Shown here: positions 1 to 40,769 of the stretch, piece after piece | How positions within the stretch are numbered: position 1 is the stretch's first letter | Layout: each line of letters begins with the position of its first letter | Origin: a virus | Length of the DNA stretch: 40,769 nt | Direction: 5' to 3' (one strand) | Virus record (IMG/VR): IMGVR_UViG_3300045988_011209 | Notes under the pieces: generated by a model | The model's database searches: none | What the model was told of the DNA's origin: nothing | Seen by the model: the letters and a program-made list of their open reading frames with translations, nothing else | Position numbers and translations under genes: made by a program

Positions 1-228
1 AAGTCCTTTTACGTGCATGGAATTAATCACATTCTGAAGGTGCTGAAAATGAATATCCGTGATAGGCATATCCGCTATGTTGGATATGTGTTTAAAAGCA
101 ATGTGATAAGACTTAACAGCGCTATCAGAAATAGACTGAGAGTGAATAGGCAGCCACTCGTTAAATAGTTGCCTTAATGTAATGGTATTGCGTTGTCTAC
201 GTTTTAGCATAACAGCGTAACGGCGCAT
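1..228 (-). CDS. N-terminal part (about 76 aa, reverse-complement start ATG at 228..226) of a small tyrosine recombinase that continues on the circle at 40690..40073; putative shufflon invertase
   Basis: Translating the reverse complement of 1..228 gives MRRYAVMLKRRQRNTITLRQLFNEWLPIHSQSISDSAVKSYHIAFKHISNIADMPITD..., which runs in frame into the ORF 40073..40759. The internal Met at 40759 corresponds to window position 69. An RBS GGAGGTG lies 7 nt upstream of the start codon. Total length is 846 nt, which is 281 aa plus stop. Confidence 0.75.
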   Translation of the reverse strand, partial: MRRYAVMLKRRQRNTITLRQLFNEWLPIHSQSISDSAVKSYHIAFKHISNIADMPITDIHFQHLQNVINSMHVKGL

Positions 229-254
229 AATTTCACCTCCGAAAGGATACTACT

Positions 255-647
255 ATGAATCAATATGTATTTGTGTTAAACGAAATGGGCGAACGAATTA
301 CGTCCTATGTTGATAATACTGTAACGCAAGAGCAGTTGTTAGCAACTGCGAAACAAGAATGGCCAGACGCAGCGGATTATATTTACTCTGCAGATGGCGA
401 CAGCATGCTTGATGAATTTATGAGCGGTAAATTCTATGTAGACGGCAAGTTTGTCGAACCTGCTCCGTATGTTCCTACAAAGGAAGATAAGATTAATGCG
501 ATTAAATCTGAATACGAGCCTCGCTTCAAATCCTTAGAAGAGGCTCAGCGCAGATTGTTATTAATGGGAAAACCTACTGGGGCCATTAGCGCACAATATA
601 TCAAATTAAATACCGAAATGGTAACACGTATTAAGGAGGTACAATAA
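255..647 (+). CDS. hypothetical protein (130 aa), first gene downstream of the tail fiber/shufflon region; possibly fiber-associated
   Basis: ORF with an RBS GAAAGGA upstream of the start. I recognise no motif. Confidence 0.5.
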   Translation: MNQYVFVLNEMGERITSYVDNTVTQEQLLATAKQEWPDAADYIYSADGDSMLDEFMSGKFYVDGKFVEPAPYVPTKEDKINAIKSEYEPRFKSLEEAQRRLLLMGKPTGAISAQYIKLNTEMVTRIKEVQ

Positions 648-648
648 T

Positions 649-813
649 ATGCCTAAATATATCGGAGAAAGTAAAGTACCTGTTATGGAATTTTGTGAGT
701 ACTGCTGGGAAGTGCTTAACGAAGACGGAACATGCCCAACAGAGGGCTGTGTCCATAATGATTTAATGGACGAGGTACACGAAGATGAAACTGCCAGTCC
801 TACACAACTTTAA
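649..813 (+). CDS. small Cys-rich (zinc-ribbon-like) protein, 54 aa, not in the supplied ORF track
   Basis: Strong RBS AAGGAGGT 8 nt before the ATG at 649. Translation is [54 protein letters not shown], which contains a CxxC...CxxxxC pattern. It overlaps the start of the 785 ORF by 29 nt. Confidence 0.35.
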   Translation: MPKYIGESKVPVMEFCEYCWEVLNEDGTCPTEGCVHNDLMDEVHEDETASPTQL

Positions 814-1123
814 TGCGATTAAAGGGGAAGTAATTTCTCTTAACATTGGTTATAACAATGTTGTTGCAAGTGAAAGTCTGTTCGCCTGTGTTCGTAAATA
901 TTCGCCGGATGAAGAATATAAAGCGAAGTTTGATATTGACGTATCTACCGACGAGCTAGAAAACGATGAGGCATCTAAAATTACCCTTTCGTTGGATACA
1001 AATGCCCTAGAAGTCGGTAAATATCAATGGGACTTATTTATTTGGAGTGGCGACCACCCTATTAAATGTCTAGTTAAAGGACAAATTAATATAGTCGAAG
1101 GCGTTAGTAATAGGGGGAAATGA
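785..1123 (+). CDS. hypothetical protein (112 aa)
   Basis: ORF translationally coupled (ATGA overlap) to the collagen-like gene. No motif recognised. Confidence 0.45.
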
Positions 1124-2370
1124 TGGACGAATTACATATTCACGACAATAATGAAACGATCAAAGTTAAGGACAATACTCAAATCGTTAAACTACAAGGA
1201 CCGAAAGGCGACCCAGGAGAGCAAGGTCCTCCTGGCCCTCCAGGCGAACCTGGTCGAAATGGTATTGACGGATTAAACGGTGAGCGAGGGCTGCAAGGGC
1301 CTCCTGGACCGCCTGGTGCTCCTGGTAAAGATGGAATTAATGGCGACCCAGGTCCTAAAGGTGAACCAGGTAAAGACGGAAAACCGTTTACTTACGATAT
1401 GTTCACACAGGAACAATTAGAGAATTTAAAAGGCCCTAGAGGTGAACAAGGTCCACCAGGACCGCCTGGTACTGGTGCTAATGTAGATTTATCAGCCTAT
1501 ACAACTAAACAAGATGCCGAAAATCTTTACCTAAAAAAAGAAGATATAAGAAACTACCTTACCACGCTAGGAGACCCCAAATATGCACTTAAAGAAGAGT
1601 TAAATAAGTATTTGTCTAACACAGATGCAGTTAATAATTACGCTCAAAAGGGTTGGGCTACTCAAACATTCGCCTATAAGAACGATTTAGGCACTTTTAT
1701 TAAGAAAAACGAGATTGCTCAATATGCATTAACACCTGGTGATGCTTCTAATCGTTACGTTAATAAACTAGAGGGGCAGTCCTTCGCTCAAAAATCTGAA
1801 TTAAGTGATTATGTTAAGAAAACGGAAATTAATCAGTATGCATCAAGTACGCAAGGGCCACCAGGGCCTAAAGGTGAACCGTTTAAATATTCTGACTTCA
1901 CGCAAGACCAACTTAATGCACTTAAAGGGCCAAAGGGTGATAAAGGCGAACCATTTAGATATTCTGATTTTACGGCAGAACAATTACTAGCGTTAAGAGG
2001 GCCTAAAGGAGAACCTGGAAGCGGTGGTGGACAAGCTACTTCGCAACCAATCGAAATATATGAAGTGGTTTGGGGAAACGCTATAGCCAGTAATCCAGGG
2101 GCTGATAGAGGTTACTTAGCATTTGACCCATTAACAGGTTGGGGGTACTTGCATTTTGATTTTAAATTGAAAACTCCTTCTGGTAATGGCAATATGGTCG
2201 CATCGCTACCACCTAATGCACCAGTTGCAGTAAGGCTAATTGAAAGAAGCGTTGATGTAAATAACAATAGTATTTATGTTGAACGAAACAGCCGTATAGT
2301 TAAGGGGTGGGGTGTGCCAGCGAACACACGTTATATTATTGATATTATAGGATATTGGAGGAAAGCATAA
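1120..2370 (+). CDS. collagen-like Gly-X-Y repeat protein with a globular C-terminal domain; putative tail fiber or fibre-like structural protein
   Basis: A long uninterrupted [19 protein letters not shown]...[12 protein letters not shown] Gly-X-Y tract with shorter G-X-Y blocks. Three copies of a roughly 24-aa module (K/E)PF(T/K/R)Y(D/S)(M/D)FTxxQLxxL(K/R)GP(K/R)G are present, the last two as a tandem 72-nt repeat at 1876..2019. A non-repetitive C-terminal region of about 140 aa follows. Confidence 0.8.
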
Positions 2371-2374
2371 AGGG

Positions 2375-2713
2375 ATGTGGACATGGCAATTCGAACTGAA
2401 TGATATATTAACCACTCTTACAATTGTAGGTGTAGTTGCAGGTGCAGGATATAGATTGTTGATTATTCCTTTGCTACAACAGTTGGACTCACAACGCGTG
2501 CAAGATAATCTTATTTTTCAAGAAAAATGGGGTGTATTAACTGACACGCTAAAAGATTTGAAAGATGAAATTAAATTATCACGTGCAGAGCGTATTAAAG
2601 CTGAAAGCAAGCAAGTATTACTATCTGCAAAGGTTGAAGCATTAGAAGTGCGTGTTGATGATATTAAGGAGGCGTTACATGAACATTCCACCAAAGCTCA
2701 TCAATACAATTAA
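2375..2713 (+). CDS. membrane protein with one N-terminal TM segment and a coiled coil; possible holin/antiholin-type lysis accessory
   Basis: Hydrophobic segment LTIVGVVAGAGYRLLIIPLL followed by a charged coiled-coil region. Sits immediately upstream of the holin and endolysin. Confidence 0.4.
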   Translation: MWTWQFELNDILTTLTIVGVVAGAGYRLLIIPLLQQLDSQRVQDNLIFQEKWGVLTDTLKDLKDEIKLSRAERIKAESKQVLLSAKVEALEVRVDDIKEALHEHSTKAHQYN

Positions 2714-3011
2714 ACAATCTTATAAATCTGTGAGGGTGGCTAACATCCACCCTACAGGTATATTCGCTACTCGGGCGCTAGTATTTATTATGCTAGTGCC
2801 TATTTTATTGGTAATAACTCAGTATGTTATGTCATTTGTTAGCGGGTACGTATCTGACGAGGCGAACAAGCTGATTAATGTAGGGCTTAATATCATAGAT
2901 CATATATTCATCCCTAGCGTATTAATGGCTGTTGTAGGATTCCTGGGACTTTGGCTAGATAAGAACAATAATGGCATTCCCGATAAATTAGAAGAGGAGG
3001 ATAAACGATGA
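2679..3011 (+). CDS. holin candidate (two TM segments, charged C-terminus)
   Basis: Start chosen at the ATG at 2679, preceded by RBS AAGGAGG; the track ORF begins at 2652. TM segments IFATRALVFIMLVPILLVI and IFIPSVLMAVVGFLGLWL are followed by a hydrophilic tail DKNNNGIPDKLEEEDKR. The stop overlaps the endolysin start (ATGA). Confidence 0.55.
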   Translation: MNIPPKLINTIKQSYKSVRVANIHPTGIFATRALVFIMLVPILLVITQYVMSFVSGYVSDEANKLINVGLNIIDHIFIPSVLMAVVGFLGLWLDKNNNGIPDKLEEEDKR

Positions 3012-3526
3012 AAGTATTTATTAATCCCGGACATGATATTAATTTAGATAGCGGGGCAGTTAACCCTGTATATGGTACACGTGAATGTGACGTGGCACGT
3101 GATGCGGGCAAAATGTTAGCTCGCTATTTGGAAACAGCAGGATGTGAAGTCCGCACTCTACAAGATGACGATTTAGGTCTAGTATGTTCTGAATCTGATT
3201 CTTGGGGCGCAGATATCTTCGTATCGCTTCATTGTAATGCATTTAACACGGAAGCTCGAGGAACTGAAACACTGTATAAGTCCTTTAATGGGCAACGCTT
3301 AGCGAACGATATTCAAAGTCAAATCATCCGCAGCATTAATACAGTTGACCGGGGCGTTAAGAAACGCGACGACCTTTGGGTACTAAATGGCACGGACGCA
3401 ACTGCAGTATTAGTTGAAATGGCATTCATTGATAACGAAGAAGATCATGCTATGCTGACTAATGATTTAGATACTATCGTTCGTGCCATTGCTAGGGGGA
3501 TTACTGACTACGCAGGAGGGATATGA
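3008..3526 (+). CDS. N-acetylmuramoyl-L-alanine amidase (Amidase_3 / CwlA-type) endolysin
   Basis: Matches the conserved Amidase_3 layout: N-terminal INPGHD/GAV, an SLHCNAF zinc-ligand region, and VLVEMAFIDNEED near the C-terminus. Confidence 0.9.
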   Translation: MKVFINPGHDINLDSGAVNPVYGTRECDVARDAGKMLARYLETAGCEVRTLQDDDLGLVCSESDSWGADIFVSLHCNAFNTEARGTETLYKSFNGQRLANDIQSQIIRSINTVDRGVKKRDDLWVLNGTDATAVLVEMAFIDNEEDHAMLTNDLDTIVRAIARGITDYAGGI

Positions 3527-4011
3527 TGTATGACAAACTCAAAGTTTTACTTAATAGCCTTAGTTACCGCCATGCTGTTATCGGTGGTATTGTGCTCCTC
3601 TCCGTCTTTTGCTGCTGGTACATCTTCCACGAGCCAAGTGGAGCCAACAATCACGATTCCCTTAACACAGTGGAACGAATTGAAAAGCAACAACGAGAAA
3701 GCCTTGAACTTAATCGAAGCATCCAACGTTCCATTGACCGAAGCTCAGACCTTAGTCATGAAGCAAAAGAACGAATTGACCGAAGCACACAATACAATAT
3801 CGACATTGGAAACAGAATTGATGAAAGCCAAAATGCTATCCATGAAGCAAGAAGTTACCTTGTCAGAAATGCAGAGCTCATTAACAGAATTGAAGGGTCA
3901 AATAGAGAACGACAAGCGAACAATCAAACGACTACGGATGCAGCGCAACCTATCTCAGATGGTGGGAGCGGGAGCAATAATTGGAGTAGTGATTCATCGG
4001 TAAAGAGGTGA
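3523..4011 (+). CDS. alternative-frame ORF fully overlapping 3530..4003; i-spanin-like layout (N-terminal TM plus periplasmic repeat-rich domain). It may be a genuine embedded gene or only a shadow ORF
   Basis: The ATG overlaps the endolysin stop (ATGA), and RBS GGAGGG sits 6 nt upstream. N-terminal TM AVIGGIVLLSVFCCWYIF. Its codon usage is atypical for this genome (many CGA and CTT codons). Confidence 0.3.
   Translation: MMYDKLKVLLNSLSYRHAVIGGIVLLSVFCCWYIFHEPSGANNHDSLNTVERIEKQQRESLELNRSIQRSIDRSSDLSHEAKERIDRSTQYNIDIGNRIDESQNAIHEARSYLVRNAELINRIEGSNRERQANNQTTTDAAQPISDGGSGSNNWSSDSSVKR
3530..4003 (+). CDS. spanin-like envelope protein (N-terminal signal peptide, central coiled coil, C-terminal TM); codon usage fits the genome
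   Basis: Signal-like N-terminus MTNSKFYLIALVTAMLLSVVLCSSPSFA, heptad-rich middle, C-terminal MVGAGAIIGVVIH. Uses TTA/TTG for Leu like the other genes in the genome. Starts 4 nt after the endolysin stop. Confidence 0.5.
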   Translation: MTNSKFYLIALVTAMLLSVVLCSSPSFAAGTSSTSQVEPTITIPLTQWNELKSNNEKALNLIEASNVPLTEAQTLVMKQKNELTEAHNTISTLETELMKAKMLSMKQEVTLSEMQSSLTELKGQIENDKRTIKRLRMQRNLSQMVGAGAIIGVVIHR

Positions 4012-4052
4012 TCCAAATATCTCCCTAGCCTTGCGAGGGTGGACGTAAGGCA

Positions 4053-4086
4053 AGCCCCAGGTAAATACTACCTGGGGCTTTTTGTG
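4053..4086 (+). terminator. rho-independent terminator after the lysis cassette
   Basis: Stem AGCCCCAGGTA / TACCTGGGGCT followed by a TTTTTGTGTTT run. Confidence 0.6.
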
Positions 4087-4110
4087 TTTGACATCATTTT
4101 GACATCAATT
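4087..4110 (+). repeat. two direct copies of TTGACATCA (TTTGACATCATTTTGACATCAATT); putative integrase arm-type binding sites on one attP arm
   Basis: The same 24-mer recurs at 4309..4332 and a third partial copy lies at 4282..4295, giving five TTGACATCA copies flanking the tRNA-fragment core. Confidence 0.5.
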
Positions 4111-4210
4111 TATTAAAAAATATATAGAAATATAGTTAAATGTGATACTATGAAATGCAGTTAAATACTGTGTTTACTGGATTTATCTATAGTGTGAAAA
4201 TTAACTCTTA

Positions 4211-4249
4211 ATCAGGGTGTCCAGGGTTCGAACCCCTGGTGGTCCACCA
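4211..4249 (+). other. 3' fragment of a tRNA gene (T-arm, acceptor 3' strand and CCA); putative attP core
   Basis: T-stem CAGGG, loop TTCGAAC, stem CCCTG, then GTGGTCC, A and CCA. No matching 5' acceptor strand or D/anticodon arms lie upstream, so this is a fragment of the kind carried by tRNA-integrating phages. Confidence 0.6.
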
Positions 4250-4252
4250 AAA

Positions 4253-4281
4253 TAAACCCGCACTACTGTGCGGGTTTTTCT
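4253..4281. terminator. bidirectional stem-loop terminator between attP and the integrase 3' end
   Basis: AACCCGCAC-TACT-GTGCGGGTT is flanked by A-runs on one side and T-runs on the other. Confidence 0.55.
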
Positions 4282-4332
4282 TTTGACATCATTTTTATCA
4301 GGGTACCCTTTGACATCATTTTGACATCAATT
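4282..4332 (+). repeat. three direct copies of TTGACATCA (second attP arm), ending at the integrase stop
   Basis: TTTGACATCATTTT at 4282..4295 and TTTGACATCATTTTGACATCAATT at 4309..4332. Confidence 0.5.
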
Positions 4333-5404
4333 AGAATATGTTTGAAATCTTTTCTACCACATCAGCTTCCATAATCGGAGTAACGTGAGAGTAGGTATCC
4401 ATCGTTTGTTGATATGAAGAATGGCCAAGCCTCATTTGTACGACTTTAAAGTTTACGCCTGCTTCTAATAATAAGGTAGCATGGGTATGGCGAGTATCGT
4501 GCATCGTAAAGTCAGGCCTACCGATTGCAGTAGCAAACTTTTTACACTTTAGAGAAACTTTAGCCGGATCACGAGGGTTTCCGAACTTACCAGGGAACAC
4601 GAGATTATTATTTCTCCAGTTCGTTGCTTTTAATCTTCGTTTATCGACGTGTGTGCGAAGTTTTAGTAGCTCTGCGATAGTTTTATCGTCGAGTGAAATA
4701 GAACGCCTAGACGAGCTATTTTTAGTTGTTTTTGAGATAGTTGTGACTTCGTCGATACGTAAAACTGTCTGATTGACGGTTAACGTCTTTTGTTTTAAGT
4801 TGACATCATCCCAGGCTAAACCGAGTATCTCGCTGCGGCGCAAACCCGTAGTAAATGCTAGCTTGAACAGGGCATGCCATTCGACATCATCAATTTGTTC
4901 GAGGAAGGTTTCAACTTCTTCTTTAGATAGCGTTACCATTTCACGTTTGCGTTCTTGTTTAGGCTTCTTAACCAGCGTGGCCACGTTCTTCGATATTATC
5001 TCATCCATGACCGCCTGTTTAAGGATAGCCCTAAGAACGGTTAGCGTATAGCCGATAGTCCTGGCTGATAAGTGGCTCATGCTATCCATTAAAGCTCTTA
5101 CATTTAATGCGGATAGCTCGACTAATCGTATCGAACCTATGAAAGGTACAATATAGGTTTTAATAATATATTGGTAAGAGGAGAGGGTATTTTGTGAAAT
5201 CGTATCCTTCTTAAGTCTGATCCAATAGTCACACCATCTCTCTATTGTAATCGTATTATCGTAGTTAGCACATTGTGCTAGTGATTCAACGTAAGCATCA
5301 CGTTCAGCAATAGCAGCTTTCTTGGTAGTACCATAAAAGTATTTACGCTTACCATTTATCATTTTAGATACTTGGTAGCGTCCATCAACTCGTTTTTTAG
5401 CCAT
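4331..5404 (-). CDS. int: tyrosine integrase (phage integrase family, 357 aa)
   Basis: Catalytic signature HDTRHTHATLL...LGHSSYQQTMDTYSHV with the conserved R, HxxR, H and Y. An N-terminal domain of about 170 aa is present. The gene is adjacent to the attP-like tRNA fragment. Confidence 0.9.
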   Translation of the reverse strand: MAKKRVDGRYQVSKMINGKRKYFYGTTKKAAIAERDAYVESLAQCANYDNTITIERWCDYWIRLKKDTISQNTLSSYQYIIKTYIVPFIGSIRLVELSALNVRALMDSMSHLSARTIGYTLTVLRAILKQAVMDEIISKNVATLVKKPKQERKREMVTLSKEEVETFLEQIDDVEWHALFKLAFTTGLRRSEILGLAWDDVNLKQKTLTVNQTVLRIDEVTTISKTTKNSSSRRSISLDDKTIAELLKLRTHVDKRRLKATNWRNNNLVFPGKFGNPRDPAKVSLKCKKFATAIGRPDFTMHDTRHTHATLLLEAGVNFKVVQMRLGHSSYQQTMDTYSHVTPIMEADVVEKISNIF

Positions 5405-5518
5405 AAAAATAACCTCCTAGGCTTAAATTTGAGTATAAGAAATAAGCCTTAGAGGTTTTATGTGATATAATAGTATTGGAGTAAAAATGAAATACCTCTA
5501 AGGTATGTAGTTTTTAGT

Positions 5519-5550
5519 GGCCCTCACTGCGGTGAGGGCTTATTTTTTTA
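5519..5550 (+). terminator. GC-rich hairpin followed by a T-run (terminator-like) between int and the downstream minus-strand gene
   Basis: GGCCCTCACTGCGGTGAGGGC followed by TTATTTTTTTA. The T-run is on the + strand, so as a terminator it would serve a + strand transcript. Confidence 0.4.
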
Positions 5551-5551
5551 T

Positions 5552-5899
5552 CTAAAATACAGAATCTAGTACGTTATCATACCAGTGCTTTTTCTTTTTA
5601 GGCTGTTGCACTTCTTCAGATGGTGCCTGGTGTATCTCATGATCGGCTTGCCATTTTGCCAGTGCGTTTTTAGTACCTTCGTCGACTTTGTGTAAGTCGT
5701 CCATTTCTTTTTGTGTCATACTAATAGTGCGTTCAAGATATTCCTGTTCGTCTAGTAATTCTGTGCTCCCGTCATCGTAATGTACTAATACTTTAGGGCC
5801 GTCTAAGGCCTTAAATTCATCGTGAGATACCTCAGTTCTAGCGAATCCTGTAACTGTAACTAAGGCGAGCATAGTAGTAATTAATAAAGTCTTTTTCAT
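5552..5899 (-). CDS. secreted hypothetical protein (signal peptide; 115 aa) within the lysogeny module
   Basis: N-terminus MKKTLLITTMLALVTVTGFA is a classic Sec signal. The mature part is acidic. Confidence 0.55.
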   Translation of the reverse strand: MKKTLLITTMLALVTVTGFARTEVSHDEFKALDGPKVLVHYDDGSTELLDEQEYLERTISMTQKEMDDLHKVDEGTKNALAKWQADHEIHQAPSEEVQQPKKKKHWYDNVLDSVF

Positions 5900-5925
5900 G
5901 TTAACATCTCCCTATATATAATCCC

Positions 5926-6201
5926 TTATAATACTGATACATAATGATGGTAGAAATCTATATTCTCCAGTTCGGTATCATCAATACATGTTCGACGGAC
6001 CATTTGCTCTACTAGATTAACGTGATGGTCTAAATAGAAGTCGTCATTAATAATATGCATTAATTCGTGCTTAATTTCTTCCCTCATACGGTCATGAGGG
6101 AGGTTTTTATTTATATAGATATTATGAGTATCTATATCTTCACATTCCTCTGATACAGCGTTGGCATGTGGTAAGTCGCAATAAATCAAATTTACAACCA
6201 A
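5926..6201 (-). CDS. ImmA/IrrE-like zinc metallopeptidase (short, 91 aa)
   Basis: HExxH motif HELMHII, and the gene sits directly downstream of an XRE-family repressor, which is the typical ImmR/ImmA arrangement. Confidence 0.55.
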   Translation of the reverse strand: MVVNLIYCDLPHANAVSEECEDIDTHNIYINKNLPHDRMREEIKHELMHIINDDFYLDHHVNLVEQMVRRTCIDDTELENIDFYHHYVSVL

Positions 6202-6222
6202 TATATCACTCTCCCTTGTGTA

Positions 6223-6600
6223 TTATTTGTTTTTTAATTTTAAAAGCTCTATATATTCGACTGCTTTTTCTAAATCCTCCTTACTTATATCTTTAGCGGC
6301 AGAGAAGAGCATACGAGCTCCTGGACGTGTGCGTAGGTATTCAGCAAATTCGGCTGCTTCACGGTCAGTGTAATAGCCGTCTGTATATTTCTCTACTAGT
6401 TCAGATTTAGGAACGCCAAAATAGTTTGCCAATAACTCAATTTTATCGATTCTAGGATACGTATTTCCCTTTACCCAATCGGTAAACGTAGTATACTTTA
6501 GCCCTAAATCAGCGCATATTTTATTGCGATCAATTCCGCGACTATCCATTAGTCGTTGAATATTCTCGGCCATAATAGCCTTGTTGCCTAAATCACTCAT
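6223..6600 (-). CDS. XRE-family HTH transcriptional repressor (CI-like)
   Basis: N-terminal HTH NKICADLGLKYTTFTDWVKGNTYP with a C-terminal extension. Transcribed divergently from the Cro-like gene across an operator-rich intergenic region. Confidence 0.8.
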   Translation of the reverse strand: MSDLGNKAIMAENIQRLMDSRGIDRNKICADLGLKYTTFTDWVKGNTYPRIDKIELLANYFGVPKSELVEKYTDGYYTDREAAEFAEYLRTRPGARMLFSAAKDISKEDLEKAVEYIELLKLKNK

Positions 6601-6642
6601 AATAACCTCTCAAACACGGAATATATTAATTAATATACCTAT

Positions 6643-6671
6643 ATATTACGACATTTTCGTAATAAAATCAA
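6643..6671 (-). promoter_or_regulatory. putative repressor-gene promoter (minus strand: -35 TTGATT, 17-bp spacer, -10 TAATAT) with operator palindrome TTACGA-CATTT-TCGTAA (6646..6662) in the spacer
   Basis: Read directly from the sequence. The inverted repeat has perfect 6-bp arms. Confidence 0.45.
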
Positions 6672-6710
6672 TATTTTACGGAAATTTTACGATAGTTTAA
6701 GTTTAGTTTA

Positions 6711-6739
6711 TGGACATTACGGATAAACCGTAGTAGAAT
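6711..6739 (+). promoter_or_regulatory. putative early rightward promoter (-35 TGGACA, 17-bp spacer, -10 TAGAAT) with operator palindrome TACGG-ATAAA-CCGTA (6718..6732) filling the spacer
   Basis: Read directly from the sequence. The downstream RBS AAAGGAGGT precedes the Cro-like gene. Confidence 0.45.
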
Positions 6740-6783
6740 GATGACTGTAAACAAGATGTGAGTATCGAGAAAGGAGGTAGCTT

Positions 6784-6972
6784 ATGAAGTATACATTAAA
6801 GATGTTAAGGGCTTCAAAAAACTGGTCTCAACTTACGGCATCTAAAGCAATTGGAGTGTCTGTTGATACTTGGGGAAATTGGGAGCGCAAACGCTCTTAC
6901 CCTGATGTTCCTCACATAAAAAAGATACAAGAAGTATTTGGTGTAACGTATGACGACATTATTTTTTTATAG
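6784..6972 (+). CDS. Cro-like small HTH regulator (XRE family, 62 aa)
   Basis: HTH WSQLTASKAIGVSVDTWGNWERKRSYP. Divergent from the repressor gene. Confidence 0.7.
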   Translation: MKYTLKMLRASKNWSQLTASKAIGVSVDTWGNWERKRSYPDVPHIKKIQEVFGVTYDDIIFL

Positions 6973-6976
6973 TTGA

Positions 6977-6992
6977 TTACGGTTAAACCGTT
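6977..6992. promoter_or_regulatory. third operator-like palindrome TTACGG-TTAAA-CCGTTA between the two rightward HTH genes
   Basis: Belongs to the same TTACGR-N5-YCGTAA family as 6646..6662 and 6717..6733. Confidence 0.4.
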
Positions 6993-7006
6993 ACGGAGGA
7001 AGGGTT

Positions 7007-7255
7007 ATGAAAGAATTCGTAATCAGAATGTTCGGCGAATCCATTACGGAACGCATGAACGAGTTAGGCATGACTAAGACGGCGCTGATCAAACAAGCTG
7101 AAATCTCGATGGATACATTAAACCGAGCTATCAAGGGCAAGTCAGTGCAAATGTCGACAGTCGTTGGTATCTGCTATGCGTTGTGTGTCGACGATACCGA
7201 AAGTCACGACTTTTGGGAAACCGATTACTACAACCCTAAGTTAGATAGGAGGTAG
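7007..7255 (+). CDS. second HTH DNA-binding regulator (82 aa)
   Basis: HTH-like MTKTALIKQAEISMDTLNRAIKGKS. Confidence 0.55.
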   Translation: MKEFVIRMFGESITERMNELGMTKTALIKQAEISMDTLNRAIKGKSVQMSTVVGICYALCVDDTESHDFWETDYYNPKLDRR

Positions 7256-7257
7256 CT

Positions 7258-7374
7258 ATGAATAAAAAACAATTATTAGAACTAGCTAGTTGTTGCTTAT
7301 GGATTTTAGCGCTCGGCTTGTCCGCAGGTATAAGTTTATTCGTGATGTTATCCCTGGTGCTTCTAGCATTCTAG
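7258..7374 (+). CDS. small hydrophobic membrane peptide (38 aa), not in the ORF track
   Basis: Strong RBS AGGAGGT 5 nt before the ATG. Translation is MNKKQLLELASCCLWILALGLSAGISLFVMLSLVLLAF. The start overlaps the upstream stop (TAGCTATG). Confidence 0.4.
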   Translation: MNKKQLLELASCCLWILALGLSAGISLFVMLSLVLLAF

Positions 7375-7377
7375 GAG

Positions 7378-7578
7378 GTGCATATGAATAAGATGTGCAT
7401 CACAGTAGCGGAAGCTGCAGAACTTGCTAGCGTACCGCAAGCCGTTATTCGAGAATGGGCGCAAGATTTTGACTTCCCGTCCATGAAAATCGGTAAGCGT
7501 GGAGGTAAACGCCTTATCCACGTTGATTCATTTAACGCTTGGCTTGCTAAACGATGCCAGGCGCGAATAGGAGAGTAG
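7378..7578 (+). CDS. excisionase-like / MerR-HTH_17-type small DNA-binding protein
   Basis: ITVAEAAELASVPQAVIREWAQ... fits the Xis/HTH_17 family. 66 aa, basic. Confidence 0.5.
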   Translation: MHMNKMCITVAEAAELASVPQAVIREWAQDFDFPSMKIGKRGGKRLIHVDSFNAWLAKRCQARIGE

Positions 7579-7580
7579 AC

Positions 7581-7760
7581 ATGATGAAAGTAGTTTATGT
7601 GCTTCGCATTATTGCAGCCATATTAGTAGTAGGAACTGTCGGTTCTATCGAAATAGACCGCATTGATTTATGGACTGGTATGTGCCAGGGGTTACTAGGT
7701 ATCACTCTTTGGTTACTCACTGGATACTGGATTGAGGAGTTAAAAGAGTATGAACGATAA
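7581..7760 (+). CDS. small two-TM membrane protein (59 aa)
   Basis: Start chosen at the ATG at 7581 with RBS AGGAGAG; the track ORF starts at 7554. Hydrophobic segments IIAAILVVGTVGS and LLGITLWLLTGYW. Confidence 0.35.
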   Translation: MMKVVYVLRIIAAILVVGTVGSIEIDRIDLWTGMCQGLLGITLWLLTGYWIEELKEYER

Positions 7761-7923
7761 ACGATGCTCATTCTGTAATAAAAGAATTAAAAGTCCTTAC
7801 ACAAATTGGTCGTACCTAACAGGTAAGCCTCGAATTGTGTGCGATAACTGTAAAGACATACACCCGTGTGTAAATAGAATAACACGTTTATCCAAACGTG
7901 CCTAGTGAAAGGAGGTGAGGACA

Positions 7924-8034
7924 TTGCGAGACTGTACAACGTGCCCTAATAGAGATTACTGCATTCCTGATGAGTGCGAGCACTTGGGCACAAAAAAAGC
8001 ACCCCAAAGCACGGCAATGCTAAAGGGCGCATAG
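7924..8034 (+). CDS. possible small Cys-rich ORF (TTG start, 36 aa)
   Basis: Strong RBS AAAGGAGGTGA 6 nt upstream of the TTG. Translation is (M)RDCTTCPNRDYCIPDECEHLGTKKAPQSTAMLKGA. Confidence 0.25.
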   Translation: MRDCTTCPNRDYCIPDECEHLGTKKAPQSTAMLKGA

Positions 8035-8086
8035 AAAAATATCCATTTAAAGTATATCACATCATTAAGCCGAAAGGGAATAGAAC

Positions 8087-8510
8087 AATGATCGAGTTAA
8101 AAATCACAGTTGATAAAGCAGTTGAATTAGAACAAGAAGTGAAAGACCTATATCAATCTATCGTAGGCGCTCCAGTTAAAGAAGAAACATCTACTAAGAA
8201 GGAAGCTCCTAAACAAGCTGAACCAGTTAAAGAAGAAGCACCTGCTCCTAAGGATGAACCTAAATCTGAACCAGAAGAAGAACCAGCAAAAGCTGAAGAA
8301 CCAGCAAAAGCTGAAGAACCTAAAGTAGAGGTTCCTAGCCTTGAAGCAACTCGTGAAGCAGTGAAAGACGTAATGGCAAAAGCCACTGATAAAACGAAAG
8401 CTAAAGGCGAATTCAAAGCCTTCTTAGATAGCATCGGTGCCGAAAAGGTAACATCTGCTACCGATGAACAACGTATTCAAATTATGGAATGGGTGAACAG
8501 CCGTGGCTAA
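8087..8510 (+). CDS. acidic Pro/Glu/Lys-rich low-complexity protein (141 aa)
   Basis: Start chosen at the ATG at 8087 with RBS AAAGGGAA; the track ORF starts at a GTG at 7974 in the same frame. Repeats PAKAEEPAKAEEPK. Confidence 0.5.
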
Positions 8511-9645
8511 GAAACACGCTTTACTAGGTGCATCAAGTAGCGCCAGGTGGCTAGTATGTACTCCTTCAGCAAGACTAGAAGCGATGTTCCCTGATGAACA
8601 ATCGCCGTATGCAGCGGAAGGCACTGTAGCTCACGACCTGGCAGAAGCAATTCTACGGCATAAGCTTGAGGGCAAAAAAGCCCCTAAGCTAGACGACTAC
8701 TCCGCTGAAATGATAGAAGCGGTTAATCGATATGTCGACATTTGCGAAGAAAAGGTAAACGAAGCTCGTGCTCGTTCCTCTGATGCGGAAGCCATGATTG
8801 AAGCACGGCTCGACTTCTCTAGGTGGGTACCTGATGGCTTTGGTACTGGTGACATGGTAATCGTAGCCGATGGCATCCTAGAAGTAATCGACCTAAAGTA
8901 TGGTAAGGGTGTTCCTGTTAGTGCCGTTGAAAACACACAAATGCGACTCTACGCATTAGGTGCTTACGATGTGAACGAGTACTTATACGACATTAAAACT
9001 GTTCGTATGACGATCGTTCAGCCAAGGCTTGATAGCGTATCTACCGACGAAATGCCTATAGCAGACCTGCTTGATTGGGGTGAAGAAATCAAACCAATCG
9101 CGCAACGTGCCTGGGAAGGTGGGGGCGAATGTACGCCTTGCGATTACTGTAACTTCTGTAAAGCACGGCACACCTGCCGAGCATTAGCAGATACTTGCCT
9201 TGATACATTCTATAAGAATGGTGGCAAGCTTAATCAATTACTTACTGACCGTGAAGTATCTGACATTCTAGCGATGAAAGATTTAATCACGAAATGGATT
9301 AAAGGTGTTTACGACTTCGCTTATGAAAAAGCATTATCGGGTGAAAAGCAATGGCCAGGATACAAATTAGTAGAAGGTACATCAAGACGTACCATAACGG
9401 ATCCGGATGCAGCAGCTAAAACATTACTCGATAACGGCTATAAGGAAGAAGACATCTTTAAGCCACGTGAACTCGAAGGTATCACAAACCTACAAAAAGT
9501 ACTCGGTAAAAAGGGCGTTGCCGAATACCTAGAAGCATATATCGAAAAACCGGAGGGCAAGCCTACGCTTGTACCGGAAAGCGATAAACGCCCAGCAATT
9601 AATACAGTTGAAACAATGATGAATGAATTTGAAGATGAGGTATAA
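8503..9645 (+). CDS. PD-(D/E)XK-type nuclease (Cas4/RecB-like fold) with a C-terminal Cys cluster; resembles the DUF2800 family of phage replication modules
   Basis: D...E.K-like stretch GTGDMVIVADGILEVIDLKYGKG, C-terminal CTPCDYCNFCKARHTC, and a position just upstream of the DUF2815-like and PolA genes. Confidence 0.6.
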   Translation: MAKKHALLGASSSARWLVCTPSARLEAMFPDEQSPYAAEGTVAHDLAEAILRHKLEGKKAPKLDDYSAEMIEAVNRYVDICEEKVNEARARSSDAEAMIEARLDFSRWVPDGFGTGDMVIVADGILEVIDLKYGKGVPVSAVENTQMRLYALGAYDVNEYLYDIKTVRMTIVQPRLDSVSTDEMPIADLLDWGEEIKPIAQRAWEGGGECTPCDYCNFCKARHTCRALADTCLDTFYKNGGKLNQLLTDREVSDILAMKDLITKWIKGVYDFAYEKALSGEKQWPGYKLVEGTSRRTITDPDAAAKTLLDNGYKEEDIFKPRELEGITNLQKVLGKKGVAEYLEAYIEKPEGKPTLVPESDKRPAINTVETMMNEFEDEV

Positions 9646-9648
9646 GAG

Positions 9649-11187
9649 ATGAACAAAACTTTAACAACAGCACTAGCAATTTCCGCGTTAGCAGTAAACG
9701 TAGTTGGCGCAACTAGTAATAACACAGTAGGCGGTACAGATAATACTATCTCCGCAAATTCTACAAGCTCCGCAGTATGGGGTTTCCAAAATAACATCGA
9801 CGCTAACAATGCGCTAGCGTTTGGTACTAACAATACTGTAACAGGTGAAAATGGTTTCGCCGGCGGTAATAATGCTACTGCAGCAGGTCGTAACTCCTTC
9901 GCTTTTGGGTCTCACGCCGAAAGCTTGGTGGAGTACACCGTAGCCATCGGTAATCAGGCTCGTGTTTCTAGCTACGATAGTGTAGCTATCGGAAACGGTG
10001 CCTTCGTATCCGGCGAGTCTTCTGTAGTATTAGGCAGAACTAATAATGTTACCGGCGCTGATACTGTGGTTATCGGGGCTAACAACGGCACAGTGGCTGG
10101 CGGCCAAAGTGCCATTGTAGGATACAACAATAAAATCGGTGCTGACAAAGAGCAACTAGTTTTCGGTTCTAACTCCGAATCTAATGGCCAAGGTGCTCTT
10201 ACATTTGGCACTCATGCCAAATCCTTAGCCACTGACGCCGTTGCATTCGGCAACAATACGATTGCTGACCAAGCGAATTCGGTGGCAATCGGAACAAACT
10301 CTGTTACAGATAGCGCCGTTGGCGTTGACGGCATTACTATAAACGGTACTCGCCACGTATTTGCTGGCGAGCAGCCAGCAAGTGTAGTCAGCTTTGGTTC
10401 TAAAGCCCGTGCTGGTGCAGGTGGTGTAACTCAATATAACCGCCAACTCACGAATGTTAGCGCTGGTCAAATCTCCGCTGATTCATTAGACGCTGTGAAC
10501 GGCTCCCAGTTGTTCGCTGCGATTGATGAAATCGAAACAAACGCTAAACAAATTGCTAAAAACAAGCAAAACATTAAAGACGTAGCAATCGGTTTGAACA
10601 TGTTAGGCGACGTGGTGAGTGATCATGAACAAGCTATCGCAGGTAATACTACTGCAATCGCCAACAATACTAACCGCATCAATGGTAATGCATCTGCTAT
10701 CAATTCCCTTGGCCAAAAGGTAACTGCTAATACAGCGGATATTAGAAGCCTTGAACATGTGGCAGACAATCACGAAGGTCGTATCACGACTTTAGAAAAT
10801 CGTTCTTTGGGCTTGTCTAATGACATTAACAACAAAGTCAACAATCTTGGCCAACGTGTTAATAAGTTAGGCGCAAGCTCCGCAGCACTTGCTGGATTGC
10901 ATCCATTAGACTTTAACAGAAATGACAAAGTCAGCTACGCTGTAAGTTACGGCCATTACCGTAACAGTAATGCAGTAGCGCTCGGCGTATTCGCTAGACC
11001 TAATGAACGTATCATGCTTAGCTTTGGTGCTACGCTAGGCGGTGAGAACCAATACACCGTAAACGTAGCATTCAAAACTGGTAAAGGCAGTGACTACATC
11101 GCAGAAGCCAAAGATGCACAAAGCCGTATTTCTAAACTTGAAACACTCGTAAACAAATTAATGACTGAAGTAGAAGCTAACAAATAA
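9649..11187 (+). CDS. YadA-like trimeric autotransporter adhesin: signal peptide, Hep_Hag head repeats, neck, coiled-coil stalk, YadA-type beta-barrel anchor, then a 30-aa coiled-coil tail
   Basis: Signal MNKTLTTALAISALAVNVVGA. Head repeats of the SVAIG.NA.A / NSFAFGS type. Neck motif DAVNGSQLFA. Heptad stalk. Anchor LAGLHPLDFNRNDKVSYAVSYGHYRNSNAVALGVFARPNERIMLSFGATLGGENQYTVNVAFKTGKG, followed by SDYIAEAKDAQSRISKLETLVNKLMTEVEANK. Confidence 0.8.
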   Translation: MNKTLTTALAISALAVNVVGATSNNTVGGTDNTISANSTSSAVWGFQNNIDANNALAFGTNNTVTGENGFAGGNNATAAGRNSFAFGSHAESLVEYTVAIGNQARVSSYDSVAIGNGAFVSGESSVVLGRTNNVTGADTVVIGANNGTVAGGQSAIVGYNNKIGADKEQLVFGSNSESNGQGALTFGTHAKSLATDAVAFGNNTIADQANSVAIGTNSVTDSAVGVDGITINGTRHVFAGEQPASVVSFGSKARAGAGGVTQYNRQLTNVSAGQISADSLDAVNGSQLFAAIDEIETNAKQIAKNKQNIKDVAIGLNMLGDVVSDHEQAIAGNTTAIANNTNRINGNASAINSLGQKVTANTADIRSLEHVADNHEGRITTLENRSLGLSNDINNKVNNLGQRVNKLGASSAALAGLHPLDFNRNDKVSYAVSYGHYRNSNAVALGVFARPNERIMLSFGATLGGENQYTVNVAFKTGKGSDYIAEAKDAQSRISKLETLVNKLMTEVEANK

Positions 11188-11213
11188 TTCATTTAAAGAA
11201 GGAGACCGTAACA

Positions 11214-11774
11214 ATGGCTAAATTAACAACTGGTATCGTAAGACTTTCCTATGCAAACATCGCTCAACCTCGTAAAAACGACGACGGAAAAGCAAAATAC
11301 AGCTCTCAAATCATTATTGATAAAACAGATAAGAAGACAATCAAAGCATTTGAACGTGCGATTGAAGAACTTAAGGCTGATCCAAAAGCAGTAGCTAAAG
11401 TAGAAGGTAAAGCTGCATACCTTAAATTGAATTTACGTGATGGTGATACAGATGAAGCAGTAGCTGACCAACCTGAAACATACGCTGGCAAGTTCTTCAT
11501 CAACGCTAACAGCGATAAACAACCTATCGTATTTACTCGTGACAAAATCAAGATGGACCAATTCGACATTGAAGAAGAAATTTACTCCGGTGTCTACGCG
11601 CAGGTAGCGCTTTCTGTGTTCGCTTACAACTTCAACGGTAAAAAAGGTGTAGGCTTTGGCCTAAATGGTGTTCGTAAAGTTAAAGATGGTGACCGCCTCG
11701 GTGGTGTTCATGTATCTGCTAGCGACTTCGGGGATGACGATTTAGGTGACCTAGACGATGACGATTTAATCTAA
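11214..11774 (+). CDS. DUF2815-like protein, probable phage single-stranded DNA-binding protein (acidic C-terminal tail)
   Basis: N-terminus MAKLTTGIVRLSYANI, which I recall as typical of DUF2815. C-terminus DFGDDDLGDLDDDDLI resembles the acidic tip of SSB proteins. Sits between the nuclease and the DNA polymerase. Confidence 0.6.
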   Translation: MAKLTTGIVRLSYANIAQPRKNDDGKAKYSSQIIIDKTDKKTIKAFERAIEELKADPKAVAKVEGKAAYLKLNLRDGDTDEAVADQPETYAGKFFINANSDKQPIVFTRDKIKMDQFDIEEEIYSGVYAQVALSVFAYNFNGKKGVGFGLNGVRKVKDGDRLGGVHVSASDFGDDDLGDLDDDDLI

Positions 11775-11784
11775 GGAGGCATAT

Positions 11785-13719
11785 ATGGAGCTCAGTATTG
11801 ATGTGGAAACGTATTCTGACTGCCCTATTAAATATGGGGCTCAGCGATACGTTGATGATACAACATTTGAAATACTGCTCTTTGCCTACAGCTTCGATGA
11901 CGAACCGGTCGAAGTAATTGATATGACAAAGGATCCACTGCCCGAAAGGGTGGTGGACGCTTTGTATAACAAGGAAATTACAAAGACCGCATTCAACGCA
12001 GCATTCGAAATGCTTTGTCTAAAAAAGTACTTCCCTGATGCGGACTATACGAACTGGGAATGTACCTCTGTACTAGCGTTATACTGCAGCTTACCGGCAA
12101 GCCTCGATAATGTATCTAAGGCTTTGAAATTAGGAGAAGCCAAGGACACAAGAGGTAAACGCCTAATTCAGTTCTTCTCTGTACCACGTAAGCCTACTAA
12201 GACAAATCCTAAGACACGTAATATGCCCGAGGATGCGCCGGAGAAATGGGCGGAATATATTGAATATAACCGCCAAGACGTAGTGGTAGAGAAGGCAATT
12301 CGTAAACGCTTACTTTCGCTAAAGCCACCTGCTATCGAGCACGAGTACTGGTTACTCGACCAAGATATCAACTGGCTAGGCGTAAAAGTAGATATGGAAC
12401 TCGTCGATGCAGCGCTTGCATGCAATGACGAAATCGTGGAAGAAGCTACCGAGTCATCTAAGATATTAACCGGATTAGAGAATCCAAATAGTACGATGCA
12501 ACTTAAAGAGTGGCTAACTGCAAGACTAGGATATGATCTAGAAACAATGAGAAAAGACGATGTATCAAGCCTCTTAGAACAGGATATCCCCTCTGATGTT
12601 CGCAAGGTACTGCAAAATAGACAGGTACTCGGTAACTCCTCCATCAAAAAATACTTGGCCATGAAAAACGCTGTATGTTCAGATGGTCGCATCCATGGCA
12701 TGCTTCAGTTTTATGGAGCAATGCGAAGTGGACGATGGGCAGGTCGTGTAGTACAACTGCAGAACCTCCCTCGTAACTACTTAGAAGATTTAGACACCGC
12801 TCGGGAAGTTCTTAAGAGTAGAGATGTAGAAATGCTAGACCTACTATATGGAAACCCTGGCGATGTGATTAAGCAACTTATCCGTACTGCTCTTGTAGCA
12901 GAAGAGGGGCACCGATTTATTGTAGCCGATTTCAGTGCTATTGAAGCACGTGTTATAGCTTGGCTAGCTCACGAGAAATGGCGCCAGGATGTATTTGCGC
13001 AAGGTGGTGACATCTACTGTGCATCTGCATCTAGTATGTTCCACGTTCCAGTTGAGAAGCACGGCGTTAACGGTCACCTTCGCCAAAAAGGTAAGGTAGC
13101 AGAATTAGCGCTCGGCTATGGTGGCGGTGTAGGAGCTATGAAGGCGATGGACTCAAAAGGGGAAATTCCTGAAAAGGAGCTACCGGGTATCATCGAAGCT
13201 TGGCGACAAGCTAGCCCACGAATTACGAGATTTTGGAAAGATGCAGACAGCGCAGCAAAGCAAGTAGTGAAAACAGGAGAACCCGTACGAATTAGACAAG
13301 GTAATATTAAATTCTTTAAATCGAAAGGCTTCCTGTTCATCGAATTACCGTCCGGTCGAAGACTTGCCTATGCAAGACCTAGAATTGGGACTAACCGGTT
13401 CGGTAGTGAATCGATTGAGTATGACGGTATGGATCAGGTTAAGAATACATGGGGCAGAGTTGAAACCTATGGCGGAAAGCTCGTCGAAAACATTGTACAG
13501 GCGGTGGCAAGAGATTGCTTAGCAGCATCAATGCTACGGCTTTCTAAAGCAGGATACAAGATTGTTGCCCACATCCACGACGAAGTGGTTATCGAAGCGC
13601 CAATAGGTGAAGGCAGTTTAGAAGAAGTTATAGATATTATGTGTGAACCTGAACCCTGGAATGAAGGGCTCATATTAAACGCAGCAGGGTTTGAGAACCC
13701 TTACTACATGAAGGATTAG
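11785..13719 (+). CDS. family A (Pol I-like) DNA polymerase with a 3'-5' exonuclease domain
   Basis: Exo I motif IDVETYS. Polymerase motif B RQKGKVAELALGYGGG. Motif C HDEVVIE. Confidence 0.85.
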   Translation: MELSIDVETYSDCPIKYGAQRYVDDTTFEILLFAYSFDDEPVEVIDMTKDPLPERVVDALYNKEITKTAFNAAFEMLCLKKYFPDADYTNWECTSVLALYCSLPASLDNVSKALKLGEAKDTRGKRLIQFFSVPRKPTKTNPKTRNMPEDAPEKWAEYIEYNRQDVVVEKAIRKRLLSLKPPAIEHEYWLLDQDINWLGVKVDMELVDAALACNDEIVEEATESSKILTGLENPNSTMQLKEWLTARLGYDLETMRKDDVSSLLEQDIPSDVRKVLQNRQVLGNSSIKKYLAMKNAVCSDGRIHGMLQFYGAMRSGRWAGRVVQLQNLPRNYLEDLDTAREVLKSRDVEMLDLLYGNPGDVIKQLIRTALVAEEGHRFIVADFSAIEARVIAWLAHEKWRQDVFAQGGDIYCASASSMFHVPVEKHGVNGHLRQKGKVAELALGYGGGVGAMKAMDSKGEIPEKELPGIIEAWRQASPRITRFWKDADSAAKQVVKTGEPVRIRQGNIKFFKSKGFLFIELPSGRRLAYARPRIGTNRFGSESIEYDGMDQVKNTWGRVETYGGKLVENIVQAVARDCLAASMLRLSKAGYKIVAHIHDEVVIEAPIGEGSLEEVIDIMCEPEPWNEGLILNAAGFENPYYMKD

Positions 13720-13732
13720 GAGGACAATTCTT

Positions 13733-14062
13733 ATGAAACTCTCAAAACAACAAATTCAACAACAACGCGAAGCAATCGACGGCTTATATGAACTCGTAAA
13801 AGATGCACCAGCTAGTGAGCGTAAAGATACAGCTATGGCGTACTGCGAAGGATGTATTGCTGCTTGCGACCTCGCGCTTAAGATATTAAATGGCAAGAAA
13901 GCAGAAGCTCCTAAGGTGGAAGAACCTGAAACTGCTCCAGTGGTAGAAGAACAATCCGCTGAGAAACCAAAACGTAAACGTAAGAAGAAAGAAGAACCTG
14001 TAGTAGAAGCTCCAGTAGTTGAGGAAACTCCTGAAGAAGATGATTTAGACGATTTGTTATAA
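13733..14062 (+). CDS. hypothetical acidic protein with a Pro/Glu/Lys-rich tail (109 aa)
   Basis: ORF with RBS AGGAGGA. No motif recognised. Confidence 0.45.
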   Translation: MKLSKQQIQQQREAIDGLYELVKDAPASERKDTAMAYCEGCIAACDLALKILNGKKAEAPKVEEPETAPVVEEQSAEKPKRKRKKKEEPVVEAPVVEETPEEDDLDDLL

Positions 14063-14080
14063 GAGAAAGGATAGCGCCTT

Positions 14081-15754
14081 ATGAAGGTCTTATTCAATCT
14101 ACAAGTACAACAGCTGTACGACCTAGTGCGGCGCAATCAAGTGTCACCTTTTAACCCCGCAAGTTATTACCATGTACCTTGCGAACACTCCTTCGCTAAT
14201 CTTTGGCCAATGGAATCTAATGGGTTCGGGATAGTGCCTTGCCGGGAATCAGATGAGTTCTATTGTCCAAAATGCGGTGAGCGGATCAACGCTAAAGGGT
14301 TTACTGCAGAAGTTGGGTATAGCGCCACAGTTCCTTTATCCCTAGACTTATCAATTATAGATAGGGGCGATAAACTGGACGTGCAATTTGAGTACGACAC
14401 GGTATACGCCGACGGAGATAATGGGATGATTTACAAAGGCTATAAATCTCACGTCATCGATGTGGTGCGGTTTGACTTTAAACAAAGAAAAACCTTTATC
14501 ATACTTAAGAAACGCTCACGCAGCGACGTCGTCGAAGAAGCGACAGTCTCCCCGTCGGGCTTTAGTAATTCCCTTTCATCGTTAGATTGGTTCGTAGCCA
14601 CTCCTGACTGCAGACTACATAACTACAGGGATGAGTTAAAATGTTTCGCTAAGGTGCTAAAAGAAGTATTCTTCACGAAATTATCAAAGGTCGTAGGCTA
14701 TAAAGTCAAATCCATTAGACAAGGCGTACAGGTGTCTAACCATTACGGAGCCTTCGATAACCTACTCCATAACTTAGTATGGAAATTACAAGCTCCGGAT
14801 GCGCCGGCTATCAATGACAGCTTAAAGCGTGACTATGACGACTACTATAATCGGAAATTCCCCAACGAGACACTTGGTATGGGTAACGTATTAGAGTTAA
14901 CGATAAAAGGTGATTCCTTTGTAAAGGGCTTAATCAAGGCTCATAACTTACCTGATACCCGATGGGTTCGTCGGTTATTACACGATAGACCGTTCTTCTA
15001 TGCGAAGATCATCAAAGTTATGGCTACGTTATTTAAGAACAAGGACTATCAAAAGGCGATGGTCGATGTTATCAAAGATAACGCTGATAATACAAGTTAT
15101 ATTCAGTCCTGGCCATTATGGCGTGATGACCGTGATTTATCTGTCATTCGTAAATTTGTTAATATCCTTAGCCATCAATACGGTGAGCGCCAGGCGTTCT
15201 TATTCATTAGAAATGCGCCTTCCTATCACGATGTCAGAGATACAGCTAGTATGTATTTTGAGTTATCGAGAAGTCGCCGTAAAGAGGTTTGGGGTAGTCG
15301 CATCCAGGTGCGTAACCTACATGACACAATCTCGAGAATGCAAAAGTTCGACAAAGTGGAAGACGAAATCGTGCAGCAGCGTAAAGCACATCGCGCTTTA
15401 GCTGACATGGTTAATGGTTACCGCTTCATGGCTATCGGTTCTACACACGGCATCATTGATATGGGGATACAGCTTAATAACTGTGTAAGCTCCTATATCA
15501 AGAAGGTGAAAGCAGAAACGTGTGCTATCGTAGGCGTCTATAAATGTAACGAGCCAGTAGCGTGTATCGAAGTTAATCCGAAAAGTGATGCGGACGACTT
15601 TGTAGAAATACACCAGGCTAAACTTAAAAACAATCGTGGCGTGTACGAAGACCACGATATCAACGGAGCTGTAACGCAGTGGGTAACCTCTCACGGCTTA
15701 TGCGTTCCGGCGTATGTACGAGATATCCAGTTTGCGAAGGGAGGAGCGATGTAA
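14081..15754 (+). CDS. large hypothetical protein with an N-terminal Cys4 zinc-ribbon (CEH...CPKC), located inside the replication module
   Basis: A 557-aa ORF with a good RBS, sitting between PolA and the primase. Function is unknown. Confidence 0.5.
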   Translation: MKVLFNLQVQQLYDLVRRNQVSPFNPASYYHVPCEHSFANLWPMESNGFGIVPCRESDEFYCPKCGERINAKGFTAEVGYSATVPLSLDLSIIDRGDKLDVQFEYDTVYADGDNGMIYKGYKSHVIDVVRFDFKQRKTFIILKKRSRSDVVEEATVSPSGFSNSLSSLDWFVATPDCRLHNYRDELKCFAKVLKEVFFTKLSKVVGYKVKSIRQGVQVSNHYGAFDNLLHNLVWKLQAPDAPAINDSLKRDYDDYYNRKFPNETLGMGNVLELTIKGDSFVKGLIKAHNLPDTRWVRRLLHDRPFFYAKIIKVMATLFKNKDYQKAMVDVIKDNADNTSYIQSWPLWRDDRDLSVIRKFVNILSHQYGERQAFLFIRNAPSYHDVRDTASMYFELSRSRRKEVWGSRIQVRNLHDTISRMQKFDKVEDEIVQQRKAHRALADMVNGYRFMAIGSTHGIIDMGIQLNNCVSSYIKKVKAETCAIVGVYKCNEPVACIEVNPKSDADDFVEIHQAKLKNNRGVYEDHDINGAVTQWVTSHGLCVPAYVRDIQFAKGGAM

Positions 15755-15755
15755 T

Positions 15756-18170
15756 ATGGATACTACTATCATCATAGCTACGGGCAAAAGTCGCTCCGCC
15801 CGTAGCTGGACGTCTAAGAAAATGACTTGGAGTGAATTGGTCAGTAAATTGGCCGAGCCAACTGTAACGAATGAAACGGCTGCTGAATACGCCAAGATGT
15901 CTAAGGCTGATCAAGGCCGAAAGAAAGACGTCGGCGGTTTTGTAGGTGGCTATATTCCTAATAAAGGTAGACGGATTAGAGGGGCTGTCAAAGAGCGGTA
16001 CTTGATTACTCTTGATGCGGATAACCCTGGCGAAGATTTTATCGTAGACCTAGATATGGAATTAGGCGGTATGGAGTACGTACTTTATAGTACGCACAGC
16101 CACACAGCTGACAATCCTCGCTATCGTGTCATTATCCCAGTAGATAGACCTATGACACCGGATGAGTATCAAGCAGTCTCGAGACGAATTGCAGATAACA
16201 TCGGTATTGAGTTCTTTGACCCGTCAACGCATCAGGCTGAACGTCTTATGTATTGGCCTAGCCATCCTAAAGACGTCGAATACGTGTATCAGCATAGCGA
16301 AGGTTCGCTTGTTTCAGTAGATACCTATTTGAGTACCTACAGAGACTGGCGTGATACGAGCCTTTGGCCAACATCGGAAAAGGAATCACAAATTCGCCTT
16401 GATGCGGCTAAGAAGCAAGGCAACCCGTTAGAGAAAAAAGGCCTTATCGGTGCTTTTTGCCGATGCTACAGTATCACGGAAGCTATTCAAAAGTTTCTCC
16501 CTGAAGTCTATGAGCCTACGGCCGTAGAGGACCGGTACACATACGTAGCCGGTAGCTCAGTAGGCGGGTTAGTGATTTACGATAACGATACTTTTGCTTA
16601 CTCCAACCATGCGACTGACCCTATCAGCTGTAAGCTCGTCAATGCGTTTGACCTTGTCCGGATCCACTTATTCGGAGATAAGGACCCAGCAGATGAGACC
16701 GCCGTCACCAAATTACCAAGCTACAAAGACATGATTGACTTTGTCAACGAAGACGGCGCAGCACCAATCCTGCTCGATAAAGAACGTATGGCGGATATGG
16801 AGTTTGAGGATATCACGGACGGTGACGAGGACTTCTTATCAAAGTTAAAGCGCGATAAAAACGGTACCCCTGAATCTGATGTGTACAACTGCCTCGTAGT
16901 ACTTAAACAGGACCCTGCATTAAAAGGTAAAATTCGACTCGACGAATTCGCGCACCGCTTAGTCGTGATTGACGACCTTCCGTGGCGCGATAAGGACGAA
17001 ACCCCTTACTGGACAGATACCGACGATGCGTGCTTACGTAACTACTTTGCTACGAAATACCTTATCAAGGGTAAAGGCATCATCGATGATGCGCTCCAGG
17101 AAGTAACGCAAGATAATAAATTCCATCCTGTGCGTGAGTATCTAAAGGAGCTAACTTGGGATGGTGAATGTAGACTTGATACTCTCTTCATCGATTACAT
17201 CGGTGCTGAGGATACCGAATACATTCGAGCGGTTACTCGTAAATGGATGTGTGGTGCGGTAGCCCGTGTTATGGATCCAGGCGTTAAGTTTGATACGGCG
17301 ATTGTGTTATATGGTTCTCAAGGTTTAGGTAAGTCCCTTATCTTGGAGCGGTTAGGCCGTAAATGGTTTAACAACTCACTCGTTGATATCAAAACCAAAG
17401 ATGCCCTAGAACAAATTCAAGGGTCTTGGATAGTCGAACTTGCCGAACTTGCACCGACCTACAAGAACGATAATGAAATCGTAAAAGCTTTTATCAGCCG
17501 TACCTCTGACCGGTTCCGCTCTCCTTATGGCAGACGCACCGAAGAGTATCCTCGCCAGTGTGTATTCGCAGGATCCACTAATAATCTCATGTTCCTTAAA
17601 GACCGTACCGGTAACCGCCGATTCTGGCCAATCACTGGTGATAAGGACCGTAAGACAAAGAACTCCTGGGACTTGTCAAAGGGTGAAATTGACCAATTAT
17701 GGGCAGAAGCGTTCGTGTATTGGTCTGAAGGTGAGCCATTAGTTCTCGAAGGAGCACTTGAAGAAGAAGCCCTTAGAATCCAATTATCCCATACAGAAGG
17801 TGGTGAACTCGTAGGTCTTATTGAAGAGTACCTCGACATGCTACTTCCTGAAGATTGGGAAACAATGGATATCTACGATAGACGAGATTATGTCGCTAAT
17901 TATGGCGATGACGATCATTGTGGTTCAGTGCAGCGGGAACGAGTGTGTGCCCTTGAGATATGGTGTGAAGTGCTTGGCGGGGACAGGAAGAACCTGCAGA
18001 ACGCAAAAGCAAGAGAAATCATTGACATTTTGCAGTCAACGCCAGGATGGAACCCGTACACAAAAGGAACAGGAAAGGCACGTTTTGGCAGGCTTTACGG
18101 TCCGCAAAGAGCGTTTATAAAGGAAGGTACAGACCTCCTATCAATGTATAAACGAAATCATGGTAAGTAG
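15756..18170 (+). CDS. primase-helicase (VirE/D5-N-like primase domain plus a P-loop SF3 helicase domain)
   Basis: Start chosen at the ATG at 15756 with RBS GGGAGGAG; the track ORF starts at 15714 inside the previous gene. Walker A GSQGLGKS. Overall size and layout match P4/D5-type phage primases. Confidence 0.8.
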   Translation: MDTTIIIATGKSRSARSWTSKKMTWSELVSKLAEPTVTNETAAEYAKMSKADQGRKKDVGGFVGGYIPNKGRRIRGAVKERYLITLDADNPGEDFIVDLDMELGGMEYVLYSTHSHTADNPRYRVIIPVDRPMTPDEYQAVSRRIADNIGIEFFDPSTHQAERLMYWPSHPKDVEYVYQHSEGSLVSVDTYLSTYRDWRDTSLWPTSEKESQIRLDAAKKQGNPLEKKGLIGAFCRCYSITEAIQKFLPEVYEPTAVEDRYTYVAGSSVGGLVIYDNDTFAYSNHATDPISCKLVNAFDLVRIHLFGDKDPADETAVTKLPSYKDMIDFVNEDGAAPILLDKERMADMEFEDITDGDEDFLSKLKRDKNGTPESDVYNCLVVLKQDPALKGKIRLDEFAHRLVVIDDLPWRDKDETPYWTDTDDACLRNYFATKYLIKGKGIIDDALQEVTQDNKFHPVREYLKELTWDGECRLDTLFIDYIGAEDTEYIRAVTRKWMCGAVARVMDPGVKFDTAIVLYGSQGLGKSLILERLGRKWFNNSLVDIKTKDALEQIQGSWIVELAELAPTYKNDNEIVKAFISRTSDRFRSPYGRRTEEYPRQCVFAGSTNNLMFLKDRTGNRRFWPITGDKDRKTKNSWDLSKGEIDQLWAEAFVYWSEGEPLVLEGALEEEALRIQLSHTEGGELVGLIEEYLDMLLPEDWETMDIYDRRDYVANYGDDDHCGSVQRERVCALEIWCEVLGGDRKNLQNAKAREIIDILQSTPGWNPYTKGTGKARFGRLYGPQRAFIKEGTDLLSMYKRNHGK

Positions 18171-18577
18171 GTGTGTCCAATTATTTGAGGTGTGTCCAAT
18201 TATTTAATAGGTATGAATGTTCGTAAAAATAAATATTCAAGCCTATACATCGATACATTTTGATATAGTGTAATAATTGGACACACTAAACACGCTTGGA
18301 CACACTAATCGGACACTGGTAAAAAGCAGATAACTGCTAATCTAAATAGTAAAGTGTATCTAGTGTGTCCAATTATTTATATAAAAATAAAAAAATAAAT
18401 ATATGAATAAATGGGTGTATATATATAAGCGTAAAAAACGCAAATACGCGTATATATATATATTGGAAAAAAATTGGGCACTTTGGACACACCCCCCCCC
18501 ATAAATCCAGTATTGGTGCGGGTTCATAGGCGTGTCCGAGGGTGTGTCCAATTGTTAAATGAGAACGAGGTGAGAAC
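18171..18577. repeat. iteron-rich non-coding region (candidate replication origin) with an AT-rich tract and a C9 homopolymer
   Basis: At least eight copies of GTGTCC(AATTATT) in both orientations: 18171..18189, 18189..18206, 18271..18287 (inverted), 18297..18306, 18310..18316, 18363..18378, 18484..18491 and 18541..18556. An AT-rich stretch spans 18378..18478. A C9 homopolymer spans 18492..18500. Confidence 0.6.
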
Positions 18578-18910
18578 GTGGAAAAAGACATCGAGCGATG
18601 GTTAGGAAATCAACTCAAAAAATTGGGGTGCATATATATGAAATTCGTGTCACCTGGAAATGATGGTGTACCGGATCGGATTATTGTACTTCCTGGAGGC
18701 GGTGTTATATTCGTCGAATTAAAGGGTACAAATGGTAAGCTAATGGCTAACCAACGGGTACAGATTTCACGATTACGTAAACAAGGTGCATTAGTATTCG
18801 TAGTAACCGGGATGTCTGATGCCAAGTTATTTGTTGAAGATATGGAAAGGGCGATACATGGACTTTCATCCACACGAGTATCAAAGCATTGCAATACAAC
18901 GAATCATTGA
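18578..18910 (+). CDS. VRR-NUC domain nuclease
   Basis: GTG start with RBS AGGTGAG. Motif region GVPDRIIVLPGGGVIFVELKG is of the PD-(D/E)XK / VRR-NUC type. Confidence 0.65.
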   Translation: MEKDIERWLGNQLKKLGCIYMKFVSPGNDGVPDRIIVLPGGGVIFVELKGTNGKLMANQRVQISRLRKQGALVFVVTGMSDAKLFVEDMERAIHGLSSTRVSKHCNTTNH

Positions 18911-20225
18911 CAATACCCATTACGGATTGTTACTGGATATGGGGTTAGGTAAAACCATATCTACACTGATTGCGATTGACCGGCTTATATATGATTACTT
19001 TGACATTAAAAAAGTATTACTCATCGCACCTAAGAAGGTAGCAGAATCTACATGGGCCCAAGAAACGCAAAAATGGAGTGCTACACGGCGTTTAACGGTG
19101 GCTAAGGTGTTAGGTTCCGAGAAAGAACGCATACACGCCTTAGAGAGTGAATCTGACGTTTATGTGATAAATCGTGAAAATGTGCAATGGCTATATGAAT
19201 ACTATCATAAGAAAAAATCGTTCCCTTTCGATATGTTAGTCATTGATGAGAGTTCTTCGTTTAAGAACCCACAGGCTAAACGGTTTAAGGCAATTCGTAA
19301 ACTTAGACCACTATTTAAGCGTATTGTCATTTTAACAGGTACACCGGCACCAAATACCTTACTTGATATTTGGGCGCAGATGTATCTACTAGATGGCGGT
19401 GAACGACTGGGTAAGACGATTACTGAATATCGTACCCGGTATTTTACACCGGACAAAACAAACGGGCACGTCGTGTATAGCTACCGACTACTGCCTGGAG
19501 GTGATAGAGCGATATTCAGCAAGATGCAAGATATCTGTATGAGCTTAAAAGCGAAGGACTATCTTACACTACCTGAACGTATCGAAAACGTTATCACAGT
19601 AGAGATGAACCCGAAAGAATGGGAACTCTATAAACAGATGGAGCGCGAGCACGTGCTTAGTTTGGCCGGTGATGACGACGTAAGTGCACTTAATGCAGCA
19701 GCACTCGCCGGTAAATTGTTACAACTGGCGAATGGATCCATTTATAACGATGATGGTGAAATTGTAGTCGTCCATAACGAGAAGATTGAACGGCTGAAAG
19801 AATTGGTAGAAACGAACGAAGGAAAACCGATGTTAGTGTTTTACAACTTCAAACATGACCTTCAGTCAATCAAAGAAGCGTTCCCGAAAGCTGTCGAGCT
19901 TAAAACCGATGATGATGTAGCTGAGTGGAACAAAGGCAACATTCAAATGTTACTGGCACATCCCGCATCAGCAGGGTACGGCTTAAACCTTCAAGCCGGT
20001 GGCAATATCATCGTATGGTATGGGCTAACTTGGAGCCTTGAACAGTATCAACAAGCGAACGCAAGGTTACACAGGCAAGGGCAAACACAACCCGTGATTA
20101 TCCACCATCTAGTCACTAAGGGCACGATGGACGAGCAAGTCATGAAGGCCCTAGAACGTAAAGAAGCGGGGCAAGATGCCCTCTTAGAAGCTATTAAATA
20201 TCGTAAAGAATTGTATAAGGAGTAG
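18858..20225 (+). CDS. SNF2-family (DEAD/DEAH-like) helicase
   Basis: Start chosen at the ATG at 18858 (MDFHPHEYQ); the track ORF starts at 18819. Walker A LLDMGLGKT, DExx box MLVIDESSSF, and a C-terminal helicase domain. Confidence 0.8.
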   Translation: MDFHPHEYQSIAIQRIIDNTHYGLLLDMGLGKTISTLIAIDRLIYDYFDIKKVLLIAPKKVAESTWAQETQKWSATRRLTVAKVLGSEKERIHALESESDVYVINRENVQWLYEYYHKKKSFPFDMLVIDESSSFKNPQAKRFKAIRKLRPLFKRIVILTGTPAPNTLLDIWAQMYLLDGGERLGKTITEYRTRYFTPDKTNGHVVYSYRLLPGGDRAIFSKMQDICMSLKAKDYLTLPERIENVITVEMNPKEWELYKQMEREHVLSLAGDDDVSALNAAALAGKLLQLANGSIYNDDGEIVVVHNEKIERLKELVETNEGKPMLVFYNFKHDLQSIKEAFPKAVELKTDDDVAEWNKGNIQMLLAHPASAGYGLNLQAGGNIIVWYGLTWSLEQYQQANARLHRQGQTQPVIIHHLVTKGTMDEQVMKALERKEAGQDALLEAIKYRKELYKE

Positions 20226-20229
20226 AACT

Positions 20230-20745
20230 ATGCAAAAGAAATGTAGACGATGCGGAGACACATTTACAGTAAAAACACACGAGGATTATTGCCCAGAGTG
20301 TGAAAAAGTAATGACGCCACCTGGTGCAGGCGTGAGTAAAGAGTTAACCTGTGAAGGATGTAACACAACATTCGTTCACACAAAAGAAAAAGCGCAAGGT
20401 CGTTGGCCTAAATATTGTCCGGAGTGTCTACCTAAGTATTCGAAAGTACCTAAGAAGAAAGATGTGCAGACTATCGCTGAAAAGGTAGTGCAAACTATCG
20501 AGGAGCAGGAAGTTAAGACCGTTGAATTGCCTAAGCAAGAAGATGTTATCAATCATCCTTCGCATTACACACGAGGTAAGATTGAGGTTATCGATTTTAT
20601 CGAGGATCAACAGCTTCCATATCATCTAGGTAATGTTATCAAGTACATCGCAAGAGCAGGGTATAAAGGCGATAAACTCGAAGACCTAAAAAAAGCAAGA
20701 TGGTATTTGGATAGATACATCAAAGGGGTAATGCAGCATGAGTGA
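20230..20745 (+). CDS. zinc-ribbon protein with a C-terminal domain resembling DUF3310 (phage-associated)
   Basis: Four CxxC pairs at the N-terminus. C-terminus HPSHY...IEVIDFI...LGNVIKYIARAGYKGDKLEDLKKARWYL matches what I recall of DUF3310. Confidence 0.5.
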   Translation: MQKKCRRCGDTFTVKTHEDYCPECEKVMTPPGAGVSKELTCEGCNTTFVHTKEKAQGRWPKYCPECLPKYSKVPKKKDVQTIAEKVVQTIEEQEVKTVELPKQEDVINHPSHYTRGKIEVIDFIEDQQLPYHLGNVIKYIARAGYKGDKLEDLKKARWYLDRYIKGVMQHE

Positions 20746-21166
20746 CTATAAAGAAAAGGCGACTGCGTATCTGCAAGATATTAAGTTGATAGCTATTCGT
20801 ATTCAATCGCTACGGCAGGATATTCGCAAACTGCAGTATGACATCATCACCTTATCGGCGATTGATTATTCCAAAGACCGAGTATCAGGGGGAGGTACTC
20901 CAGTAGGTCTTGAAGGTGATGTGGCTAGACTTGTTGATACAGTAGATACCAAAAAACGGGAGATAGCAAAGCTTATTGCTAAAAGGGAAGAAGCTAGGGC
21001 TTTGATTGAACAGATAGAATGTATACCAGGGCGTATCATATTATCGCAAGAATACATAAATGGGGCATTCCCTAAGAAAGTACAAGCGATGATATATTAC
21101 GAAAAAAGCAGTTACTTCAATTTAAAAAATAAAGCGTTAAACGAATTAGGGGAGCTCCTTTCATAG
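20738..21166 (+). CDS. putative late-gene transcriptional activator (ArpU/RinA/sigma-region-4-like C-terminus)
   Basis: 142 aa. C-terminal ILSQEYINGAFPKKVQAMIYYEKSSYFNLKNKALNELGEL resembles a sigma-70 region-4-type HTH. The gene lies immediately upstream of the phased repeats, a promoter and the terminase genes. Confidence 0.35.
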   Translation: MSDYKEKATAYLQDIKLIAIRIQSLRQDIRKLQYDIITLSAIDYSKDRVSGGGTPVGLEGDVARLVDTVDTKKREIAKLIAKREEARALIEQIECIPGRIILSQEYINGAFPKKVQAMIYYEKSSYFNLKNKALNELGELLS

Positions 21167-21206
21167 TGGAGTACTTTGGAGTGTTTTGGAGTATTTTGGA
21201 CTTAAA
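21167..21206 (+). repeat. four tandem 10-bp direct repeats (TGGAGTACTT, TGGAGTGTTT, TGGAGTATTT, TGGACTTAAA) just upstream of a -10 TATAAT at 21225..21230
   Basis: Read directly. The repeats are phased one helical turn apart. The downstream promoter lacks a good -35 and instead has TTGACA only 3 nt from the -10. Confidence 0.5.
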
Positions 21207-21289
21207 TGAACCGACTTGACATAGTATAATGTAGTTGTGAAAGGTGTCATTAGTCATCTAACACAAATCCTCTCTTATACACAACTCAG

Positions 21290-21325
21290 CAAAAAGCACG
21301 GTGATGACGACCGTGCTTTTTGTTG
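21290..21325 (+). terminator. rho-independent terminator
   Basis: AAAAAGCACGGT-GATGACGA-CCGTGCTTTTTGTT. Confidence 0.6.
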
Positions 21326-21604
21326 TATGTAGCATCATAAATACATGGGCCCGTATTTATGAGGCAGGCGATCGCGTAAGCTAAGGAGAGGGAATATGTA
21401 AAAATGAAATTTACCGCACAATGAAACCAGGGTGAGCCGAATATGTCCACATACATTTCAAAGCTTATATATTATGAGCTTGCCCTGTATCGTTGTACGC
21501 TGACATCTGATGACTAGAACTATGAGTCCTCCGATAACTATATAGCCTAACAACAACCAACTAGTCATCGGATTTGAGCGTACAAAGTATTAAGGTGAAA
21601 AGGT

Positions 21605-21799
21605 ATGAGCACAGAAGTCAAATGTATTAAACGTAAATGCCTGAATAACAAAAACGGCGTTTGCACAGCAAAACTAATTGAATATGACGGCCTGTGCCAA
21701 ACGTATATCACACACGACCACGCACACAAAAGTAATTGTGGATTATGCACTCGTTCGCACGGCCGATTTAAGAGAAACAGCCGTGATGTATTAAGATAG
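21605..21799 (+). CDS. small Cys/His-rich protein (64 aa), first gene of the packaging operon
   Basis: RBS AAGGTGAAAAGGT. Translation MSTEVKCIKRKCLNNKNGVCTAKLIEYDGLCQTYITHDHAHKSNCGLCTRSHGRF. Confidence 0.45.
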   Translation: MSTEVKCIKRKCLNNKNGVCTAKLIEYDGLCQTYITHDHAHKSNCGLCTRSHGRFKRNSRDVLR

Positions 21800-21814
21800 C
21801 CAGGAGGTGAGATA

Positions 21815-22258
21815 GTGGCGGCATTAGCAAATAAACGACATGAAAAATTTTGTCATGAGTACATCAAGGATATGAATGCGAAACAGGCTGCTATTCGAAC
21901 TGGTTACTCTGAGAAATCTGCTGAGTCTCAATCTTCAAGACTGTTAAGGAATGACAAGGTTAAAAAACGGGTTGCCGAGCTCCGTGACGCCTACTTCAAT
22001 GAAAACATCATGACGGCTCAGCAGGTCGAGTATGAGTTAACAAGGATTGCCCTGGGGCTCTCAAATGAAAAGCAAGTGGTTATCGAAGGTACTGGGGAAG
22101 GATGTTCCGAAGCTCGTATTATCGATAAACCGCCGGACGAGAAGTCGAGGTTAAAAGCCCTGGAGCTTATGGCTAAACGTCATAGAATACTCAGCGGTGA
22201 TACAACTATCGATATTAAGCCTGTACTCATCGTAGGTGGTGACGATATTGCAGACTAA
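21815..22258 (+). CDS. terS: terminase small subunit (Terminase_2-like)
   Basis: GTG start with RBS AGGAGGTGA. Motifs FCHEYIKDMNAKQAAIRTGYSEKSAESQSSRLLRNDKVKKRV. Confidence 0.8.
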   Translation: MAALANKRHEKFCHEYIKDMNAKQAAIRTGYSEKSAESQSSRLLRNDKVKKRVAELRDAYFNENIMTAQQVEYELTRIALGLSNEKQVVIEGTGEGCSEARIIDKPPDEKSRLKALELMAKRHRILSGDTTIDIKPVLIVGGDDIAD

Positions 22259-23486
22259 TAGAGTGTACTTGCCGGATATCGTAGGCAAGGGATACGGTGC
22301 TTTTTGGCGGTTCAAAGGCCGTTATAAAGTAGTCAAGGGCAGTCGTGCCAGTAAGAAGTCCTCTACGCAGTCTCTTAAAGTCATTATGGAGATAATGGAG
22401 AACCCGTGCATAAACTGGCTAGTCGTTCGTAAGACAGAACGGACTTTGCGTGACAGTTGTTTCGCGCAACTCAAATGGGCTATGCGCCAGTTAAAGGTGG
22501 AGCGGTATTTCAAATGTTCCGTATCTCCACTTGAGATAACGTATATCCCGACCGGACAGAAAATCTTATTTCGCGGTCTCGATGATCCTTTAAAGGTAAC
22601 GTCCATTACTGTTGAAGTTGGCGCTTTGTGTAGACTGTGGATTGAAGAAGCCTACGAGATTATGAGCGAGGACGCATTCAACAGGCTGGACGAATCTATT
22701 CGAGGCCAGTTACCCGACGGTATGTATCACCAGGTAGTGCTTACGTTTAACCCGTGGTCAGATAGGCACTGGTTAAAGAAACGCTTTTTTGACGAACCCA
22801 GTGAAAACGTATTGGCCATGACTACGAATTACCTGTGTAACGAGTTCCTGAGTGATTCTGACTTAGTACTGTTCGAGGAAATGAAGAAGAACCCTAAGCG
22901 GTATCAAGTAGCCGGCTTAGGTAACTGGGGCGTTGTTGAAGGACTGGTTTACGAAAACTGGAAAGAACAAGAATTTAGTGTTGATTATATTAGAGGTCAA
23001 ACCGGTATCAAGTCCGCGTTTGGCCTTGATTTTGGTTATACGGTAGACCCTACAGCGCTAGTGTGCATGCTAGTTGATATGGAACATAAGAAAATCTACA
23101 TATTCGATGAGCTGTACGAAACAGGACTTACGAATCAACAATTAGCGTCCCGTATCATTGATATGGGTTACGCAAAAGAGAAGATTCGAGCCGATAGTGC
23201 CGAGCCTAAATCCATTGAGGAATTGTACCAGGCAGGGCTAAAAGGTATGACCAGGGCACGCAAGGGTAAAGACAGCATATTAAATGGTATTCAGAGGATA
23301 CAAGACTACGAATTAATCGTTCATCCAAGATGCGTTAATGTGCTGCGAGAGTTATCCACGTACCAATGGGCGAAGGATCGCTTTGAGAAATACACAGGGA
23401 AACCTGAAGACGAAAATAACCATGCTATGGATGCTATGCGGTATGGTTTGGAAGATATTAATGTAGAAAGGTGGTCGTTTGATTGA
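22236..23486 (+). CDS. terL: terminase large subunit (PBSX/XtmB-like)
   Basis: Degenerate Walker A region VVKGSRASKKSS. Size (416 aa) and position follow TerS. Acidic nuclease-like C-terminal half. Confidence 0.8.
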   Translation: MVTILQTNRVYLPDIVGKGYGAFWRFKGRYKVVKGSRASKKSSTQSLKVIMEIMENPCINWLVVRKTERTLRDSCFAQLKWAMRQLKVERYFKCSVSPLEITYIPTGQKILFRGLDDPLKVTSITVEVGALCRLWIEEAYEIMSEDAFNRLDESIRGQLPDGMYHQVVLTFNPWSDRHWLKKRFFDEPSENVLAMTTNYLCNEFLSDSDLVLFEEMKKNPKRYQVAGLGNWGVVEGLVYENWKEQEFSVDYIRGQTGIKSAFGLDFGYTVDPTALVCMLVDMEHKKIYIFDELYETGLTNQQLASRIIDMGYAKEKIRADSAEPKSIEELYQAGLKGMTRARKGKDSILNGIQRIQDYELIVHPRCVNVLRELSTYQWAKDRFEKYTGKPEDENNHAMDAMRYGLEDINVERWSFD

Positions 23487-24898
23487 TATTATCTCAGCTA
23501 TGGGACCGCATCATAAAAGGTTCAGCGACTATGTCGGAACGAGAGTTCCTACAAGCACAGCTGCGTAATTTTCTAGGCAGCGAACAACGGAAAACGATGT
23601 GTACCGCTATCGATTACTATGACGGGAAACATGACATTTTAAATAAGCAACGCTACGTTATAGGCGAAGGTAATACGCGAATTGCATTACAGGGCGTTCC
23701 TAATAATCAGATTGTGGATAACCGATTTGATGACCTGGTAGACCAAAAGGTTAACTACTTATTGTCTAAGCCATTGGACATTAACACCGATGATGACGAG
23801 CTCGATAAGATGTTTGGTATTCAATTCCAACGCTTATTGAAGTCTGTAGGCAAGTTCGCAACGATGGCGGGCAAGGCGTATATACATCCTTACATTGGTA
23901 TCGATGGCACGCTAAAGTTTAAGATGATGAAACCTCATCAGGTTTTACCATTTTGGGCAGATGAGGAGCACACACAACTAGATGCGTTCTTGTACTTGTA
24001 CGATATTGAGTACTATACAGGGCTAGAAACTAAGACCATTCATAAAGTGGAATACTACACACCGAATGGAATTCAGTATTACATATGGGATACGGAACGT
24101 TTACTTCCTGACCCCGATAAAGAAAACACTGCCAATTTTGCTATCGCCGATAAGCCGTATAACTGGGAACGTATTCCTCTCATTATGTTCCGTGCGAATG
24201 AATTCGAGCAACCGCTTATTGATAAGGTTAAGTCCTTACAAGATGCACTTAACCGATTACTATCTAACTTCCAAGATAATATGGAAGAAGATATCCGCAG
24301 CACAATTTTGATACTACAGAACTATGACGGCGAAAATCTCGCTGAGTTCCGTCAAAATCTTGCATCGTACGGGGCAATCAAGGTTCGCACAGTAGATGGT
24401 GTCAACGGTGATGTGAAAGCCTTAAAAATAGAGGTGAATAGCGACAATTACCAACTACTGATTAACATTTTGCGTAAAGCTATTATAGAGAACGGCCGGG
24501 GCTTTGATGCTAAGGACGATCGGATGGCTAACAATCCTAATCAGATGAACATTATGTCCATGTACTCTGATATTGATTTAGACGCTAATGAAATGGAGCT
24601 AGAGTTTAAATCTAGCTTGCACGATTTGATGTGGTTCGTTAATACGTATCGTGGTTTAACTAATCAAGATACAGTCGAAGAAGTGGACTTCATATTTAAT
24701 CGTGACCTACCTATCAATGAAGGCGATACAATCAACAACTGTAAAAATTCCGTTGGTATTATATCCAATGAAACTATTATCGCAAATCATCCATGGACGA
24801 CTGATGCTGCGGAAGAACTTGCAAAAGTAAAAAAGGAACAGTCTGAAGTAACAGCAGATTTTGTTGTACCGAACGGCGGTGAGGCAGATGGCGAATGA
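23483..24898 (+). CDS. portal protein
   Basis: A 471-aa ORF placed between TerL and the head morphogenesis gene, which is the standard portal position and size. Confidence 0.65.
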   Translation: MILSQLWDRIIKGSATMSEREFLQAQLRNFLGSEQRKTMCTAIDYYDGKHDILNKQRYVIGEGNTRIALQGVPNNQIVDNRFDDLVDQKVNYLLSKPLDINTDDDELDKMFGIQFQRLLKSVGKFATMAGKAYIHPYIGIDGTLKFKMMKPHQVLPFWADEEHTQLDAFLYLYDIEYYTGLETKTIHKVEYYTPNGIQYYIWDTERLLPDPDKENTANFAIADKPYNWERIPLIMFRANEFEQPLIDKVKSLQDALNRLLSNFQDNMEEDIRSTILILQNYDGENLAEFRQNLASYGAIKVRTVDGVNGDVKALKIEVNSDNYQLLINILRKAIIENGRGFDAKDDRMANNPNQMNIMSMYSDIDLDANEMELEFKSSLHDLMWFVNTYRGLTNQDTVEEVDFIFNRDLPINEGDTINNCKNSVGIISNETIIANHPWTTDAAEELAKVKKEQSEVTADFVVPNGGEADGE

Positions 24899-25910
24899 TT
24901 ACTGGGAGAAACGATATGAGCGGTTACTAGATGAATCGTTTCAAAAAGCGAATCTCACTGATGCGGAAATCAAAGCTAACTACGCCAGGGCGTTACGCAG
25001 GATAGAAAAGGCTATCAACGATTGGTATCGTAGGTTTGCTACAGAAAACGGACTTCAACTAGCCGAAGCAAGGAAACTACTGAACGCCTATGAGATGAAA
25101 GCCTTTAAAATGGATTTAGCTGAGTTTAAGGCAGAAGCTAAGAAAATCGGTGTATCTGAAGAACATCAACAAATGCTATCGAATGCATCCATTCGTGAGC
25201 GGTTAAGCCGTGAACAGATGCTGTATATCAACGTGGTTCACGAGCTCGAAATACTGGCACAAAAGCAGAGTATTTCACTTAATGACTTATTGAAAGACGT
25301 GTATCAGTCCTCCGCGTATAAGTCCGCATATACAGTGCAGACGCAACGCGGAGAATACTCACCTATTAATACGATTGATAGTAAGCGTGTTGATAGCGTG
25401 GTTCATAGTCAATGGGCGAGTGATGGCAAAGACTTCAGTAGTAGGATTTGGGGCGATACAAGTAAGTTAGTCGCTAACTTGCAGAATGATTTCACCCAAG
25501 CCCTTATTATCGGGCAAGGGGCGGACACGATGGCAGAAAATCTGCATAAGCGGATGAAGACGTCATACAGTAACGCTAAGCGGTTAATCGAAACAGAGAC
25601 GGCACGTGTTCACGAGCAAGGGTTTCTTGATAGTATGAAAGACCTAGATGTCGAGGAGTTAGAAATACTGGCTACACTCGATAGTCATACTTCTTCCATC
25701 TGCAGACACATGGATCGTAAACGAGTCAGAGTCGTAGATGCTAAGCCAGGCGTAACCGTTCCGCCGTTCCATTGCTATTGCCGGTCAACTACAATTCCAT
25801 ATATCCCTGGACTTGAAGGAACTAGAACAGGTAGAAATCAGAACGATAAGAGTACTGATTTTGATGGAGCGATTACCTACGAGGAATGGGAAAAAGAATA
25901 TATCAATTAG
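24888..25910 (+). CDS. head morphogenesis protein (Mu F-like / SPP1 gp7 family)
   Basis: Start chosen at the ATG at 24888 (MANDYWEKRYERL); the track ORF starts at 24861 in the same frame. Conserved block WASDGKDFSSRIWGDTSKL...ETETARVHEQGF, and a C-terminal Cys pair region CRHMDRKRV...FHCYCRST. Confidence 0.8.
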   Translation: MANDYWEKRYERLLDESFQKANLTDAEIKANYARALRRIEKAINDWYRRFATENGLQLAEARKLLNAYEMKAFKMDLAEFKAEAKKIGVSEEHQQMLSNASIRERLSREQMLYINVVHELEILAQKQSISLNDLLKDVYQSSAYKSAYTVQTQRGEYSPINTIDSKRVDSVVHSQWASDGKDFSSRIWGDTSKLVANLQNDFTQALIIGQGADTMAENLHKRMKTSYSNAKRLIETETARVHEQGFLDSMKDLDVEELEILATLDSHTSSICRHMDRKRVRVVDAKPGVTVPPFHCYCRSTTIPYIPGLEGTRTGRNQNDKSTDFDGAITYEEWEKEYIN

Positions 25911-25938
25911 CAGCGGAAACGCTGCTTTTTTATTGCCA
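25911..25938 (+). terminator. rho-independent terminator
   Basis: GCAGCGGAAACGCTGC followed by TTTTTTATTG. Confidence 0.6.
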
Positions 25939-26023
25939 TTTTAGTATTGTTGGGCGATAACTAACAAGACCGTAGCCGTGAGGTGTGGCTCACGAAAATA
26001 AAGCGAAATGGGTATTTTTTAAG

Positions 26024-26647
26024 GAGGTCACTATGACTAAGGAAGAATTGTTAGCACTAGGATTAACTGAAGAACAGACTGCTAAGGTCGTTGAAGACTA
26101 TGGCAAGAATTATGTGTCTAAGGATCAATTCAATGCTAAGAATGAGGAACTCAAATCCGTAAAAGGAGAACTCACGACTCTTAACAGCGAGATTGATAAC
26201 CTCAAAAAATCTAATGCGGATAATGCGGAGCTTGCGAAACAAATTGAAACGATGAAAGCTGATGCAGAAACTCGTAAAGCTGAATACGAGGGTAAAATCG
26301 CACAACTTGAAATCGACAATATTGTAAACGTAGCATTGTCCAACGCAAAAGCTAAAAACAACGTTGCGGTCCGTGCACTCTTGGATTTAACCGATGCAAA
26401 AGTGAAGGATGGCAAAATCAAAGGATTAGATGAACAGCTTGCTGAAGTTGCCAAAGCTAATCCTTATTTATTTGGGGAAGCGTCCGCCCCTAAAGGTGTA
26501 GCGCCTGGTAACCCTGGCGGTAAAGCACCAAGTGGCGCAGTAACAAAAGAAGACTTCGCTAAAATGACGTACTCTCAACGGGCGGAGTTATTCGCAAACG
26601 ATGTTGAACTTTACCATTCATTAACAGGAGGAAACGCTAATGAATAA
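26024..26647 (+). CDS. scaffolding protein (GP20-like; coiled-coil)
   Basis: Start chosen at the ATG at 26024 with RBS AAGGAGGT; the track ORF starts at 25985. Heptad-rich and acidic. Immediately precedes the capsid gene. Confidence 0.55.
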   Translation, partial: EVTMTKEELLALGLTEEQTAKVVEDYGKNYVSKDQFNAKNEELKSVKGELTTLNSEIDNLKKSNADNAELAKQIETMKADAETRKAEYEGKIAQLEIDNIVNVALSNAKAKNNVAVRALLDLTDAKVKDGKIKGLDEQLAEVAKANPYLFGEASAPKGVAPGNPGGKAPSGAVTKEDFAKMTYSQRAELFANDVELYHSLTGGNANE

Positions 26648-27524
26648 ACAATTCTCTTTTAATTTACAAACATTCGCAGCAGGTCCTACGCAAACTGCTA
26701 ATGTAGTTAACCCTCAAGTAATGGCGGACATGGTATCCGCAGGTTTACCAAAAGCTATTAAATTTACTTCTATCGCTAAAATCGATAACAAATTGGCAGG
26801 CGTGCCTGGTAACGAAATCACTATTCCTGCATGGGGCTACATCGGTGATGCGGAAGACATCGCAGAAGGTGTAGAAGTAACTGCAACTCAAATGTCCACA
26901 TCCGTTGCTAAAGCTAAGATTAAAAAAGCAATGAAACGCGTTGATATCACAGATGAAGCTAAATTGTCCGGCTATGGCGACCCAGTAGGCGAAGCTACAC
27001 ACCAATTACGTTTGTCCTTGGCTTCTAAAATCGACCAAGACGTAGTAACAGCTCTTGGCGGTGCGACTCTTACTGTAACTGATACAAAAGTTATTTCCTA
27101 CGAAGGTGTCGTTAACGCAGTAGATAAATTGAACGAAGAAGACTACGTTGAAAAATATTTGTTCGTAGCACCTTCTCAAATTACAGCTCTTCGTAAAGAC
27201 GCTAACTTCATTGATAAAACAAAATACGGTAACGACGTTATGATGACAGGTGAAATCGGTATGATTGCCGGCTGTCGTGTTGTAACATCTCGCCGCATCA
27301 ATGACACAGGCGCAACTGTTGATAACTTTATCGTTGGTGTAACAGCAGAAGTTGAAGACGGTACACCTGTATTACCTGCAGTTACAATTTACATCAAACG
27401 TGATGTTGTTGTTGAATACGATCGTGTTCCTGAAAAAGGCTTAGACAAATTCGTTGCTAACGAACACTACGTTGTTGCATTGACTAACCAATCCAAAGTT
27501 GTAAAAGCTACATTCAAAAAATAG
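26640..27524 (+). CDS. major capsid protein
   Basis: A 294-aa ORF directly after the scaffold gene. It is by position the likely major head component. Confidence 0.6.
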   Translation: MNKQFSFNLQTFAAGPTQTANVVNPQVMADMVSAGLPKAIKFTSIAKIDNKLAGVPGNEITIPAWGYIGDAEDIAEGVEVTATQMSTSVAKAKIKKAMKRVDITDEAKLSGYGDPVGEATHQLRLSLASKIDQDVVTALGGATLTVTDTKVISYEGVVNAVDKLNEEDYVEKYLFVAPSQITALRKDANFIDKTKYGNDVMMTGEIGMIAGCRVVTSRRINDTGATVDNFIVGVTAEVEDGTPVLPAVTIYIKRDVVVEYDRVPEKGLDKFVANEHYVVALTNQSKVVKATFKK

Positions 27525-27536
27525 TAGGTGAATAAT

Positions 27537-27905
27537 ATGACCACGAAAGAGACAGTTTTACAAATTCTTGAATCGTGGCTCGGGTATGATGCAATTTCTG
27601 ATATAAATATCATTGAGTATATGGTTGATGCGGAAACACAACATATCCTCAATGATATCAATCAGAAAGAACTACCTAGCGAATTACAGCACGTTCTCGT
27701 ATATCGTGTAATTGGCAGCTATATCACCACAAACAAAAACAAATTGATTGAAGCTGACGGAGAAATGGCGAGCTCCATTAAAATGGGCGATACTGAAGTT
27801 CAATTTAAAGGAACAGACAAGGCGTCCCGTCTCCAAGAATTGGCCACCGCTTTGAGTGGATATGGAAGGGGTGACCTAGCATGCTTCCGACGGCTAAGAT
27901 GGTAG
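27537..27905 (+). CDS. head-tail connector / head completion protein (putative)
   Basis: Start chosen at the ATG at 27537 with RBS AGGTGA; the track ORF starts at 27528. Called by position only. Confidence 0.4.
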   Translation: MTTKETVLQILESWLGYDAISDINIIEYMVDAETQHILNDINQKELPSELQHVLVYRVIGSYITTNKNKLIEADGEMASSIKMGDTEVQFKGTDKASRLQELATALSGYGRGDLACFRRLRW

Positions 27906-28252
27906 ACGCTGCTAGAAAGCAGTTAGAACGATTATACGATTGTACGTGTTATGTTATCTCCGAAGCGGATGCAATGGACCCCGATACTGGAATTATGAGT
28001 AAAACTGCCAGTAGAGAGGGTCCTTTTGCTTGTAGAATTAGCTATAAAACTCTCTCTACAGGTCAAATCGCTGAGATTGCAAAATTTAGTACCACCACGG
28101 TACTTTTCACCGCTCCGGAGGTAATCATACCTAATGGGGCTCGAATCGAGCTTATAGGGCGAAATACGAAGCAACTTTTTCGCAGTGCTTCGATTTCTGC
28201 ACGATATGACACACATCAAGAGGTGCAACTCGAAAATTTAGAGGTGCATTGA
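27881..28252 (+). CDS. head-tail adaptor (putative)
   Basis: Called by position only. Confidence 0.35.
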   Translation: MLPTAKMVDAARKQLERLYDCTCYVISEADAMDPDTGIMSKTASREGPFACRISYKTLSTGQIAEIAKFSTTTVLFTAPEVIIPNGARIELIGRNTKQLFRSASISARYDTHQEVQLENLEVH

Positions 28253-28253
28253 C

Positions 28254-28772
28254 ATGGGTGTTGAATTTGATATGGACGAATTTGCTGAATTTAATCGAAG
28301 CCTGGTCAAACTGAGCCAATCAGGTAACCTTCAGAATTTCAATAAACAAGTTGTGAAGGAAATGGCCAGCGTGTATGTGCGCGAAGCTAAATTGAACACA
28401 CCGGTCGGAAAACGATCGGTTAAATTCATGCAAAACGGCAAAGTACAAACAAAGTATTTTGATAGTGAGCATACCCGCCAATCGTGGAGTGTTGGTAGAT
28501 ATCAACTGAATGAAAAAACCGGACGGGTTGAGGTGTTTAACACGTCCTCTTACGCCTCGTTTCTTAATGATGGCCATAGGCAAGAAGTTGGGAGATTTCT
28601 TCCGTGGATAGGTCAATCTAAAGGCGGAGTTATGCAAGGCGGTAGACTGAAAAAGCCTTGGGTAGACGGTGCGTACATGCACGAGAAAGCTGAAAAGGCA
28701 CTCAGTAAAAACGCTAAACGTATTATGGAAATTACATTAAAGAAATGGATTGAAAAGCATGGTGGATTCTGA
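28254..28772 (+). CDS. HK97 gp10-like head-tail joining / tail-component protein (putative)
   Basis: NTPVGKRSVK-type motif and its position in the module. Confidence 0.4.
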   Translation: MGVEFDMDEFAEFNRSLVKLSQSGNLQNFNKQVVKEMASVYVREAKLNTPVGKRSVKFMQNGKVQTKYFDSEHTRQSWSVGRYQLNEKTGRVEVFNTSSYASFLNDGHRQEVGRFLPWIGQSKGGVMQGGRLKKPWVDGAYMHEKAEKALSKNAKRIMEITLKKWIEKHGGF

Positions 28773-29196
28773 TGTATTAACAGCTGTATCTAAAGCCGTA
28801 CATACGGCACTTAACGTGCCTATATACCTAGAATTCAAAGAAAACAATATGACATTCCCCTGCGCATATATCAAGGTGATTGAACCTAGTATGGGCAGAC
28901 ACGTCGGTGATCTTTACAACACTTCTTTGGATTTAGACATCATGTATTACGCCAATAATCTTGATGTGGTTACTGATACGCGAAAACTCATTGATATTCC
29001 TAGTGTGCTGTACCTACTGCTTGAATTTGTACAAGTTGGGGAACGGACAATTATGGGCACCGGTATGAAGTACAAGATTTCAGATGGTGTGCTGCACTTC
29101 TTCGTAACGTATGAGAACATACTACGGAGAGTGGCCAAACCTATCGAACGTATGAAGCACATGGAATTAACAGAAAGGGTAAAAGATGGCAGATGA
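28750..29196 (+). CDS. tail completion / neck protein (putative)
   Basis: Called by position only. Confidence 0.35.
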   Translation: MKSMVDSDVLTAVSKAVHTALNVPIYLEFKENNMTFPCAYIKVIEPSMGRHVGDLYNTSLDLDIMYYANNLDVVTDTRKLIDIPSVLYLLLEFVQVGERTIMGTGMKYKISDGVLHFFVTYENILRRVAKPIERMKHMELTERVKDGR

Positions 29197-29377
29197 AAAA
29201 CAAGCAGTCGAGGTAACGACTGAACAACAATTTGATGCTTACGCTATCATTGCATCTGACAAATATAGACGGTATCGTGATTTACTCACTTGCCTTCTTA
29301 ACGAAGATGAAATGTATACGGAAAGCGACATTGATAAGATTTTAAATCAGGCATTAGCAACGCCTGTGAAAGGTTAG
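29186..29377 (+). CDS. small acidic hypothetical protein (63 aa) upstream of the sheath gene
   Basis: ORF overlapping the upstream stop. No motif recognised. Confidence 0.3.
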   Translation: MADEKQAVEVTTEQQFDAYAIIASDKYRRYRDLLTCLLNEDEMYTESDIDKILNQALATPVKG

Positions 29378-29383
29378 TGAAAT

Positions 29384-30739
29384 ATGGCATTAGGTGGTGG
29401 CACATTCTTATTCCACAATAAAGTATTGCCAGGTACTTATATTAACTTCGTATCCAAAGACCGAGCATATGCAGAAGTATCTGACCGCGGCTTTGGTGCG
29501 ATGATGCTCTCCTTTGATTGGGGTCCAAGCGGTGAAGTGTTCCGTGTAGATAACGACACGTTCCAAAAGGATTGCCAAAAATACTTTGGTTATGACTACG
29601 GTCATGACAAAATGAAGGGCTTACGTGACTTGTTCCGCGGCTTGAAAACTGGTTACTTCTACCGCTTAAACTCTGATGGTGCGCAAGCTACAAGCACAAT
29701 CGGTAAAGCAAAATATAAAGGTATTCGTGGTAACGATTTGGGTGTATCTGTTCAAGCTGATCCAGATAACACAGGTAAATTCATCGTAACTACTTACCTT
29801 ACTACTGGCGATGTTCGTAAAGCAGTAGATATTCAAAAGAACTTGAAGAATGCGACAGAACTGCAAGATAACGATTACATCGTATTCACTAAAACTGGCG
29901 CATTAACTACTACAGCTTATACTGCACTATCCGGTGGTACTAACGGCTCCACAATCACCGTTAAGAACTACCAAGACGGCATTGATATGCTTGAACCTTA
30001 CTACTTCAATACGTTGGGTTACGCTGGTGCGGACGACACAATTAAGAACTTGCTTATTGCATTTACTAAACGCTGTCGTGAACAAAGTGGCGCTAAATTC
30101 CAATTAGTGATTCATGGTAAGACTGGGGTCAACTATGAAGGTGTTATCTCCATCCTTAATGACGTAACTGATGAAGGTGCCGAAAGAGGCTCTTTGGTGT
30201 ACTGGACATTAGGTCAAGAAGCATCTTGCAATATCAATGCTACAGTAGGCAACATGATTTATGATGGTGAATACACTGTAAACGTTAAGTACAAACAGTT
30301 CGAACTTGAACAAGCTATCAAAGATGGCATGTTTATGTTCCACAATGTTACTGACTCCGTTGGCGGTAATATCCAAGGCGACGTTCGCGTATTGAAAGAC
30401 ATCAACACATTTACTGAATTCAGTAAAGCTAAAAACCGCGACTTCTCTCTTAACCAAGTCATTCGTGTATTGGATAACTGGGCAGTTGACGGCGCTAGAT
30501 TGTTTAATAAAACACATCTTGATAAATCCCCTAATGACCAAGCTGGACGTGAGTCCTTATGGGGCGACCTTGTATATCTTGCTGAGCAGTACCAAAAAGT
30601 ACGTGCTATCCAAAACTTCGATGATAAAGACATCCCAGTACCTACGCAAGGCGATAACAAGGAAGATGTATTGGTTAACGTACAATTACAGCCAACTGTG
30701 GCTATGGAAAAATTGTACATGACTGTTGTAGTAGCCTAG
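29384..30739 (+). CDS. contractile tail sheath protein (XkdK-like)
   Basis: 451 aa, followed by a tube protein of about 164 aa, a chaperone with a frameshift, and a tape measure gene. This is the PBSX-like myovirus layout. Confidence 0.7.
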   Translation: MALGGGTFLFHNKVLPGTYINFVSKDRAYAEVSDRGFGAMMLSFDWGPSGEVFRVDNDTFQKDCQKYFGYDYGHDKMKGLRDLFRGLKTGYFYRLNSDGAQATSTIGKAKYKGIRGNDLGVSVQADPDNTGKFIVTTYLTTGDVRKAVDIQKNLKNATELQDNDYIVFTKTGALTTTAYTALSGGTNGSTITVKNYQDGIDMLEPYYFNTLGYAGADDTIKNLLIAFTKRCREQSGAKFQLVIHGKTGVNYEGVISILNDVTDEGAERGSLVYWTLGQEASCNINATVGNMIYDGEYTVNVKYKQFELEQAIKDGMFMFHNVTDSVGGNIQGDVRVLKDINTFTEFSKAKNRDFSLNQVIRVLDNWAVDGARLFNKTHLDKSPNDQAGRESLWGDLVYLAEQYQKVRAIQNFDDKDIPVPTQGDNKEDVLVNVQLQPTVAMEKLYMTVVVA

Positions 30740-30750
30740 GAGGATAACGC

Positions 30751-31245
30751 ATGGAAAATGAAATTTTAGATGCATTGAAAACGATGGATGCAGCTGACGT
30801 TGTTTCTTCTAAATTAGCGTCTTGCTATATCGTAGAGAACGGTAACCGATACTTACTGTTTCAAGCTAAGAAACTTAGCGCAAAAATTAAAAAGAATAAA
30901 GAAAAAGTGGCAATCTTGGGCCGTATTGGTGCGGGTAATAAGTCTACCTCCGTAGAATACAGCGGTAGCTTAACGATTTACCATAACACAGCTTTATTCG
31001 ATAAGATGGTTGAAAAATACTTGAAAACTGGCGTGGATACATACTTTGACATGCAAGTAGTTAACAACGATCCAACTTCTAAAGCTGGTCGCCGTTCTGT
31101 AATTCTAAAAGGTGTGAACCTTGATGAATTAACAGCAGCAGAGTTCGACGCTGAAGGCAAATACATCGAACAAGAACATAACTTCACTTATGAAGGTGTT
31201 AAATATGTTCAACACTTTAATGAATTAGACGGGATGCAAGCCTAG
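30751..31245 (+). CDS. tail tube protein (XkdM-like)
   Basis: 164 aa immediately after the sheath gene. Confidence 0.7.
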   Translation: MENEILDALKTMDAADVVSSKLASCYIVENGNRYLLFQAKKLSAKIKKNKEKVAILGRIGAGNKSTSVEYSGSLTIYHNTALFDKMVEKYLKTGVDTYFDMQVVNNDPTSKAGRRSVILKGVNLDELTAAEFDAEGKYIEQEHNFTYEGVKYVQHFNELDGMQA

Positions 31246-31264
31246 TGCTTGCTCCCTTTTTTTA
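31235..31264 (+). terminator. leaky terminator-like hairpin overlapping the tube stop codon
   Basis: GCAAGC-CTAGT-GCTTGC followed by TCCCTTTTTTT. Confidence 0.4.
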
Positions 31265-31277
31265 GGAGGTTTTTACA

Positions 31278-31706
31278 ATGGCTGAAAATTTAAGCGCATT
31301 CCTTAAACAAAACGTTGATGTAGTCAATGAGACTGAATACGTAGCATCTAAACGTATCAAAGTGAATGGTGAGCCAGTAGCATGGAAGATTAAAACATTA
31401 GCTACTGATGAAACAGAAAAAATGCGTAAGAAATACACTAAACGTATTACAGACCGCATCACTCGTCAATCTGAAGAACGATTTGACGCGACTGCATACA
31501 ACGAAGATGTGCTATCTAAGGCAATCACTTACCCTAATCTTTATGATGCGGAACTTCAAGATAGCTGGGGCGTAACTGAACCGGTTGAGCTTGTAAAAGC
31601 AATGCTCACACCAGGCGAATATGCTGACCTTTTGGCAGCCGTAACAGAAGCCCAAGGCTATGATGTTGGCATGGAAGATAAGGTAAAAGAAGTAAAAAAC
31701 TCCTAG
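31278..31706 (+). CDS. tail assembly chaperone (XkdN-like), short form
   Basis: Position between the tube and tape measure genes. The slippery heptamer AAAAAAC sits at its 3' end. Confidence 0.65.
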   Translation: MAENLSAFLKQNVDVVNETEYVASKRIKVNGEPVAWKIKTLATDETEKMRKKYTKRITDRITRQSEERFDATAYNEDVLSKAITYPNLYDAELQDSWGVTEPVELVKAMLTPGEYADLLAAVTEAQGYDVGMEDKVKEVKNS

Positions 31707-31876
31707 AATCCAATGAAACAGAAACGATGTTCGCATATTTGGCATTTGTTAAATACCATATGCGACCTTCTGTTTTTGCGGATATGGACATGAATGAAAA
31801 GGCTGTAGTAATTGCCTTTATTCAGCAACATGCCAAAGACGAGCAAGATGAAATGAATAAGGCAAAAAGGGGGTAA
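31278..31876 (+). CDS. tail assembly chaperone, -1 frameshifted long form (frameshift at AAAAAAC, 31694..31700)
   Basis: After a -1 slip the reading continues KKLLESNETETMFAYLAFVKYHMRPSVFADMDMNEKAVVIAFIQQHAKDEQDEMNKAKRG to a TAA at 31874..31876, ending just before the tape measure start. Confidence 0.5.
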
Positions 31877-31879
31877 TGA

Positions 31880-33895
31880 ATGGCTACACTTTCTAACTAT
31901 ATAAGCCTCTCTACTAATATTCCTAATGCTATGAACGCAGCCGCAAACGCAACAACTAAAGCCTATCAATCCATGAACACACTTCACAATAAGATGAACG
32001 GCGTATCGAATGCTAGTGAAACACTAAAAGCTAGCATGGGTGGTATCATGAACAGCTTCGCCGGTAACCTGTTGGCTAGTACCGTGATGAATGGCATTGG
32101 CGCTATAAAAGGTGCTATTGAATCGATTCAAGATACTGCTACAGAATGGGCACAGGTGCAAGCTCGCCTTAAATTGGTAGCCGGTAGCCAGGAAAACGCT
32201 ATTTACCTAAATAAGCAAATATTTGAGTCCGCACAGCGTGCAAGAGGCGGGTATTTGGAAATGGCGGACGCCGTAATCCAAGTATCTCAATCCGCGCATG
32301 ATGCGTTCCCGGACCCAAGAAAAGCCGTAGAATTTATGGAAGGTATCCAAAAGGTATTCGCTATTGGCGGTGCATCGAAAGAAGCGCAAAAGAACGCCAT
32401 GCTTCAGTTAACGCAAGGTCTAGCATCTGGTCAATTACAAGGTGACGAGTTCCGGTCTATTGCTGAAAACGCGCCTATGATTGAAAACATCATTGCTAAA
32501 TCTATGGGCGTATCTCGTGGCGAACTTAAGAAGCTAGCATCGGAAGGCAAGATTACTGCTGAAGTAATTAAAAACGCTATTATGAATAACTTGCCTGAGA
32601 TTGAAAAGCAGTTTGAATCGCTTCCTAAAACATGGGGCGATCATATGCAGTCGATTAAGAATAAAGCTATTCGGGCGTTCGAGCCTGTGTTCCAGCGAAT
32701 ATCTGACCTTGCTAATAGCGAGGGTATCCGTGAGTTAGTGGATAACGTAACGGGAGCTATCCAAACAGTAGCACCGGTATTTTATTGGCTCGTAGGTGTT
32801 ATCGGTGAAACGATTAATACTGCAGTATGGGCATTTAACACGTTATCTAACTTTGTCAGACAGCACTCGTCTATCATGTATACAGCAATGATAATACTGG
32901 GCGGAGTTATGGCGTTCTACGCAATTCAAGCTGGTATAGCAGCCGGAAGAACGATTCTCGCTGCAGGTGCTATGGCGATTAAGGCCGTAGCAGATTGGGC
33001 GGAAACTGCTGCTCTGTTGGCAATGATTGTAGCTCAAGAAGGATTGAACGCCGCATTATATGCGTGTCCGTTAACATGGGTAATCAGTTTAATTGTTGCA
33101 GTTATAGTCGTAATCTACTTAGCTGTAGAAGCTATTAACTATTTCTGTGATGCGAATATTAGCGTACTAGGAATCGTAGTTGGTGCTTTTTGGGCGTTCG
33201 GTTCCGCTATTTTCAATGTGTTTGCTTTGGGATGGAACATCATCGCGGCATTTGTTAATTTCTTGGCCAACGTATTTAAAGACCCATTACATGCAGTCGC
33301 TAACTTGTTTATCGATATATGGAATGGTATTTGGCAATTCGTGAAAGCCCGGATTAACGATATTATCGATGCGATTAATAAAATTCCTGGCGTAAATATC
33401 GATAAGGTAGGCGGGTCTACTGGCGTACTAGAACGGTTCGAGATTGCCGGCGGTGAAACTACCGTCATGGGTAAGATGGATTATTCTAGTGTTACAGGGG
33501 CTTTCGGTGAAGGCTATAACATTGGGGCTAACCTTAGCCTAGGTGATTTAATGCCTAGCATGCCTGGTATTAAAACTCCTCAAGAGTTCGACGCTAGCAA
33601 AATTACTCCAGGTGCTGACCATGATGCGGCCGATAAGACTAAGAAAAATACAGGTAAGACTGCCAAGAACACAGGCAAGATTGCCAAGTCTATCGACATG
33701 ACAAATGAGGAAATCAAGGCACTTCGTGAAAGTGCTATCGATAAGTCCTTGAAGAGATGGCAAGATGCGAATGTAATTCACATCCAAATGAATAACGATG
33801 TGGAAATCAATAACGGCACTGACCTAGATGGCTTTACAAGTCAAATCTCGAAAGGCTTAAAAGATGCATTTGCAATTCAAAGGGAGGGAATCTAA
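31880..33895 (+). CDS. tail tape measure protein
   Basis: 671 aa. Coiled-coil N-terminal region, central hydrophobic segments, position after the chaperone genes. Confidence 0.85.
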   Translation: MATLSNYISLSTNIPNAMNAAANATTKAYQSMNTLHNKMNGVSNASETLKASMGGIMNSFAGNLLASTVMNGIGAIKGAIESIQDTATEWAQVQARLKLVAGSQENAIYLNKQIFESAQRARGGYLEMADAVIQVSQSAHDAFPDPRKAVEFMEGIQKVFAIGGASKEAQKNAMLQLTQGLASGQLQGDEFRSIAENAPMIENIIAKSMGVSRGELKKLASEGKITAEVIKNAIMNNLPEIEKQFESLPKTWGDHMQSIKNKAIRAFEPVFQRISDLANSEGIRELVDNVTGAIQTVAPVFYWLVGVIGETINTAVWAFNTLSNFVRQHSSIMYTAMIILGGVMAFYAIQAGIAAGRTILAAGAMAIKAVADWAETAALLAMIVAQEGLNAALYACPLTWVISLIVAVIVVIYLAVEAINYFCDANISVLGIVVGAFWAFGSAIFNVFALGWNIIAAFVNFLANVFKDPLHAVANLFIDIWNGIWQFVKARINDIIDAINKIPGVNIDKVGGSTGVLERFEIAGGETTVMGKMDYSSVTGAFGEGYNIGANLSLGDLMPSMPGIKTPQEFDASKITPGADHDAADKTKKNTGKTAKNTGKIAKSIDMTNEEIKALRESAIDKSLKRWQDANVIHIQMNNDVEINNGTDLDGFTSQISKGLKDAFAIQREGI

Positions 33896-34579
33896 ATGTA
33901 TTACTTCTATATGGGGACGATGCAGATACCGATTCCCCCTAAAGAATTAACCACTACTATCAATGGCAAGAACGAAACAATGGAACTATTGGGGAAAGGC
34001 GAAGTTAACGTTATTAAACCTGCAGGGCTTACTGACATTGCTTTTAAACTCTTGTTGCCTAACTCTGATTATCCATTTAATGAGTCCTTGGTCTTTAAGT
34101 CTAAGAAGGCTAAGTACTACATCGATGAACTCGAAAAACTCAAAACTACAAAGACGATCTTCCAATTTATCGTAGTTCGAATGAAACCAGGCGGACAGAT
34201 GCTGGCCATGACTAACATGAAGTGTACGCTTGAAAACTACGTCATAGAAGAAGATGCAGATAATGGTTTTGATTCGTATGCTAGTGTTACCTTGAAACAG
34301 TGGAAACCTTGGGGTGCTAAACGAATTGAAGTGAAGACCGACAAAGACGGTACTGCGAAAGGTAGCGTTAAGTCGGACAGACCTACGGATGGCAAGGTGG
34401 CCGTATCAACTGCCAAAGTCTCCAAAGGGCAGACTTTACAGCAAATTGTTAAGAAGCAACTAGGTAATACGGATAACCTATTCCAAATTGCAGCACTTAA
34501 CAAAATCGCTGTTCCTGCTATCTTGGGAGTTGGCCAAATCGTTCAGCTTAAACGAGAGGGTAATAACGAATGGCTATAG
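33896..34579 (+). CDS. XkdP-like tail protein with a C-terminal LysM domain
   Basis: C-terminus GQTLQQIVKKQLGNTDNLFQIAALNKIAVPAILGVGQIVQL is a LysM-like motif. Confidence 0.65.
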   Translation: MYYFYMGTMQIPIPPKELTTTINGKNETMELLGKGEVNVIKPAGLTDIAFKLLLPNSDYPFNESLVFKSKKAKYYIDELEKLKTTKTIFQFIVVRMKPGGQMLAMTNMKCTLENYVIEEDADNGFDSYASVTLKQWKPWGAKRIEVKTDKDGTAKGSVKSDRPTDGKVAVSTAKVSKGQTLQQIVKKQLGNTDNLFQIAALNKIAVPAILGVGQIVQLKREGNNEWL

Positions 34580-36126
34580 ATGAAAAGAAAACGGTCGAAA
34601 AATCTCAAATCAATGGCACTATCATTCCGTTACCCATGCCTACGCAACTCCACTATGAGCTGACCATCAGAAACAAAAGCACTGGTGATTTGTGGCTCAT
34701 AGAACCTGAAGACGGCGTACAAATTACGAGAGCAGTTGACTGTGTTCCAAGTAAAATGACATTTAAAGTACCTAAAGACCCTAACCTCAATTTTGAAGAA
34801 GGTGATACTGTTAAGTTCACTTTAAACGGAGGAGCGGTGTTCTTCGGGTATGTCTTTGAGAAACAGCGTGACGGCAAGAACTCTATATCAGTAACTTGCT
34901 ATGATCAGATACGATATCTCAAGAATAAAGACTGTTATGTTATCGGAGCGATGACTGCGACTGAGTTCATCAAAATGGTGGCCGATGACTTTGGGTTGAA
35001 ATGTGGTTATATGGACGATACCGTGTGGAAAACTCCGGAGAAACCGCAAACCATATTCAAAGATAAGTCATTGCAAGAAATGATATGCCAACTACTCGAT
35101 AAAACGGCTATATACACGCCTAATCATGCGTTCTACCATTTGTACGATGATGCGGGCGAGTTAAGGCTGGCATCGTTTGAGACTATGAAGACAGATATTT
35201 ACATCGATGATGAGTGCATGGAAGATGTGCAGTACACAACTTCCATAGACAAAGAAACATACAACTATGTAAAAATCGTCCGTACAGTCCCAAATGGTGC
35301 ATCAAGTAAATTGGAGAACACATTCATAGCTAAGGACGATAAGAACATCGAGAAATGGGGCAGATTACAGTATCTGCTCATTCCTAAAGAGAAGGACGTC
35401 AATGCAGTAGCACAAGCCAAGGCAATCATGGCTCACAAAAACAAGAAAAGCCGTGAGATTAAGTTGAAAAACGTCATTGGCGATGTGCGTGTGCGTGGTG
35501 GCTCGTTGGTGTATATCAATCGAAACTTTGGCGATATGATTGTTAATAATTACATGATGGTAACATCTGTTACTCATACGTTTAAAACAGGATTTCATGG
35601 AATGGATCTAGATTTACGATACGTTGATAATGATGCGGCTTATGAAGTTGCAAAAGACGAAGATGCGGAAGCAGTTAAGAAGATTGAAGCTGCTAAGAAG
35701 ACCAAAAGCTCCGCAGTCACTACTGGGGCGGGTGGTACAGCAGGTCAAGTCGATACCGCATTCAGCGCCAATGACGGCAGAGTATCTCAATATGGTAGCG
35801 TAGGGTGCGCTGACACAGTATGCGCTACTGGGTCTTGGTACAATTCTGATTTGAAAGCAGAATATGACAAAGGGACGGCATCTGTTCCTACACTTCGCCA
35901 AAACCTAGAAGCGAAAGGCTATGTTACCGAGCAGTTTAACGGCTATGCCAATAAAGGCGATTTATTGATTTACGGCGACGATGATCATGTCGTAATCGCT
36001 GATGGCGCAGGCGGGTGCTTTGGTAACTCCTCTAGCCGTGGATATGCTATGAAGTATGGCAACGCAAATTATGCGTGGCATAATGACGAAGCGCCAACTA
36101 AGATTATTCGAATGGGGGCTAAATAA
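34570..36126 (+). CDS. XkdQ-like baseplate/hub protein with a C-terminal NlpC/P60-like peptidase domain (putative tail-associated lysin)
   Basis: The C-terminal region contains YGSVGCADTVCATGSWY (candidate Cys) and KGDLLIYGDDDHVVIADGAGG, which matches the NlpC/P60 His motif pattern GDL...HV.I..G. Confidence 0.55.
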   Translation: MAIDEKKTVEKSQINGTIIPLPMPTQLHYELTIRNKSTGDLWLIEPEDGVQITRAVDCVPSKMTFKVPKDPNLNFEEGDTVKFTLNGGAVFFGYVFEKQRDGKNSISVTCYDQIRYLKNKDCYVIGAMTATEFIKMVADDFGLKCGYMDDTVWKTPEKPQTIFKDKSLQEMICQLLDKTAIYTPNHAFYHLYDDAGELRLASFETMKTDIYIDDECMEDVQYTTSIDKETYNYVKIVRTVPNGASSKLENTFIAKDDKNIEKWGRLQYLLIPKEKDVNAVAQAKAIMAHKNKKSREIKLKNVIGDVRVRGGSLVYINRNFGDMIVNNYMMVTSVTHTFKTGFHGMDLDLRYVDNDAAYEVAKDEDAEAVKKIEAAKKTKSSAVTTGAGGTAGQVDTAFSANDGRVSQYGSVGCADTVCATGSWYNSDLKAEYDKGTASVPTLRQNLEAKGYVTEQFNGYANKGDLLIYGDDDHVVIADGAGGCFGNSSSRGYAMKYGNANYAWHNDEAPTKIIRMGAK

Positions 36127-36539
36127 TGGATAGCGAGTACATGAAAATCGTTAACACGATTAAAGAAATAGCGAGCACCGTTATATCAAATGGCGAACCC
36201 ATGGAAGTAATCGTCGGCGAAGTTGTAAGTGTGTCACCGCTTGCTATTAAGATAGACCCTAAGTTAACTGTACCCGAAGAGAATATTATTCTTACCAAAA
36301 ACACCTGTGAATGGACTATGGAGATGAGTGTTGATCATGTTACAGAAAACCGAGCAGGTGGCGGCGGTATGGCTGAATACGCAAGCCATAACCATGAGTA
36401 CAAAGGGCGTAAGAAGTATCTCGTTCATAACCAATTAGTGATGGGAGATAAGGTCATTATGCTGAAGGAAACCGGCGGACAGCGTTACATAGCATTAGAT
36501 CGTTGGTATAACCCGAACAGGGGGTGCACGACTAAGTAA
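36126..36539 (+). CDS. XkdR-like small baseplate-associated protein
   Basis: Size and order in the PBSX-like module. Confidence 0.45.
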   Translation: MDSEYMKIVNTIKEIASTVISNGEPMEVIVGEVVSVSPLAIKIDPKLTVPEENIILTKNTCEWTMEMSVDHVTENRAGGGGMAEYASHNHEYKGRKKYLVHNQLVMGDKVIMLKETGGQRYIALDRWYNPNRGCTTK

Positions 36540-36970
36540 TGGCAGATAATTTACTATTACCAAAACAAAATAACGATGCGCTTATTCCTGATACAGTGAA
36601 TTACATTGAACCTTCGCATACGTATGATGTTGATTTTAGAACGGATAGCCAAATTAGGGGCTATGCGGATAAGTTGCGAGCTATGGAGCAAGCAATTTAT
36701 AAAATCATTAATACGGAGCGATACCAATATATTATTTACAGTTGGAATTACGGCATCGAATTACAGGACTTATTCGGTCAGCCAATTCCATATGTGTACG
36801 CTGAGTTACAGCGACGCATAGAAGAGGCTTTACTGAATGACGATAGAATAACTAAAGTATACAACTTTGATTTTAGCCACGAAGGTGGTGACGTCATGGT
36901 TGAGTTTGATGTAGATACCATCTATGGTACGCTACAAAAAATCAAGAAAGGGGTGAAAGGTATTGTATGA
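36539..36970 (+). CDS. gp25-like baseplate wedge protein (XkdS-like)
   Basis: 143 aa immediately upstream of the baseplate J-like gene. Confidence 0.5.
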   Translation: MADNLLLPKQNNDALIPDTVNYIEPSHTYDVDFRTDSQIRGYADKLRAMEQAIYKIINTERYQYIIYSWNYGIELQDLFGQPIPYVYAELQRRIEEALLNDDRITKVYNFDFSHEGGDVMVEFDVDTIYGTLQKIKKGVKGIV

Positions 36971-38042
36971 GCATATGACGGCAAATCGAATTGAAAAACG
37001 AATGCTCGATAGAGTTAAAGATGAATTCGATCGGCGCGAAGGTAGTGTTATATACGATGCTACAGCTCCGGCAAGTGTAGAGTTTGCGGAGCTCTACATC
37101 CTAGCAGATGTTATCTTGAAACAAGCGTTTGCAACTACGGCAGACCGTGAATTCTTGATACTTCGTGCAGCAGAGTTTAATATTTACCCGAAACCGGCCA
37201 CGCAAGGCGAATTTGAAGCTCAGTTCAATATGGATGTACCGATTGGCTCCAGGTTTAATTACAACGAATACAACTTTGTTGTGACAGAGGTAATCGACGA
37301 CACTGAACATAAGTACAAGCTCAAATGCGAACAGTACGGGCGCACTCCTAATGCGACCACAGGTGATATTACGCCAATCCAAGGTATTAATGGCCTTACC
37401 TCTGCGAAGATATTGAAGAATATCACACCAGGTGAAGATGAAGAAGACACAGAAGTGTTTAGAAAACGATACTTTGATGCTTTAAAATCAAAAGCCTACG
37501 GTGGTAATGGTGCGGATTACAAGGAAAAGGTATTAGCTATCCCTGGTGTAGGTGGTGTTAAAGTATACCGCTGTTGGAATGGTGGCGGTACGGTTAAGCT
37601 AGTTGTTTTAAATAGTGACTACATGCCGGCAGCAGATGAACTGATTAAGGAAGTAGAGAACGTGATAGACCCTGCACCGAAAGGCAAAGGCTATGGACTC
37701 GCTCCTATCGGTCACACCGTAACAATCGAAAAAGCTGAACCTGTAACTGTTAACTACCGAATTGAAGTAACTATGATGAGCGGTCACACAATTAACGAAA
37801 TTCAAACTCTTGCAGAAAACGCTATCAAGCAACGATTACTTATTCGTGCTAAAGAATGGTGTAATCAAGACGAGAAGGATCATGTTATTCTTCGGTCTAG
37901 CTTAGTAACGGCTTTAATGGTTGAGCTACCTAATGTTCTTGATGTTGGCAGGATTACTATAAACGGTGCTTCTGTTTCAAAGCTTGAATTGAAGGATAAT
38001 CAAATCCCTGTATTAGGGACGATTACTTTGGTGGCAGTATGA
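36963..38042 (+). CDS. baseplate J-like protein (XkdT-like)
   Basis: 359 aa, at the conserved position in the module. Confidence 0.65.
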   Translation: MYEHMTANRIEKRMLDRVKDEFDRREGSVIYDATAPASVEFAELYILADVILKQAFATTADREFLILRAAEFNIYPKPATQGEFEAQFNMDVPIGSRFNYNEYNFVVTEVIDDTEHKYKLKCEQYGRTPNATTGDITPIQGINGLTSAKILKNITPGEDEEDTEVFRKRYFDALKSKAYGGNGADYKEKVLAIPGVGGVKVYRCWNGGGTVKLVVLNSDYMPAADELIKEVENVIDPAPKGKGYGLAPIGHTVTIEKAEPVTVNYRIEVTMMSGHTINEIQTLAENAIKQRLLIRAKEWCNQDEKDHVILRSSLVTALMVELPNVLDVGRITINGASVSKLELKDNQIPVLGTITLVAV

Positions 38043-38671
38043 TTACAGATTTCGGCATTTTTAAGAGAGATATCGATATCTCACAATTCGCCGTTCCGTT
38101 AACTCGAGATTCTCGGGATATCCAAGAAGTATATCGAGTGGAATCGGCTGAATTACAACTGCTCTGGGATATCATGCTAGATATCTTTAAGGAAGAATAC
38201 ATCTATACCGCAGCAGATTACGGACTTGAAGCCTGGGAACAAATATTAGGCATAAATCCTCCAGATTTGACAGACACAGAAGGGCGCAGAAGTGAAATAC
38301 TATCGGTATTAATCGGACAGCGTCCTTTTACTATGCCTAAAGTACAAGAAATGCTTAACTTTAAGTTTGGTAATCATGTAGTAACGCACTCTGTTAACTC
38401 CGATAGGTATGAGTACTGGTTAGATGTAGTAGATGGCTTTGAGACACAGCTCAACAATATCATTGATTACGTTGAGCCTTTAATTCCTAAGAACTTAATC
38501 ATCAAAACTAAAAGTACTACAAACCTTAACGGCGAAATATACATCGGCGCTATCTCCGATGTATATGAATCCTTTCATGTCGGGGCTGCATTAGATAAGT
38601 TTGACTTCAAAGTAGGCTCTGACATTAACATAGGCATGAGCTTCGACGTATTAGAAACAATTAAAGTATAA
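38039..38671 (+). CDS. XkdU-like tail protein (tail protein I-like)
   Basis: 210 aa, translationally coupled to the J-like gene. Confidence 0.5.
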   Translation: MITDFGIFKRDIDISQFAVPLTRDSRDIQEVYRVESAELQLLWDIMLDIFKEEYIYTAADYGLEAWEQILGINPPDLTDTEGRRSEILSVLIGQRPFTMPKVQEMLNFKFGNHVVTHSVNSDRYEYWLDVVDGFETQLNNIIDYVEPLIPKNLIIKTKSTTNLNGEIYIGAISDVYESFHVGAALDKFDFKVGSDINIGMSFDVLETIKV

Positions 38672-38680
38672 GGAGAACAC

Positions 38681-39586
38681 ATGGCTTCTATTTATCCAAA
38701 TACACGATTAACCAATTATGGCCGTGAGTTAATCGCAAGATCGCAAGCAACTGGTAAGAAGTTGCAGTATATTAAATTAGTTACTGGAGACGGCCAACTC
38801 GATAATCAAAATATCGATACTATGACCTCCGTACTAGCTCCAAAATTGGAGTGCCCGTTTACCTCTAACGGTGAATTCGTAGGTGACGGGCAATTCAGAA
38901 TTGAATTTGCCGTTGGCAATAGCACAGTAAATAGCGGGTTCTTCGCTAGGGAATTGGGTGTATACGCTAATCTCGAGGGTGAGTCCGATTCCGCTGCCAA
39001 ACTAATTGCATATAGTAATGGTGGCAACTATGCATCCTATATTCCGTCCAAGGAGACCCCAATCAATTCTAAAGTGTTCTCTTTAGATGTTGTAATTGGC
39101 AATTCCACAAATGTAACCGTTAAGAAGATTGATGCGGCGTATCTGACTAGAGGTGCATTAGAGGCCCATAGCCGTGACACCAGTGCGCACGCTCCTATCA
39201 CAGACCAAATTAAAGCAATCCTCGGTAGTGCTAACTGGAAAGACTCTCCGGCGAGTACACTTGTTACAATTAAAAACTTACTGGGTCAAGGTGCTATCGT
39301 GGCATCTAAGCTCGATGCTAATGCGGGCTTTGTTAAATTTGCTAATGGTTTCACTATCCAGTGGGGAATTGGTGGCCAAGATAATGTTGTAAAAACAGAA
39401 GTAACGTTCCCTATTAGATTTACAAGATTATTCATGGCTAATGCTATTGACGCATATTGGAGTGGTTCTGATACACCTAGATATTTTGCAAACTCTGTAA
39501 GCGAAAGCAACAATACAAAAGCTGTATTTGTGGCGAGTGATAGATATGCCGCATCCTATTACTGGTTCGCACTAGGAATTATCTAA
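38681..39586 (+). CDS. tail fiber protein: constant N-terminal part (to 39357), in-frame recombination core encoding QWG (39358..39366), and variable C-terminal tip Cv1 (39367..39586)
   Basis: RBS AAGGAGAACAC. The C-terminal 73 aa after QWG are homologous to two inverted cassettes downstream. Confidence 0.7.
   Translation: MASIYPNTRLTNYGRELIARSQATGKKLQYIKLVTGDGQLDNQNIDTMTSVLAPKLECPFTSNGEFVGDGQFRIEFAVGNSTVNSGFFARELGVYANLEGESDSAAKLIAYSNGGNYASYIPSKETPINSKVFSLDVVIGNSTNVTVKKIDAAYLTRGALEAHSRDTSAHAPITDQIKAILGSANWKDSPASTLVTIKNLLGQGAIVASKLDANAGFVKFANGFTIQWGIGGQDNVVKTEVTFPIRFTRLFMANAIDAYWSGSDTPRYFANSVSESNNTKAVFVASDRYAASYYWFALGII
39358..39366 (+). repeat. recombination core site A, CCAGTGGGG, in + orientation inside the tail fiber gene (codons CAG TGG GGA = QWG)
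   Basis: An identical 9-mer occurs twice downstream in inverted orientation, at 39809..39817 and 40060..40068, in the same codon phase. Confidence 0.6.
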
Positions 39587-39817
39587 TTCCCTACCGCGAT
39601 ATATCTGCCCCAAGCACTAGTTTTATTTAATCCATCTCTTGCCGCCTGAGAATATACTTTAACCCCTGTTCTAGTATGCTCTCTAAATGAATGGACCTGG
39701 TTATCAGTATTGTTACCATTCACATCATTACCAACTGCCGCGAAGCAAGTAGTATCAAAGGAAACAGGAAATGAAATCGTACCTCCTATTGGTACGTTAT
39801 TAAACGCTCCCCACTGG
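39583..39817 (-). CDS. silent alternative tail-fiber C-terminal cassette Cv2 (QWG plus 75 aa), inverted and promoterless
   Basis: Minus-strand translation ...YLQWGAFNNVPIGGTISFPVSFDTTCFAAVGNDVNGNNTDNQVHSFREHTRTGVKVYSQAARDGLNKTSAWGRYIAVGN*. It is homologous to Cv1 (TFPIRFT/SFPVSFDT, FMANAID/FAAVGNDV, YYWFALG/RYIAVG). It begins at core site B. Confidence 0.6.
39809..39817 (-). repeat. recombination core site B (CCAGTGGGG on the minus strand), heading cassette Cv2
   Basis: + strand reads CCCCACTGG. Minus-strand codons are CAG TGG GGA. Confidence 0.6.
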
Positions 39818-39827
39818 AGATAGGTAA

Positions 39828-40068
39828 TTAGCTGAGTCCAACGCACAGCCAGGTAAAGTTACCGGCATTCCCTCGGTTAGTTAAAAAACGTATAGAAGTT
39901 CTATTATTATTTGAGAAGCCACTGTTCCAAGAAACATAGAACTCCTCGCCTCTTGTAGATATGCTCGCTGAGTCGTCGGTACATATTGCGACTAAAACAT
40001 TACACCTGATAGGCAATGTTACATCACAATATGTATTTTGATTTAAGAACCAAGTTAGCCCCCACTGG
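39828..40068 (-). CDS. silent alternative tail-fiber C-terminal cassette Cv3 (QWG plus 77 aa), inverted and promoterless
   Basis: Minus-strand translation from site C: QWGLTWFLNQNTYCDVTLPIRCNVLVAICTDDSASISTRGEEFYVSWNSGFSNNNRTSIRFLTNRGNAGNFTWLCVGLS*. It is open in frame from the core site with no ATG start of its own; the track ORF starts at a TTG. It is homologous to Cv1. Confidence 0.55.
40060..40068 (-). repeat. recombination core site C (CCAGTGGGG on the minus strand; part of an 11-bp palindrome CCCCA-C-TGGGG), 4 nt from the recombinase stop codon
   Basis: + strand reads CCCCACTGG, identical to site B. Minus-strand codons CAG TGG GGG are in phase with Cv3. Confidence 0.6.
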
Positions 40069-40072
40069 GGAG

Positions 40073-40769
40073 TTACTTTAATAATTCTATCGTTTTACGT
40101 AATTCACGAATGGTTTTGTGCGTATACACCCTGGTAGTGATATCGCCTTGTTTATGGCCTAGTAAGGAACGTAATGCGTTAGGTGGCGCAACCGCATCAA
40201 GTAAACTGGCGAATGTGTGCCTGGTATCGTGGATAGTATGCTTACAGTTAAGCTGCTTCATAATATCCTGGAAATGCTTACGGAATGATGTGTAACTGAT
40301 AGTGAATAGGTATTCGCTAGTATGTAGTTGCTCTATTATAGGCATGATGCGGTGATGAATGGGAATAATACGACCTTCACTGGCTTTTGTTTTAGCGTGC
40401 CTCACAATAAGGTAGGATGATCGTCTATTGATATCTTGCCCGCGCAAATTAAGTACCTCACCTATGCGGAGCCCAGTGTAAAGCAGTATTAAAATCATGC
40501 GAGAGTAAGGAGTATCTATTACCCATAACTTGTTGATTTGTTGGCGAGTGAATACTCTCCTTTTTATCGTTGGTATGTTGGGTCCTAGATTTAGATGCTG
40601 GGCGTAATTAGTAATAGGATAATCCTTGATGATTGCGTAATTAAATAATTGATTAAGTAACGTGCGGACTTTCTTACAAGATGAGTAGGTAAGTCCTTTT
40701 ACGTGCATGGAATTAATCACATTCTGAAGGTGCTGAAAATGAATATCCGTGATAGGCATATCCGCTATG
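40073..40769 (-). CDS. small tyrosine recombinase (C-terminal part within the window; the gene continues at 228..1 across the circular junction); putative Rci-like shufflon invertase
   Basis: Catalytic signature R in TGLRIGE, HDTRHTFASLL, LGHKQ, and TTRVYTH (Tyr). There is no N-terminal arm-binding domain. Bases 40691..40769 duplicate 1..79. Confidence 0.85.
   Translation of the reverse strand, partial: IADMPITDIHFQHLQNVINSMHVKGLTYSSCKKVRTLLNQLFNYAIIKDYPITNYAQHLNLGPNIPTIKRRVFTRQQINKLWVIDTPYSRMILILLYTGLRIGEVLNLRGQDINRRSSYLIVRHAKTKASEGRIIPIHHRIMPIIEQLHTSEYLFTISYTSFRKHFQDIMKQLNCKHTIHDTRHTFASLLDAVAPPNALRSLLGHKQGDITTRVYTHKTIRELRKTIELLK
40691..40769. repeat. 79-bp exact duplicate of window positions 1..79 (assembly overlap of a circular or circularly permuted genome)
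   Basis: The base-by-base identity was checked. The duplication lies inside a single ORF split across the window ends. Confidence 0.85.

What the first reader, a model, noticed from the sequence alone, without database searches (positions are those of the whole stretch)
1..228. Recombinase gene split across the window ends; 79-bp terminal duplication implies a circular contig
Positions 40691..40769 are identical to 1..79. The reverse-complement ORF ending at 40073 continues without interruption into the reverse complement of 1..228, with an ATG at 228..226 and an RBS GGAGGTG. The joined gene is 846 nt.

The window is therefore a circular or circularly permuted phage genome opened inside a gene. 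The element ends are not att sites. Any annotation that treats the window as linear will truncate this recombinase, which is the probable driver of the fiber shufflon.
Basis: seen in the sequence. Interest (0 to 1): 0.55.

Follow-up and report, generated by a model that had tools for sequence, protein, structure and literature searches.

The report
Split invertase gene, circular phage contig
The two ends of this contig overlap by 79 bases because the assembler opened a circular Veillonella phage genome inside a gene. Once rejoined, that gene encodes a small tyrosine recombinase that most likely flips alternative tail-fibre tips, a known kind of host-range switch.

Summary
Window 1-79 equals 40691-40769 exactly. 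Trimming one copy gives a 40,690-bp circle. On it the minus-strand ORF (228->1, then 40690->40073) is one 846-nt, 281-aa gene with GGAGGTG five bases upstream of its ATG.

Two other assemblies are 100% identical across the junction. They carry one copy of the 79-mer and an intact 281-aa gene call. So do 88 related loci, including Veillonella prophages.

The overlap is a de Bruijn-graph artefact, not a genome terminus. A co-occurring strain variant differs from the window for the last time at position 40690, the base just before the 79-mer.

attP and the canonical 357-aa integrase lie at about 4.2-5.4 kb.

The split gene is a second tyrosine recombinase that lacks the integrase's N-terminal (arm-binding-type) region. 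It ends 4 nt from the last of three CCAGTGGGG sites. These sites bound two silent tail-fibre C-terminal cassettes.

Relatives carry the same cassettes in different orders and orientations, with breakpoints at the sites. Relatives that lack the recombinase lack inverted cassettes and let the site drift synonymously.

This is a shufflon of the Rin/Rci type: a new member of a known kind. Catalysis by this enzyme is inferred, not shown.

The parts
1..79 (.). Terminal overlap, copy 1 (part of the recombinase gene, residues 50-76)
   Evidence: Identical to 40691-40769. Single copy in L092, L095 and L096.
40691..40769 (.). Terminal overlap, copy 2. This is the redundant assembler copy, to be trimmed. 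True circle = 40,690 bp.
   Evidence: The last variant SNP of a co-occurring strain is at 40690, just before this block.
1..228 (-). 5' part of the recombinase gene (codons 1-76); ATG at 228..226
   Evidence: Gene calls of 281 aa in L092, L095 and L096.
40073..40690 (-). 3' part of the recombinase gene (codons 77-281 plus TAA at 40075..40073). Carries catalytic R151, H230, R233, H255 and Y265.
   Evidence: Pfam PF00589 at 1.3e-18. Alignment to XerA 4a8e. Residue positions.
234..240 (-). Ribosome-binding site GGAGGTG, 5 nt upstream of the ATG
40060..40068 (-). Crossover site 3 (CCAGTGGGG), 4 nt after the recombinase stop codon; start of silent cassette 2
   Evidence: The first site follows the recombinase stop in most related loci.
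39828..40059 (-). Silent tail-fibre C-terminal cassette 2 (79 aa from QWG, family 1)
   Evidence: Found fused to the fibre N-terminus in other contigs.
39809..39817 (-). Crossover site 2 (CCAGTGGGG)
39583..39808 (-). Silent tail-fibre C-terminal cassette 1 (77 aa from QWG, family 2; Gp53-like_C)
   Evidence: Pfam PF21882 at 9.6e-10
39358..39366 (+). Crossover site 1 (CCAGTGGGG) inside the expressed tail-fibre gene, at codons I-Q-W-G
   Evidence: Inversion breakpoints in L031 and others abut this 9-mer.
38681..39586 (+). Expressed tail-fibre gene: constant N-terminal part 38681-39352 plus variable C-terminal tip (family 0)
   Evidence: Pfam Gp53-like_C and Phage_tail_fib; PHROG tail fibre
4331..5404 (-). 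Canonical 357-aa tyrosine integrase, the phage's real integration enzyme
   Evidence: Pfam PF00589 at 5.9e-28. 21% identical to the 281-aa recombinase, with about 50 extra N-terminal residues.
4200..4282 (+). Probable attP core: 3' part of a tRNA (T-arm, acceptor strand, CCA at 4222-4250) plus a hairpin
   Evidence: Read from the sequence. Related contigs begin here. ARAGORN and Rfam find no complete tRNA.
255..647 (+). Divergent neighbour gene (130 aa, unknown function). In recombinase-less relatives it lies 23-33 nt after the fibre stop codon.

Best explanation
The window is a complete, roughly 40.7-kb genome of a temperate, contractile-tail-type Veillonella phage. It assembled as a cycle in a de Bruijn graph.

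The assembler emitted the cycle starting and ending on the same 79-mer node. So the last 79 bases repeat the first 79, and one copy must be trimmed. The node is the point where a co-occurring strain variant merges with this genotype, which is why the cut fell there, inside a gene.

The cut gene is a 281-aa tyrosine recombinase of the armless, Xer-like layout. It is separate from the phage's 357-aa integrase, which sits next to attP 4 kb away.

The recombinase belongs to a 1.33-kb accessory module, 39587..40690 plus 1..254. The module lies between the tail-fibre gene and the next tail gene, and also holds two promoterless, inverted fibre C-terminal cassettes.

Each cassette, and the expressed fibre tip, begins at a short asymmetric site with consensus ACT[A/C][C/T]CCAGTGGGGA, in frame at codons Q-W-G.

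Inferred mechanism: the recombinase pairs the fibre-gene site with an inverted site and inverts the DNA between them. This fuses a different 74-81-aa receptor-binding tip to the constant fibre shaft. Successive inversions shuffle the cassette order and so vary host range.
For: Shown:
- Exact 79-bp overlap and an 846-nt joined ORF.
- Two other assemblies are 100% identical through the junction, with one copy of the 79-mer and a 281-aa gene call.
- The gene is intact and the junction contiguous in 80 IMG/VR loci and 8 Veillonella genome loci, including the V. parvula UTDB1-3 chromosome.
- The last SNP against MEGAHIT contig k127_76323, from the same run, is at 40690.
- There is a second integrase with an ImmA/HTH lysogeny module and a tRNA-fragment attP at 4.2-6.6 kb. 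Related contigs of 40.2-40.8 kb start there.
- Catalytic R, H-x-x-R, H and Y are present.
- CCAGTGGGG occurs 3 times in the window against 0.08 expected, and in each related locus listed it occurs only in the stretch between the recombinase and the fibre gene.
- There are seven cassette families. Identical cassette sets occur in different permutations: 1>2>0< in 9 loci, 1>0>2< in 6, 2>0<1< in 1; the {0,3,5} set shows 5 orders. Breakpoints abut the 9-mers.
- Among fibre-anchored loci, 29 of 29 with the recombinase have inverted sites and 0 of 17 without it do. The exact 9-mer is kept in 28 of 29 against 5 of 18, although IQWG is conserved in all.
- Recombinase-less relatives go straight from the fibre stop to the orf255 homologue.
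- Contig ends pile up at the sites.

Inferred: that this enzyme catalyses the inversions, and that the tips change host range.
Against: - No reads were available. Neither circular coverage nor within-sample inversion of this exact genotype was observed directly.
- The two confirming assemblies may come from the same sample as the window, so they are independent computations, not independent biology.
- A second variant in that sample means some assembled stretches could be strain consensus.
- The loci behind the co-occurrence statistics are related, so the Fisher p-values overstate independence.
- Part of the 9-mer's conservation is explained by the Q-W-G codons.
- Contig breaks at the sites could also come from co-existing strains with different fixed cassettes.
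- The assembler and its k were not verifiable.
Confidence: 0.85

Rival explanations
1. The 79-bp repeat is a real physical direct terminal repeat of a linear virion genome, as in T7-like or cos/DTR phages. The window ends would then be true genome termini.
For: Exact direct terminal repeats are what such genomes show.
Against: - The repeat lies inside a conserved ORF that is uninterrupted in all 88 related loci, including chromosomal prophages.
- It is single-copy in 100%-identical contigs.
- The break coincides to the base with a strain-variant branch point.
- The large terminase is Terminase_3 with an SPP1-type portal. These families are usually linked to headful packaging; that link is established knowledge, not tested here.
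- Related contigs open at other positions.
Confidence: 0.02
2. The circular closure is a mis-join. Two related phages in the sample share the 79-mer, and the contig joins parts of different genomes, or two distinct loci.
For: In the same run, MEGAHIT contig k127_76323 pairs window 1-5647 (100% identity) with a recombinase 3' part only 85% identical to the window's. So at least two variants share this node.
Against: - The Logan contig and ENA scaffold_890 reproduce the window's own join at 100% over 8.0 kb on one side and 3.7 kb on the other.
- Gene order across the join is the same in all relatives.
- The unit length of 40,690 bp matches related contigs of 40.2-40.8 kb that start at the att site.
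- Even a chimeric join would not change the gene structure.
Confidence: 0.05
3. The 281-aa protein is a second integrase or a Xer-type dimer resolvase of the phage. The cassette rearrangements would be made by another enzyme (the 357-aa integrase or a host recombinase) or by homologous recombination.
For: Its nearest database relatives are annotated as integrases of Fusobacterium, Cetobacterium and Butyrivibrio elements, at 26-36% identity. NCBIfam gives only sub-threshold Xer matches. Catalysis was not tested.
Against: - It lacks the roughly 50 N-terminal residues of the resident integrase and is not next to attP.
- Its stop codon is 4 nt from a crossover site.
- It is present if and only if inverted cassettes are present: 29 of 29 against 0 of 17.
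- Recombinase and cassettes form one indel.
- Nucleotide-level conservation of the site is relaxed when it is absent.
- A 9-15-bp identity is too short for efficient RecA-dependent inversion (established knowledge).
Confidence: 0.08

Closest known systems
Rin shufflon of Bifidobacterium (and Eggerthella lenta) prophages (Mavrich et al. 2018, PMC6109161; PMC8778435)
   Same: - Phage-encoded tyrosine recombinase without an arm-binding domain, distinct from the prophage's canonical integrase.
- It flanks an array of promoterless receptor-binding-protein C-terminal cassettes.
- Short asymmetric crossover sites (11 bp in Rin) lie at the start of each cassette and inside the expressed gene.
- Variants among related prophages differ by inversions at those sites.
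   Different: - Host phylum and phage type differ: Actinobacteria siphoviruses against a Veillonella phage with baseplate-J, Mu gp48 and sheath-initiator genes.
- The tip fold family differs: TP901-1/1358-like RBP against Gp53-like_C.
- The site sequence differs: TTCCCTAACCC against ACTMYCCAGTGGGGA.
- Sequence relationship between the two recombinases was not tested here.
R64/IncI1 plasmid shufflon (Rci recombinase, sfx sites, PilV tips)
   Same: A tyrosine recombinase encoded next to a multiple-inversion array. The array swaps C-terminal segments of an adhesin-type protein at short asymmetric sites. Only the C-terminal tip varies while the N-terminal part is constant.
   Different: - It is a conjugative-pilus adhesin on a plasmid, not a phage fibre.
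- tblastn of the 281-aa protein against 72,556 plasmids listed no Escherichia or Salmonella (IncI1-host) record among 79 matching records, so there is no close sequence relationship.
- From memory, Rci is larger and sfx is a 19-bp site. The site here is different.
Gin/Cin/Pin/Min tail-fibre inversion systems of Mu, P1, e14 and p15B
   Same: Same biological logic: site-specific inversion swaps the tail-fibre C-terminus to switch host range. Min of p15B is likewise multi-cassette.
   Different: Those enzymes are serine recombinases that need an enhancer and Fis (established knowledge). Here the only domains found are Phage_integrase and SAM-like.
BV01-like Phocaeicola phage tail-fibre shufflon (preprint PMC13596623)
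   Same: A multi-cassette shufflon overlapping the distal end of a tail-fibre gene. It is flanked by a recombinase and has directional 10-bp motifs. Configurations vary between samples.
   Different: Different host, site (TGGGAGAACT) and cassette organisation. The recombinase family was not compared.
Assembler terminal overlap ('DTR') of circular contigs from de Bruijn-graph assemblers
   Same: An exact direct repeat at both contig ends, of odd k-mer length. The sequence is single-copy in other assemblies. The break lies at a graph branch node.
   Different: Nothing differs. From memory, 79 is one of MEGAHIT's default k values. The assembler used for this contig could not be checked.

Membership tests
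Tyrosine recombinase superfamily (Pfam PF00589) | Catalytic-domain match above the curated threshold | tested here: met
   PF00589 scores 67.8 bits against a cutoff of 27.1, E 1.3e-18, residues 137-269. The SAM-like N-domain PF14659 scores 28.1 against 22.6.
Tyrosine recombinase superfamily (Pfam PF00589) | Catalytic R...H-x-x-R...H/W...Y residues | tested here: met
   R151, H230, R233, H255 and Y265 align with the corresponding XerA (4a8e) motifs. The beta-hairpin lysine (K176/K178) is plausible but was not assigned unambiguously.
Canonical phage integrase (lambda-Int type) | [quoted passage not shown] | tested here: not met
   The protein is 281 aa. It aligns to the resident 357-aa integrase from that protein's residue 50 onward. 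Related annotated integrases are 340-360 aa and align from query residue 9-17.
Canonical phage integrase (lambda-Int type) | Gene adjacent to attP, or to the prophage end | tested here: not met
   The tRNA-fragment attP at 4200-4282 adjoins the other integrase. Related contigs end there, not at the 281-aa gene.
Shufflon / multiple DNA inversion system | Three or more short crossover sites, at least one inverted relative to the expressed gene, over-represented and confined to the locus | tested here: met
   3 sites against 0.08 expected. In each related locus listed, the 9-mer occurs only between the recombinase and the fibre gene.
Shufflon / multiple DNA inversion system | Promoterless alternative C-terminal cassettes that would be in frame after inversion | tested here: met
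   All three begin C|CAG|TGG|GG in the same frame and run 74-79 aa to a stop. Cassette 1 hits Gp53-like_C.
Shufflon / multiple DNA inversion system | Related genomes differ by inversions or permutations with breakpoints at the sites | tested here: met
   The same cassette sets appear in several orders and orientations. Six of the seven families are seen in the expressed position. Breakpoints abut the 9-mers.
Shufflon / multiple DNA inversion system | Dedicated recombinase encoded next to the array and co-inherited with it | tested here: met
   The stop codon is 4 nt from site 3. Co-occurrence is 29/29 against 0/17. Recombinase and cassettes form a single indel.
Shufflon / multiple DNA inversion system | Inversion observed within one population and dependent on the recombinase | not testable with these tools
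   No reads and no genetics. The only indirect signal is the pile-up of contig ends right after the 9-mer.
Rci (IncI1 shufflon recombinase) family | Detectable sequence similarity to Rci | tested here: not met
   tblastn against 72,556 plasmids at E<=1e-3 matched 79 records. Their listed organisms are Bacillus, Enterococcus, Clostridium and others, with none from Escherichia or Salmonella.
Rin (bifidophage RBP invertase) family | Sequence similarity to Rin; 11-bp rix site TTCCCTAACCC | not tested
   No Rin sequence was available in the tools used. The site sequence here clearly differs from the published rix (PMC6109161). The architecture is the same.
Serine invertases (Gin/Cin/Hin/Min) | Resolvase/invertase catalytic domain | tested here: not met
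   Only tyrosine-recombinase domains were found.
Assembler circular-contig overlap | The repeat is single-copy in independent assemblies of identical sequence | tested here: met
   L092/L095 and L096 are 100% identical, and window 40690 is followed directly by window 1.
Assembler circular-contig overlap | Overlap length equals the assembler's k | not testable with these tools
   The assembler is unknown. 79 is odd, and the break sits exactly at a variant branch node, as expected for a k-mer node.

The most novel reading that the evidence does not exclude
Many Veillonella temperate phages of the human gut and mouth carry a mobile 1.3-kb 'plug-in' module. It consists of an armless tyrosine invertase plus silent fibre-tip cassettes, and it converts a fixed tail fibre into a shufflon. 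The module draws on a population-wide pool of at least seven receptor-binding tips and uses an unusually short (about 15-bp) asymmetric site embedded in the Q-W-G codons. It would have arisen independently of Rin (Actinobacteria phages) and Rci (IncI plasmids), probably from an integrase lineage shared with Fusobacteria phages.
Probability: 0.6. Interest if true: 0.45.

Novelty: new member of a known kind. Interest (0 to 1): 0.3.

Why it matters
Practical: the contig should be trimmed to 40,690 bp and treated as circular. Otherwise the recombinase is annotated as a truncated fragment, and the shufflon appears to lack its enzyme.

Biological: tyrosine-recombinase tail-fibre shufflons have so far been described for Bifidobacterium and Eggerthella prophages, and the recombinase-flanked BV01-like shufflon (recombinase family not stated in the passages read) for Phocaeicola phages. 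This extends them to Veillonella, an abundant oral and gut genus with few characterised phages.

It also offers a natural comparison set. Relatives with a highly similar fibre N-terminal domain (94-99% amino-acid identity) exist with and without the module. That makes the link between the recombinase, the site and cassette shuffling directly testable. The seven tip families are candidate host-range determinants.

Tried and rejected
- The exact truncated product of the linear contig is not on record.
- An exact 51-mer from the window has no match in IMG/VR, so the window's own contig is not in that collection.
- DNA search of the 4.7-kb region against 50,697 phage records found only short 70-72% matches in baseplate genes of Brevibacillus phages. 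There is no annotated close relative.
- ARAGORN found no complete tRNA in the window or in five genome loci. Rfam on 4100-4330 gave only sub-threshold hits driven by the hairpin. The tRNA-fragment reading of attP therefore rests on reading the T-arm, acceptor strand and CCA by eye, and on related contigs ending there.
- Promoter and terminator scans around the recombinase and the shufflon did not exceed shuffled controls. How the recombinase is transcribed stays open: its ATG is only 26 bp from the divergent orf255 ATG.
- NCBIfam gave no family-level assignment, only sub-threshold Xer matches.
- Considered and rejected: a true virion DTR, a second integrase or Xer resolvase, and a serine invertase (see the rival explanations and membership test).
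- The viral and genome collections already answered the questions.

Full report
**1. The observation**

The first 79 bases of the window are identical to the last 79. 79 is the longest such overlap, and the 79-mer occurs nowhere else. The chance expectation is about 1e-43.

Removing one copy gives a 40,690-bp circle. On its minus strand, 228->1 followed by 40690->40073 is one ORF of 846 nt, ATG to TAA, encoding 281 aa. GGAGGTG lies five bases upstream of the ATG.

The contig break falls after codon 76. Pfam's N-terminal SAM-like and central-domain matches (residues 17-109) run straight across it. The catalytic-domain match (137-269) follows it.

Read as linear, the window shows only a 228-aa fragment.

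**2. Is the junction real?**

I could not map reads, but I found the equivalent in other assemblies.

- Looking up the neighbouring 130-aa protein and the tail-fibre protein by exact sequence returned two contigs: a Logan contig of run ERR414488 (26,012 bp) and an ENA scaffold, LIJU14-1_SAMEA2338858 scaffold_890 (36,751 bp).
- Both are 100% identical to window 32681-40690, continuing directly into window 1-3696 and 1-272 respectively. Each has a single copy of the 79-mer and a called 281-aa gene.
- 80 IMG/VR loci, out of 130 hits, carry the full-length recombinase at 89-97% amino-acid identity. Eight Veillonella genome loci, including the complete V. parvula UTDB1-3 chromosome, carry it at 66-91%. 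In the IMG/VR loci the 200-bp junction segment aligns contiguously at 91-98%. In the genome loci window 40689 and window 1 are adjacent.

**3. Why the cut is there**

A third assembly of the same run is MEGAHIT contig k127_76323 (41,350 bp). It is 100% identical to window 1-5647 but only 85% identical to window 40122-40689.

The last difference is T against A at window 40690, the base immediately before the 79-mer. So the window starts exactly where two co-occurring phage variants merge in the assembly graph.

A cycle that passes through such a branch node is written out starting and ending on that node. This produces an overlap of one k-mer. The 79-bp duplication is therefore an assembler artefact, and its position is set by strain heterogeneity, not by phage biology.

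From memory, 79 is among MEGAHIT's default k values. I could not check which assembler made this contig.

**4. Circular form and att site**

- The window holds a full temperate-phage gene set: integrase, ImmA-type protease and HTH repressor; a replication module; Terminase_3 large terminase and SPP1-type portal; baseplate and tail genes; an amidase.
- Between the lysis genes and a 357-aa integrase (4331-5404, minus strand) lies a sequence that reads as the 3' part of a tRNA. It has T-stem CAGGG/CCCTG, loop TTCGAAC, a 7-nt acceptor strand, a discriminator base and CCA, at 4222-4250. A hairpin follows.
- ARAGORN and Rfam find no complete tRNA there, as expected for an attP fragment.
- Several related contigs of 40.2-40.8 kb begin at this site. 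Others have lysis-attP-integrase contiguous, as in the window. Upstream contig ends cluster about 4.05-4.08 kb from the recombinase start, which corresponds to window position about 4282.

So the window ends are not att sites, the window is in the excised (attP) configuration, and its unit length matches those related contigs that start at the att site.

Whether virion DNA is circularly permuted (headful packaging, as the terminase and portal families suggest) was not tested.

**5. What the split gene is**

The 281-aa protein is a tyrosine recombinase with R151, H230-x-x-R233, H255 and Y265.

It is only 21% identical to the resident integrase and lacks that protein's first 50 or so residues. 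Its layout is therefore the armless, Xer-like one.

Its best database relatives, at 26-36% identity, are longer proteins annotated as integrases in Fusobacterium, Cetobacterium and Butyrivibrio elements. In the phage records inspected they lie in ordinary lysogeny-module positions. NCBIfam gives only sub-threshold Xer matches.

No Escherichia or Salmonella (IncI1-host) record appears among the 79 plasmid records matched. It is not a close relative of Rci.

**6. The shufflon next to it**

The arrangement in the window is as follows.

- The tail-fibre gene (38681-39586, plus strand) has a Gp53-like C-terminal domain.
- Downstream, on the minus strand, are two promoterless cassettes at 39583-39808 and 39828-40059. 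Then comes the recombinase, whose stop codon is 4 nt from the last site.
- The expressed tip and both cassettes start at CCAGTGGGG, all in the frame C|CAG|TGG|GG (Q-W-G).
- The 9-mer occurs three times in the window against 0.08 expected. In each related locus listed it occurs only in the stretch between the recombinase and the fibre gene.
- Across 147 distinct site contexts the conserved block is ACT[A/C][C/T]CCAGTGGGGA, with an invariant T at -3. The flanks are not conserved.

Cassettes fall into seven families of 74-81 aa. The same cassette sets occur in different orders and orientations.

| Cassette set | Arrangements seen |
|---|---|
| {1,2,0} | 1>2>0< in nine loci including the window; 1>0>2< in six; 2>0<1< in one |
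| {4,2,0} | two arrangements |
| {0,3,5} | five arrangements |

Six families are seen in the expressed position. The inverted blocks are bounded exactly by the 9-mers; for example L031 against the window.

**7. Linking the recombinase to the shuffling**

I anchored a second search on the constant fibre N-terminus. It gave a natural comparison set of relatives with and without the recombinase.

- Among loci with at least 2 kb downstream of the fibre N-terminus, all 29 with the recombinase have at least one inverted site. None of the 17 without it does.
- The recombinase-less relatives run from the fibre stop codon to the orf255 homologue in 23-33 nt. The silent cassettes plus recombinase are thus one 1.33-kb accessory indel, window 39587..40690 plus 1..254.
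- In recombinase-less fibres the I-Q-W-G peptide is fully conserved but the codons drift (CAA, ATT). The exact 9-mer is kept in 5 of 18, against 28 of 29 recombinase-bearing loci. This is nucleotide-level constraint that depends on the recombinase being present.
- Contig ends pile up at the sites. 24 of 36 downstream ends lie within 1 kb of the recombinase stop, against 3 of 57 upstream ends within 1 kb of its start. 20 of 79 fibre-anchored loci end within 100 nt of the fibre N-terminus, many 13-15 nt after it, right behind the 9-mer. This is what mixed orientations within samples would produce.

Caveats: the loci are related, so the p-values overstate independence. Co-existing fixed strains could also break assemblies at these points.

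**8. Mechanism**

Shown:
- the architecture;
- the in-frame sites;
- the permutations among relatives;
- the co-inheritance of recombinase and cassettes.

Inferred, by analogy with Rci/sfx and Rin/rix:
- the 281-aa enzyme synapses the site in the fibre gene with an inverted site, exchanges strands within the conserved core, and inverts the intervening DNA, fusing a new tip to the constant shaft;
- repeated events permute the array;
- the tips alter receptor specificity.

It remains open how an armless enzyme avoids deletion between directly repeated sites. It is also open how the recombinase is transcribed: it is antisense within the late tail operon, 26 bp from a divergent ATG, and the promoter scans were uninformative.

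**9. Comparison with what is known**

- The closest described system is the Rin shufflon of Bifidobacterium prophages. It was reported as the first phage-encoded tyrosine-family invertase (PMC6109161) and was later seen in Eggerthella lenta prophages (PMC8778435).
- A recombinase-flanked, multi-cassette tail-fibre shufflon is reported for BV01-like Phocaeicola phages (PMC13596623).
- A systematic survey found tail-fibre genes enriched among programmed inversions (PMC9881135).
- Full-text searches found no paper describing this in Veillonella.

So this is a new member of a known kind, in a new host lineage, with a different site and tip fold. The terminal overlap itself is an ordinary assembly feature.

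**10. Verdict**

Interest is modest. The split gene and the 79-bp repeat are artefacts of linearising a circle. The underlying tyrosine-invertase fibre shufflon is real-looking, widespread in Veillonella phages and well suited to experiment, but it is not a new principle.

Noticed in passing
window 9649-11187 (+): A 512-aa YadA-like trimeric autotransporter adhesin (head repeats, stalk and membrane anchor) is encoded inside the replication module, between a DUF2800 nuclease and an Enc34-type ssDNA-binding protein. It is a candidate lysogenic-conversion adhesin in a Veillonella phage.
   Followed up: no
window 4086-4110, 4281-4296, 4308-4330: Repeated TTTGACATCA(TTTTGACATCAAT) motifs flank the tRNA-like attP core on both sides. 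A 46-nt stretch containing them is the only part of the attP region conserved in many relatives that have other integrase modules. They may be integrase arm-type binding sites.
   Followed up: partly
L093 (ENA ERR414488 k127_76323) against window 40122-40690: The same sequencing run holds a second phage variant. Its recombinase 3' part is 85% identical to the window's, while the adjacent 5.6 kb is 100% identical. This is either a recent recombinant or an assembly chimera between co-resident phages.
   Followed up: partly
L019 (IMGVR_UViG_3300007123_000146), locus 6001-9553: A fold-back contig: recombinase and cassettes, followed by their mirror image with a second, 86%-identical recombinase on the opposite strand. 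This is probably an assembly artefact at the invertible region.
   Followed up: no
window 229-254: Only 26 bp separate the recombinase ATG (228, minus strand) from the divergent orf255 ATG (255, plus strand). The recombinase and silent cassettes lie antisense in the middle of the late tail operon, between the fibre gene and a collagen-repeat tail fibre at 1120-2370. The recombinase's promoter is unidentified.
   Followed up: partly
window 39583-39586: The stop codons of the expressed fibre tip (TAA, 39584-39586) and of silent cassette 1 (TAG on the minus strand, 39585-39583) overlap tail to tail. The invertible block therefore has no spacer between convergent coding ends.
   Followed up: no
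L113 and L041 (IMGVR_UViG_3300045988_012882, 40,691 bp): A related contig of almost the same length appears to be opened at the junction between the fibre N-terminus and the shufflon. One end lies 62 nt inside the fibre N-terminal segment and the other 15 nt past it. Circular relatives seem to be cut at different graph branch points.
   Followed up: no

What the first reader, a model, noticed from the sequence alone, without database searches (positions are those of the whole stretch)
3523..4011. Two almost co-extensive overlapping ORFs, each with spanin-like membrane topology, directly after the endolysin
Frame 1 is 3523..4011. Its ATG overlaps the endolysin stop as ATGA, and RBS GGAGGG sits 6 nt upstream. 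It encodes an N-terminal TM (AVIGGIVLLSVFCCWYIF) followed by a hydrophilic repeat-rich domain, which is an i-spanin-like layout.

Frame 2 is 3530..4003. It encodes an N-terminal signal peptide, a heptad coiled coil and a C-terminal hydrophobic anchor (MVGAGAIIGVVIH), which is u-spanin-like.

Both frames stay open for about 160 codons. In AT-rich DNA that is unlikely by chance. Frame 2 matches the genome codon preference (TTA/TTG for Leu, few CGA). Frame 1 is CGA- and CTT-rich.

Either this is an unusually long shadow ORF, or it is an embedded Rz/Rz1-style dual-coding spanin pair in which the embedded gene spans essentially the whole host gene. A spanin function would fit the diderm host implied by the YadA-like adhesin.
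Basis: partly seen in the sequence, partly recalled or inferred. Interest (0 to 1): 0.65.

Follow-up and report, generated by a model that had tools for sequence, protein, structure and literature searches.

The report
Fully overlapping two-frame lysis gene pair
One 490-base stretch right after the cell-wall-degrading enzyme of a Veillonella phage encodes two different membrane proteins in two reading frames, an arrangement kept in all 110 related phage loci examined, and the pair is probably how these phages break the outer membrane of hosts that cannot use the usual lipoprotein-based device.

Summary
ORF F1 (3523/3526..4011) and ORF F2 (3530..4003) are both open. Resampling synonymous codons predicts about 12 stops in the F1 frame; none is seen.

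Both reading frames behave as genes:
- All 110 usable related loci have both ORFs, with F2 always in the +1 frame of F1. These span Veillonella and Phascolarctobacterium prophages and metagenomic viral contigs. F2 identity to the window falls to about 25%.
- Stop-creating synonymous codons are purged (4 of 1866 at-risk sites, against 51% in control genes).
- Diversity at F2 four-fold sites is one third of that in both flanks.
- Synonymous changes in F2 tend to be conservative in F1.

One Shine-Dalgarno sequence serves two start codons 4 nt apart (ATGNATG) in 99 of 110 loci.

F1 has an N-terminal membrane helix followed by a long helix, and it resembles Rz-like i-spanins weakly but repeatedly. 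F2 has a cleavable signal peptide, a roughly 100-residue coiled coil, a basic cluster and a short C-terminal hydrophobic tail. F2 has no conserved lipobox, so it is neither a canonical o-spanin nor a u-spanin.

The pair always sits directly after an endolysin, and those endolysins belong to three different families. Negativicutes lack LolA/LolB.

Best reading: a lipoprotein-free equivalent of a spanin. The function is inferred, not demonstrated.

The parts
2375..2713 (+). Candidate holin or antiholin membrane protein (hol1), the first gene of the lysis cassette.
   Evidence: ORF. It hits phrog_8369 'hol-like' at E = 3e-11.
2679..3011 (+). Second small membrane protein (hol2), a candidate holin. 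It overlaps hol1 by 35 nt.
   Evidence: ORF. It hits phrog_27828 at E = 6e-55 and gives a weak Phage_holin_1 match.
3008..3526 (+). Endolysin, an N-acetylmuramoyl-L-alanine amidase. Its TGA stop (3524-3526) overlaps the F1 start region.
   Evidence: Pfam Amidase_3 at E = 5e-35 and phrog_435 endolysin at E = 1e-61.
3515..3520 (+). A single Shine-Dalgarno sequence (GGAGGG) serving both start codons. It lies 5 nt before ATG 3526 and 9 nt before ATG 3530.
   Evidence: Sequence. An SD followed by ATGNATG is conserved in 99 of 110 loci.
3526..4011 (+). Gene F1 (161 aa from the conserved ATG at 3526; the window also has an in-frame ATG at 3523). It is a type II membrane protein resembling an i-spanin.
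   Evidence: - Open in all homologues; the F1-family HMM hits 110 of 110 loci.
- phrog_18860 at E = 6e-44.
- Weak hits to Rz-like spanin families.
- Stop avoidance and amino-acid-level constraint.
3571..3627 (+). F1 transmembrane helix (residues 16-34, HAVIGGIVLLSVFCCWYIF).
   Evidence: Kyte-Doolittle 19-residue mean of 2.06. AlphaFold2 helix 12-35.
3652..3930 (+). F1 long periplasmic helix (residues 43-135). It includes the conserved C-terminal motif EARSYL.RN.EL..RIE..NR.
   Evidence: AlphaFold2 helix 43-135. Conservation in A5.
3928..4008 (+). F1 low-complexity tail (residues 135-161). It is predicted to be disordered. It is absent in L004, L007 and L009 and in most distant relatives.
   Evidence: pLDDT below 50. 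F1 is truncated at 134 codons in three loci. Distant F1 proteins end 49-100 nt before the F2 stop.
3530..4003 (+). Gene F2 (157 aa), in the +1 frame of F1. It is the primary frame by substitution pattern.
   Evidence: - Diversity by codon position 1/2/3 is 0.09/0.08/0.21.
- dN/dS is about 0.28.
- It is the annotated product of this contig (P0121).
- The F2-family HMM hits 110 of 110 loci.
3530..3613 (+). F2 signal peptide (residues 1-28). The predicted signal peptidase I site is SFA|A. There is no conserved lipobox.
   Evidence: Hydropathy. An AxA-like site is conserved across the family, and Cys22 is replaced by G or A in L006 and L008-L010.
3647..3685 (+). F2 conserved N-terminal motif TITIPLTQWNELK. 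The family consensus is [TS]-[IV]-x-[IV]-P-[ILM]-x-x-W-x-x-L-K. It sits at the membrane-distal tip of the mature protein.
   Evidence: This is the most conserved block in alignments A1 and A6.
3662..3958 (+). F2 heptad coiled coil (residues 45-143), part of one continuous predicted helix.
   Evidence: AlphaFold2 helix 45-156, with pLDDT 87-96 over residues 80-150. The profile matches only generic coiled-coil chains in the PDB.
3914..3997 (+). F2 basic cluster (KRTIKRLRMQR, residues 129-139) followed by a short C-terminal hydrophobic, Gly/Ala-rich segment (MVGAGAIIGVVIH, residues 144-156).
   Evidence: The 13-residue hydropathy mean is 2.09, and the segment is not detected with a 19-residue window. 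The pattern RRQRN.W followed by 13-16 hydrophobic residues is conserved across the family.
4052..4080 (+). Intrinsic-terminator-like hairpin followed by a T-run, ending the lysis operon.
   Evidence: 12-nt perfect inverted repeat followed by TTTTTGTGTTT.

Best explanation
The stretch 3526..4011 is a true dual-coding locus. One mRNA segment is translated in two frames from two start codons 4 nt apart (ATG 3526 and ATG 3530) behind a single Shine-Dalgarno sequence, giving two unrelated single-pass envelope proteins.

**The two products.**
- F1 (161 aa) is anchored in the inner membrane by an N-terminal helix. It projects a helix of about 90 residues into the periplasm.
- F2 (157 aa) is exported through a cleavable signal peptide that is not a lipoprotein signal. 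It is a heptad coiled coil of about 100 residues. It has a conserved N-terminal tip motif and ends in a basic cluster plus a short hydrophobic tail that would hold it in a membrane.

**Proposed function.** The pair is the last cistron of the holin-endolysin lysis cassette. It most likely performs the third step of lysis, disruption of the outer membrane. It would be the functional counterpart of the Rz/Rz1 spanin pair in phages of Negativicutes, hosts that have an LPS outer membrane but no LolA/LolB pathway to deliver a lipoprotein o-spanin.

**Shown:** both frames are under selection, the shared start region is conserved, the predicted topologies hold across the family, and the pair is linked to endolysins.

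**Inferred:** that both products are made, that they act together, and that the target is the outer membrane.

**My sub-confidences:** both frames are functional genes, about 0.93; lysis-cassette function, about 0.7; outer-membrane disruption or spanin-equivalent, about 0.55.
For: **Dual coding**
- Zero stops are seen where 11.8 are expected.
- T at at-risk third positions is 0 of 23 in the window and 4 of 1866 in 80 unique homologues, against 51% in control genes.
- Only 1 of 22 possible stop-creating synonymous changes is ever observed, against 137 of 262 other changes. The synonymous transversions that are observed are more conservative in F1 (mean BLOSUM 0.89 against -0.64, P = 6e-6).
- F2 dS is about 3-fold below the amidase, holin, tail-fibre and integrase genes in the same loci.
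- Four-fold-site diversity is 0.126 in F2. It is 0.29-0.38 in the upstream genes and 0.15-0.41 in the downstream non-coding DNA.
- Both families have full-length relatives down to about 25-35% identity.
- In every one of 110 loci both HMMs hit overlapping ORFs, with F2 in the +1 frame of F1.
- Each distant lineage is individually improbable, with 5-17 stops expected.

**Shared start**
- SD plus ATGNATG occurs in 99 of 110 loci, and TTGTG in 3.

**Lysis role**
- The pair sits directly after Amidase_3, Amidase_2 or Peptidase_M15_3 endolysins, which are themselves preceded by holins.
- Ten of 22 F1-family members hit phrog_739, and 10 of the 19 families hit are 'Rz-like spanin'.

**Topology**
-.

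**Host**
- Veillonella and Phascolarctobacterium, both Negativicutes.
- Negativicutes have no LolA or LolB (PMC5007114).
- No ORF with a lipobox was found in any frame of the window.
Against: - There is no direct evidence that either protein is made, or of what it does.
- The similarity of F1 to Rz-like families is weak (E = 1e-5 to 1e-2). It could reflect the shared layout of a membrane helix plus a coiled coil rather than homology.
- F2 lacks the defining lipoprotein signal of o-spanins and u-spanins. I found no way for it to attach to the outer membrane.
- Its C-terminal hydrophobic stretch (13-16 residues) is short for an inner-membrane helix. The basic cluster lies on the side predicted to be periplasmic, against the positive-inside rule.
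- Naive dN/dS for F1 is about 0.9, although this measure is biased in overlapping genes.
- The AlphaFold2 model of F1 has only moderate confidence (pLDDT 66).
- The locus lies at a prophage end next to attP, a position where accessory 'moron' genes also occur.
- The hosts of most distant loci were not identified.
Confidence: 0.6

Rival explanations
1. F1 is a non-coding shadow ORF. Only F2 is a gene, and its coiled-coil composition and codon choice happen to leave the -1 frame free of stops.
For: - F2 is the better conserved frame, with mean column identity of 85% against 74%.
- Variation peaks at F2 third positions.
- Naive F1 dN/dS is about 0.9.
- The JGI and NCBI annotation of this contig calls only F2.
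Against: - With the F2 protein held fixed, 11.8 stops are expected in F1 and none is seen.
- The codons that would create stops are specifically absent across 80 variants and in independent distant lineages.
- F1-family homology is detectable at about 25-35% identity, with a conserved membrane helix and C-terminal motif.
- F2-synonymous changes are filtered for conservativeness in F1.
- Four-fold-site diversity is one third of that in both flanks.
Confidence: 0.05
2. Both frames are real genes, but the pair is not a lysis device. It could be a lysogenic-conversion, superinfection-exclusion or envelope-modifying module carried at the prophage end.
For: - The locus is the last one before the terminator and attP/integrase, a typical position for accessory 'moron' genes.
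- There is no significant homology to any characterised protein.
- F2 lacks the lipoprotein signal that spanins need.
Against: - The pair is translationally coupled to, or within a few nt of, the endolysin stop.
- It follows endolysins of three unrelated families in distant phages. This indicates linkage to lysis rather than to the attachment site.
- In L093 and L099 further + strand ORFs follow the pair rather than an integrase.
- F1-family members hit Rz-like spanin families repeatedly.
Confidence: 0.2
3. The two frames are joined by programmed ribosomal frameshifting, so the functional product is a fusion. It would be either the F1 membrane helix followed by the F2 coiled coil and tail, or the F2 signal peptide followed by the F1 helix. 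On this view the two frames do not make two separate proteins.
For: The databases contain frame-switch chimeras in both directions. P0272, P0285 and P0288 run from F2 into F1. P0273 and P0308 run from F1 into F2.
Against: - The switch points differ between the chimeras, as expected from indels or assembly errors among billions of predicted proteins.
- I noticed no conserved slippery site, but I ran no dedicated scan for one.
- Each frame keeps its own start codon at a proper distance from the SD, and its own N-terminal targeting signal, in 110 loci. A frameshift product would not need both.
Confidence: 0.05
4. Only one of the two proteins disrupts the outer membrane. For example, F2 could act as a lipid-free unimolecular spanin or as a membrane-active cationic tail. 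The other protein would then be a regulator such as an inhibitor, a timer or a chaperone.
For: - F2 alone has features at both ends: a conserved distal tip motif, and a basic cluster plus a hydrophobic tail.
- The two starts compete for one SD, which would fix a ratio, as in the lambda S105/S107 holin/antiholin dual start (from my own knowledge).
Against: Nothing computational distinguishes this from a two-subunit complex. Both proteins keep long helices of similar length, which fits a complex equally well.
Confidence: 0.15

Closest known systems
Lambda Rz/Rz1 two-component spanin, embedded architecture (Kongari et al. 2018, PMC6139136)
   Same: - It is the last gene pair of a holin-endolysin cassette.
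- The second gene lies in the +1 frame inside the first.
- The outer gene encodes a type II inner-membrane protein with a helical, coiled-coil periplasmic domain, as F1 does.
- F1-family members give weak hits to Rz-like spanin families.
   Different: - In about 70% of embedded pairs the inner gene starts at 0.4-0.5 of the length of the outer gene and has its own start region. Here it starts 4 nt after the outer start, shares the SD and runs the whole length.
- In distant relatives the inner gene even extends 49-100 nt beyond the outer one.
- Rz1 is a short, proline-rich outer-membrane lipoprotein. F2 is a 157-aa coiled coil with a signal peptidase I signal, no lipobox and a C-terminal hydrophobic tail.
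Phage T1 gp11 unimolecular spanin (u-spanin)
   Same: F2 has an N-terminal export signal and a C-terminal hydrophobic anchor, and it is encoded at the end of the lysis cassette.
   Different: - u-spanins are defined by an N-terminal lipoylation signal that places the N-terminus in the outer membrane. F2 has none.
- In the Kongari et al. figure, beta-sheet domains are drawn for the gp11 periplasmic domain, whereas F2 is predicted as one long helix.
- F2 always comes with the overlapping F1.
Lambda S105/S107 holin dual-start motif (from my own knowledge)
   Same: Two start codons a few nucleotides apart behind one ribosome-binding region give two lysis-cassette proteins from one stretch of mRNA, in a ratio set at initiation.
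   Different: The lambda starts are in the same frame and give products that differ by two residues. Here the starts are out of frame (offset 4 nt) and give two entirely different proteins.
PhiX174 lysis gene E inside gene D, a same-strand overprinted lysis gene (from my own knowledge)
   Same: A lysis-related membrane protein is encoded entirely within another gene in a shifted frame.
   Different: - In phiX174 the host gene D is a scaffolding protein unrelated to lysis, and E covers only part of D.
- Here the two partners are co-extensive, both are envelope proteins, and the pair is conserved at about 25% identity.
PhiKT gp28 'disruptin', a cationic peptide for outer-membrane disruption in phages without spanins (bioRxiv 10.1101/515445, seen)
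   Same: It is a non-lipoprotein solution to outer-membrane disruption. The F2 tail combines a basic cluster with a hydrophobic segment.
   Different: gp28 is a small cationic peptide (abstract). F2 is a 157-aa exported coiled coil, and it is paired with F1. No sequence comparison was made.

Membership tests
i-spanin (Rz-like): F1 | N-terminal transmembrane domain with the bulk of the protein in the periplasm (type II topology). | tested here: met
   The hydrophobic 19-mer at residues 16-34 scores 2.06. AlphaFold2 predicts a helix at 12-35 followed by a soluble helix. The layout is conserved in all family members. Orientation is inferred, not measured.
i-spanin (Rz-like): F1 | Helical or coiled-coil periplasmic domain. 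| tested here: met
   One predicted helix spans residues 43-135, at moderate confidence. It has heptad-like spacing with many polar core positions, judged by reading the sequence.
i-spanin (Rz-like): F1 | Gene located in the lysis cassette, after the endolysin. | tested here: met
   In the window the gene follows Amidase_3. In distant loci it follows Amidase_2, Peptidase_M15_3 or Amidase_3, with holins upstream.
i-spanin (Rz-like): F1 | Sequence homology to a known Rz-like family. | tested here: inconclusive
   The window protein hits phrog_739 at E = 0.036. Ten of 22 family members hit phrog_739 and 5 of 22 hit phrog_214, with a best E of 1.6e-5. Ten of the 19 families hit are Rz-like spanin families. 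All of these are weak. The strong hit is to phrog_18860, of unknown function.
i-spanin (Rz-like): F1 | [quoted passage not shown] | tested here: not met
   The overlapping partner F2 has no lipobox. No ORF with a lipobox was found in any frame of the window using a simple pattern. Complementation cannot be tested with these tools.
o-spanin (Rz1-like): F2 | Lipoprotein signal peptide with a lipobox cysteine. | tested here: not met
   The window sequence is VVLC, with L at position -1, which is not canonical. The cysteine is replaced by G or A in L006 and L008-L010, and is absent or displaced in distant relatives. An AxA-type signal peptidase I site is conserved instead.
o-spanin (Rz1-like): F2 | Gene embedded in, or overlapping, the i-spanin gene in a shifted frame. 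| tested here: met
   F2 is in the +1 frame of F1 in 110 of 110 loci. It is embedded in the window and extends beyond F1 in distant relatives.
u-spanin (T1 gp11-like): F2 | N-terminal outer-membrane lipoylation signal. | tested here: not met
   The evidence is the same as for the o-spanin lipobox test.
u-spanin (T1 gp11-like): F2 | C-terminal transmembrane domain. | tested here: inconclusive
   A 13-16-residue Gly/Ala-rich hydrophobic end is conserved and flanked by basic residues. It passes a 13-residue hydropathy window but not a 19-residue one. AlphaFold2 continues the helix through it.
Same-strand overlapping (dual-coding) genes | Both frames are open far beyond chance, and both ORFs are conserved in homologues. 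| tested here: met
   (chance). (conservation in 110 of 110 loci, across Veillonellales and Acidaminococcales).
Same-strand overlapping (dual-coding) genes | Suppressed synonymous variation in the overlap compared with the flanks. | tested here: met
   dS is about 3-fold lower than in four neighbouring genes. Four-fold-site diversity is 0.126, against 0.29-0.38 upstream and 0.15-0.41 in downstream non-coding DNA.
Same-strand overlapping (dual-coding) genes | Both products are detected. | not testable with these tools
   This needs ribosome profiling or mass spectrometry of an induced lysogen.

The most novel reading that the evidence does not exclude
Phages of diderm Firmicutes (Negativicutes) use a previously undescribed, lipoprotein-free and Lol-independent machine to breach the outer membrane. 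Its two subunits are encoded by the same DNA over essentially their whole length. Their ratio is set by ribosomes choosing between two out-of-frame start codons 4 nt apart behind one Shine-Dalgarno sequence. If so, this would be a new class of spanin, and one of the longest and most deeply conserved co-extensive dual-coding gene pairs known in bacteriophages.
Probability: 0.45. Interest if true: 0.9.

Novelty: new variant of a known kind. Interest (0 to 1): 0.8.

Why it matters
1. It gives a concrete, testable candidate for how phages lyse diderm Firmicutes. These hosts have an LPS outer membrane tethered by OmpM and have no LolA/LolB, so the textbook o-spanin or u-spanin lipoproteins should not work there. 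No paper in the searchable library links spanins with Negativicutes.

2. It is an unusually clean natural example of complete dual coding. Two helical membrane proteins of about 150 residues are read from one sequence, and the arrangement persists down to about 25% protein identity. That makes it useful for studying how overlapping genes evolve and for benchmarking gene callers. Current annotations call one frame or the other more or less arbitrarily: there are about 2570 database clusters for each frame. PHROGs has a family for F1, and I found no PHROG family matching F2.

3. The out-of-frame ATGNATG dual start behind one SD is a simple, conserved way to co-express two proteins at a fixed ratio.

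4. Veillonella and Phascolarctobacterium are abundant human commensals. Knowing their prophage lysis modules matters for annotating the virome and for engineering lysis.

Tried and rejected
- **Public phage genomes.** blastn (distant mode) and tblastn of both frames and of two distant relatives found nothing in 50,697 GenBank phage records. No annotated phage is available for comparison.
- **Pfam.** Only sub-threshold coiled-coil noise for both families.
- **PDB sequence and profile search.** Only generic coiled coils and designed helical proteins. I ran no fold search because single long helices give meaningless matches.
- **Lipoprotein hypothesis for F2.** Rejected, because the cysteine is not conserved.
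- **Another canonical o-spanin or u-spanin in the window.** A simple lipobox pattern over all six frames gave only one spurious 33-aa TTG ORF.
Rejected. F2 has the lowest adaptation index of all long ORFs, which is what a constrained overlap would produce.
- **'The segment is simply younger' as the reason for low dS.** Rejected, because both flanks, including the non-coding DNA immediately downstream, are 2-3 times more diverse.
- **Host identification for distant relatives.** Cluster names resolved only two: Veillonella sp. for the P0259 cluster, and Phascolarctobacterium faecium for L108 through its amidase.
Full report
**1. What is in the window**

The region is the end of a lysis cassette in a 40.8-kb temperate phage genome. 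The gene order is as follows:
- Two small membrane proteins: 2375..2713 (phrog 'hol-like') and 2679..3011 (phrog_27828, weak Phage_holin_1).
- An Amidase_3 endolysin at 3008..3526.
- The two overlapping ORFs of the finding.
- A hairpin terminator at 4052-4080.
- A stretch resembling a tRNA 3' end, flanked by a 24-nt direct repeat. This is probably attP.
- An integrase on the minus strand at 4331..5404.

F2 is in the +1 frame relative to F1. The third + frame has 21 stops, and the three minus frames have 5-13.

**2. Is the double open frame more than chance?**

Yes.
- In the other long ORFs of the window, the equivalent shifted frame has a stop at 11.4% of codons. Its longest open runs are 99 and 51 codons, against 157 here.
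- Keeping the F2 protein fixed and redrawing synonymous codons from the window's usage gives on average 11.8 stops in the F1 frame. None of 20,000 draws is open. The reciprocal test gives 9.6 stops and again none open.
- An F1 stop can arise only where an F2 codon ends in T and the next codon begins with AA, AG or GA. At the 23 such at-risk codons in the window, T is used 0 times. At equivalent sites in 41 control genes it is used 51% of the time (P about 7e-8).

**3.

- Protein searches found about 2570 clusters (at 90% identity) for each frame. Gene callers pick one frame or the other more or less arbitrarily. This contig's own annotation calls F2 (P0121).
- Ten prophage loci come from Veillonella genomes (V. 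parvula, V. dispar, V. denticariosi and MAGs), which identifies the host genus. Eighty more loci come from viral contigs.
- F2 has an ATG start in all 90 loci and is 157-158 aa in 88 of them. In the same loci the F1 frame is open for about 161 codons.
- The exceptions are three loci where F1 ends at codon 134, one where both frames are cut short, one with a short F2 only, and two that run off the contig.
- The ATG at 3523 is not conserved. F1 normally starts at the ATG equivalent to 3526.

**4. Which frame is under selection? Both.**

- Nucleotide diversity by F2 codon position is 0.09, 0.08 and 0.21. F2 is therefore a normally evolving coding frame, and the more constrained of the two.
- Mean column identity is 85% for F2 and 74% for F1.
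- F1 is also constrained, on four counts:
  1. Across 80 unique F2 sequences, T at at-risk sites occurs 4 times in 1866, against 25% at non-risk sites of the same gene and 51% at at-risk sites of control genes.
  2. Of the 22 possible F2-synonymous changes that would create an F1 stop, only 1 is seen in any sequence. Of the other 262 possible changes, 137 are seen.
  3. Among F2-synonymous transversions, those observed are much more conservative for F1 than those not observed (mean BLOSUM62 0.89 against -0.64, one-sided Mann-Whitney P = 6e-6). Transitions show no difference.
  4. Synonymous divergence of F2 is about 3-fold lower than that of the tail-fibre, holin, amidase and integrase genes in the same loci. 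In close relatives F2 dS is 0.12-0.29, against 0.3-0.9 for the neighbours.
- In 33 close relatives, four-fold-site diversity is 0.126 in F2, 0.289 and 0.376 in the two upstream genes, and 0.15-0.41 in the non-coding DNA just downstream. The low diversity is therefore confined to the overlap and is not a regional effect.
- The naive dN/dS of 0.92 for F1 is not informative. F1's 'synonymous' sites are F2 second positions.

**5. Depth of conservation**

- I ran one exhaustive search of 1.84 billion cluster representatives with the two proteins joined end to end. It returned full-length relatives for both halves, down to about 26-35% identity.
- The F1-like proteins keep three features:
  - an N-terminus M[YH][DE]K;
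  - a membrane helix;
  - the motifs DYQRA..VER..EQQR.S.ELN and ERN..L...[IV]E..N.
- The F2-like proteins keep four features:
  - a signal peptide ending in an AxA-type site;
  - the motif [TS][IV]x[IV]P[ILM]xxWxxLK;
  - a heptad coiled coil;
  - the pattern RRQRNxW followed by 13-16 hydrophobic residues and one to three basic residues.
- DNA for 19 distant loci was fetched with family alignments and by exact look-up.
- HMMs of the two families hit overlapping ORFs in every one of them. Over all loci, 110 of 110 have both ORFs, with F2 always in the +1 frame of F1.
- In each distant lineage the F1 frame should contain 5-17 stops if only F2 mattered.
- The database also holds frame-switch chimeras: P0272, P0285 and P0288 run from F2 into F1, and P0273 and P0308 run from F1 into F2. 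Their junctions differ. They are most simply explained as indels or assembly errors, and they show independently that the two frames overlap in those relatives.

**6. Shared translation start**

- In 99 of 110 loci, the F2 start lies 4 nt after the F1 start (ATGNATG), 5-9 nt downstream of a single Shine-Dalgarno sequence. In the window this is GGAGGG at 3515-3520, with ATG at 3526 and ATG at 3530.
- Three loci have overlapping TTG and GTG starts (TTGTG). The remaining loci have offsets of -8, 22 or 31 nt, plus one outlier from the start-picking heuristic.
- The near-invariant second residue of F1 (Tyr or His, codon YAT) exists because it carries the AT of the F2 ATG.
- My inference is that ribosomes recruited by one SD partition between two out-of-frame starts, which would set the F1:F2 ratio.

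**7. What the proteins look like**

- **F1.** It has a hydrophobic helix at residues 16-34. AlphaFold2, run with a 22-sequence alignment, gives mean pLDDT 66. It predicts a helix at 12-35, a short linker, one long helix at 43-135 and a disordered tail at 136-161. The tail is missing in three Veillonella loci and in most distant relatives, whose F1 ends 49-100 nt before the F2 stop.
- **F2.** AlphaFold2, run with a 28-sequence alignment, gives mean pLDDT 82. It predicts a signal helix at 4-22, a disordered stretch at 23-44, and one continuous helix at 45-156.
- **F2 is not a lipoprotein.** Its Cys22 sits in a non-canonical VVLC context. It is replaced by Gly or Ala in L006 and L008-L010, and it is not conserved in distant relatives.
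- **F2 C-terminus.** The hydrophobic end is short, at 13 residues in the window. It follows a cluster of six basic residues.
- **Database matches.** Pfam and PDB searches return only coiled-coil noise.
- **PHROGs.** All 22 F1-family members hit phrog_18860 (unknown function). Ten also hit phrog_739, five hit phrog_214, and 10 of the 19 families hit are annotated 'Rz-like spanin'. All of these are weak, with a best E of 1.6e-5. F2-family members hit no specific family.

**8. Genomic association**

In the distant loci the pair sits immediately after an endolysin of a different family:
- Amidase_2 in L091, L096, L099 and L109.
- Peptidase_M15_3 in L105.
- Amidase_3 in L108.
- An unassigned ORF in L093 and L110.

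Phage_holin_4_1 holins lie upstream in L105, L108 and L109. Linkage to endolysins that have been swapped between families is the usual signature of a lysis-cassette component. It argues against an accessory 'moron' gene tied to the attachment site.

L108 belongs to Phascolarctobacterium faecium (Negativicutes, Acidaminococcales). I identified it through a member of its amidase's 90% cluster. The pair is therefore found in at least two orders of Negativicutes.

**9. Mechanism proposed**

Established background:
- In Gram-negative hosts, lysis needs a third function after the holin and the endolysin. This is supplied by spanins (PMC6139136), of two kinds:
[quoted passage not shown] - Negativicutes have an LPS outer membrane but no LolA or LolB homologues. 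It is unclear whether they send lipoproteins to the outer membrane at all (PMC5007114).
- The window contains no ORF with a lipobox in any frame, by a simple pattern search.

My inference: F1 and F2 together replace Rz/Rz1. F1 is anchored at its N-terminus and F2 at its C-terminus. Each carries a helix of about 14-15 nm, a length I estimate from residue counts. If both sit in the inner membrane, their helices would run antiparallel in chain direction. That would bring the conserved C-terminal motif of F1 next to the conserved N-terminal tip of F2, at the end nearest the outer membrane.

How that tip would engage the outer membrane is unknown. It is also unknown whether the short basic and hydrophobic F2 tail instead inserts into the outer membrane.

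**10. Comparison with known systems, and novelty**

- The arrangement works like an embedded spanin pair and resembles one in position, frame relationship and the F1 architecture.
- It fails the defining tests for o-spanin and u-spanin membership, because there is no lipoprotein signal.
- It departs from all described embedded pairs in three ways: the overlap is essentially complete, the SD is shared, and the inner gene is as long as the outer gene or longer. In 70% of known embedded pairs the inner gene starts at 0.4-0.5 of the outer gene's length.
- Nothing similar is present in the GenBank phage collection.
- No paper in the searchable library connects spanins with Negativicutes or Veillonella phages.
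- I classify it as a new variant of a known kind, with a substantial chance of being a new class of outer-membrane disruption system.

**11. Verdict**

- Dual coding is strongly supported (about 0.93).
- A role in the lysis cassette is likely (about 0.7).
- A spanin-equivalent function is plausible but unproven (about 0.55).
- Interest is 0.8.

Noticed in passing
window 4087-4110 and 4309-4332; 4205-4250; 4249-4282: An exact 24-nt direct repeat, TTTGACATCATTTTGACATCAATT (itself an 11-nt tandem), flanks a stretch that looks like the 3' end of a tRNA (GGGTTCGAACCCCTGGTGGTCCACCA). A second terminator hairpin follows, just upstream of the integrase gene. This is probably attP with integrase arm-type sites. 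ARAGORN finds no complete tRNA.
   Followed up: partly
proteins P0272, P0285, P0288, P0273, P0308 (relatives): These database proteins switch from the F2 frame to the F1 frame, or the reverse, part-way along, at different junctions. They are most likely indels or assembly errors, but I did not examine whether any reflects real recoding.
   Followed up: no
window 1120-2370: A tail-fibre-like ORF of 416 aa has several collagen-like Gly-X-Y runs ([10 protein letters not shown] and similar) interspersed with repeated 'KGPKGE...F.YSDFT.EQL..L' modules.
   Followed up: no
window 2375-2713 and 2679-3011: Two small membrane-protein ORFs upstream of the endolysin overlap by 35 nt. They could be a holin/antiholin pair or a two-component holin. 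The first diverges very fast between relatives, with dS often saturated.
   Followed up: no
window 3926-4000: F2 four-fold-site diversity is lowest (0.077, n = 15) over the part that overlaps the apparently dispensable, disordered F1 tail. This is not what F1 protein constraint alone would predict. The sample is small, and an RNA-level or terminator-proximal constraint is possible.
   Followed up: no
L093 2074-2487 and L110 2567-2986: In two distant loci the ORF directly upstream of the overlapping pair has no Pfam match (tested for the 137-aa ORF in L093; none on record for the 122-aa called gene in L110). It sits where the endolysin lies in the other loci, so it may be an undescribed endolysin family.
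   Followed up: no
whole window, all six frames: A simple signal-plus-lipobox pattern finds no credible lipoprotein ORF anywhere in the 40.8-kb phage genome. This fits a host without LolA/LolB.
   Followed up: partly

What the first reader, a model, noticed from the sequence alone, without database searches (positions are those of the whole stretch)
9649..11187. Phage-borne YadA-like trimeric autotransporter adhesin inserted in the replication module, with a post-anchor coiled-coil tail
The gene encodes a complete trimeric autotransporter adhesin. It has a signal peptide, Hep_Hag head repeats, the DAVNGSQLFA neck, a heptad stalk and a canonical 4-strand YadA anchor.

It sits between the DUF2800-like nuclease and the DUF2815/SSB-like protein, where structural or adhesin genes do not normally occur. 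This is a moron-like placement and suggests lysogenic conversion of adhesion or surface properties.

The anchor is followed by roughly 30 extra residues of coiled coil (SDYIAEAKDAQSRISKLETLVNKLMTEVEANK). By my recollection, Negativicutes such as Veillonella have YadA-like adhesins with periplasmic extensions C-terminal to the anchor. That would point to a diderm Firmicute host.
Basis: partly seen in the sequence, partly recalled or inferred. Interest (0 to 1): 0.7.

Follow-up and report, generated by a model that had tools for sequence, protein, structure and literature searches.

The report
Veillonella phage carries a surface adhesin
A temperate phage of the human commensal Veillonella carries, inside its early DNA-replication operon, a complete and selectively maintained host-type outer-membrane adhesin, so this phage and several unrelated Veillonella phages probably change what their host cells stick to.

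Summary
ORF 9649-11187 (512 aa) is a complete trimeric autotransporter adhesin (TAA). It has a signal peptide, a YadA-type beta-roll head, a neck, a 131-residue helical stalk, a 4-strand YadA anchor and a 37-residue post-anchor tail ending in a 3-heptad coiled coil.

The window is a complete circular 40.7-kb temperate myovirus-type genome, also found integrated in Veillonella chromosomes.

The gene is accessory cargo. Among 78 informative sister contigs, 58 carry it, 2 of these together with a small acidic ORF. The other 20 carry only that ORF in the same slot.

It is not a transient passenger. All 57 complete copies are intact. Its dS (0.49) is similar to that of the flanking genes (0.35-0.38), and dN/dS is 0.09.

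The tail is the periplasmic domain published for Negativicutes TAAs, so the host inference was right.

The "moron / lysogenic conversion" reading is not supported by the anatomy. The gene has no promoter or terminator of its own and no compositional deviation, and it sits inside a repressor-controlled early operon.

Related short TAAs occupy the same early-operon position in at least four other Veillonella phage backbones. I found no report of this.

The protein's role (adhesion or aggregation versus surface shielding) is untested.

The parts
9649..11187 (+). Phage-borne trimeric autotransporter adhesin gene (512 aa plus stop)
   Evidence: ORF. Three TAA Pfam domains above the gathering score. 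AF2 architecture. Foldseek and PDB hits are all TAAs.
9649..9711 (+). Signal peptide, residues 1-21 (MNK / hydrophobic core / VGA|T)
   Evidence: Read from the sequence. In the AF2 model this is a low-confidence N-terminal helix at 3-12. It is conserved in other phage TAAs and in P0176.
9712..10434 (+). Head, residues 22-262: YadA-type left-handed beta-roll
   Evidence: Pfam YadA_head, 4 stretches. AF2 strands recur about every 14 residues with pLDDT above 90. Foldseek hits BpaC, UspA1, BoaA and CbpF heads. dN/dS 0.066.
10435..10908 (+). Neck (DAVNGSQLFA) and coiled-coil stalk, residues 263-420
   Evidence: Pfam YadA_stalk at 266-310. Single AF2 helix at 285-415. Indels among alleles are 7 and 14 residues long, which are heptad multiples.
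10909..11073 (+). YadA-type membrane anchor, residues 421-475: four beta-strands ending in F475
   Evidence: Pfam YadA_anchor at 423-473. AF2 strands at 428-475. Hia and YadA anchors match at rmsd ~2.1-2.2. It is the most conserved part of the protein, with dN/dS 0.024.
11074..11184 (+). Post-anchor periplasmic tail, residues 476-512: KTGKGSDYIAEAKDAQ linker plus a 3-heptad coiled coil
   Evidence: AF2 helix at 490-511. The motif FKTGKGS[DE]Y..EAK...SRI.KLE.LV.KL..EV is conserved across phage-type TAAs. It corresponds to the short coiled-coil periplasmic domain of Negativicutes TAAs.
9637..9641 (+). Ribosome-binding site GAGGT inside the last codons of DUF2800. The DUF2800 stop is at 9643-9645, 3 nt before the TAA ATG.
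   Evidence: Sequence. This is an inferred translational-coupling layout.
11188..11213 (+). 26-nt spacer to DUF2815. It holds a remnant (CATTTAAAGAAGGAGACCGTAACA) of the 3' end of the small acidic ORF that fills this slot in TAA-less phages.
   Evidence: TAA-less phages read CCATTTAAGAAATAAGGAGACCGTAACA at this point. There is no hairpin or T-run here.
8503..9645 (+). Upstream flank: DUF2800 / PD-(D/E)XK exonuclease
   Evidence: Pfam E 3.9e-133 and PHROG 69 exonuclease.
11214..11774 (+). Downstream flank: Enc34-type (DUF2815) ssDNA-binding / annealing protein
   Evidence: Pfam E 1.3e-45 and PHROG 112.
6711..6739 (+). Candidate early promoter TGGACA-17-TAGAAT, with the palindrome TACGGATAAACCGTA (6718-6732) in its spacer. 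A second copy of the palindrome is at 6978-6991.
   Evidence: It lies between the divergent repressor gene and the cro-like ORF (6784-6972). This is a consensus match only; its function is inferred.
6223..6600 (-). CI-type HTH repressor, divergent from the early operon that contains the TAA
   Evidence: Pfam HTH_26 and HTH_3. Homologues sit upstream of 12 of the 16 other-locus phage TAAs examined.

Best explanation
The gene encodes a functional Negativicutes-type TAA that a temperate Veillonella phage carries as an accessory cassette.

Shown:
- The cassette sits between the DUF2800 nuclease and DUF2815 ssDNA-binding genes.
- It is present in some sister phages and absent in others.
- It has diverged along with the phage under strong purifying selection.
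- It has no transcription signals of its own.

Inferred:
1. It is transcribed as part of the repressor-controlled early (recombination/replication) operon. The protein therefore appears soon after infection or prophage induction, not from an independent lysogeny-expressed unit.
2. The host Sec system exports it. The host BAM machinery inserts three 4-strand anchors as a 12-strand barrel.
3. The passenger threads out to form a trimeric lollipop roughly 20-25 nm long, made of the beta-roll head on a coiled-coil stalk.
4. The 37-residue tail forms a short trimeric coiled coil in the periplasm. By analogy with V. parvula VtaA, VtaE and VtaF, this protects the protein from degradation.

Most likely role, the least certain step: a ligand-specific adhesin or aggregation factor that ties the infected or induced cell to neighbouring cells in the biofilm. 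Surface shielding against further phage adsorption is the main alternative.
For: Identity:
- establish the TAA architecture.

Phage genome and host:
- Searches identify integrase, repressor, terminase, portal, capsid, sheath, tape measure, baseplate and fibre genes.
- An 80-nt terminal overlap marks a circular assembly.
- The element is integrated beside FTHFS, xanthine permease, MOSC and MoaA genes in Veillonella contigs of 274 and 611 kb.

Accessory status:
- 53 complete TAA-only loci, 2 with TAA plus the small ORF, 20 with the small ORF only, and 3 with TAAs cut by contig ends.
- The small ORF was lost through two different deletion junctions.

Selection:
- All 57 complete copies are intact.
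- TAA dS is 0.49 and dN/dS is 0.09. By region, dN/dS is 0.066 for the head, 0.024 for the anchor and 0.21 for the tail.
- The flanks have dS 0.35-0.38.

Operon embedding:
- Gaps of 3 nt upstream and 26 nt downstream.
- 18 promoter-like sites found against 19.2 expected, and no + strand terminator between 6103 and 11934.
- An operator-like palindrome lies in the candidate early promoter.

Recurrence:
- 16 phage-context TAAs on at least 5 backbones all lie in the early + strand operon, 0.8-5 kb from the repressor or switch region.
- Their downstream gaps are -4 to +92 nt, and in 8 of 16 the next gene overlaps the TAA stop.

Tail function:
- Deleting the coiled-coil periplasmic domains of VtaA, VtaE and VtaF causes degradation and loss of function (bioRxiv 10.64898/2026.01.22.700529).

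Ligand-specific head:
- The head is more constrained than the stalk (0.066 against 0.14).
- Whole passengers are swapped on a constant signal peptide and anchor. Examples are P0176, and L090, which has a 96-98% identical backbone but a 49% identical TAA.
Against: - No expression data exist. An internal promoter inside DUF2800 cannot be excluded by a consensus scan, and Veillonella promoters are poorly characterised.
- Trimerisation, outer-membrane localisation and ligand are all inferred from homology.
- The only documented precedent for phage-borne TAAs, the E. coli Eib proteins, concerns prophages, which favours a lysogenic role.
- In one V. parvula MAG the prophage has many frameshifts, yet a 3.3-kb stretch including the TAA has none. 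This would fit benefit to the lysogen, though other ~2-kb indel-free stretches exist in the same prophage.
- Several other lineages have 80-90-nt structured leaders upstream of the TAA. These could carry unrecognised regulation.
Confidence: 0.55

Rival explanations
1. Classical lysogenic conversion. The TAA is expressed from the resident prophage, through an internal or read-through promoter. It gives lysogens a new adhesion, aggregation or immune-evasion phenotype, like Eib in E. coli.
For: - Prophage-borne TAAs exist in E. coli ECOR-9, where the eib genes are linked to eaaA and eaaC on prophages (PMC3153244).
- The element is widespread as an integrated prophage.
- Strong purifying selection and long residence.
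- The TAA region is indel-free in a frameshift-rich prophage.
Against: - The gene has no promoter or terminator of its own. The intergenic gaps are 3 and 26 nt, and promoter-like sites are at chance level.
- No >=9/12 promoter match lies within 160 nt upstream of any of 13 phage TAAs examined.
- Composition is identical to the phage.
- The gene always sits inside the early operon, downstream of the repressor/cro switch, not at a prophage end.
Confidence: 0.3
2. Phage-fitness surface shield. An early-expressed dense layer of short TAAs blocks adsorption of superinfecting phage, or stops progeny from being lost on debris and vesicles of the lysed cell. This would be functionally analogous to T5 Llp or Cor.
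For: - Early-operon position in every lineage examined. An outer-membrane protein must be made early to be assembled before lysis; this is inference.
- The phage TAAs are short (435-617 aa), compared with many chromosomal TAAs of up to about 2,900 aa, and have a minimal tail.
Against: - I know of no precedent for a TAA acting in exclusion.
- The head is the second most constrained region (dN/dS 0.066), and passengers are exchanged as cassettes. This suggests specific ligand binding, not steric bulk.
- Nothing is known about the receptor of these phages.
Confidence: 0.2
3. Virion structural component: a fibre or spike built from a TAA-like coiled coil.
For: TAA stalks resemble phage fibres. There are weak PDB sequence hits to the P22 tail needle gp26 coiled coil and a PHROG hit to families of unknown function.
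Against: - The protein has a Sec signal peptide and a 4-strand outer-membrane anchor.
- The gene lies in the early operon, 11 kb upstream of the terminase gene.
- The phage has its own fibre and baseplate genes at 34570-39586 and 1120-2370.
- 20 sister phages lack the gene altogether.
Confidence: 0.02
4. Neutral hitch-hiker or assembly chimera: a host gene fragment captured by chance, with no function for phage or host.
For: Presence/absence polymorphism shows the gene is dispensable for phage replication.
Against: - More than 50 independent contigs and isolate or MAG chromosomes share the same junctions.
- All 57 complete copies are intact. dN/dS is 0.09 at dS 0.49, and stalk indels keep heptad register.
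- The same kind of gene recurs in at least 5 phage backbones, and 387 IMG/VR stretches encode the anchor+tail.
Confidence: 0.03

Closest known systems
Veillonella parvula trimeric autotransporters with a short coiled-coil periplasmic domain (VtaA, VtaE, VtaF; Bechon et al. 2020 PMC7549365; Dorison et al. 2026 bioRxiv 10.64898/2026.01.22.700529)
   Same: - The host genus is the same.
- Both have a YadA anchor that is not at the C-terminus and is followed by a periplasmic coiled coil of under 100 residues.
- That domain is needed for protein stability in VtaA, VtaE and VtaF.
   Different: - This protein is 512 aa, against about 3000 aa.
- Its tail is 37 aa, against 45-63 aa (calculated from the deleted nucleotide ranges given). 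Phage-type tails, at 30-37 aa, are the shortest in my survey.
- Its anchor is at most 57% identical to the chromosomal Negativicutes TAAs sampled.
- It is phage-borne. Neither paper mentions phage.
E. coli Eib immunoglobulin-binding TAAs on ECOR-9 prophages
   Same: Both are short TAAs of roughly 400-500 aa carried by temperate phages (PMC3153244). Foldseek finds EibD 2xqh weakly, at E 5e-3.
   Different: - Eib proteins are proteobacterial.
- From my own knowledge, not tested here, Eib proteins end at the anchor with no periplasmic tail, and are regarded as expressed in lysogens.
- tblastn of this TAA against 50,697 phage records found no phage homologue.
Yersinia YadA (prototype TAA)
   Same: The domain order is the same: signal peptide, beta-roll head, neck, coiled-coil stalk, 4-strand anchor. 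The size class is similar. PDB 1p9h (head) and 2lme (anchor) are both matched.
   Different: YadA is plasmid-borne in a proteobacterium. By my recollection it has no post-anchor domain and its ligand is collagen. Sequence similarity here is limited (E 1e-6 to 4e-6).
Fusobacterium nucleatum CbpF (PDB 9gh4, 9gh5, 9u93)
   Same: It is the closest solved protein by sequence (E 2.6e-21). It is a 489-aa TAA with a YadA-type head, and about 50 residues of the chain continue past the aligned anchor.
   Different: It comes from a different phylum. It is not known to me to be phage-borne. Its CEACAM1/5 binding cannot be transferred to this protein, because the best-scoring aligned stretch is the neck-to-anchor region.
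Phage-encoded outer-membrane proteins (lambda Lom and Bor; T5 Llp; Cor)
   Same: All are phage genes whose products are placed in the host outer membrane to change adhesion, serum resistance or phage adsorption. This comparison rests on established knowledge and was not tested here.
   Different: The folds are unrelated (8-strand barrels or lipoproteins). None is a TAA. Lom and Bor are separately transcribed in lysogens.

Membership tests
Trimeric autotransporter adhesin (type Vc secretion) | C-terminal YadA-type anchor contributing 4 beta-strands per monomer | tested here: met
   Pfam PF03895 at E 3.1e-9, above the gathering score. Four AF2 strands at 428-475. Hia and YadA anchors match at rmsd 2.1-2.2.
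Trimeric autotransporter adhesin (type Vc secretion) | Passenger built from head, neck and coiled-coil stalk modules | tested here: met
   Pfam YadA_head (4 stretches) and YadA_stalk. AF2 beta-solenoid plus a 131-residue helix. Foldseek hits to BpaC, UspA1, BoaA and AtaA heads.
Trimeric autotransporter adhesin (type Vc secretion) | N-terminal Sec signal peptide | tested here: inconclusive
   The sequence has K3, a hydrophobic stretch at 4-18 and VGA|T, and this is conserved in relatives. No dedicated signal-peptide predictor was available.
Trimeric autotransporter adhesin (type Vc secretion) | Obligate homotrimer displayed on the outer membrane | not testable with these tools
   Only monomer prediction is offered. 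This needs a multimer model, a heat-stable trimer on SDS-PAGE, or immunofluorescence.
Negativicutes/Terrabacteria-type TAA with periplasmic domain | More than 10 residues extend beyond the beta-barrel | tested here: met
   37 residues follow F475. The criterion is taken from bioRxiv 10.64898/2026.01.22.700529.
Negativicutes/Terrabacteria-type TAA with periplasmic domain | The extension is a coiled coil (short type, under 100 residues, no SLH or OmpA domain) | tested here: met
   AF2 helix at 490-511. Heptad a/d positions are I494, L497, V501, L504 and V508, of which I494, L497, V501 and L504 are at least 90% conserved across 13 diverse relatives. No SLH hit in Pfam.
Negativicutes/Terrabacteria-type TAA with periplasmic domain | Anchor+tail homologous to TAAs of the host lineage | tested here: met
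   The genome scan returned 80 loci. They are Veillonella, Megasphaera, Acidaminococcus, Dialister and other Negativicutes, one Synergistetes MAG, and a few MAGs labelled as monoderm Firmicutes that are probably mis-binned.
Phage moron (independently transcribed accessory cassette) | Present or absent between otherwise syntenic phages | tested here: met
   58 TAA-positive and 20 TAA-negative loci, with flanks 94-100% identical.
Phage moron (independently transcribed accessory cassette) | Own promoter and terminator flanking the gene | tested here: not met
   Gaps of 3 and 26 nt. No promoter-like site above chance and no terminator. The same tight packing downstream is seen in most of the 16 other-locus phage TAAs. 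This was a consensus scan only.
Phage moron (independently transcribed accessory cassette) | Base composition or codon usage deviates from the phage | tested here: not met
   GC is 0.452 and GC3 is 0.384, within the range of neighbouring genes. RSCU correlation with the other phage genes is 0.82, second highest of the 16 genes compared.
Phage moron (independently transcribed accessory cassette) | Expressed from the repressed prophage | not testable with these tools
   This needs RNA-seq or TSS mapping of lysogens with and without induction.
Virion tail fibre | Encoded in the late structural module and lacking secretion or membrane signals | tested here: not met
   The gene is in the early operon and the protein has a signal peptide and a membrane anchor. 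Separate fibre genes are present.
Eib immunoglobulin-binding TAA family | Sequence membership in the Eib group | tested here: not met
   There is only a weak fold hit to EibD (E 5e-3, rank 17). No phage-record homologue was found by tblastn.

The most novel reading that the evidence does not exclude
Veillonella temperate phages share an exchangeable early-operon mini-adhesin module. It is a 435-617-aa TAA with a dedicated anchor and a minimal 30-37-aa periplasmic coiled coil. It moves between unrelated phage backbones and swaps passengers. It is made at the start of the lytic programme as a phage-fitness device, not as a gift to the lysogen: it would clump the infected cell to fresh hosts or partner streptococci, or shield the cell surface and debris from phage adsorption. 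That would be a new class of phage strategy in diderm Firmicutes. It would also be a horizontally mobile determinant of oral and gut biofilm architecture.
Probability: 0.3. Interest if true: 0.75.

Novelty: new variant of a known kind. Interest (0 to 1): 0.55.

Why it matters
Veillonella is an abundant bridging coloniser of oral and gut biofilms, and its TAAs determine autoaggregation and coaggregation with streptococci (PMC7549365, PMC11633186).

If phages deliver and exchange compact TAAs, adhesion phenotypes become strain-variable and transferable, and possibly dependent on prophage induction.

The element is common. More than 120 protein clusters are 96-100% identical to this TAA, and 387 IMG/VR stretches encode this anchor+tail. 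It is nevertheless absent from deposited phage genomes and, judging from the published inventory of its nine trimeric autotransporters, from the V. parvula model strain SKV38. That absence may explain why it has gone unnoticed.

The 512-aa protein is also a convenient minimal model for studying what the Terrabacteria-specific periplasmic coiled coil does.

A post-anchor tail on a viral TAA is a usable marker for predicting a diderm-Firmicute host.

Tried and rejected
1. **Deposited phage genomes.** blastn (distant mode) of window 8000-14000 found only 64-73% matches to the DUF2800 and PolA genes of Streptococcus, Erysipelothrix and gut phages. tblastn of the TAA found no phage homologue.

2. 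**A dedicated TAA helper.** A small 2-TM protein sits directly upstream of the TAA in L083, L093, L095 and L111. I rejected it as a helper because it is also present in 16 of 19 TAA-less sister phages, and in the window it lies 1.9 kb upstream.

3. **Domestication.** The indel-free 3.3-kb island around the TAA in the frameshift-rich L002 prophage is suggestive. It is not decisive, because other ~2-kb indel-free stretches occur in the same prophage and mismatch density in the island is ordinary.

4. **A fibre-inversion switch.** A second tyrosine recombinase lies between the fibre genes. I found no inverted repeat of 14 nt or more in the rotated region 38000-4200.

5. **Known RNA families.** No Rfam family matches the window or the hairpin leaders of other lineages. 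The only hits were tRNA genes next to the serine recombinases.

6. **Spanin-like role for the periplasmic tail.** Considered and dropped. The gene is far from the lysis cassette (2375-4011), and its large, constrained passenger would be unexplained.

7. **Co-variation of TAA alleles with tail-fibre alleles.** Considered as a test of the exclusion hypothesis but not run. TAA presence tracks phage phylogeny (between-group dS exceeds within-group dS), so the test would be confounded.

8. **Proteobacterial names on two distant representatives.** P0122 is labelled Klebsiella grimontii and P0126 Pseudomonas sp.. Their matches are repeated head and neck modules, not the anchor+tail, so they say nothing about host.
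Full report
**1. Observation**

Pfam finds three TAA domains, all above their gathering scores:
- YadA_head (the former Hep_Hag), E 7.7e-16, four stretches.
- YadA_stalk, residues 266-310, containing SLDAVNGSQLFAA.
- YadA_anchor, residues 423-473.

An AlphaFold2 monomer model built on 13 relatives gives:
- a high-confidence beta-solenoid over residues ~25-250, with strands about every 14 residues;
- one continuous helix at 285-415;
- four strands between 428 and 475;
- a terminal helix at 490-511.

Foldseek against the PDB returns only TAA heads (BpaC, UspA1, CbpF, BoaA, AtaA, EibD, YadA) and TAA anchors (Hia and YadA at about 2.1-2.2 A rmsd). By sequence, the nearest solved protein is Fusobacterium nucleatum CbpF.

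The flanking genes are DUF2800/PD-(D/E)XK and the Enc34/DUF2815 ssDNA-binding protein, followed by a family-A DNA polymerase.

Every descriptive element of the finding is therefore correct.

**2. The element and its host**

The window is a complete phage genome. Bases 1-80 recur at 40690-40769, which is the overlap of a circular assembly. It encodes:
- an integrase and a CI-type repressor on the - strand;
- a long + strand early operon;
- terminase, portal, capsid, tail sheath and tube, tape measure and baseplate genes;
- two sets of fibre genes;
- an endolysin.

More than 120 protein clusters are 96-100% identical to the TAA. Most lie on contigs of about 40 kb. Some lie on large contigs that NCBI names Veillonella.

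Two such contigs show the element integrated next to FTHFS, FTCD_C, a xanthine/uracil permease, MOSC and MoaA genes.

I scanned one genome per species with an alignment of the anchor+tail. It returned 80 loci. They are Veillonella, Megasphaera, Acidaminococcus, Dialister and other Negativicutes, one Synergistetes MAG, and a few probably mis-binned MAGs. The dozen closest are all Veillonella.

**3. Accessory cargo, but an old and selected one**

In Streptococcus phage Javan630 the DUF2800 and DUF2815 genes are adjacent.

I examined 80 IMG/VR contigs whose DUF2815 protein is 98-100% identical to the window's:

| Slot content | Loci |
|---|---|
| Complete TAA only | 53 |
| TAA plus an acidic 101-112-aa ORF | 2 |
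| Acidic ORF only | 20 |
| TAA cut by a contig end | 3 |
| Uninformative | 2 |

The window keeps a remnant of the small ORF's 3' end in its 26-nt spacer. A second group of phages lost the ORF through a different junction. The likely history is insertion of the TAA between DUF2800 and the small ORF, followed by loss of the ORF at least twice.

All 57 complete TAA copies are intact. Stalk indels are 7 or 14 residues long, so they preserve the heptad register.

Pooled Nei-Gojobori estimates:

| Region or gene | dS | dN/dS |
|---|---|---|
| TAA, whole | 0.49 | 0.09 |
| TAA head | 0.65 | 0.066 |
| TAA stalk | 0.38 | 0.14 |
| TAA anchor | 0.38 | 0.024 |
| TAA tail | 0.34 | 0.21 |
| DUF2815, PolA and DUF2800 in the same phages | 0.35-0.38 | 0.012-0.045 |

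GC, GC3 and codon usage cannot be distinguished from the rest of the phage.

The gene has therefore co-diverged with this phage lineage for a long time under purifying selection. This excludes a neutral hitch-hiker or an assembly artefact.

**4. The post-anchor tail**

Residues 476-512 are a KTGKGSDYIAEAKDAQ linker followed by three heptads, with a/d positions I494, L497, V501, L504 and V508.

Bechon et al. [quoted passage not shown]

Dorison et al. (bioRxiv 10.64898/2026.01.22.700529) found such periplasmic domains in 99.8% of Negativicutes TAAs. They also showed that deleting the coiled coil of VtaA, VtaE or VtaF causes degradation and loss of function.

My survey adds a distinction between two groups:

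| Group | Length | Anchor identity to the window | Tail |
|---|---|---|---|
| Phage-context TAAs | 435-617 aa | 52-97% | 30-37 aa, mostly with the motif FKTGKGS[DE]Y..EAK...SRI.KLE.LV |
| Chromosomal Negativicutes TAAs sampled | up to about 2,900 aa | at most 57% | about 31-99 aa (coiled coil) or 139-192 aa (long type, which the literature describes as coiled coil plus SLH) |

**5. The moron reading fails on anatomy**

- The TAA start codon is 3 nt after the DUF2800 stop, and its ribosome-binding site lies inside DUF2800. The next gene starts 26 nt after the TAA stop.
- Promoter-like sites in 5500-14500 are at chance level: 18 found against 19.2 expected. None lies just upstream of the TAA. 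No + strand terminator-like site lies between 6103 and 11934.
- The first plausible + strand promoter is TGGACA-17-TAGAAT at 6711-6739. It lies between the divergent repressor gene and a cro-like ORF, and a palindrome (TACGGATAAACCGTA) sits in its spacer. The palindrome is repeated before the next gene.
- The simplest reading is that the TAA is co-transcribed with the recombination and replication genes from a repressor-controlled early promoter. This is inference from sequence; no expression data exist.

**6. The pattern recurs in other Veillonella phages**

More distant TAAs lie in different temperate phages:
- P0127 (53% identical) is in a phage with a serine recombinase, Bro/ANT, Sipho_Gp157 and SSB.
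- P0129 (55% identical) is in a phage with a tyrosine integrase, CI, PcfJ and an AAA_23 ATPase.
- In V. atypica KON ATCC 17744 the TAA lies upstream of a divergent DUF2800-DUF2815-PolA module.

Across 16 phage-context TAAs on at least five backbones:
- the gene is always on the early strand, 0.8-5 kb from the repressor or switch region;
- the downstream gap is -4 to +92 nt, and the next gene overlaps the TAA stop in 8 of 16;
- the upstream gap is -4 to 90 nt.

None has a >=9/12 sigma-70-like site within 160 nt upstream.

Exchange runs in both directions:
- L095 has an 82% identical TAA on a backbone whose other proteins are only 25-55% identical.
- L090 has a 96-98% identical backbone but a 49% identical TAA.
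- P0176 keeps the signal peptide and the anchor+tail but has a different passenger.

IMG/VR holds 387 stretches encoding this anchor+tail. In contrast, 50,697 deposited phage records hold none.

I found no paper in the held library that links Veillonella TAAs to phages.

**7. Mechanism**

Shown:
- a complete TAA with the Negativicutes periplasmic module;
- a position inside the early operon of a temperate Veillonella phage;
- status as selected accessory cargo.

Inferred:
- transcription with the early genes on infection or induction;
- Sec export and BAM-assisted barrel assembly;
- a trimeric lollipop roughly 20-25 nm long. The 131-residue helix corresponds to about 19 nm, part of it inside the barrel. 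This is my estimate;
- stabilisation by the periplasmic coiled coil.

The biological role is the weakest step. I favour ligand-specific adhesion or aggregation for three reasons. The head is more constrained than the stalk. Passengers are swapped as cassettes. Short YadA- and Eib-class TAAs are typically adhesins or autoagglutinins. Surface shielding against phage adsorption is the main alternative.

Whether the lysogen or the phage benefits depends on expression timing, which only experiments can settle.

**8. Comparison and novelty**

The protein is a member of the TAA family and of its Negativicutes periplasmic-domain subtype.

It resembles the E. coli Eib proteins only in being a short prophage-borne TAA (PMC3153244). 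It is not a sequence member of that group.

It meets only the presence/absence criterion of a moron. Tests for its own transcription signals and for compositional deviation were negative.

I rate it a new variant of a known kind. The protein family, the tail and the idea of phage-borne adhesins are all known. What appears unreported is a recurrent, exchangeable mini-TAA embedded in the early operon of phages of a diderm Firmicute.

Interest is moderate (0.55). The finding is real, common in human metagenomes and experimentally tractable, but its biological role remains open.

Noticed in passing
window 1-80 and 40690-40769: The first 80 bases recur at the end of the window. This is the overlap of a circular assembly, so the window is one complete phage genome of 40,689 bp.
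   Followed up: yes
L033 5649-5987, L053 5682-5987, L076 5679-5987; remnant at window 11190-11213: The alternative occupant of the DUF2800-DUF2815 slot is an acidic 101-112-aa ORF (MVTV.AIAKEL.ERGHY.DELYQITIAYATSL...). It has no PHROG match. It was lost through two different deletion junctions in TAA-carrying phages. Its function is unknown.
   Followed up: partly
L083 7895-8003, L093 5325-5433, L095 5035-5145, L111 6395-6500: In other phage lineages a conserved double hairpin lies between a small 2-TM gene and the TAA start. SL1 shows compensatory changes, and SL2 is GGTAGAGT..ACTCTACC followed by TGTATTGT. The SL2 motif occurs only at this position in the 168 loci held at that point, and not in the window. 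It matches no Rfam family. It could be an early terminator or antiterminator, or an RNA-processing site.
   Followed up: partly
window 7554-7760: A 68-aa protein with two predicted transmembrane segments is conserved in the early operons of several unrelated Veillonella phage backbones. It sits directly upstream of the TAA in four lineages, but it is also present in TAA-less phages.
   Followed up: yes
window 40073-40759 (- strand): A second, short (228-aa) tyrosine recombinase lies between the two tail-fibre gene sets (38681-39586 and 1120-2370). This suggests a fibre-switching system, but no inverted repeat of 14 nt or more was found around it.
   Followed up: partly
L002 4561-21535 (V. parvula MAG GCA_046940615.1): This integrated copy has 91 indel openings over 17 kb relative to the window, and many phage genes are split. 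None of the indels falls between window positions 8715 and 12021, which cover the end of DUF2800, the TAA, DUF2815 and the start of PolA. The chromosomal flank looks intact. This may be a decaying prophage that retains the TAA, or it may reflect assembly quality.
   Followed up: partly
L090 6702-8348; P0176: There is allele and passenger swapping at a constant slot. L090 shares a 96-98% identical backbone but has a 548-aa TAA only 49% identical to the window's. P0176 (324 aa) has the same signal peptide and anchor+tail with an unrelated passenger.
   Followed up: partly
window 6718-6732 and 6978-6991: The palindrome TACGG(A/T)TAAACCGT occurs inside the candidate early promoter and again before the next early gene. 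These are probably repressor or Cro operators.
   Followed up: no
L083 3562-3634, L111 2050-2122: A tRNA gene sits next to the serine recombinase of the second TAA-carrying phage type. It is probably that phage's attachment site.
   Followed up: no
L098 (Megasphaera micronuciformis F0359): A 435-aa TAA with 67% anchor identity and a 37-aa phage-type tail is present in Megasphaera. The module may therefore extend beyond Veillonella. I did not check whether it sits in a phage.
   Followed up: no

What the first reader, a model, noticed from the sequence alone, without database searches (positions are those of the whole stretch)
18171..18577. Candidate replication origin: iteron array in both orientations, AT-rich unwinding tract and a C9 homopolymer between the primase-helicase and VRR-NUC genes
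The roughly 400-bp ORF-free gap contains at least eight copies of GTGTGTCCAATTATT. There are two tandem copies at an 18-bp period at 18171..18206, an inverted copy at 18271..18287, half-sites TTGGACACAC and CGGACAC at 18297..18316, and further copies at 18363, 18484 and 18541.

The repeats flank a 100-bp A+T-rich run at 18378..18478 that contains TATATATATATATT. A 9-C homopolymer at 18492..18500 directly abuts one repeat.

Iterons plus a DNA-unwinding element next to a D5/VirE primase-helicase is the classic origin layout. The poly-C tract is a potential slipped-strand hot spot, or a polymerase or sequencing problem site.
Basis: partly seen in the sequence, partly recalled or inferred. Interest (0 to 1): 0.6.

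Follow-up and report, generated by a model that had tools for sequence, protein, structure and literature searches.

The report
SaPI-type replication origin, Veillonella prophage
The repeat-filled gap after the primase-helicase gene of this Veillonella prophage is very probably the phage's replication origin, built like the known origins of staphylococcal pathogenicity islands, so it is a well-supported but ordinary kind of element in a little-studied host.

Summary
The 407-nt gap at 18171-18577 holds ten sites of the core GTG(T/C)CC(A/G)A in both orientations. The exact core occurs nowhere else in the 40.8 kb. The sites flank the most A+T-rich stretch of the window, and a C9 run abuts one site.

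The interpretation as an origin is supported.
- The upstream protein (residues 373-813) is a clear homologue of SaPI1 Rep (PDB 7pds, E 9e-92). That protein is a self-loading SF3 helicase-initiator. Its C-terminal winged helix binds iterons placed just downstream of rep, on both sides of an A+T-rich centre.
- About 120 related Veillonella phage loci carry the same layout with four different iteron sequences at the same positions.
- Iteron type tracks, without exception, eight residues in the last 35 residues of the helicase. Nothing else within 6.5-23.5 kb tracks it.
- Iteron cores vary about tenfold less than neighbouring synonymous sites.
- Twelve phages of other Firmicute genera have the same unannotated gap, each with its own repeats.

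The C-run varies from C6 to C9, is interrupted in a few relatives, and is absent in one class, so it is incidental.

Verdict: a new member of a known kind. No replication has been measured.

The parts
15714..18170 (+). Fused primase-helicase-initiator (PriRep), an 818-aa ORF. The real start is probably Met15 at 15756.
   Evidence: Pfam VapE-like domain at residues 477-693, E 4e-78. PHROG families annotated as primase or helicase. Residues 373-813 match PDB 7pds, SaPI1 Rep, at E 9e-92. Database gene calls are mostly 804-807 aa.
17757..18167 (+). C-terminal domain (residues 682-818), with a predicted winged-helix fold
   Evidence: AlphaFold2 model with pLDDT 88. The best Foldseek matches are the six chains of 7pds (probability 1.0), followed by weak winged-helix DNA-binding domains. 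The domain is found at the C-terminus of 967 protein clusters.
18060..18161 (+). Codons 783-816, the segment that co-varies with iteron type. It covers the predicted hairpin tip, the neighbouring strands and the last helix.
   Evidence: The only columns that fully separate the two classes among 818 residues are 785, 786, 789, 797, 807, 809, 812 and 816. They are mapped on the model.
18171..18185 (+). Iteron 1 (GTGTGTCCAATTATT); begins at the base after the stop codon
18190..18204 (+). Iteron 2; tandem with iteron 1 at a 19-nt period
18242..18268 (.). Conserved element CCTATACATCGATACATTTTGATATAG. It is largely shared by classes 1 and 2 and only partly by classes 3 and 4. Its role is unknown.
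   Evidence: It overlaps the only plus-strand promoter-like hit.
18272..18286 (-). Iteron 3 (full 15-mer, inverted)
18296..18305 (-). Iteron 4 (10-nt core TTGGACACAC)
18309..18316 (-). Iteron 5 (variant core GTGTCCGA)
18363..18377 (+). Iteron 6 (full 15-mer), pointing into the A+T-rich tract
18378..18473 (.). A+T-rich centre, the presumed unwinding element. It contains the lowest-G+C 60-nt and 100-nt windows of the window. It is largely conserved in classes 1-3 (class 3 lacks 11 nt of the left half) and differs in class 4.
18418..18460 (.). Imperfect palindrome (16-nt arms, 11-nt loop) containing ACGCGTA, in the right half of the A+T-rich tract
   Evidence: Inverted repeat I5. As single-stranded DNA it folds at -9.4 kcal/mol, z -4.2. 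A CGCGTA motif recurs at the same relative place in 8 of 13 phage gaps.
18474..18481 (-). Iteron 7 (degenerate core GTGCCCAA)
18483..18492 (-). Iteron 8 (10-nt core), pointing into the A+T-rich tract
18492..18500 (.). C9 homopolymer. It is variable and not part of the conserved design.
   Evidence: Among 41 class-1 sequences the run is C6-C9 (modal C8) in 37 and interrupted in 4. Class 2 has ACAACCCCG at this place.
18532..18539 (+). Iteron 9 (variant core GTGTCCGA)
18542..18556 (+). Iteron 10 (GTGTGTCCAATTGTT, one mismatch); marks the right edge of the class-linked block
18578..18910 (+). VRR-NUC nuclease gene, the first gene after the origin. It is not linked to iteron type.
   Evidence: Pfam VRR_NUC. 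No class association.

Best explanation
The gap is the lytic replication origin of a Veillonella prophage. It forms one functional unit with the gene upstream.

That gene encodes one polypeptide with three parts:
- an N-terminal primase-like region;
- an SF3 (VapE/D5-type) helicase;
- a C-terminal winged-helix domain.

Proposed steps, all inferred from the SaPI Rep model:
1. The winged helix of hexameric PriRep binds the GTGTCC(A/G)A iterons on both sides of the A+T-rich tract. The innermost iterons, 18363 (+) and 18474/18483 (-), point inward.
2. Binding melts the 18378-18473 tract without ATP.
3. Two hexamers load themselves onto the opened DNA.
4. The primase part makes primers.
5. The phage PolA (11785-13719) and the Gp2.5-like single-strand-binding protein (11214-11774) extend them.

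Shown here:
- the anatomy of the gap;
- homology of the protein to a proven initiator-helicase;
- purifying selection on the iterons;
- exclusive co-inheritance of iteron type with the tail of the C-terminal domain.
For: **Homology.** Residues 373-813 match SaPI1 Rep (PDB 7pds) at E 9e-92. The AlphaFold2 model of residues 682-818 (pLDDT 88) matches the 7pds C-terminal domain best.

**Layout.** PMC9371898 describes the SaPI origin as follows. It has 6-12 iterons immediately downstream of rep, with an A+T-rich centre. At least two iterons lie on each side, pointing in opposite directions. The winged helix of the C-terminal domain recognises them. [quoted passage not shown] The window has six sites to the left and four to the right of the lowest-G+C tract, in both orientations, starting at the base after the stop codon.

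**Concerted change.** About 120 related loci fall into classes with GTGTCC or GTTGCC cores and none has a mixed array. A third class has GTGTCCGATT and a fourth GTAGCC. The cores occupy the same alignment columns with the same orientation.

**Exclusive linkage.** Only eight residues, all between 785 and 816, fully separate class 1 from class 2 among 73 unique proteins. At the DNA level, class-linked positions lie only at 17864-18559 within the tested span 6.5-23.5 kb. No gene's presence or absence tracks class.

**Selection.** Within class 1, the mean minor-allele fraction is 0.017 in iteron cores. It is 0.062 in the rest of the gap and 0.166-0.169 at third codon positions of the flanking genes (Mann-Whitney p 5e-7).

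**Generality.** Twelve phages with 44-48% identical PriRep proteins share the layout. They come from seven cultured Firmicute host genera (Enterococcus, Staphylococcus, Clostridium, Clostridioides, Listeria, Streptococcus, Brevibacillus) and from gut metagenomes. All have the same unannotated gap, most of them directly before VRR-NUC/SNF2 genes. Each gap carries its own repeat in both orientations.
Against: - No replication, binding or melting has been measured for this element or any close relative.
- The eight class-specific residues lie directly next to the iterons on the DNA. Physical linkage alone could explain part of the association. The contrast between the sharp right edge and the extension into the gene suggests more than linkage but does not prove it.
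- The repeat unit (8-15 nt) is longer than the 5-6 nt SaPI iterons.
- The primase assignment of the N-terminal third rests only on PHROG family names. No Pfam family matches.
- One distant relative (L299) has no such gap.
Confidence: 0.85

Rival explanations
1. The repeats are operators of a separate transcription factor, or sites of autoregulation, that control the VRR-NUC/SNF2 operon. On this view they are not an origin.
For: The gap lies directly upstream of the VRR-NUC and SNF2 genes. One weak promoter-like site with an extended -10 lies at 18250-18277 and overlaps iteron 3. Origin-binding initiators often also repress transcription (general knowledge).
Against: Promoter-like sites are not enriched: 4 found against 4.3 in shuffles. 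No other gene within 6.5-23.5 kb co-varies with repeat type, either in sequence or in presence. The only co-varying protein segment belongs to a homologue of a proven initiator-helicase. Ten sites spread over 390 nt around an extremely A+T-rich centre are not a typical operator layout.
Confidence: 0.07
2. The gap is a packaging (pac/cos) or partition site. The clustering of contig ends would then reflect physical genome ends.
For: At least 8 of 80 IMG/VR contigs that carry the PriRep gene end inside the gap. Several end at the equivalent of 18383-18387.
Against: The end positions are spread over 18219-18387 rather than falling on one point. The terminase genes lie 3.2 kb downstream at 21815-23486, and pac sites are usually in or near terS (general knowledge). 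None of the proteins scanned matched a ParA or ParB family; genes outside 7974-23486 were not scanned. Repeats plus a very A+T-rich, palindromic tract are a common cause of assembly breaks.
Confidence: 0.03
3. The gap is a functionless module junction or recombination hot spot, and its repeats are remnants of exchanges.
For: The flanks recombine freely. The downstream gene occurs in roughly 94%, 84% and 75% identity forms independently of iteron class. The class-linked block ends sharply at 18559.
Against: The gap is more conserved than synonymous sites, and iteron cores most of all. All sites change together and stay in register across four classes. The layout persists across phages from at least seven Firmicute host genera and from gut metagenomes, with unrelated repeat sequences.
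Confidence: 0.03

Closest known systems
SaPI/PICI pri-rep-ori replicons (SaPI1 Rep, SaPI5 PriRep5, SaPIbov1; PMC9371898, PMC6092414)
   Same: - An SF3 helicase-initiator with a C-terminal winged helix. Sequence homology to SaPI1 Rep is E 9e-92.
- Primase fused to the helicase, as in SaPI5.
- Origin immediately downstream of the rep stop codon.
- Two iteron sets in opposite orientations around an A+T-rich centre.
- Iteron sequence differs between elements.
   Different: - The host element is a complete 40-kb prophage of Veillonella (Negativicutes), with its own terminase and PolA. It is not a satellite island of a Gram-positive coccus.
- The repeat unit is 8-15 nt rather than 5-6 nt.
- A conserved palindrome with CGCGTA sits inside the A+T-rich tract.
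- No function has been tested.
Satellite phage P4 alpha protein with ori and crr (from my own knowledge; P4 alpha and its ori are mentioned in PMC6092414)
   Same: One polypeptide combines primase, a D5-like helicase and a C-terminal domain that binds short repeats at the origin.
   Different: - P4 needs a second repeat cluster (crr) about 4.5 kb away. Here the exact core occurs nowhere else in the 40.8 kb window.
- The P4 ori is not directly downstream of the alpha gene.
- No sequence relationship was tested here.
Lambdoid phage O protein and ori-lambda iterons (from my own knowledge; see also PMC7466680, listed)
   Same: An initiator and its iterons lie next to an A+T-rich region. Related phages carry matched pairs of initiator DNA-binding domain and iterons.
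   Different: - The lambda origin lies inside the O gene.
- O is not a helicase and recruits host DnaB through P.
- The protein families are unrelated.

Membership tests
SaPI/PICI-type Rep-ori replicon | The initiator is an SF3 (or MCM-like) helicase homologous to SaPI Rep proteins | tested here: met
   phmmer against the PDB: 7pds (SaPI1 Rep), E 9e-92, covering residues 373-813. Pfam VapE-like domain, E 4e-78.
SaPI/PICI-type Rep-ori replicon | C-terminal domain with a winged helix that reads the iterons | tested here: inconclusive
   The fold is met: an AlphaFold2 model (pLDDT 88) shows helix-helix-hairpin, and its best structural match is the 7pds C-terminal domain. DNA binding was not measured. 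It is supported only by co-variation of residues 785-816 with iteron type.
SaPI/PICI-type Rep-ori replicon | Origin immediately downstream of the rep open reading frame | tested here: met
   The first iteron starts at 18171, the base after the stop codon at 18168-18170.
SaPI/PICI-type Rep-ori replicon | Two iteron sets flanking an A+T-rich centre, with at least two iterons on each side in opposite directions | tested here: met
   Six sites to the left (+ + - - - +) and four to the right (- - + +) of the 18378-18473 tract, which contains the lowest-G+C windows of the window.
SaPI/PICI-type Rep-ori replicon | Iterons are short penta- or hexanucleotides | tested here: not met
   The shared core is 8 nt, GTG(T/C)CC(A/G)A, and five sites extend to 15 nt. 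The conserved skeleton across classes is TGT-NN-CC-R-ATT. This is a difference of degree, not of design.
SaPI/PICI-type Rep-ori replicon | The Rep plus ori segment drives autonomous replication; binding and melting are independent of ATP | not testable with these tools
   Needs cloning, gel-shift assays and permanganate footprinting.
SaPI/PICI (phage-inducible chromosomal island) as an element | A small (~15 kb) satellite that lacks structural and lysis genes and depends on a helper phage | tested here: not met
   The window carries PolA, terS and terL. A long run of same-strand ORFs follows, up to about 39.6 kb. Related contigs are about 40 kb. It is a full prophage that uses the same type of replicon.
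DnaA-dependent origin | Cluster of DnaA boxes (TTATCCACA) | tested here: not met
   No match with up to one mismatch inside 18171-18577.

The most novel reading that the evidence does not exclude
Two linked ideas go beyond 'another SaPI-like origin'.

1. Co-circulating Veillonella prophages may exchange a compact specificity cassette. The cassette would be the tip of the winged-helix hairpin plus all iterons, and it would define separate replicon specificity groups. The group would be set mainly by a two-base centre in the iteron, TGT-NN-CC-R-ATT. The centre is GT, TG or AG, paired with residues 785/786/797 as G-T-P, S-V-V or G-S-V.

2. The PriRep-to-VRR-NUC gap may be a widespread origin of Firmicute temperate phages that is never annotated. 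It may have a common core next to the unwinding tract: a short CGCGTA-containing palindrome, found in 8 of 13 gaps. That core could be read by the conserved primase or helicase parts rather than by the variable winged helix.
Probability: 0.35. Interest if true: 0.55.

Novelty: new member of a known kind. Interest (0 to 1): 0.35.

Why it matters
- **Tools for Veillonella.** The result gives a precise, testable origin and initiator for a very common human-associated Veillonella prophage family. My literature searches returned no paper describing a replication origin for Veillonella phages. An initiator-plus-origin cassette of about 3 kb could serve as a replicon for genetic tools in this genus.
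- **Annotation.** The same unannotated gap in phages of Enterococcus, Staphylococcus, Clostridium, Clostridioides, Listeria, Streptococcus and Brevibacillus could be annotated as a candidate origin.
- **Specificity.** The natural class switches offer a small set of residues and bases for working out how this winged helix reads DNA.

Tried and rejected
- **Megablast** of 15714-20225 against 50,697 phage records found no match, so no close annotated relative exists.
- **Rfam** at permissive threshold on 17500-19200 gave only a chance miRNA hit (E 0.93). There are no tRNAs in the window. A non-coding RNA gene is therefore rejected.
- **DnaA boxes**: none in the gap.
- **Promoter and terminator scan**: promoters are not enriched. 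The terminator-like hits on the minus strand are the iteron and palindrome inverted repeats.
- **GC skew**: no informative turn, because almost all genes lie on one strand.
The whole protein was used instead.
- **Primary SaPI origin papers** (PMC1964853, PMC3804134) are not held. Their content is cited only as summarised in PMC9371898.
- **Literature searches** for phage origins downstream of VapE/VirE primase genes returned nothing directly relevant.
- **Pfam** on the N-terminal 372 residues and on the C-terminal domain found no family.
- **Contig ends in the gap** were considered as possible physical genome ends. This was rejected because their positions are scattered.

Full report
**The observation**

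The gap 18171-18577 (407 nt, 34% G+C) lies between the stop codon of an 818-codon ORF (15714-18170) and the GTG start of a VRR-NUC gene (18578-18910).

The 15-mer GTGTGTCCAATTATT occurs exactly four times. These are at + 18171, + 18190, - 18272 and + 18363. It occurs once more with one mismatch at + 18542.

Shorter cores add five sites:
- 18296-18305, minus strand
- 18309-18316, minus strand
- 18474-18481, minus strand
- 18483-18492, minus strand
- 18532-18539, plus strand

This gives ten sites of GTG(T/C)CC(A/G)A.

GTGTCCRA has nine exact matches and all lie in the gap. Shuffles give 1.55 for the whole 40.8 kb, and none of 100 shuffles reaches nine. The tandem pair has a 19-nt period, not 18.

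The tract 18378-18478 is 19.8% G+C and holds the lowest-G+C 60-nt and 100-nt windows of the window. C9 at 18492-18500 is the only G/C run of at least 7 nt or A/T run of at least 9 nt.

**Context**

The window is a prophage. Pfam and PHROG matches give this gene order:
- exonuclease (8503-9645)
- Gp2.5-like single-strand-binding protein (11214-11774)
- family A DNA polymerase (11785-13719)
- PcfJ-like protein (14081-15754)
- the primase-helicase (15714-18170)
- the gap
- VRR-NUC, then an SNF2 helicase
- DUF3310 and DUF1492 proteins
- terminase small and large subunits (21815-23486)

A long run of same-strand ORFs follows the terminase genes, up to about 39.6 kb. I did not scan those ORFs against any family library.

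All seven relatives found in species-representative genomes are Veillonella. They include V. caviae DSM 20738 and Veillonella sp. KGMB01456. Close relatives are abundant: 156 stretches in IMG/VR encode a relative, and at least 7,959 protein clusters match.

**What the upstream protein is**

Residues 477-693 are a VapE-like domain. The N-terminal third matches only PHROG families annotated as primase and no Pfam family.

Against the PDB, residues 373-813 match chain 7pds_A at E 9e-92. That entry is the SaPI1 Rep hexamer. The paper describing it is PMC9371898, and it states the following:
- SaPI Reps are self-loading SF3 or MCM-like helicases that also act as initiators.
- They do so through a winged-helix domain in the C-terminal domain, which recognises iterons.
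- Six to twelve iterons lie immediately downstream of rep.
- An A+T-rich region sits near the centre of the origin.
- At least two iterons on each side point in opposite directions.
- In SaPI5 the primase and Rep are fused.

[quoted passage not shown] It also says that Pri-Rep-ori segments drive plasmid replication.

I modelled residues 682-818 with 38 diverse homologues. The model has mean pLDDT 88. In protein numbering it shows:
- helices at 746-752 and 763-775
- a hairpin at 779-781 and 788-791
- a strand at 796-803
- a last helix at 808-816

Its only confident structural matches are the six 7pds chains. Weak matches to winged-helix DNA-binding domains such as CodY, Fur/PerR, forkhead and PadR follow.

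**Comparative evidence: concerted change**

In the related IMG/VR loci the gap keeps its length, about 403-408 nt in most. It comes in two main forms. One has about nine GTGTCC cores and no GTTGCC cores. The other has about nine GTTGCC cores and no GTGTCC cores. None of about 120 loci is mixed.

Rarer forms have GTGTCCGATT (L118, L102, L111) or GTAGCC (L204 and four more loci).

In a multiple alignment, the cores of all four forms fall in the same columns with the same orientation. The A+T-rich centre and its palindrome are almost identical in classes 1-3. The skeleton TGT-NN-CC-R-ATT is constant. The centre NN is GT, TG or AG.

**Comparative evidence: exclusive linkage**

Among 73 unique full-length proteins (45 of class 1 and 28 of class 2), only eight alignment columns fully separate the classes. 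They are residues 785, 786, 789, 797, 807, 809, 812 and 816.

In the model:
- 785 and 786 sit in the loop at the tip of the predicted hairpin;
- 789 and 797 sit in the adjoining strands;
- 807 lies just before the last helix, and 809, 812 and 816 lie within it.

At the DNA level, positions with class association of at least 0.7 lie only between 17864 and 18559. This was first seen over 11.7-22 kb in 71 loci. It was then confirmed over 6.5-23.5 kb in 48 loci.

No block's presence or absence tracks class. The association stops abruptly after the last iteron, and the VRR-NUC gene assorts independently.

Adjacency alone could produce some linkage. However, the block extends into the DNA-binding domain on one side and ends at the last repeat on the other. 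There are also no chimeras. Both facts fit a unit kept together by function.

**Comparative evidence: selection and generality**

Within class 1 (39 unique sequences), the mean minor-allele fraction is:

| Positions | Mean minor-allele fraction |
|---|---|
| Iteron cores | 0.017 |
| A+T-rich centre | 0.033 |
| Rest of the gap | 0.062 |
| Third codon positions of the two flanking genes | 0.166-0.169 |

Outside Veillonella, the nearest annotated phages have 44-48% identical proteins. In twelve of them the primase-helicase gene is followed by a 217-421 nt stretch. It has no annotation in some records and only tiny hypothetical ORFs in others. In most it ends at a VRR-NUC/SNF2 pair. No record annotates an origin there.

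The twelve phages are phiFL4A, vB_SauS_JS02, phiCT453A, LWP01, Javan100, CWou-2020b, Dulem virus 37, phiCDKH02, and the Monoglobales, Dorea and Coprococcus phages and Emery.

Each gap has its own repeat in both orientations, followed by an A+T-rich stretch. Examples:
- TGGATAC, ten times, in phiFL4A
- TGTTGCATCA, seven times, in JS02
- GTCAACA, eight times, in LWP01 and nine times in phiCDKH02
- CAACCGA, eleven times, in Dulem virus 37

One distant relative (L299) lacks the gap, so the layout is common but not universal.

**Mechanism**

The best-supported reading is the SaPI model applied to a complete phage:
1. PriRep hexamers bind the iterons through the winged helix.
2. They open the A+T-rich tract.
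3. They load themselves in both directions.
4. They prime synthesis for the phage polymerase.

Anatomy, homology, selection and co-inheritance are shown here. Binding, melting, loading and priming are inferred. There are no DnaA boxes, which fits an origin that does not need the host initiator.

**The poly-C tract**

Among 41 class-1 sequences the run is C9 in 11, C8 in 19, C7 in 2 and C6 in 5. It is interrupted in 4. Class 2 has ACAACCCCG at this place. The run is therefore a variable spacer next to iteron 8 and not a designed part of the origin. I cannot tell from assemblies whether the variation reflects slippage or sequencing error.

**Rivals**

- **A separate transcription factor** is unlikely. 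No regulator co-varies, and promoter-like sites are not enriched. PriRep binding could still affect read-through transcription.
- **A packaging site** is unlikely. Contig ends in the gap are scattered, and the terminase genes lie 3 kb away.
- **A functionless junction** is contradicted by the conservation pattern.
- **An RNA gene** has no support.

**Verdict**

This is a new member of a known kind: a SaPI/PICI-type rep-ori unit in a Veillonella prophage. My confidence is about 0.85 and interest is modest.

Two leads may go further. One is the compact specificity cassette, with its two-base iteron centre. The other is a CGCGTA-containing palindrome beside the unwinding tract. It recurs in 8 of 13 gaps from different phages and is 15-fold enriched over the flanks, but I chose the pattern post hoc.

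Noticed in passing
window 18219-18387 equivalents; loci L015, L019, L024, L042, L054 and others: At least 8 of 80 IMG/VR contigs carrying the primase-helicase gene end inside the 407-nt gap. Several end at the border between iteron 6 and the A+T-rich tract (18383-18387). This is probably an assembly break caused by the repeats, the palindrome or low coverage. It is unlikely to be a physical end, because the positions vary.
   Followed up: partly
window 18445-18451 (ACGCGTA within the palindrome 18418-18460); same relative place in L204, L210, L211, L287, L290, L291, L292: A CGCGTA-containing short palindrome sits just right of the A+T-rich tract in 8 of 13 PriRep-downstream gaps from different phages. 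It is 15-fold denser there than in the flanking coding DNA. I chose the pattern after looking, so it needs an unbiased motif search.
   Followed up: partly
window 18242-18268: CCTATACATCGATACATTTTGATATAG lies between the left iteron sets. It is largely conserved in classes 1 and 2, whatever the iteron type, and only partly in classes 3 and 4. It overlaps the only plus-strand promoter-like hit. Its role is unknown.
   Followed up: no
window 15714-15756: The primase-helicase ORF overlaps the PcfJ-like gene (which ends at 15754) by 41 nt if read from the first ATG. Public gene calls are mostly 804-807 aa, and the PHROG and PDB alignments start at residues 14-16. The real start is therefore probably Met15 at 15756. 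Residue numbers in this report use the 818-aa ORF.
   Followed up: partly
L202 (V. caviae DSM 20738) and L204 (Veillonella sp. KGMB01456): Two cultured strains carry relatives of this prophage, with class-2 and class-4 origins respectively. They could be used directly for induction experiments.
   Followed up: no
L299:3855 onward: A 44% identical primase-helicase in an IMG/VR contig is followed directly by coding-looking sequence, with no repeat-bearing gap. The origin of that phage, if it is of this type, must lie elsewhere.
   Followed up: no
window 18819-18910: The SNF2 ORF, read from its first ATG, overlaps the VRR-NUC gene by 92 nt. In relatives the VRR-NUC start shifts between two nearby GTG codons because of a 1-nt indel. 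Start assignments of both genes are uncertain.
   Followed up: no

What the first reader, a model, noticed from the sequence alone, without database searches (positions are those of the whole stretch)
39340..40769. Tail-fiber C-terminal shufflon driven by a compact tyrosine recombinase
The tail fiber gene (38681..39586) contains the 9-mer CCAGTGGGG at 39358..39366, encoding Gln-Trp-Gly.

The identical 9-mer occurs twice more downstream, on the opposite strand: at 39809..39817 and at 40060..40068. Each inverted copy sits in exactly the same codon phase (CAG TGG GGN) at the head of a promoterless, start-codon-less open frame. These frames, Cv2 and Cv3, are about 75 aa long and recognisably homologous to the native fiber tip Cv1. 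Examples are PIRFTRLFMANAID / SFPVSFDTTCFAAVGNDV / PIRCNVLVAICTDD and YYWFALG / RYIAVG / FTWLCVG.

The last core lies 4 nt from the stop codon of a 281-aa tyrosine recombinase that has all catalytic residues and no arm-binding domain.

Inversion between the + site and either - site would fuse the constant fiber body to a different receptor-binding tip while preserving the reading frame. This is the architecture of a shufflon (R64 Rci-type) or G-segment-like host-range switch. Here it is operated by a tyrosine recombinase rather than a Gin/Cin-type serine invertase, and it sits in a phage that also carries a separate, canonical integrase.

The cores are palindromic (CCA-G-TGG; site C extends to CCCCA-C-TGGGG), as expected for crossover regions.
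Basis: partly seen in the sequence, partly recalled or inferred. Interest (0 to 1): 0.95.

Follow-up and report, generated by a model that had tools for sequence, protein, structure and literature searches.

The report
Veillonella phage tail-fibre tip shufflon
A Veillonella prophage carries three interchangeable tail-fibre tips that a small neighbouring tyrosine recombinase very probably swaps by DNA inversion; the system is real and looks active, but phages of Bifidobacterium and Eggerthella were already known to do the same thing.

Summary
CCAGTGGGG occurs exactly three times in the window: 39358 (+), 39809 (-) and 40060 (-). Shuffles predict 0.08 occurrences. Each copy codes Gln-Trp-Gly at the head of a tail-fibre tip domain (Gp53-like_C; weak for Cv3) of 75-79 aa. 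A 281-aa tyrosine recombinase without an arm-binding domain ends 4 nt from the last site.

- In 76 related Veillonella phage and prophage loci, nine tip types occur in 29 arrangements.
- Flanks swap exactly at an 8-bp crossover, C|CAGTGGG.
- Phages 99.8-100% identical over the compared parts of the locus carry different arrangements.
- The predicted product of an inversion between sites A and C (constant body plus Cv3) exists in databases at 99% identity.
- One contig matches the window with breakpoints exactly at sites A and C. It also carries the un-inverted junction, so both isomers were present in one sample.

It is not unprecedented. The Rin shufflon of Bifidobacterium prophages (2018) and of Eggerthella prophages (2022) has the same logic. 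This is a new member of that kind. It differs in host (Negativicutes), in phage type (contractile tail, Mu-like fibre), and in having its crossover site inside conserved codons. A sister lineage uses a different core, CCAAGGGGG. Catalysis by the adjacent recombinase is inferred, not shown.

The parts
38681..39357 (+). Constant part of the tail-fibre gene (Rc, codons 1-226), with an N-terminal tail-collar fibre domain
   Evidence: ORF. Pfam PF12571 and PHROG 7037 'tail fiber protein'. It lies downstream of the Baseplate_J and Mu Gp48-like genes. Its 3' flank GGTTTCACTATC stays next to the first core in L001-L010, and the same flank located site A in all 76 complete loci.
39358..39366 (+). Site A: the core 9-mer CCAGTGGGG inside the expressed fibre gene. 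The conserved extended site is TnnCCAGTGGGGA at 39355..39367, and the crossover is delimited to 39358..39365.
   Evidence: The blastn breakpoints of L147 and L148 end at 39366.
39359..39586 (+). Cv1: the currently expressed fibre tip (75 aa plus stop), a Gp53-like_C domain
   Evidence: Pfam PF21882, 1.7e-8. In related loci it is found at positions 1-4 and in both orientations.
39583..39816 (-). Cv2: a silent tip cassette (77 aa plus stop), tail-to-tail with Cv1 and overlapping it by 4 nt. It has no start codon of its own.
   Evidence: Translation. Pfam PF21882, 3.7e-9. It is fused to Rc in 11 related loci.
39809..39817 (-). Site B: the core 9-mer at the head of Cv2, 10 nt after the Cv3 stop codon
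   Evidence: Several metagenome contigs end at this site.
39828..40067 (-). Cv3: a silent tip cassette (79 aa plus stop). It has no start codon after the upstream in-frame stop.
   Evidence: Translation. Pfam match is weak at 0.073. hhalign against the Cv1 profile gives probability 84%. It is fused to Rc in L005, L042, L050, L018, L147 and L148, and in more than 120 database protein clusters.
40060..40068 (-). Site C: the core 9-mer, 4 nt downstream of the recombinase stop codon
   Evidence: The blastn breakpoints of L147 and L148 start at 40068. Contigs L035, L047, L073 and L086 begin at this core.
40073..40769 (-). Tyrosine recombinase (putative invertase), codons 50-281 plus stop. The gene continues across the window junction.
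80..228 (-). Tyrosine recombinase, codons 1-49 and the first base of codon 50 (ATG at 228). Window 1..79 duplicates 40691..40769.

Best explanation
This is a multiple-inversion switch (a shufflon) for the receptor-binding tip of the tail fibre of a temperate, contractile-tailed Veillonella phage.

The fibre gene has a constant body of 226 codons. It ends at a crossover site embedded in the codons for a conserved Gln-Trp-Gly motif, which opens the Gp53-like tip domain. Two further tips, without promoter or start codon, lie downstream on the other strand. Each begins with the same site in the same reading phase.

Site-specific recombination between the + site and either - site inverts the DNA between them. 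This fuses a different tip to the constant body in frame. Later inversions between internal sites reshuffle the silent cassettes. Strand exchange takes place within the 8 bp C|CAGTGGG, which fits the 6-8-bp overlap typical of tyrosine recombinases.

The catalyst is most probably the 281-aa arm-less tyrosine recombinase encoded immediately beyond the last site. The separate 357-aa integrase would handle chromosomal integration. The biological result would be a phage population that hedges between receptors or host strains.

Shown here: the anatomy; the natural isomers with exact breakpoints; the rapid turnover relative to point mutation; and the coexistence of two junctions in one sample.

Inferred: that the adjacent recombinase does the cutting; that the tips bind different receptors; and how deletion between directly repeated sites is avoided.
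For: 1. Three exact cores lie within 711 bp, against 0.08 expected.

2. All 10 loci retrieved through the neighbouring baseplate protein, that is independently of the recombinase, have the recombinase right after the cassettes.

3. In 76 complete loci there are 9 cassette types, 2-4 per locus, in 29 arrangements. The first cassette is always + and the last always -. Cv1 always stays convergent with Cv2 or Cv9, as expected because no site lies between them. For the window's own set, Cv1+Cv2-Cv3- occurs 11 times, Cv2+Cv1-Cv3- 6 times and Cv3+Cv1+Cv2- 3 times.

4. Left flanks stay with their position and cassette heads swap exactly at the core. The base after CAGTGGG (G or T) travels with the cassette, and bases -2 and -3 stay behind.

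5. Contigs 99.8-100% identical in Rc, the recombinase and all four cassettes carry different arrangements (three arrangements among L088, L093 and L097). With members of the same clade that are at least 99.1% identical, five arrangements are seen.

6. The predicted chimera of Rc plus Cv3 matches database proteins at 99% identity over its full length, with more than 120 clusters at 92% or above.

7. L147 equals window 35681..39366 followed by the reverse of 40068..39314. The breakpoints are therefore the 9-mers. The contig end also carries the parental Cv1|core|Rc junction, so both isomers were in sample ERZ28625989.

8. 22 of 88 contigs break inside the shufflon. Four start within 1 nt of the site C core (L035, L047, L073, L086), and five more start within about 15 nt of a core, at site C (L068) or site B (L030, L038, L048, L078).

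9. 225 cassettes are intact and only 2-3 are damaged, so silent copies are maintained.

10. The recombinase has the full catalytic set and no arm domain.

11. A sister lineage has a 48%-identical recombinase and a different core, CCAAGGGGG, in the same position. Enzyme and site therefore co-vary.
Against: There is no direct read-level or experimental evidence for inversion in this particular genome. Its closest relatives with other arrangements are only about 93-94% identical at the DNA level.

Catalysis by the adjacent protein is inferred.

Sites B and C are direct repeats, so deletion of Cv3 should be possible. Loci with only two cassettes exist and could be such deletion products.

No clear pair of inverted binding arms is visible around the core.

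That Cv3 belongs to the same fold as Cv1 and Cv2 rests on weak profile scores. The structure prediction was uninformative.
Confidence: 0.88

Rival explanations
1. Inversions do occur at these cores but are catalysed in trans by another recombinase, such as the phage's 357-aa integrase or a host enzyme. The 281-aa protein would then have a different job, for example as a second integrase or a resolvase.
For: No experiment links the enzyme to the sites. Trans-acting invertases exist; Mavrich et al. discuss Mpi of Bacteroides and a recombinase-less inverted locus in bifidophages. The nearest relatives of the 281-aa protein are ordinary integrases.
Against: The gene sits immediately after the last core in all 10 loci retrieved without reference to it. 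In the loci retrieved through the recombinase, the core again follows its stop codon wherever the contig extends that far. Its stop codon is 4 nt from site C. It lacks the arm-binding domain that integrases use. It lies inside the phage, between the fibre and lysis genes, not at a prophage end. In the sister lineage the recombinase sequence and the core sequence change together.
Confidence: 0.07
2. The cassettes are static leftovers of fibre paralogues. The shared 9-mer merely reflects the conserved Gln-Trp-Gly codons of the Gp53-like domain, and nothing inverts.
For: QWG sits at profile positions 9-11 of Pfam Gp53-like_C, so part of the nucleotide identity is forced by the protein motif.
Against: There are 29 arrangements with exact core breakpoints. 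Near-identical genomes carry different arrangements. The predicted chimeric protein exists at 99% identity. Silent cassettes are kept intact.
Confidence: 0.02
3. The different arrangements arise from general homologous recombination between co-infecting phages, or from assembly artefacts, rather than from site-specific recombination.
For: The data are metagenome assemblies, and at least one contig end (L147) is chimeric between two junctions.
Against: The shared sequence at the breakpoints is only 8-13 bp, too short for RecA-type exchange. The same rules hold across assemblies from many projects and assemblers: first cassette +, last cassette -, and the convergent pair never split. MAGs and one finished V. 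parvula chromosome carry the locus. Assembly breaks at the cores are what a mixed population would produce.
Confidence: 0.03

Closest known systems
Rin shufflon of Bifidobacterium prophages (Bb423phi1, Bl157phi1, Bl30698phi1; Mavrich et al. 2018, PMC6109161) and of Eggerthella lenta clade-1 prophages (PMC8778435)
   Same: - A constant N-terminal receptor-binding-protein gene is followed by several promoterless C-terminal cassettes.
- A short repeated crossover site heads each cassette.
- An arm-less tyrosine recombinase flanks the cassettes and is distinct from the phage's lambda-like integrase.
- Evidence comes from isomers among related prophages and within samples.
   Different: - Host phylum is Negativicutes, not Actinobacteria.
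- The phage has a contractile tail with Baseplate_J and Mu Gp48-like genes and a Mu/P2-type tail-collar fibre, not a siphovirus RBP.
- Tips are 74-81-aa Gp53-like_C domains, not 95-100-aa TP901-1-like or lectin heads.
- The core is CCAGTGGGG, read as conserved Gln-Trp-Gly codons, not the asymmetric 11-bp rix site TTCCCTAACCC.
- Two tips form a tail-to-tail pair with no site between them.
- Homology of the recombinase to Rin could not be tested.
R64 (IncI1) shufflon with the Rci tyrosine recombinase
   Same: It is a multiple-inversion system with at least three sites. It is driven by a tyrosine recombinase encoded next to the segments, and it swaps C-terminal ends of an adhesin in frame.
   Different: - The target there is the PilV pilus adhesin of a conjugative plasmid, not a phage fibre.
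- No similarity to Rci was detected: tblastn against 72,556 plasmids at E<=1e-3 listed no match from Escherichia or Salmonella, the usual hosts of IncI plasmids.
- Rci carries a C-terminal extension and uses 31-bp sfx sites with one conserved arm (prior knowledge). Here only about 13 bp are conserved.
Gin/Cin/Pin/Min invertible tail-fibre segments of phages Mu, P1, e14 and p15B
   Same: The biological outcome is the same: switching of tail-fibre C-termini, and hence host range, by inversion. The fibre N-terminus belongs to the same tail-collar family as in Mu and P2.
   Different: - Those systems use serine recombinases with a Fis-dependent enhancer (prior knowledge). This one has a Phage_integrase-family enzyme.
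- Their segments also carry a tail-fibre assembly chaperone gene. Here the cassettes are bare 75-80-aa domains.
Sister Veillonella-type phage shufflon with core CCAAGGGGG
   Same: The layout is the same: recombinase stop codon, core, and 2-6 shuffled cassettes ending at a fibre body. The recombinase is 48% identical. T(-4), C(-1) and the GGGGA stretch of the site are conserved.
   Different: - The two central bases of the core differ (AG instead of GT), so the motif reads Gln-Gly-Gly and is not palindromic.
- There are more cassettes and they are longer (66-93 aa).
- The fibre body is 26-43% identical.

Membership tests
Phage tyrosine-invertase receptor-binding-protein shufflon (Rin type) | A constant N-terminal fibre or RBP gene is followed by several promoterless, start-less C-terminal cassettes. 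| tested here: met
   Rc is 38681..39357, followed by Cv1, Cv2 and Cv3. Related loci hold 2-4 cassettes each.
Phage tyrosine-invertase receptor-binding-protein shufflon (Rin type) | The same short crossover sequence heads every cassette and lies inside the expressed gene, in the same reading phase. | tested here: met
   Three exact 9-mers, all in the phase C|CAG TGG GG. The site logo from 167 distinct sites is.
Phage tyrosine-invertase receptor-binding-protein shufflon (Rin type) | An arm-less tyrosine recombinase flanks the cassettes and is distinct from the phage integrase. | tested here: met
   Pfam Phage_integrase plus a SAM-like domain. The alignment starts at lambda Int residue 70. It is 21% identical to the 357-aa integrase.
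Phage tyrosine-invertase receptor-binding-protein shufflon (Rin type) | Inversion isomers exist among related genomes or within samples, with breakpoints at the sites. | tested here: met
Phage tyrosine-invertase receptor-binding-protein shufflon (Rin type) | The recombinase is homologous to Rin of Bb423phi1 beyond the level of the superfamily. | not testable with these tools
   No Rin sequence was available. No Bifidobacterium phage appeared among tblastn hits at E<=1e-8 in the phage collection, but those prophages may not be in that collection.
Phage tyrosine-invertase receptor-binding-protein shufflon (Rin type) | The recombinase catalyses inversion, and the tips change host range. | not testable with these tools
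   This needs experiments. To my knowledge it has not been demonstrated biochemically for Rin either.
R64 Rci shufflon | The recombinase is similar in sequence to Rci. | tested here: not met
   tblastn against PLSDB at E<=1e-3 hit 79 records. No Escherichia or Salmonella plasmid appeared among the organisms listed.
R64 Rci shufflon | The target is the C-terminus of the PilV thin-pilus adhesin. | tested here: not met
   The target here is a phage tail fibre next to baseplate genes.
R64 Rci shufflon | There are multiple inversions among three or more sites, and only inversions. | tested here: inconclusive
   Multiple inversions are shown. Two-cassette loci could be deletion products, so 'only inversions' is not established.
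Gin/Cin/Min serine-invertase fibre switches | The enzyme is a serine recombinase of the resolvase/invertase family. | tested here: not met
   The adjacent enzyme matches Phage_integrase, not Resolvase. No other recombinase ORF lies between the fibre and the lysis genes.
Tyrosine recombinase superfamily | The catalytic residues Arg-Lys-His-Arg-His/Trp-Tyr are present in the C-terminal domain. | tested here: met
   R151, K176, H230, R233, H255 and Y265, aligned to XerA and XerC-like structures.

The most novel reading that the evidence does not exclude
The Veillonella phage invertases arose independently of Rin from the local phage-integrase clade by loss of the arm-binding domain. They work on a minimal site of about 13 bp, TnnCCA(GT/AG)GGGGA, written into the codons of a conserved fibre motif. 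The two lineages are mutually orthogonal because their cores differ at two central bases. This would be convergent evolution of phage tip shufflons, and a natural pair of small, orthogonal invertases whose preference for inversion needs no arm sites.
Probability: 0.35. Interest if true: 0.6.

Novelty: new member of a known kind. Interest (0 to 1): 0.5.

Why it matters
Veillonella is an abundant commensal of the human mouth and gut, and this prophage family is common. Its baseplate protein is indexed in 328 blocks of the assembly collection.

A fibre that cycles among 2-4 tips, drawn from a pool of at least nine, means that host range for these phages belongs to a population and not to a genome sequence. 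That matters for phage-host assignment in metagenomics. It also explains why assemblies of these phages break at this locus.

The result extends tyrosine-recombinase tip shufflons beyond the actinobacterial hosts (Bifidobacterium, Eggerthella) in which they were described to a diderm Firmicute with a contractile-tailed phage. This suggests the strategy is widespread.

The small enzyme, the very short site and a sister lineage with a different core may also be useful as compact, orthogonal inversion tools.

Tried and rejected
- **DNA search of isolated phages.** blastn of 38000..40769 against 50,697 isolated phage records found no match, so no cultured relative is available for comparison.
- **Nearest recombinases in isolated phages.** The closest were in Fusobacterium phiHugo, Butyrivibrio Idris and R. 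gnavus phiRgIBDN1, at 32% identity or less. Their neighbourhoods show ordinary integrases of 341-384 aa between the lysis and lysogeny modules, with no cassettes. I therefore rejected the idea that this is a known invertase clade among isolated phages.
- **Rci relationship.** Rejected, because no match was listed from the usual hosts of IncI plasmids.
- **P0125 (271 aa, 45% identical).** It gave a single locus that is cut off right after the gene, so it was uninformative.
- **Solved structures.** A sequence search of the PDB with the fibre found nothing, even at E<=1.
- **Structure prediction.** AlphaFold2 on the fibre with a 16-row, 95%-identical alignment gave mean pLDDT 38.8, which is unusable. 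No fold search was run.
- **Promoter and terminator scan of 38500..40769.** Nothing exceeded chance.
- **Literature.** Searches for a Veillonella phage shufflon or tail-fibre inversion found no report. Searches for phage tyrosine invertases found only the Rin papers and general surveys of programmed inversions.
- **Recent duplication of the phage's own integrase.** Considered and rejected, since the two proteins are only 21% identical.
- **Palindromy as a required feature of the core.** Considered and rejected, since the sister core is not palindromic.
Full report
**1. What is in the sequence**

The window is a circularly closed contig. Bases 1..79 repeat 40691..40769, so the true length is 40,690 bp.

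The region lies at the end of a contractile-tail module. That module comprises a sheath-initiator-like gene, Baseplate_J (36963..38042) and a Mu Gp48-like gene (38039..38671).

The next gene, 38681..39586, encodes a 301-aa tail fibre. It has an N-terminal tail-collar fibre domain and a C-terminal Gp53-like_C domain at residues 219-299.

CCAGTGGGG occurs at 39358 (+), 39809 (-) and 40060 (-), and nowhere else. Shuffles predict 0.08 exact matches, and 0 of 100 shuffles reached 3.

In all three copies the phase is C|CAG TGG GG. This reads Gln-Trp-Gly, which corresponds to positions 9-11 of the Pfam Gp53-like_C profile.

From these motifs run three tips.
- Cv1 is 75 aa and is expressed.
- Cv2 is 77 aa, on the minus strand, tail-to-tail with Cv1.
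- Cv3 is 79 aa, on the minus strand, and ends 10 nt before site B.

The silent cassettes have no usable start codon, and no promoter-like signal exceeds chance.

Four nucleotides beyond site C is the stop codon of a minus-strand gene that wraps around the window junction (40073..40769 plus 80..228). It encodes a 281-aa tyrosine recombinase.
- Pfam matches are Phage_integrase at 1.3e-18 and a SAM-like core-binding domain.
- The catalytic residues are R151, K176, H230, R233, H255 and Y265.
- Its residue 12 aligns with residue 70 of lambda Int, so the arm-binding domain is absent.

A conventional 357-aa integrase lies at 4331..5404, after the lysis genes. It is only 21% identical to the recombinase.

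**2. Is it more than conserved codons?**

Part of the nucleotide identity is forced by the QWG motif, so the test has to be comparative.

The neighbouring baseplate protein occurs unchanged on many metagenome contigs. The ten loci fetched through it all carry the fibre, the cassettes and the recombinase in the same layout. Searching with the recombinase gave 88 more loci. These include MAGs of Veillonella parvula and V. dispar and the finished chromosome of V. parvula UTDB1-3. The host is therefore Veillonella.

Seventy-six loci are complete from site A to site C. They contain nine cassette types of 74-81 aa (one copy, in L098, carries an in-frame deletion to 67 aa). All are headed by QWG, or by QWV in type Cv9. 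Each locus has 2-4 cassettes, and 29 different arrangements occur.

The arrangements obey the rules of an inversion-only shufflon.
- The first cassette is always + and the last always -.
- Cv1 is always convergent with Cv2 or Cv9, and there is no site between them.
- Single cassettes such as Cv3, Cv4, Cv5 and Cv6 move and flip as units.

For the window's own set I found Cv1+Cv2-Cv3- 11 times, Cv2+Cv1-Cv3- 6 times (the product of an A×B inversion) and Cv3+Cv1+Cv2- 3 times. L003 has the arrangement expected after a single A×C inversion.

**3. Where the exchange happens**

In every locus the sequence to the left of a core stays with its position. It is GGTTTCACTATC at the fibre body and TATTAAAGTAACTCCC next to the recombinase. 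The sequence to the right, the cassette head, changes partner.

The base after CAGTGGG is G in most cassettes but T in Cv9, and it always travels with Cv9. Bases -2 and -3 stay with the position. The exchange therefore lies within the 8 bp C|CAGTGGG. This fits the 6-8-bp overlap regions of tyrosine recombinases, which is established knowledge.

Beyond the core, T at -4 and GA at +1/+2 are conserved, giving TnnCCAGTGGGGA. No convincing pair of inverted binding arms is visible.

**4. Is it active?**

- Contigs from different datasets that are 99.8-100% identical in the fibre body, the recombinase and all four cassettes carry different arrangements (three among L088, L093 and L097). Five arrangements are seen once clade members at least 99.1% identical are included. 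Inversion is therefore much faster than point mutation.
- The protein predicted from an A×C inversion of the window (body plus Cv3, not contiguous in the window) matches database proteins at 99% identity over its full length. More than 120 clusters match at 92% or above.
- Contig L147 (40,760 bp) equals window 35681..39366 followed by the reverse complement of 40068..39314. The breakpoints are therefore exactly the 9-mers at A and C. Its last 44 nt are the reversed end of the fibre body, which is the parental Cv1-core-body junction. Both isomers were thus present in that one sample.
- 22 of 88 contigs break inside the shufflon, which is 1 kb or less. Four start within 1 nt of the site C core, and five more start within about 15 nt of a core, at site C or site B. 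An assembler would behave this way on a mixed population.
- Silent cassettes are almost always intact: 225 intact against 2-3 damaged.

**5. Who does it?**

The link to the 281-aa recombinase is an inference, but a strong one.
- The gene was adjacent in all 10 loci retrieved independently of it. In the loci retrieved through the recombinase, the core again follows its stop codon wherever the contig extends that far.
- The last site abuts its stop codon.
- It lacks the arm-binding domain of integrases.
- It lies inside the phage, between the fibre and lysis genes, while a canonical integrase occupies the canonical position.

Its nearest relatives at 49% identity or less are proteins of 320-350 aa in which residue 65 or so aligns with its residue 15. 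That is the shape of a full-length integrase, and the set includes Veillonella proteins annotated as tyrosine-type recombinases or integrases. In isolated phages the nearest relatives are ordinary integrases.

A sister lineage has a recombinase of about 300 aa (representative fragment P0123, 290 aa) that is 48% identical. In the same position after the stop codon it has a different core, CCAAGGGGG, which reads Gln-Gly-Gly. That core heads 2-6 shuffled cassettes, and the last joins a related fibre body (26-43% identical) ending in ...LII|QGG. Enzyme and core thus change together.

That core is not palindromic, although T(-4), C(-1) and GGGGA are kept.

**6. Comparison with what is known**

The closest known system is the Rin shufflon of Bifidobacterium prophages. 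It has a constant RBP N-terminus, five variable C-terminal cassettes and 11-bp rix sites. Its flanking arm-less tyrosine invertase is distinct from the integrase, and isomers were seen among prophages and within read sets (PMC6109161). The same system was later reported in Eggerthella lenta prophages (PMC8778435). Tail fibres are also a recognised target class in a systematic survey of gene-altering inversions (PMC9881135).

The present system has the same logic. It differs in host phylum, tail type, tip fold, site sequence and cassette layout.

It is not Rci-like by sequence and not a Gin/Cin-type serine system.

I found no report of it in Veillonella phages in the searchable library. That library does not cover subscription journals.

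**7. Verdict**

Novelty is moderate: this is a new member of a known kind, with unusually rich natural evidence and a sister lineage that uses a different core.

Still open:
- the biochemistry: catalysis, the minimal site, and how deletion between direct repeats is limited;
- the receptors of the tips;
- whether the enzyme shares an origin with Rin.

The structure prediction failed for lack of alignment depth.

Noticed in passing
window 1..79 and 40691..40769: There is an exact 79-bp terminal direct repeat. The window is therefore a circularly closed assembly of 40,690 bp, and the recombinase gene is split across its ends.
   Followed up: yes
L103-L141 (for example L108, L129, L133), just downstream of the recombinase stop codon: A sister shufflon family has a 48%-identical recombinase. 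It uses the core CCAAGGGGG (Gln-Gly-Gly) and holds 2-6 shuffled cassettes of 66-93 aa. Its fibre body ends in ...FGKLFGGLII|QGG. L108 shares an 82%-identical 362-bp stretch with window 415..770.
   Followed up: partly
L147 4380..4434 (contig end); also the contig starts of L035, L047, L073, L086, L030, L038, L048 and L078: Metagenome contigs of this phage family tend to end at, or a few bases from, the crossover cores. L147 ends in a chimeric junction (Cv1-core-reversed fibre body). This is a practical warning that assemblies of these phages are mosaics of isomers.
   Followed up: partly
window 1120..2370 (+): A 416-aa ORF lies downstream of the recombinase. Its counterparts in related loci carry Pfam Collagen repeats and vary in length (413-446 aa). 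It may be a second, length-variable fibre-like protein. Endolysin (Amidase_3) genes follow it.
   Followed up: no
L031, L033, L060, L061, L082 (distance from site A to site C 465 bp): These loci hold only two cassettes (Cv1+ Cv2-). The Cv2 head sits directly at the recombinase-proximal site, which is the exact product expected from deletion between the directly repeated sites B and C. It could equally be the ancestral state.
   Followed up: no
Cv5 cassettes, for example L001 at offset 549 and L003 at offset 143: An internal, out-of-frame CAGTGGGT lies inside Cv5-type cassettes. None of the 76 arrangements has a breakpoint there, so a core-like 8-mer alone may not be sufficient for recombination.
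   Followed up: no
L100 (Butyrivibrio phage Idris, MN882554.2), 7792..8843: A putative reverse transcriptase gene lies near the lysis module of this unrelated phage. It may belong to a diversity-generating retroelement, a different route to tail-protein variation.
   Followed up: no
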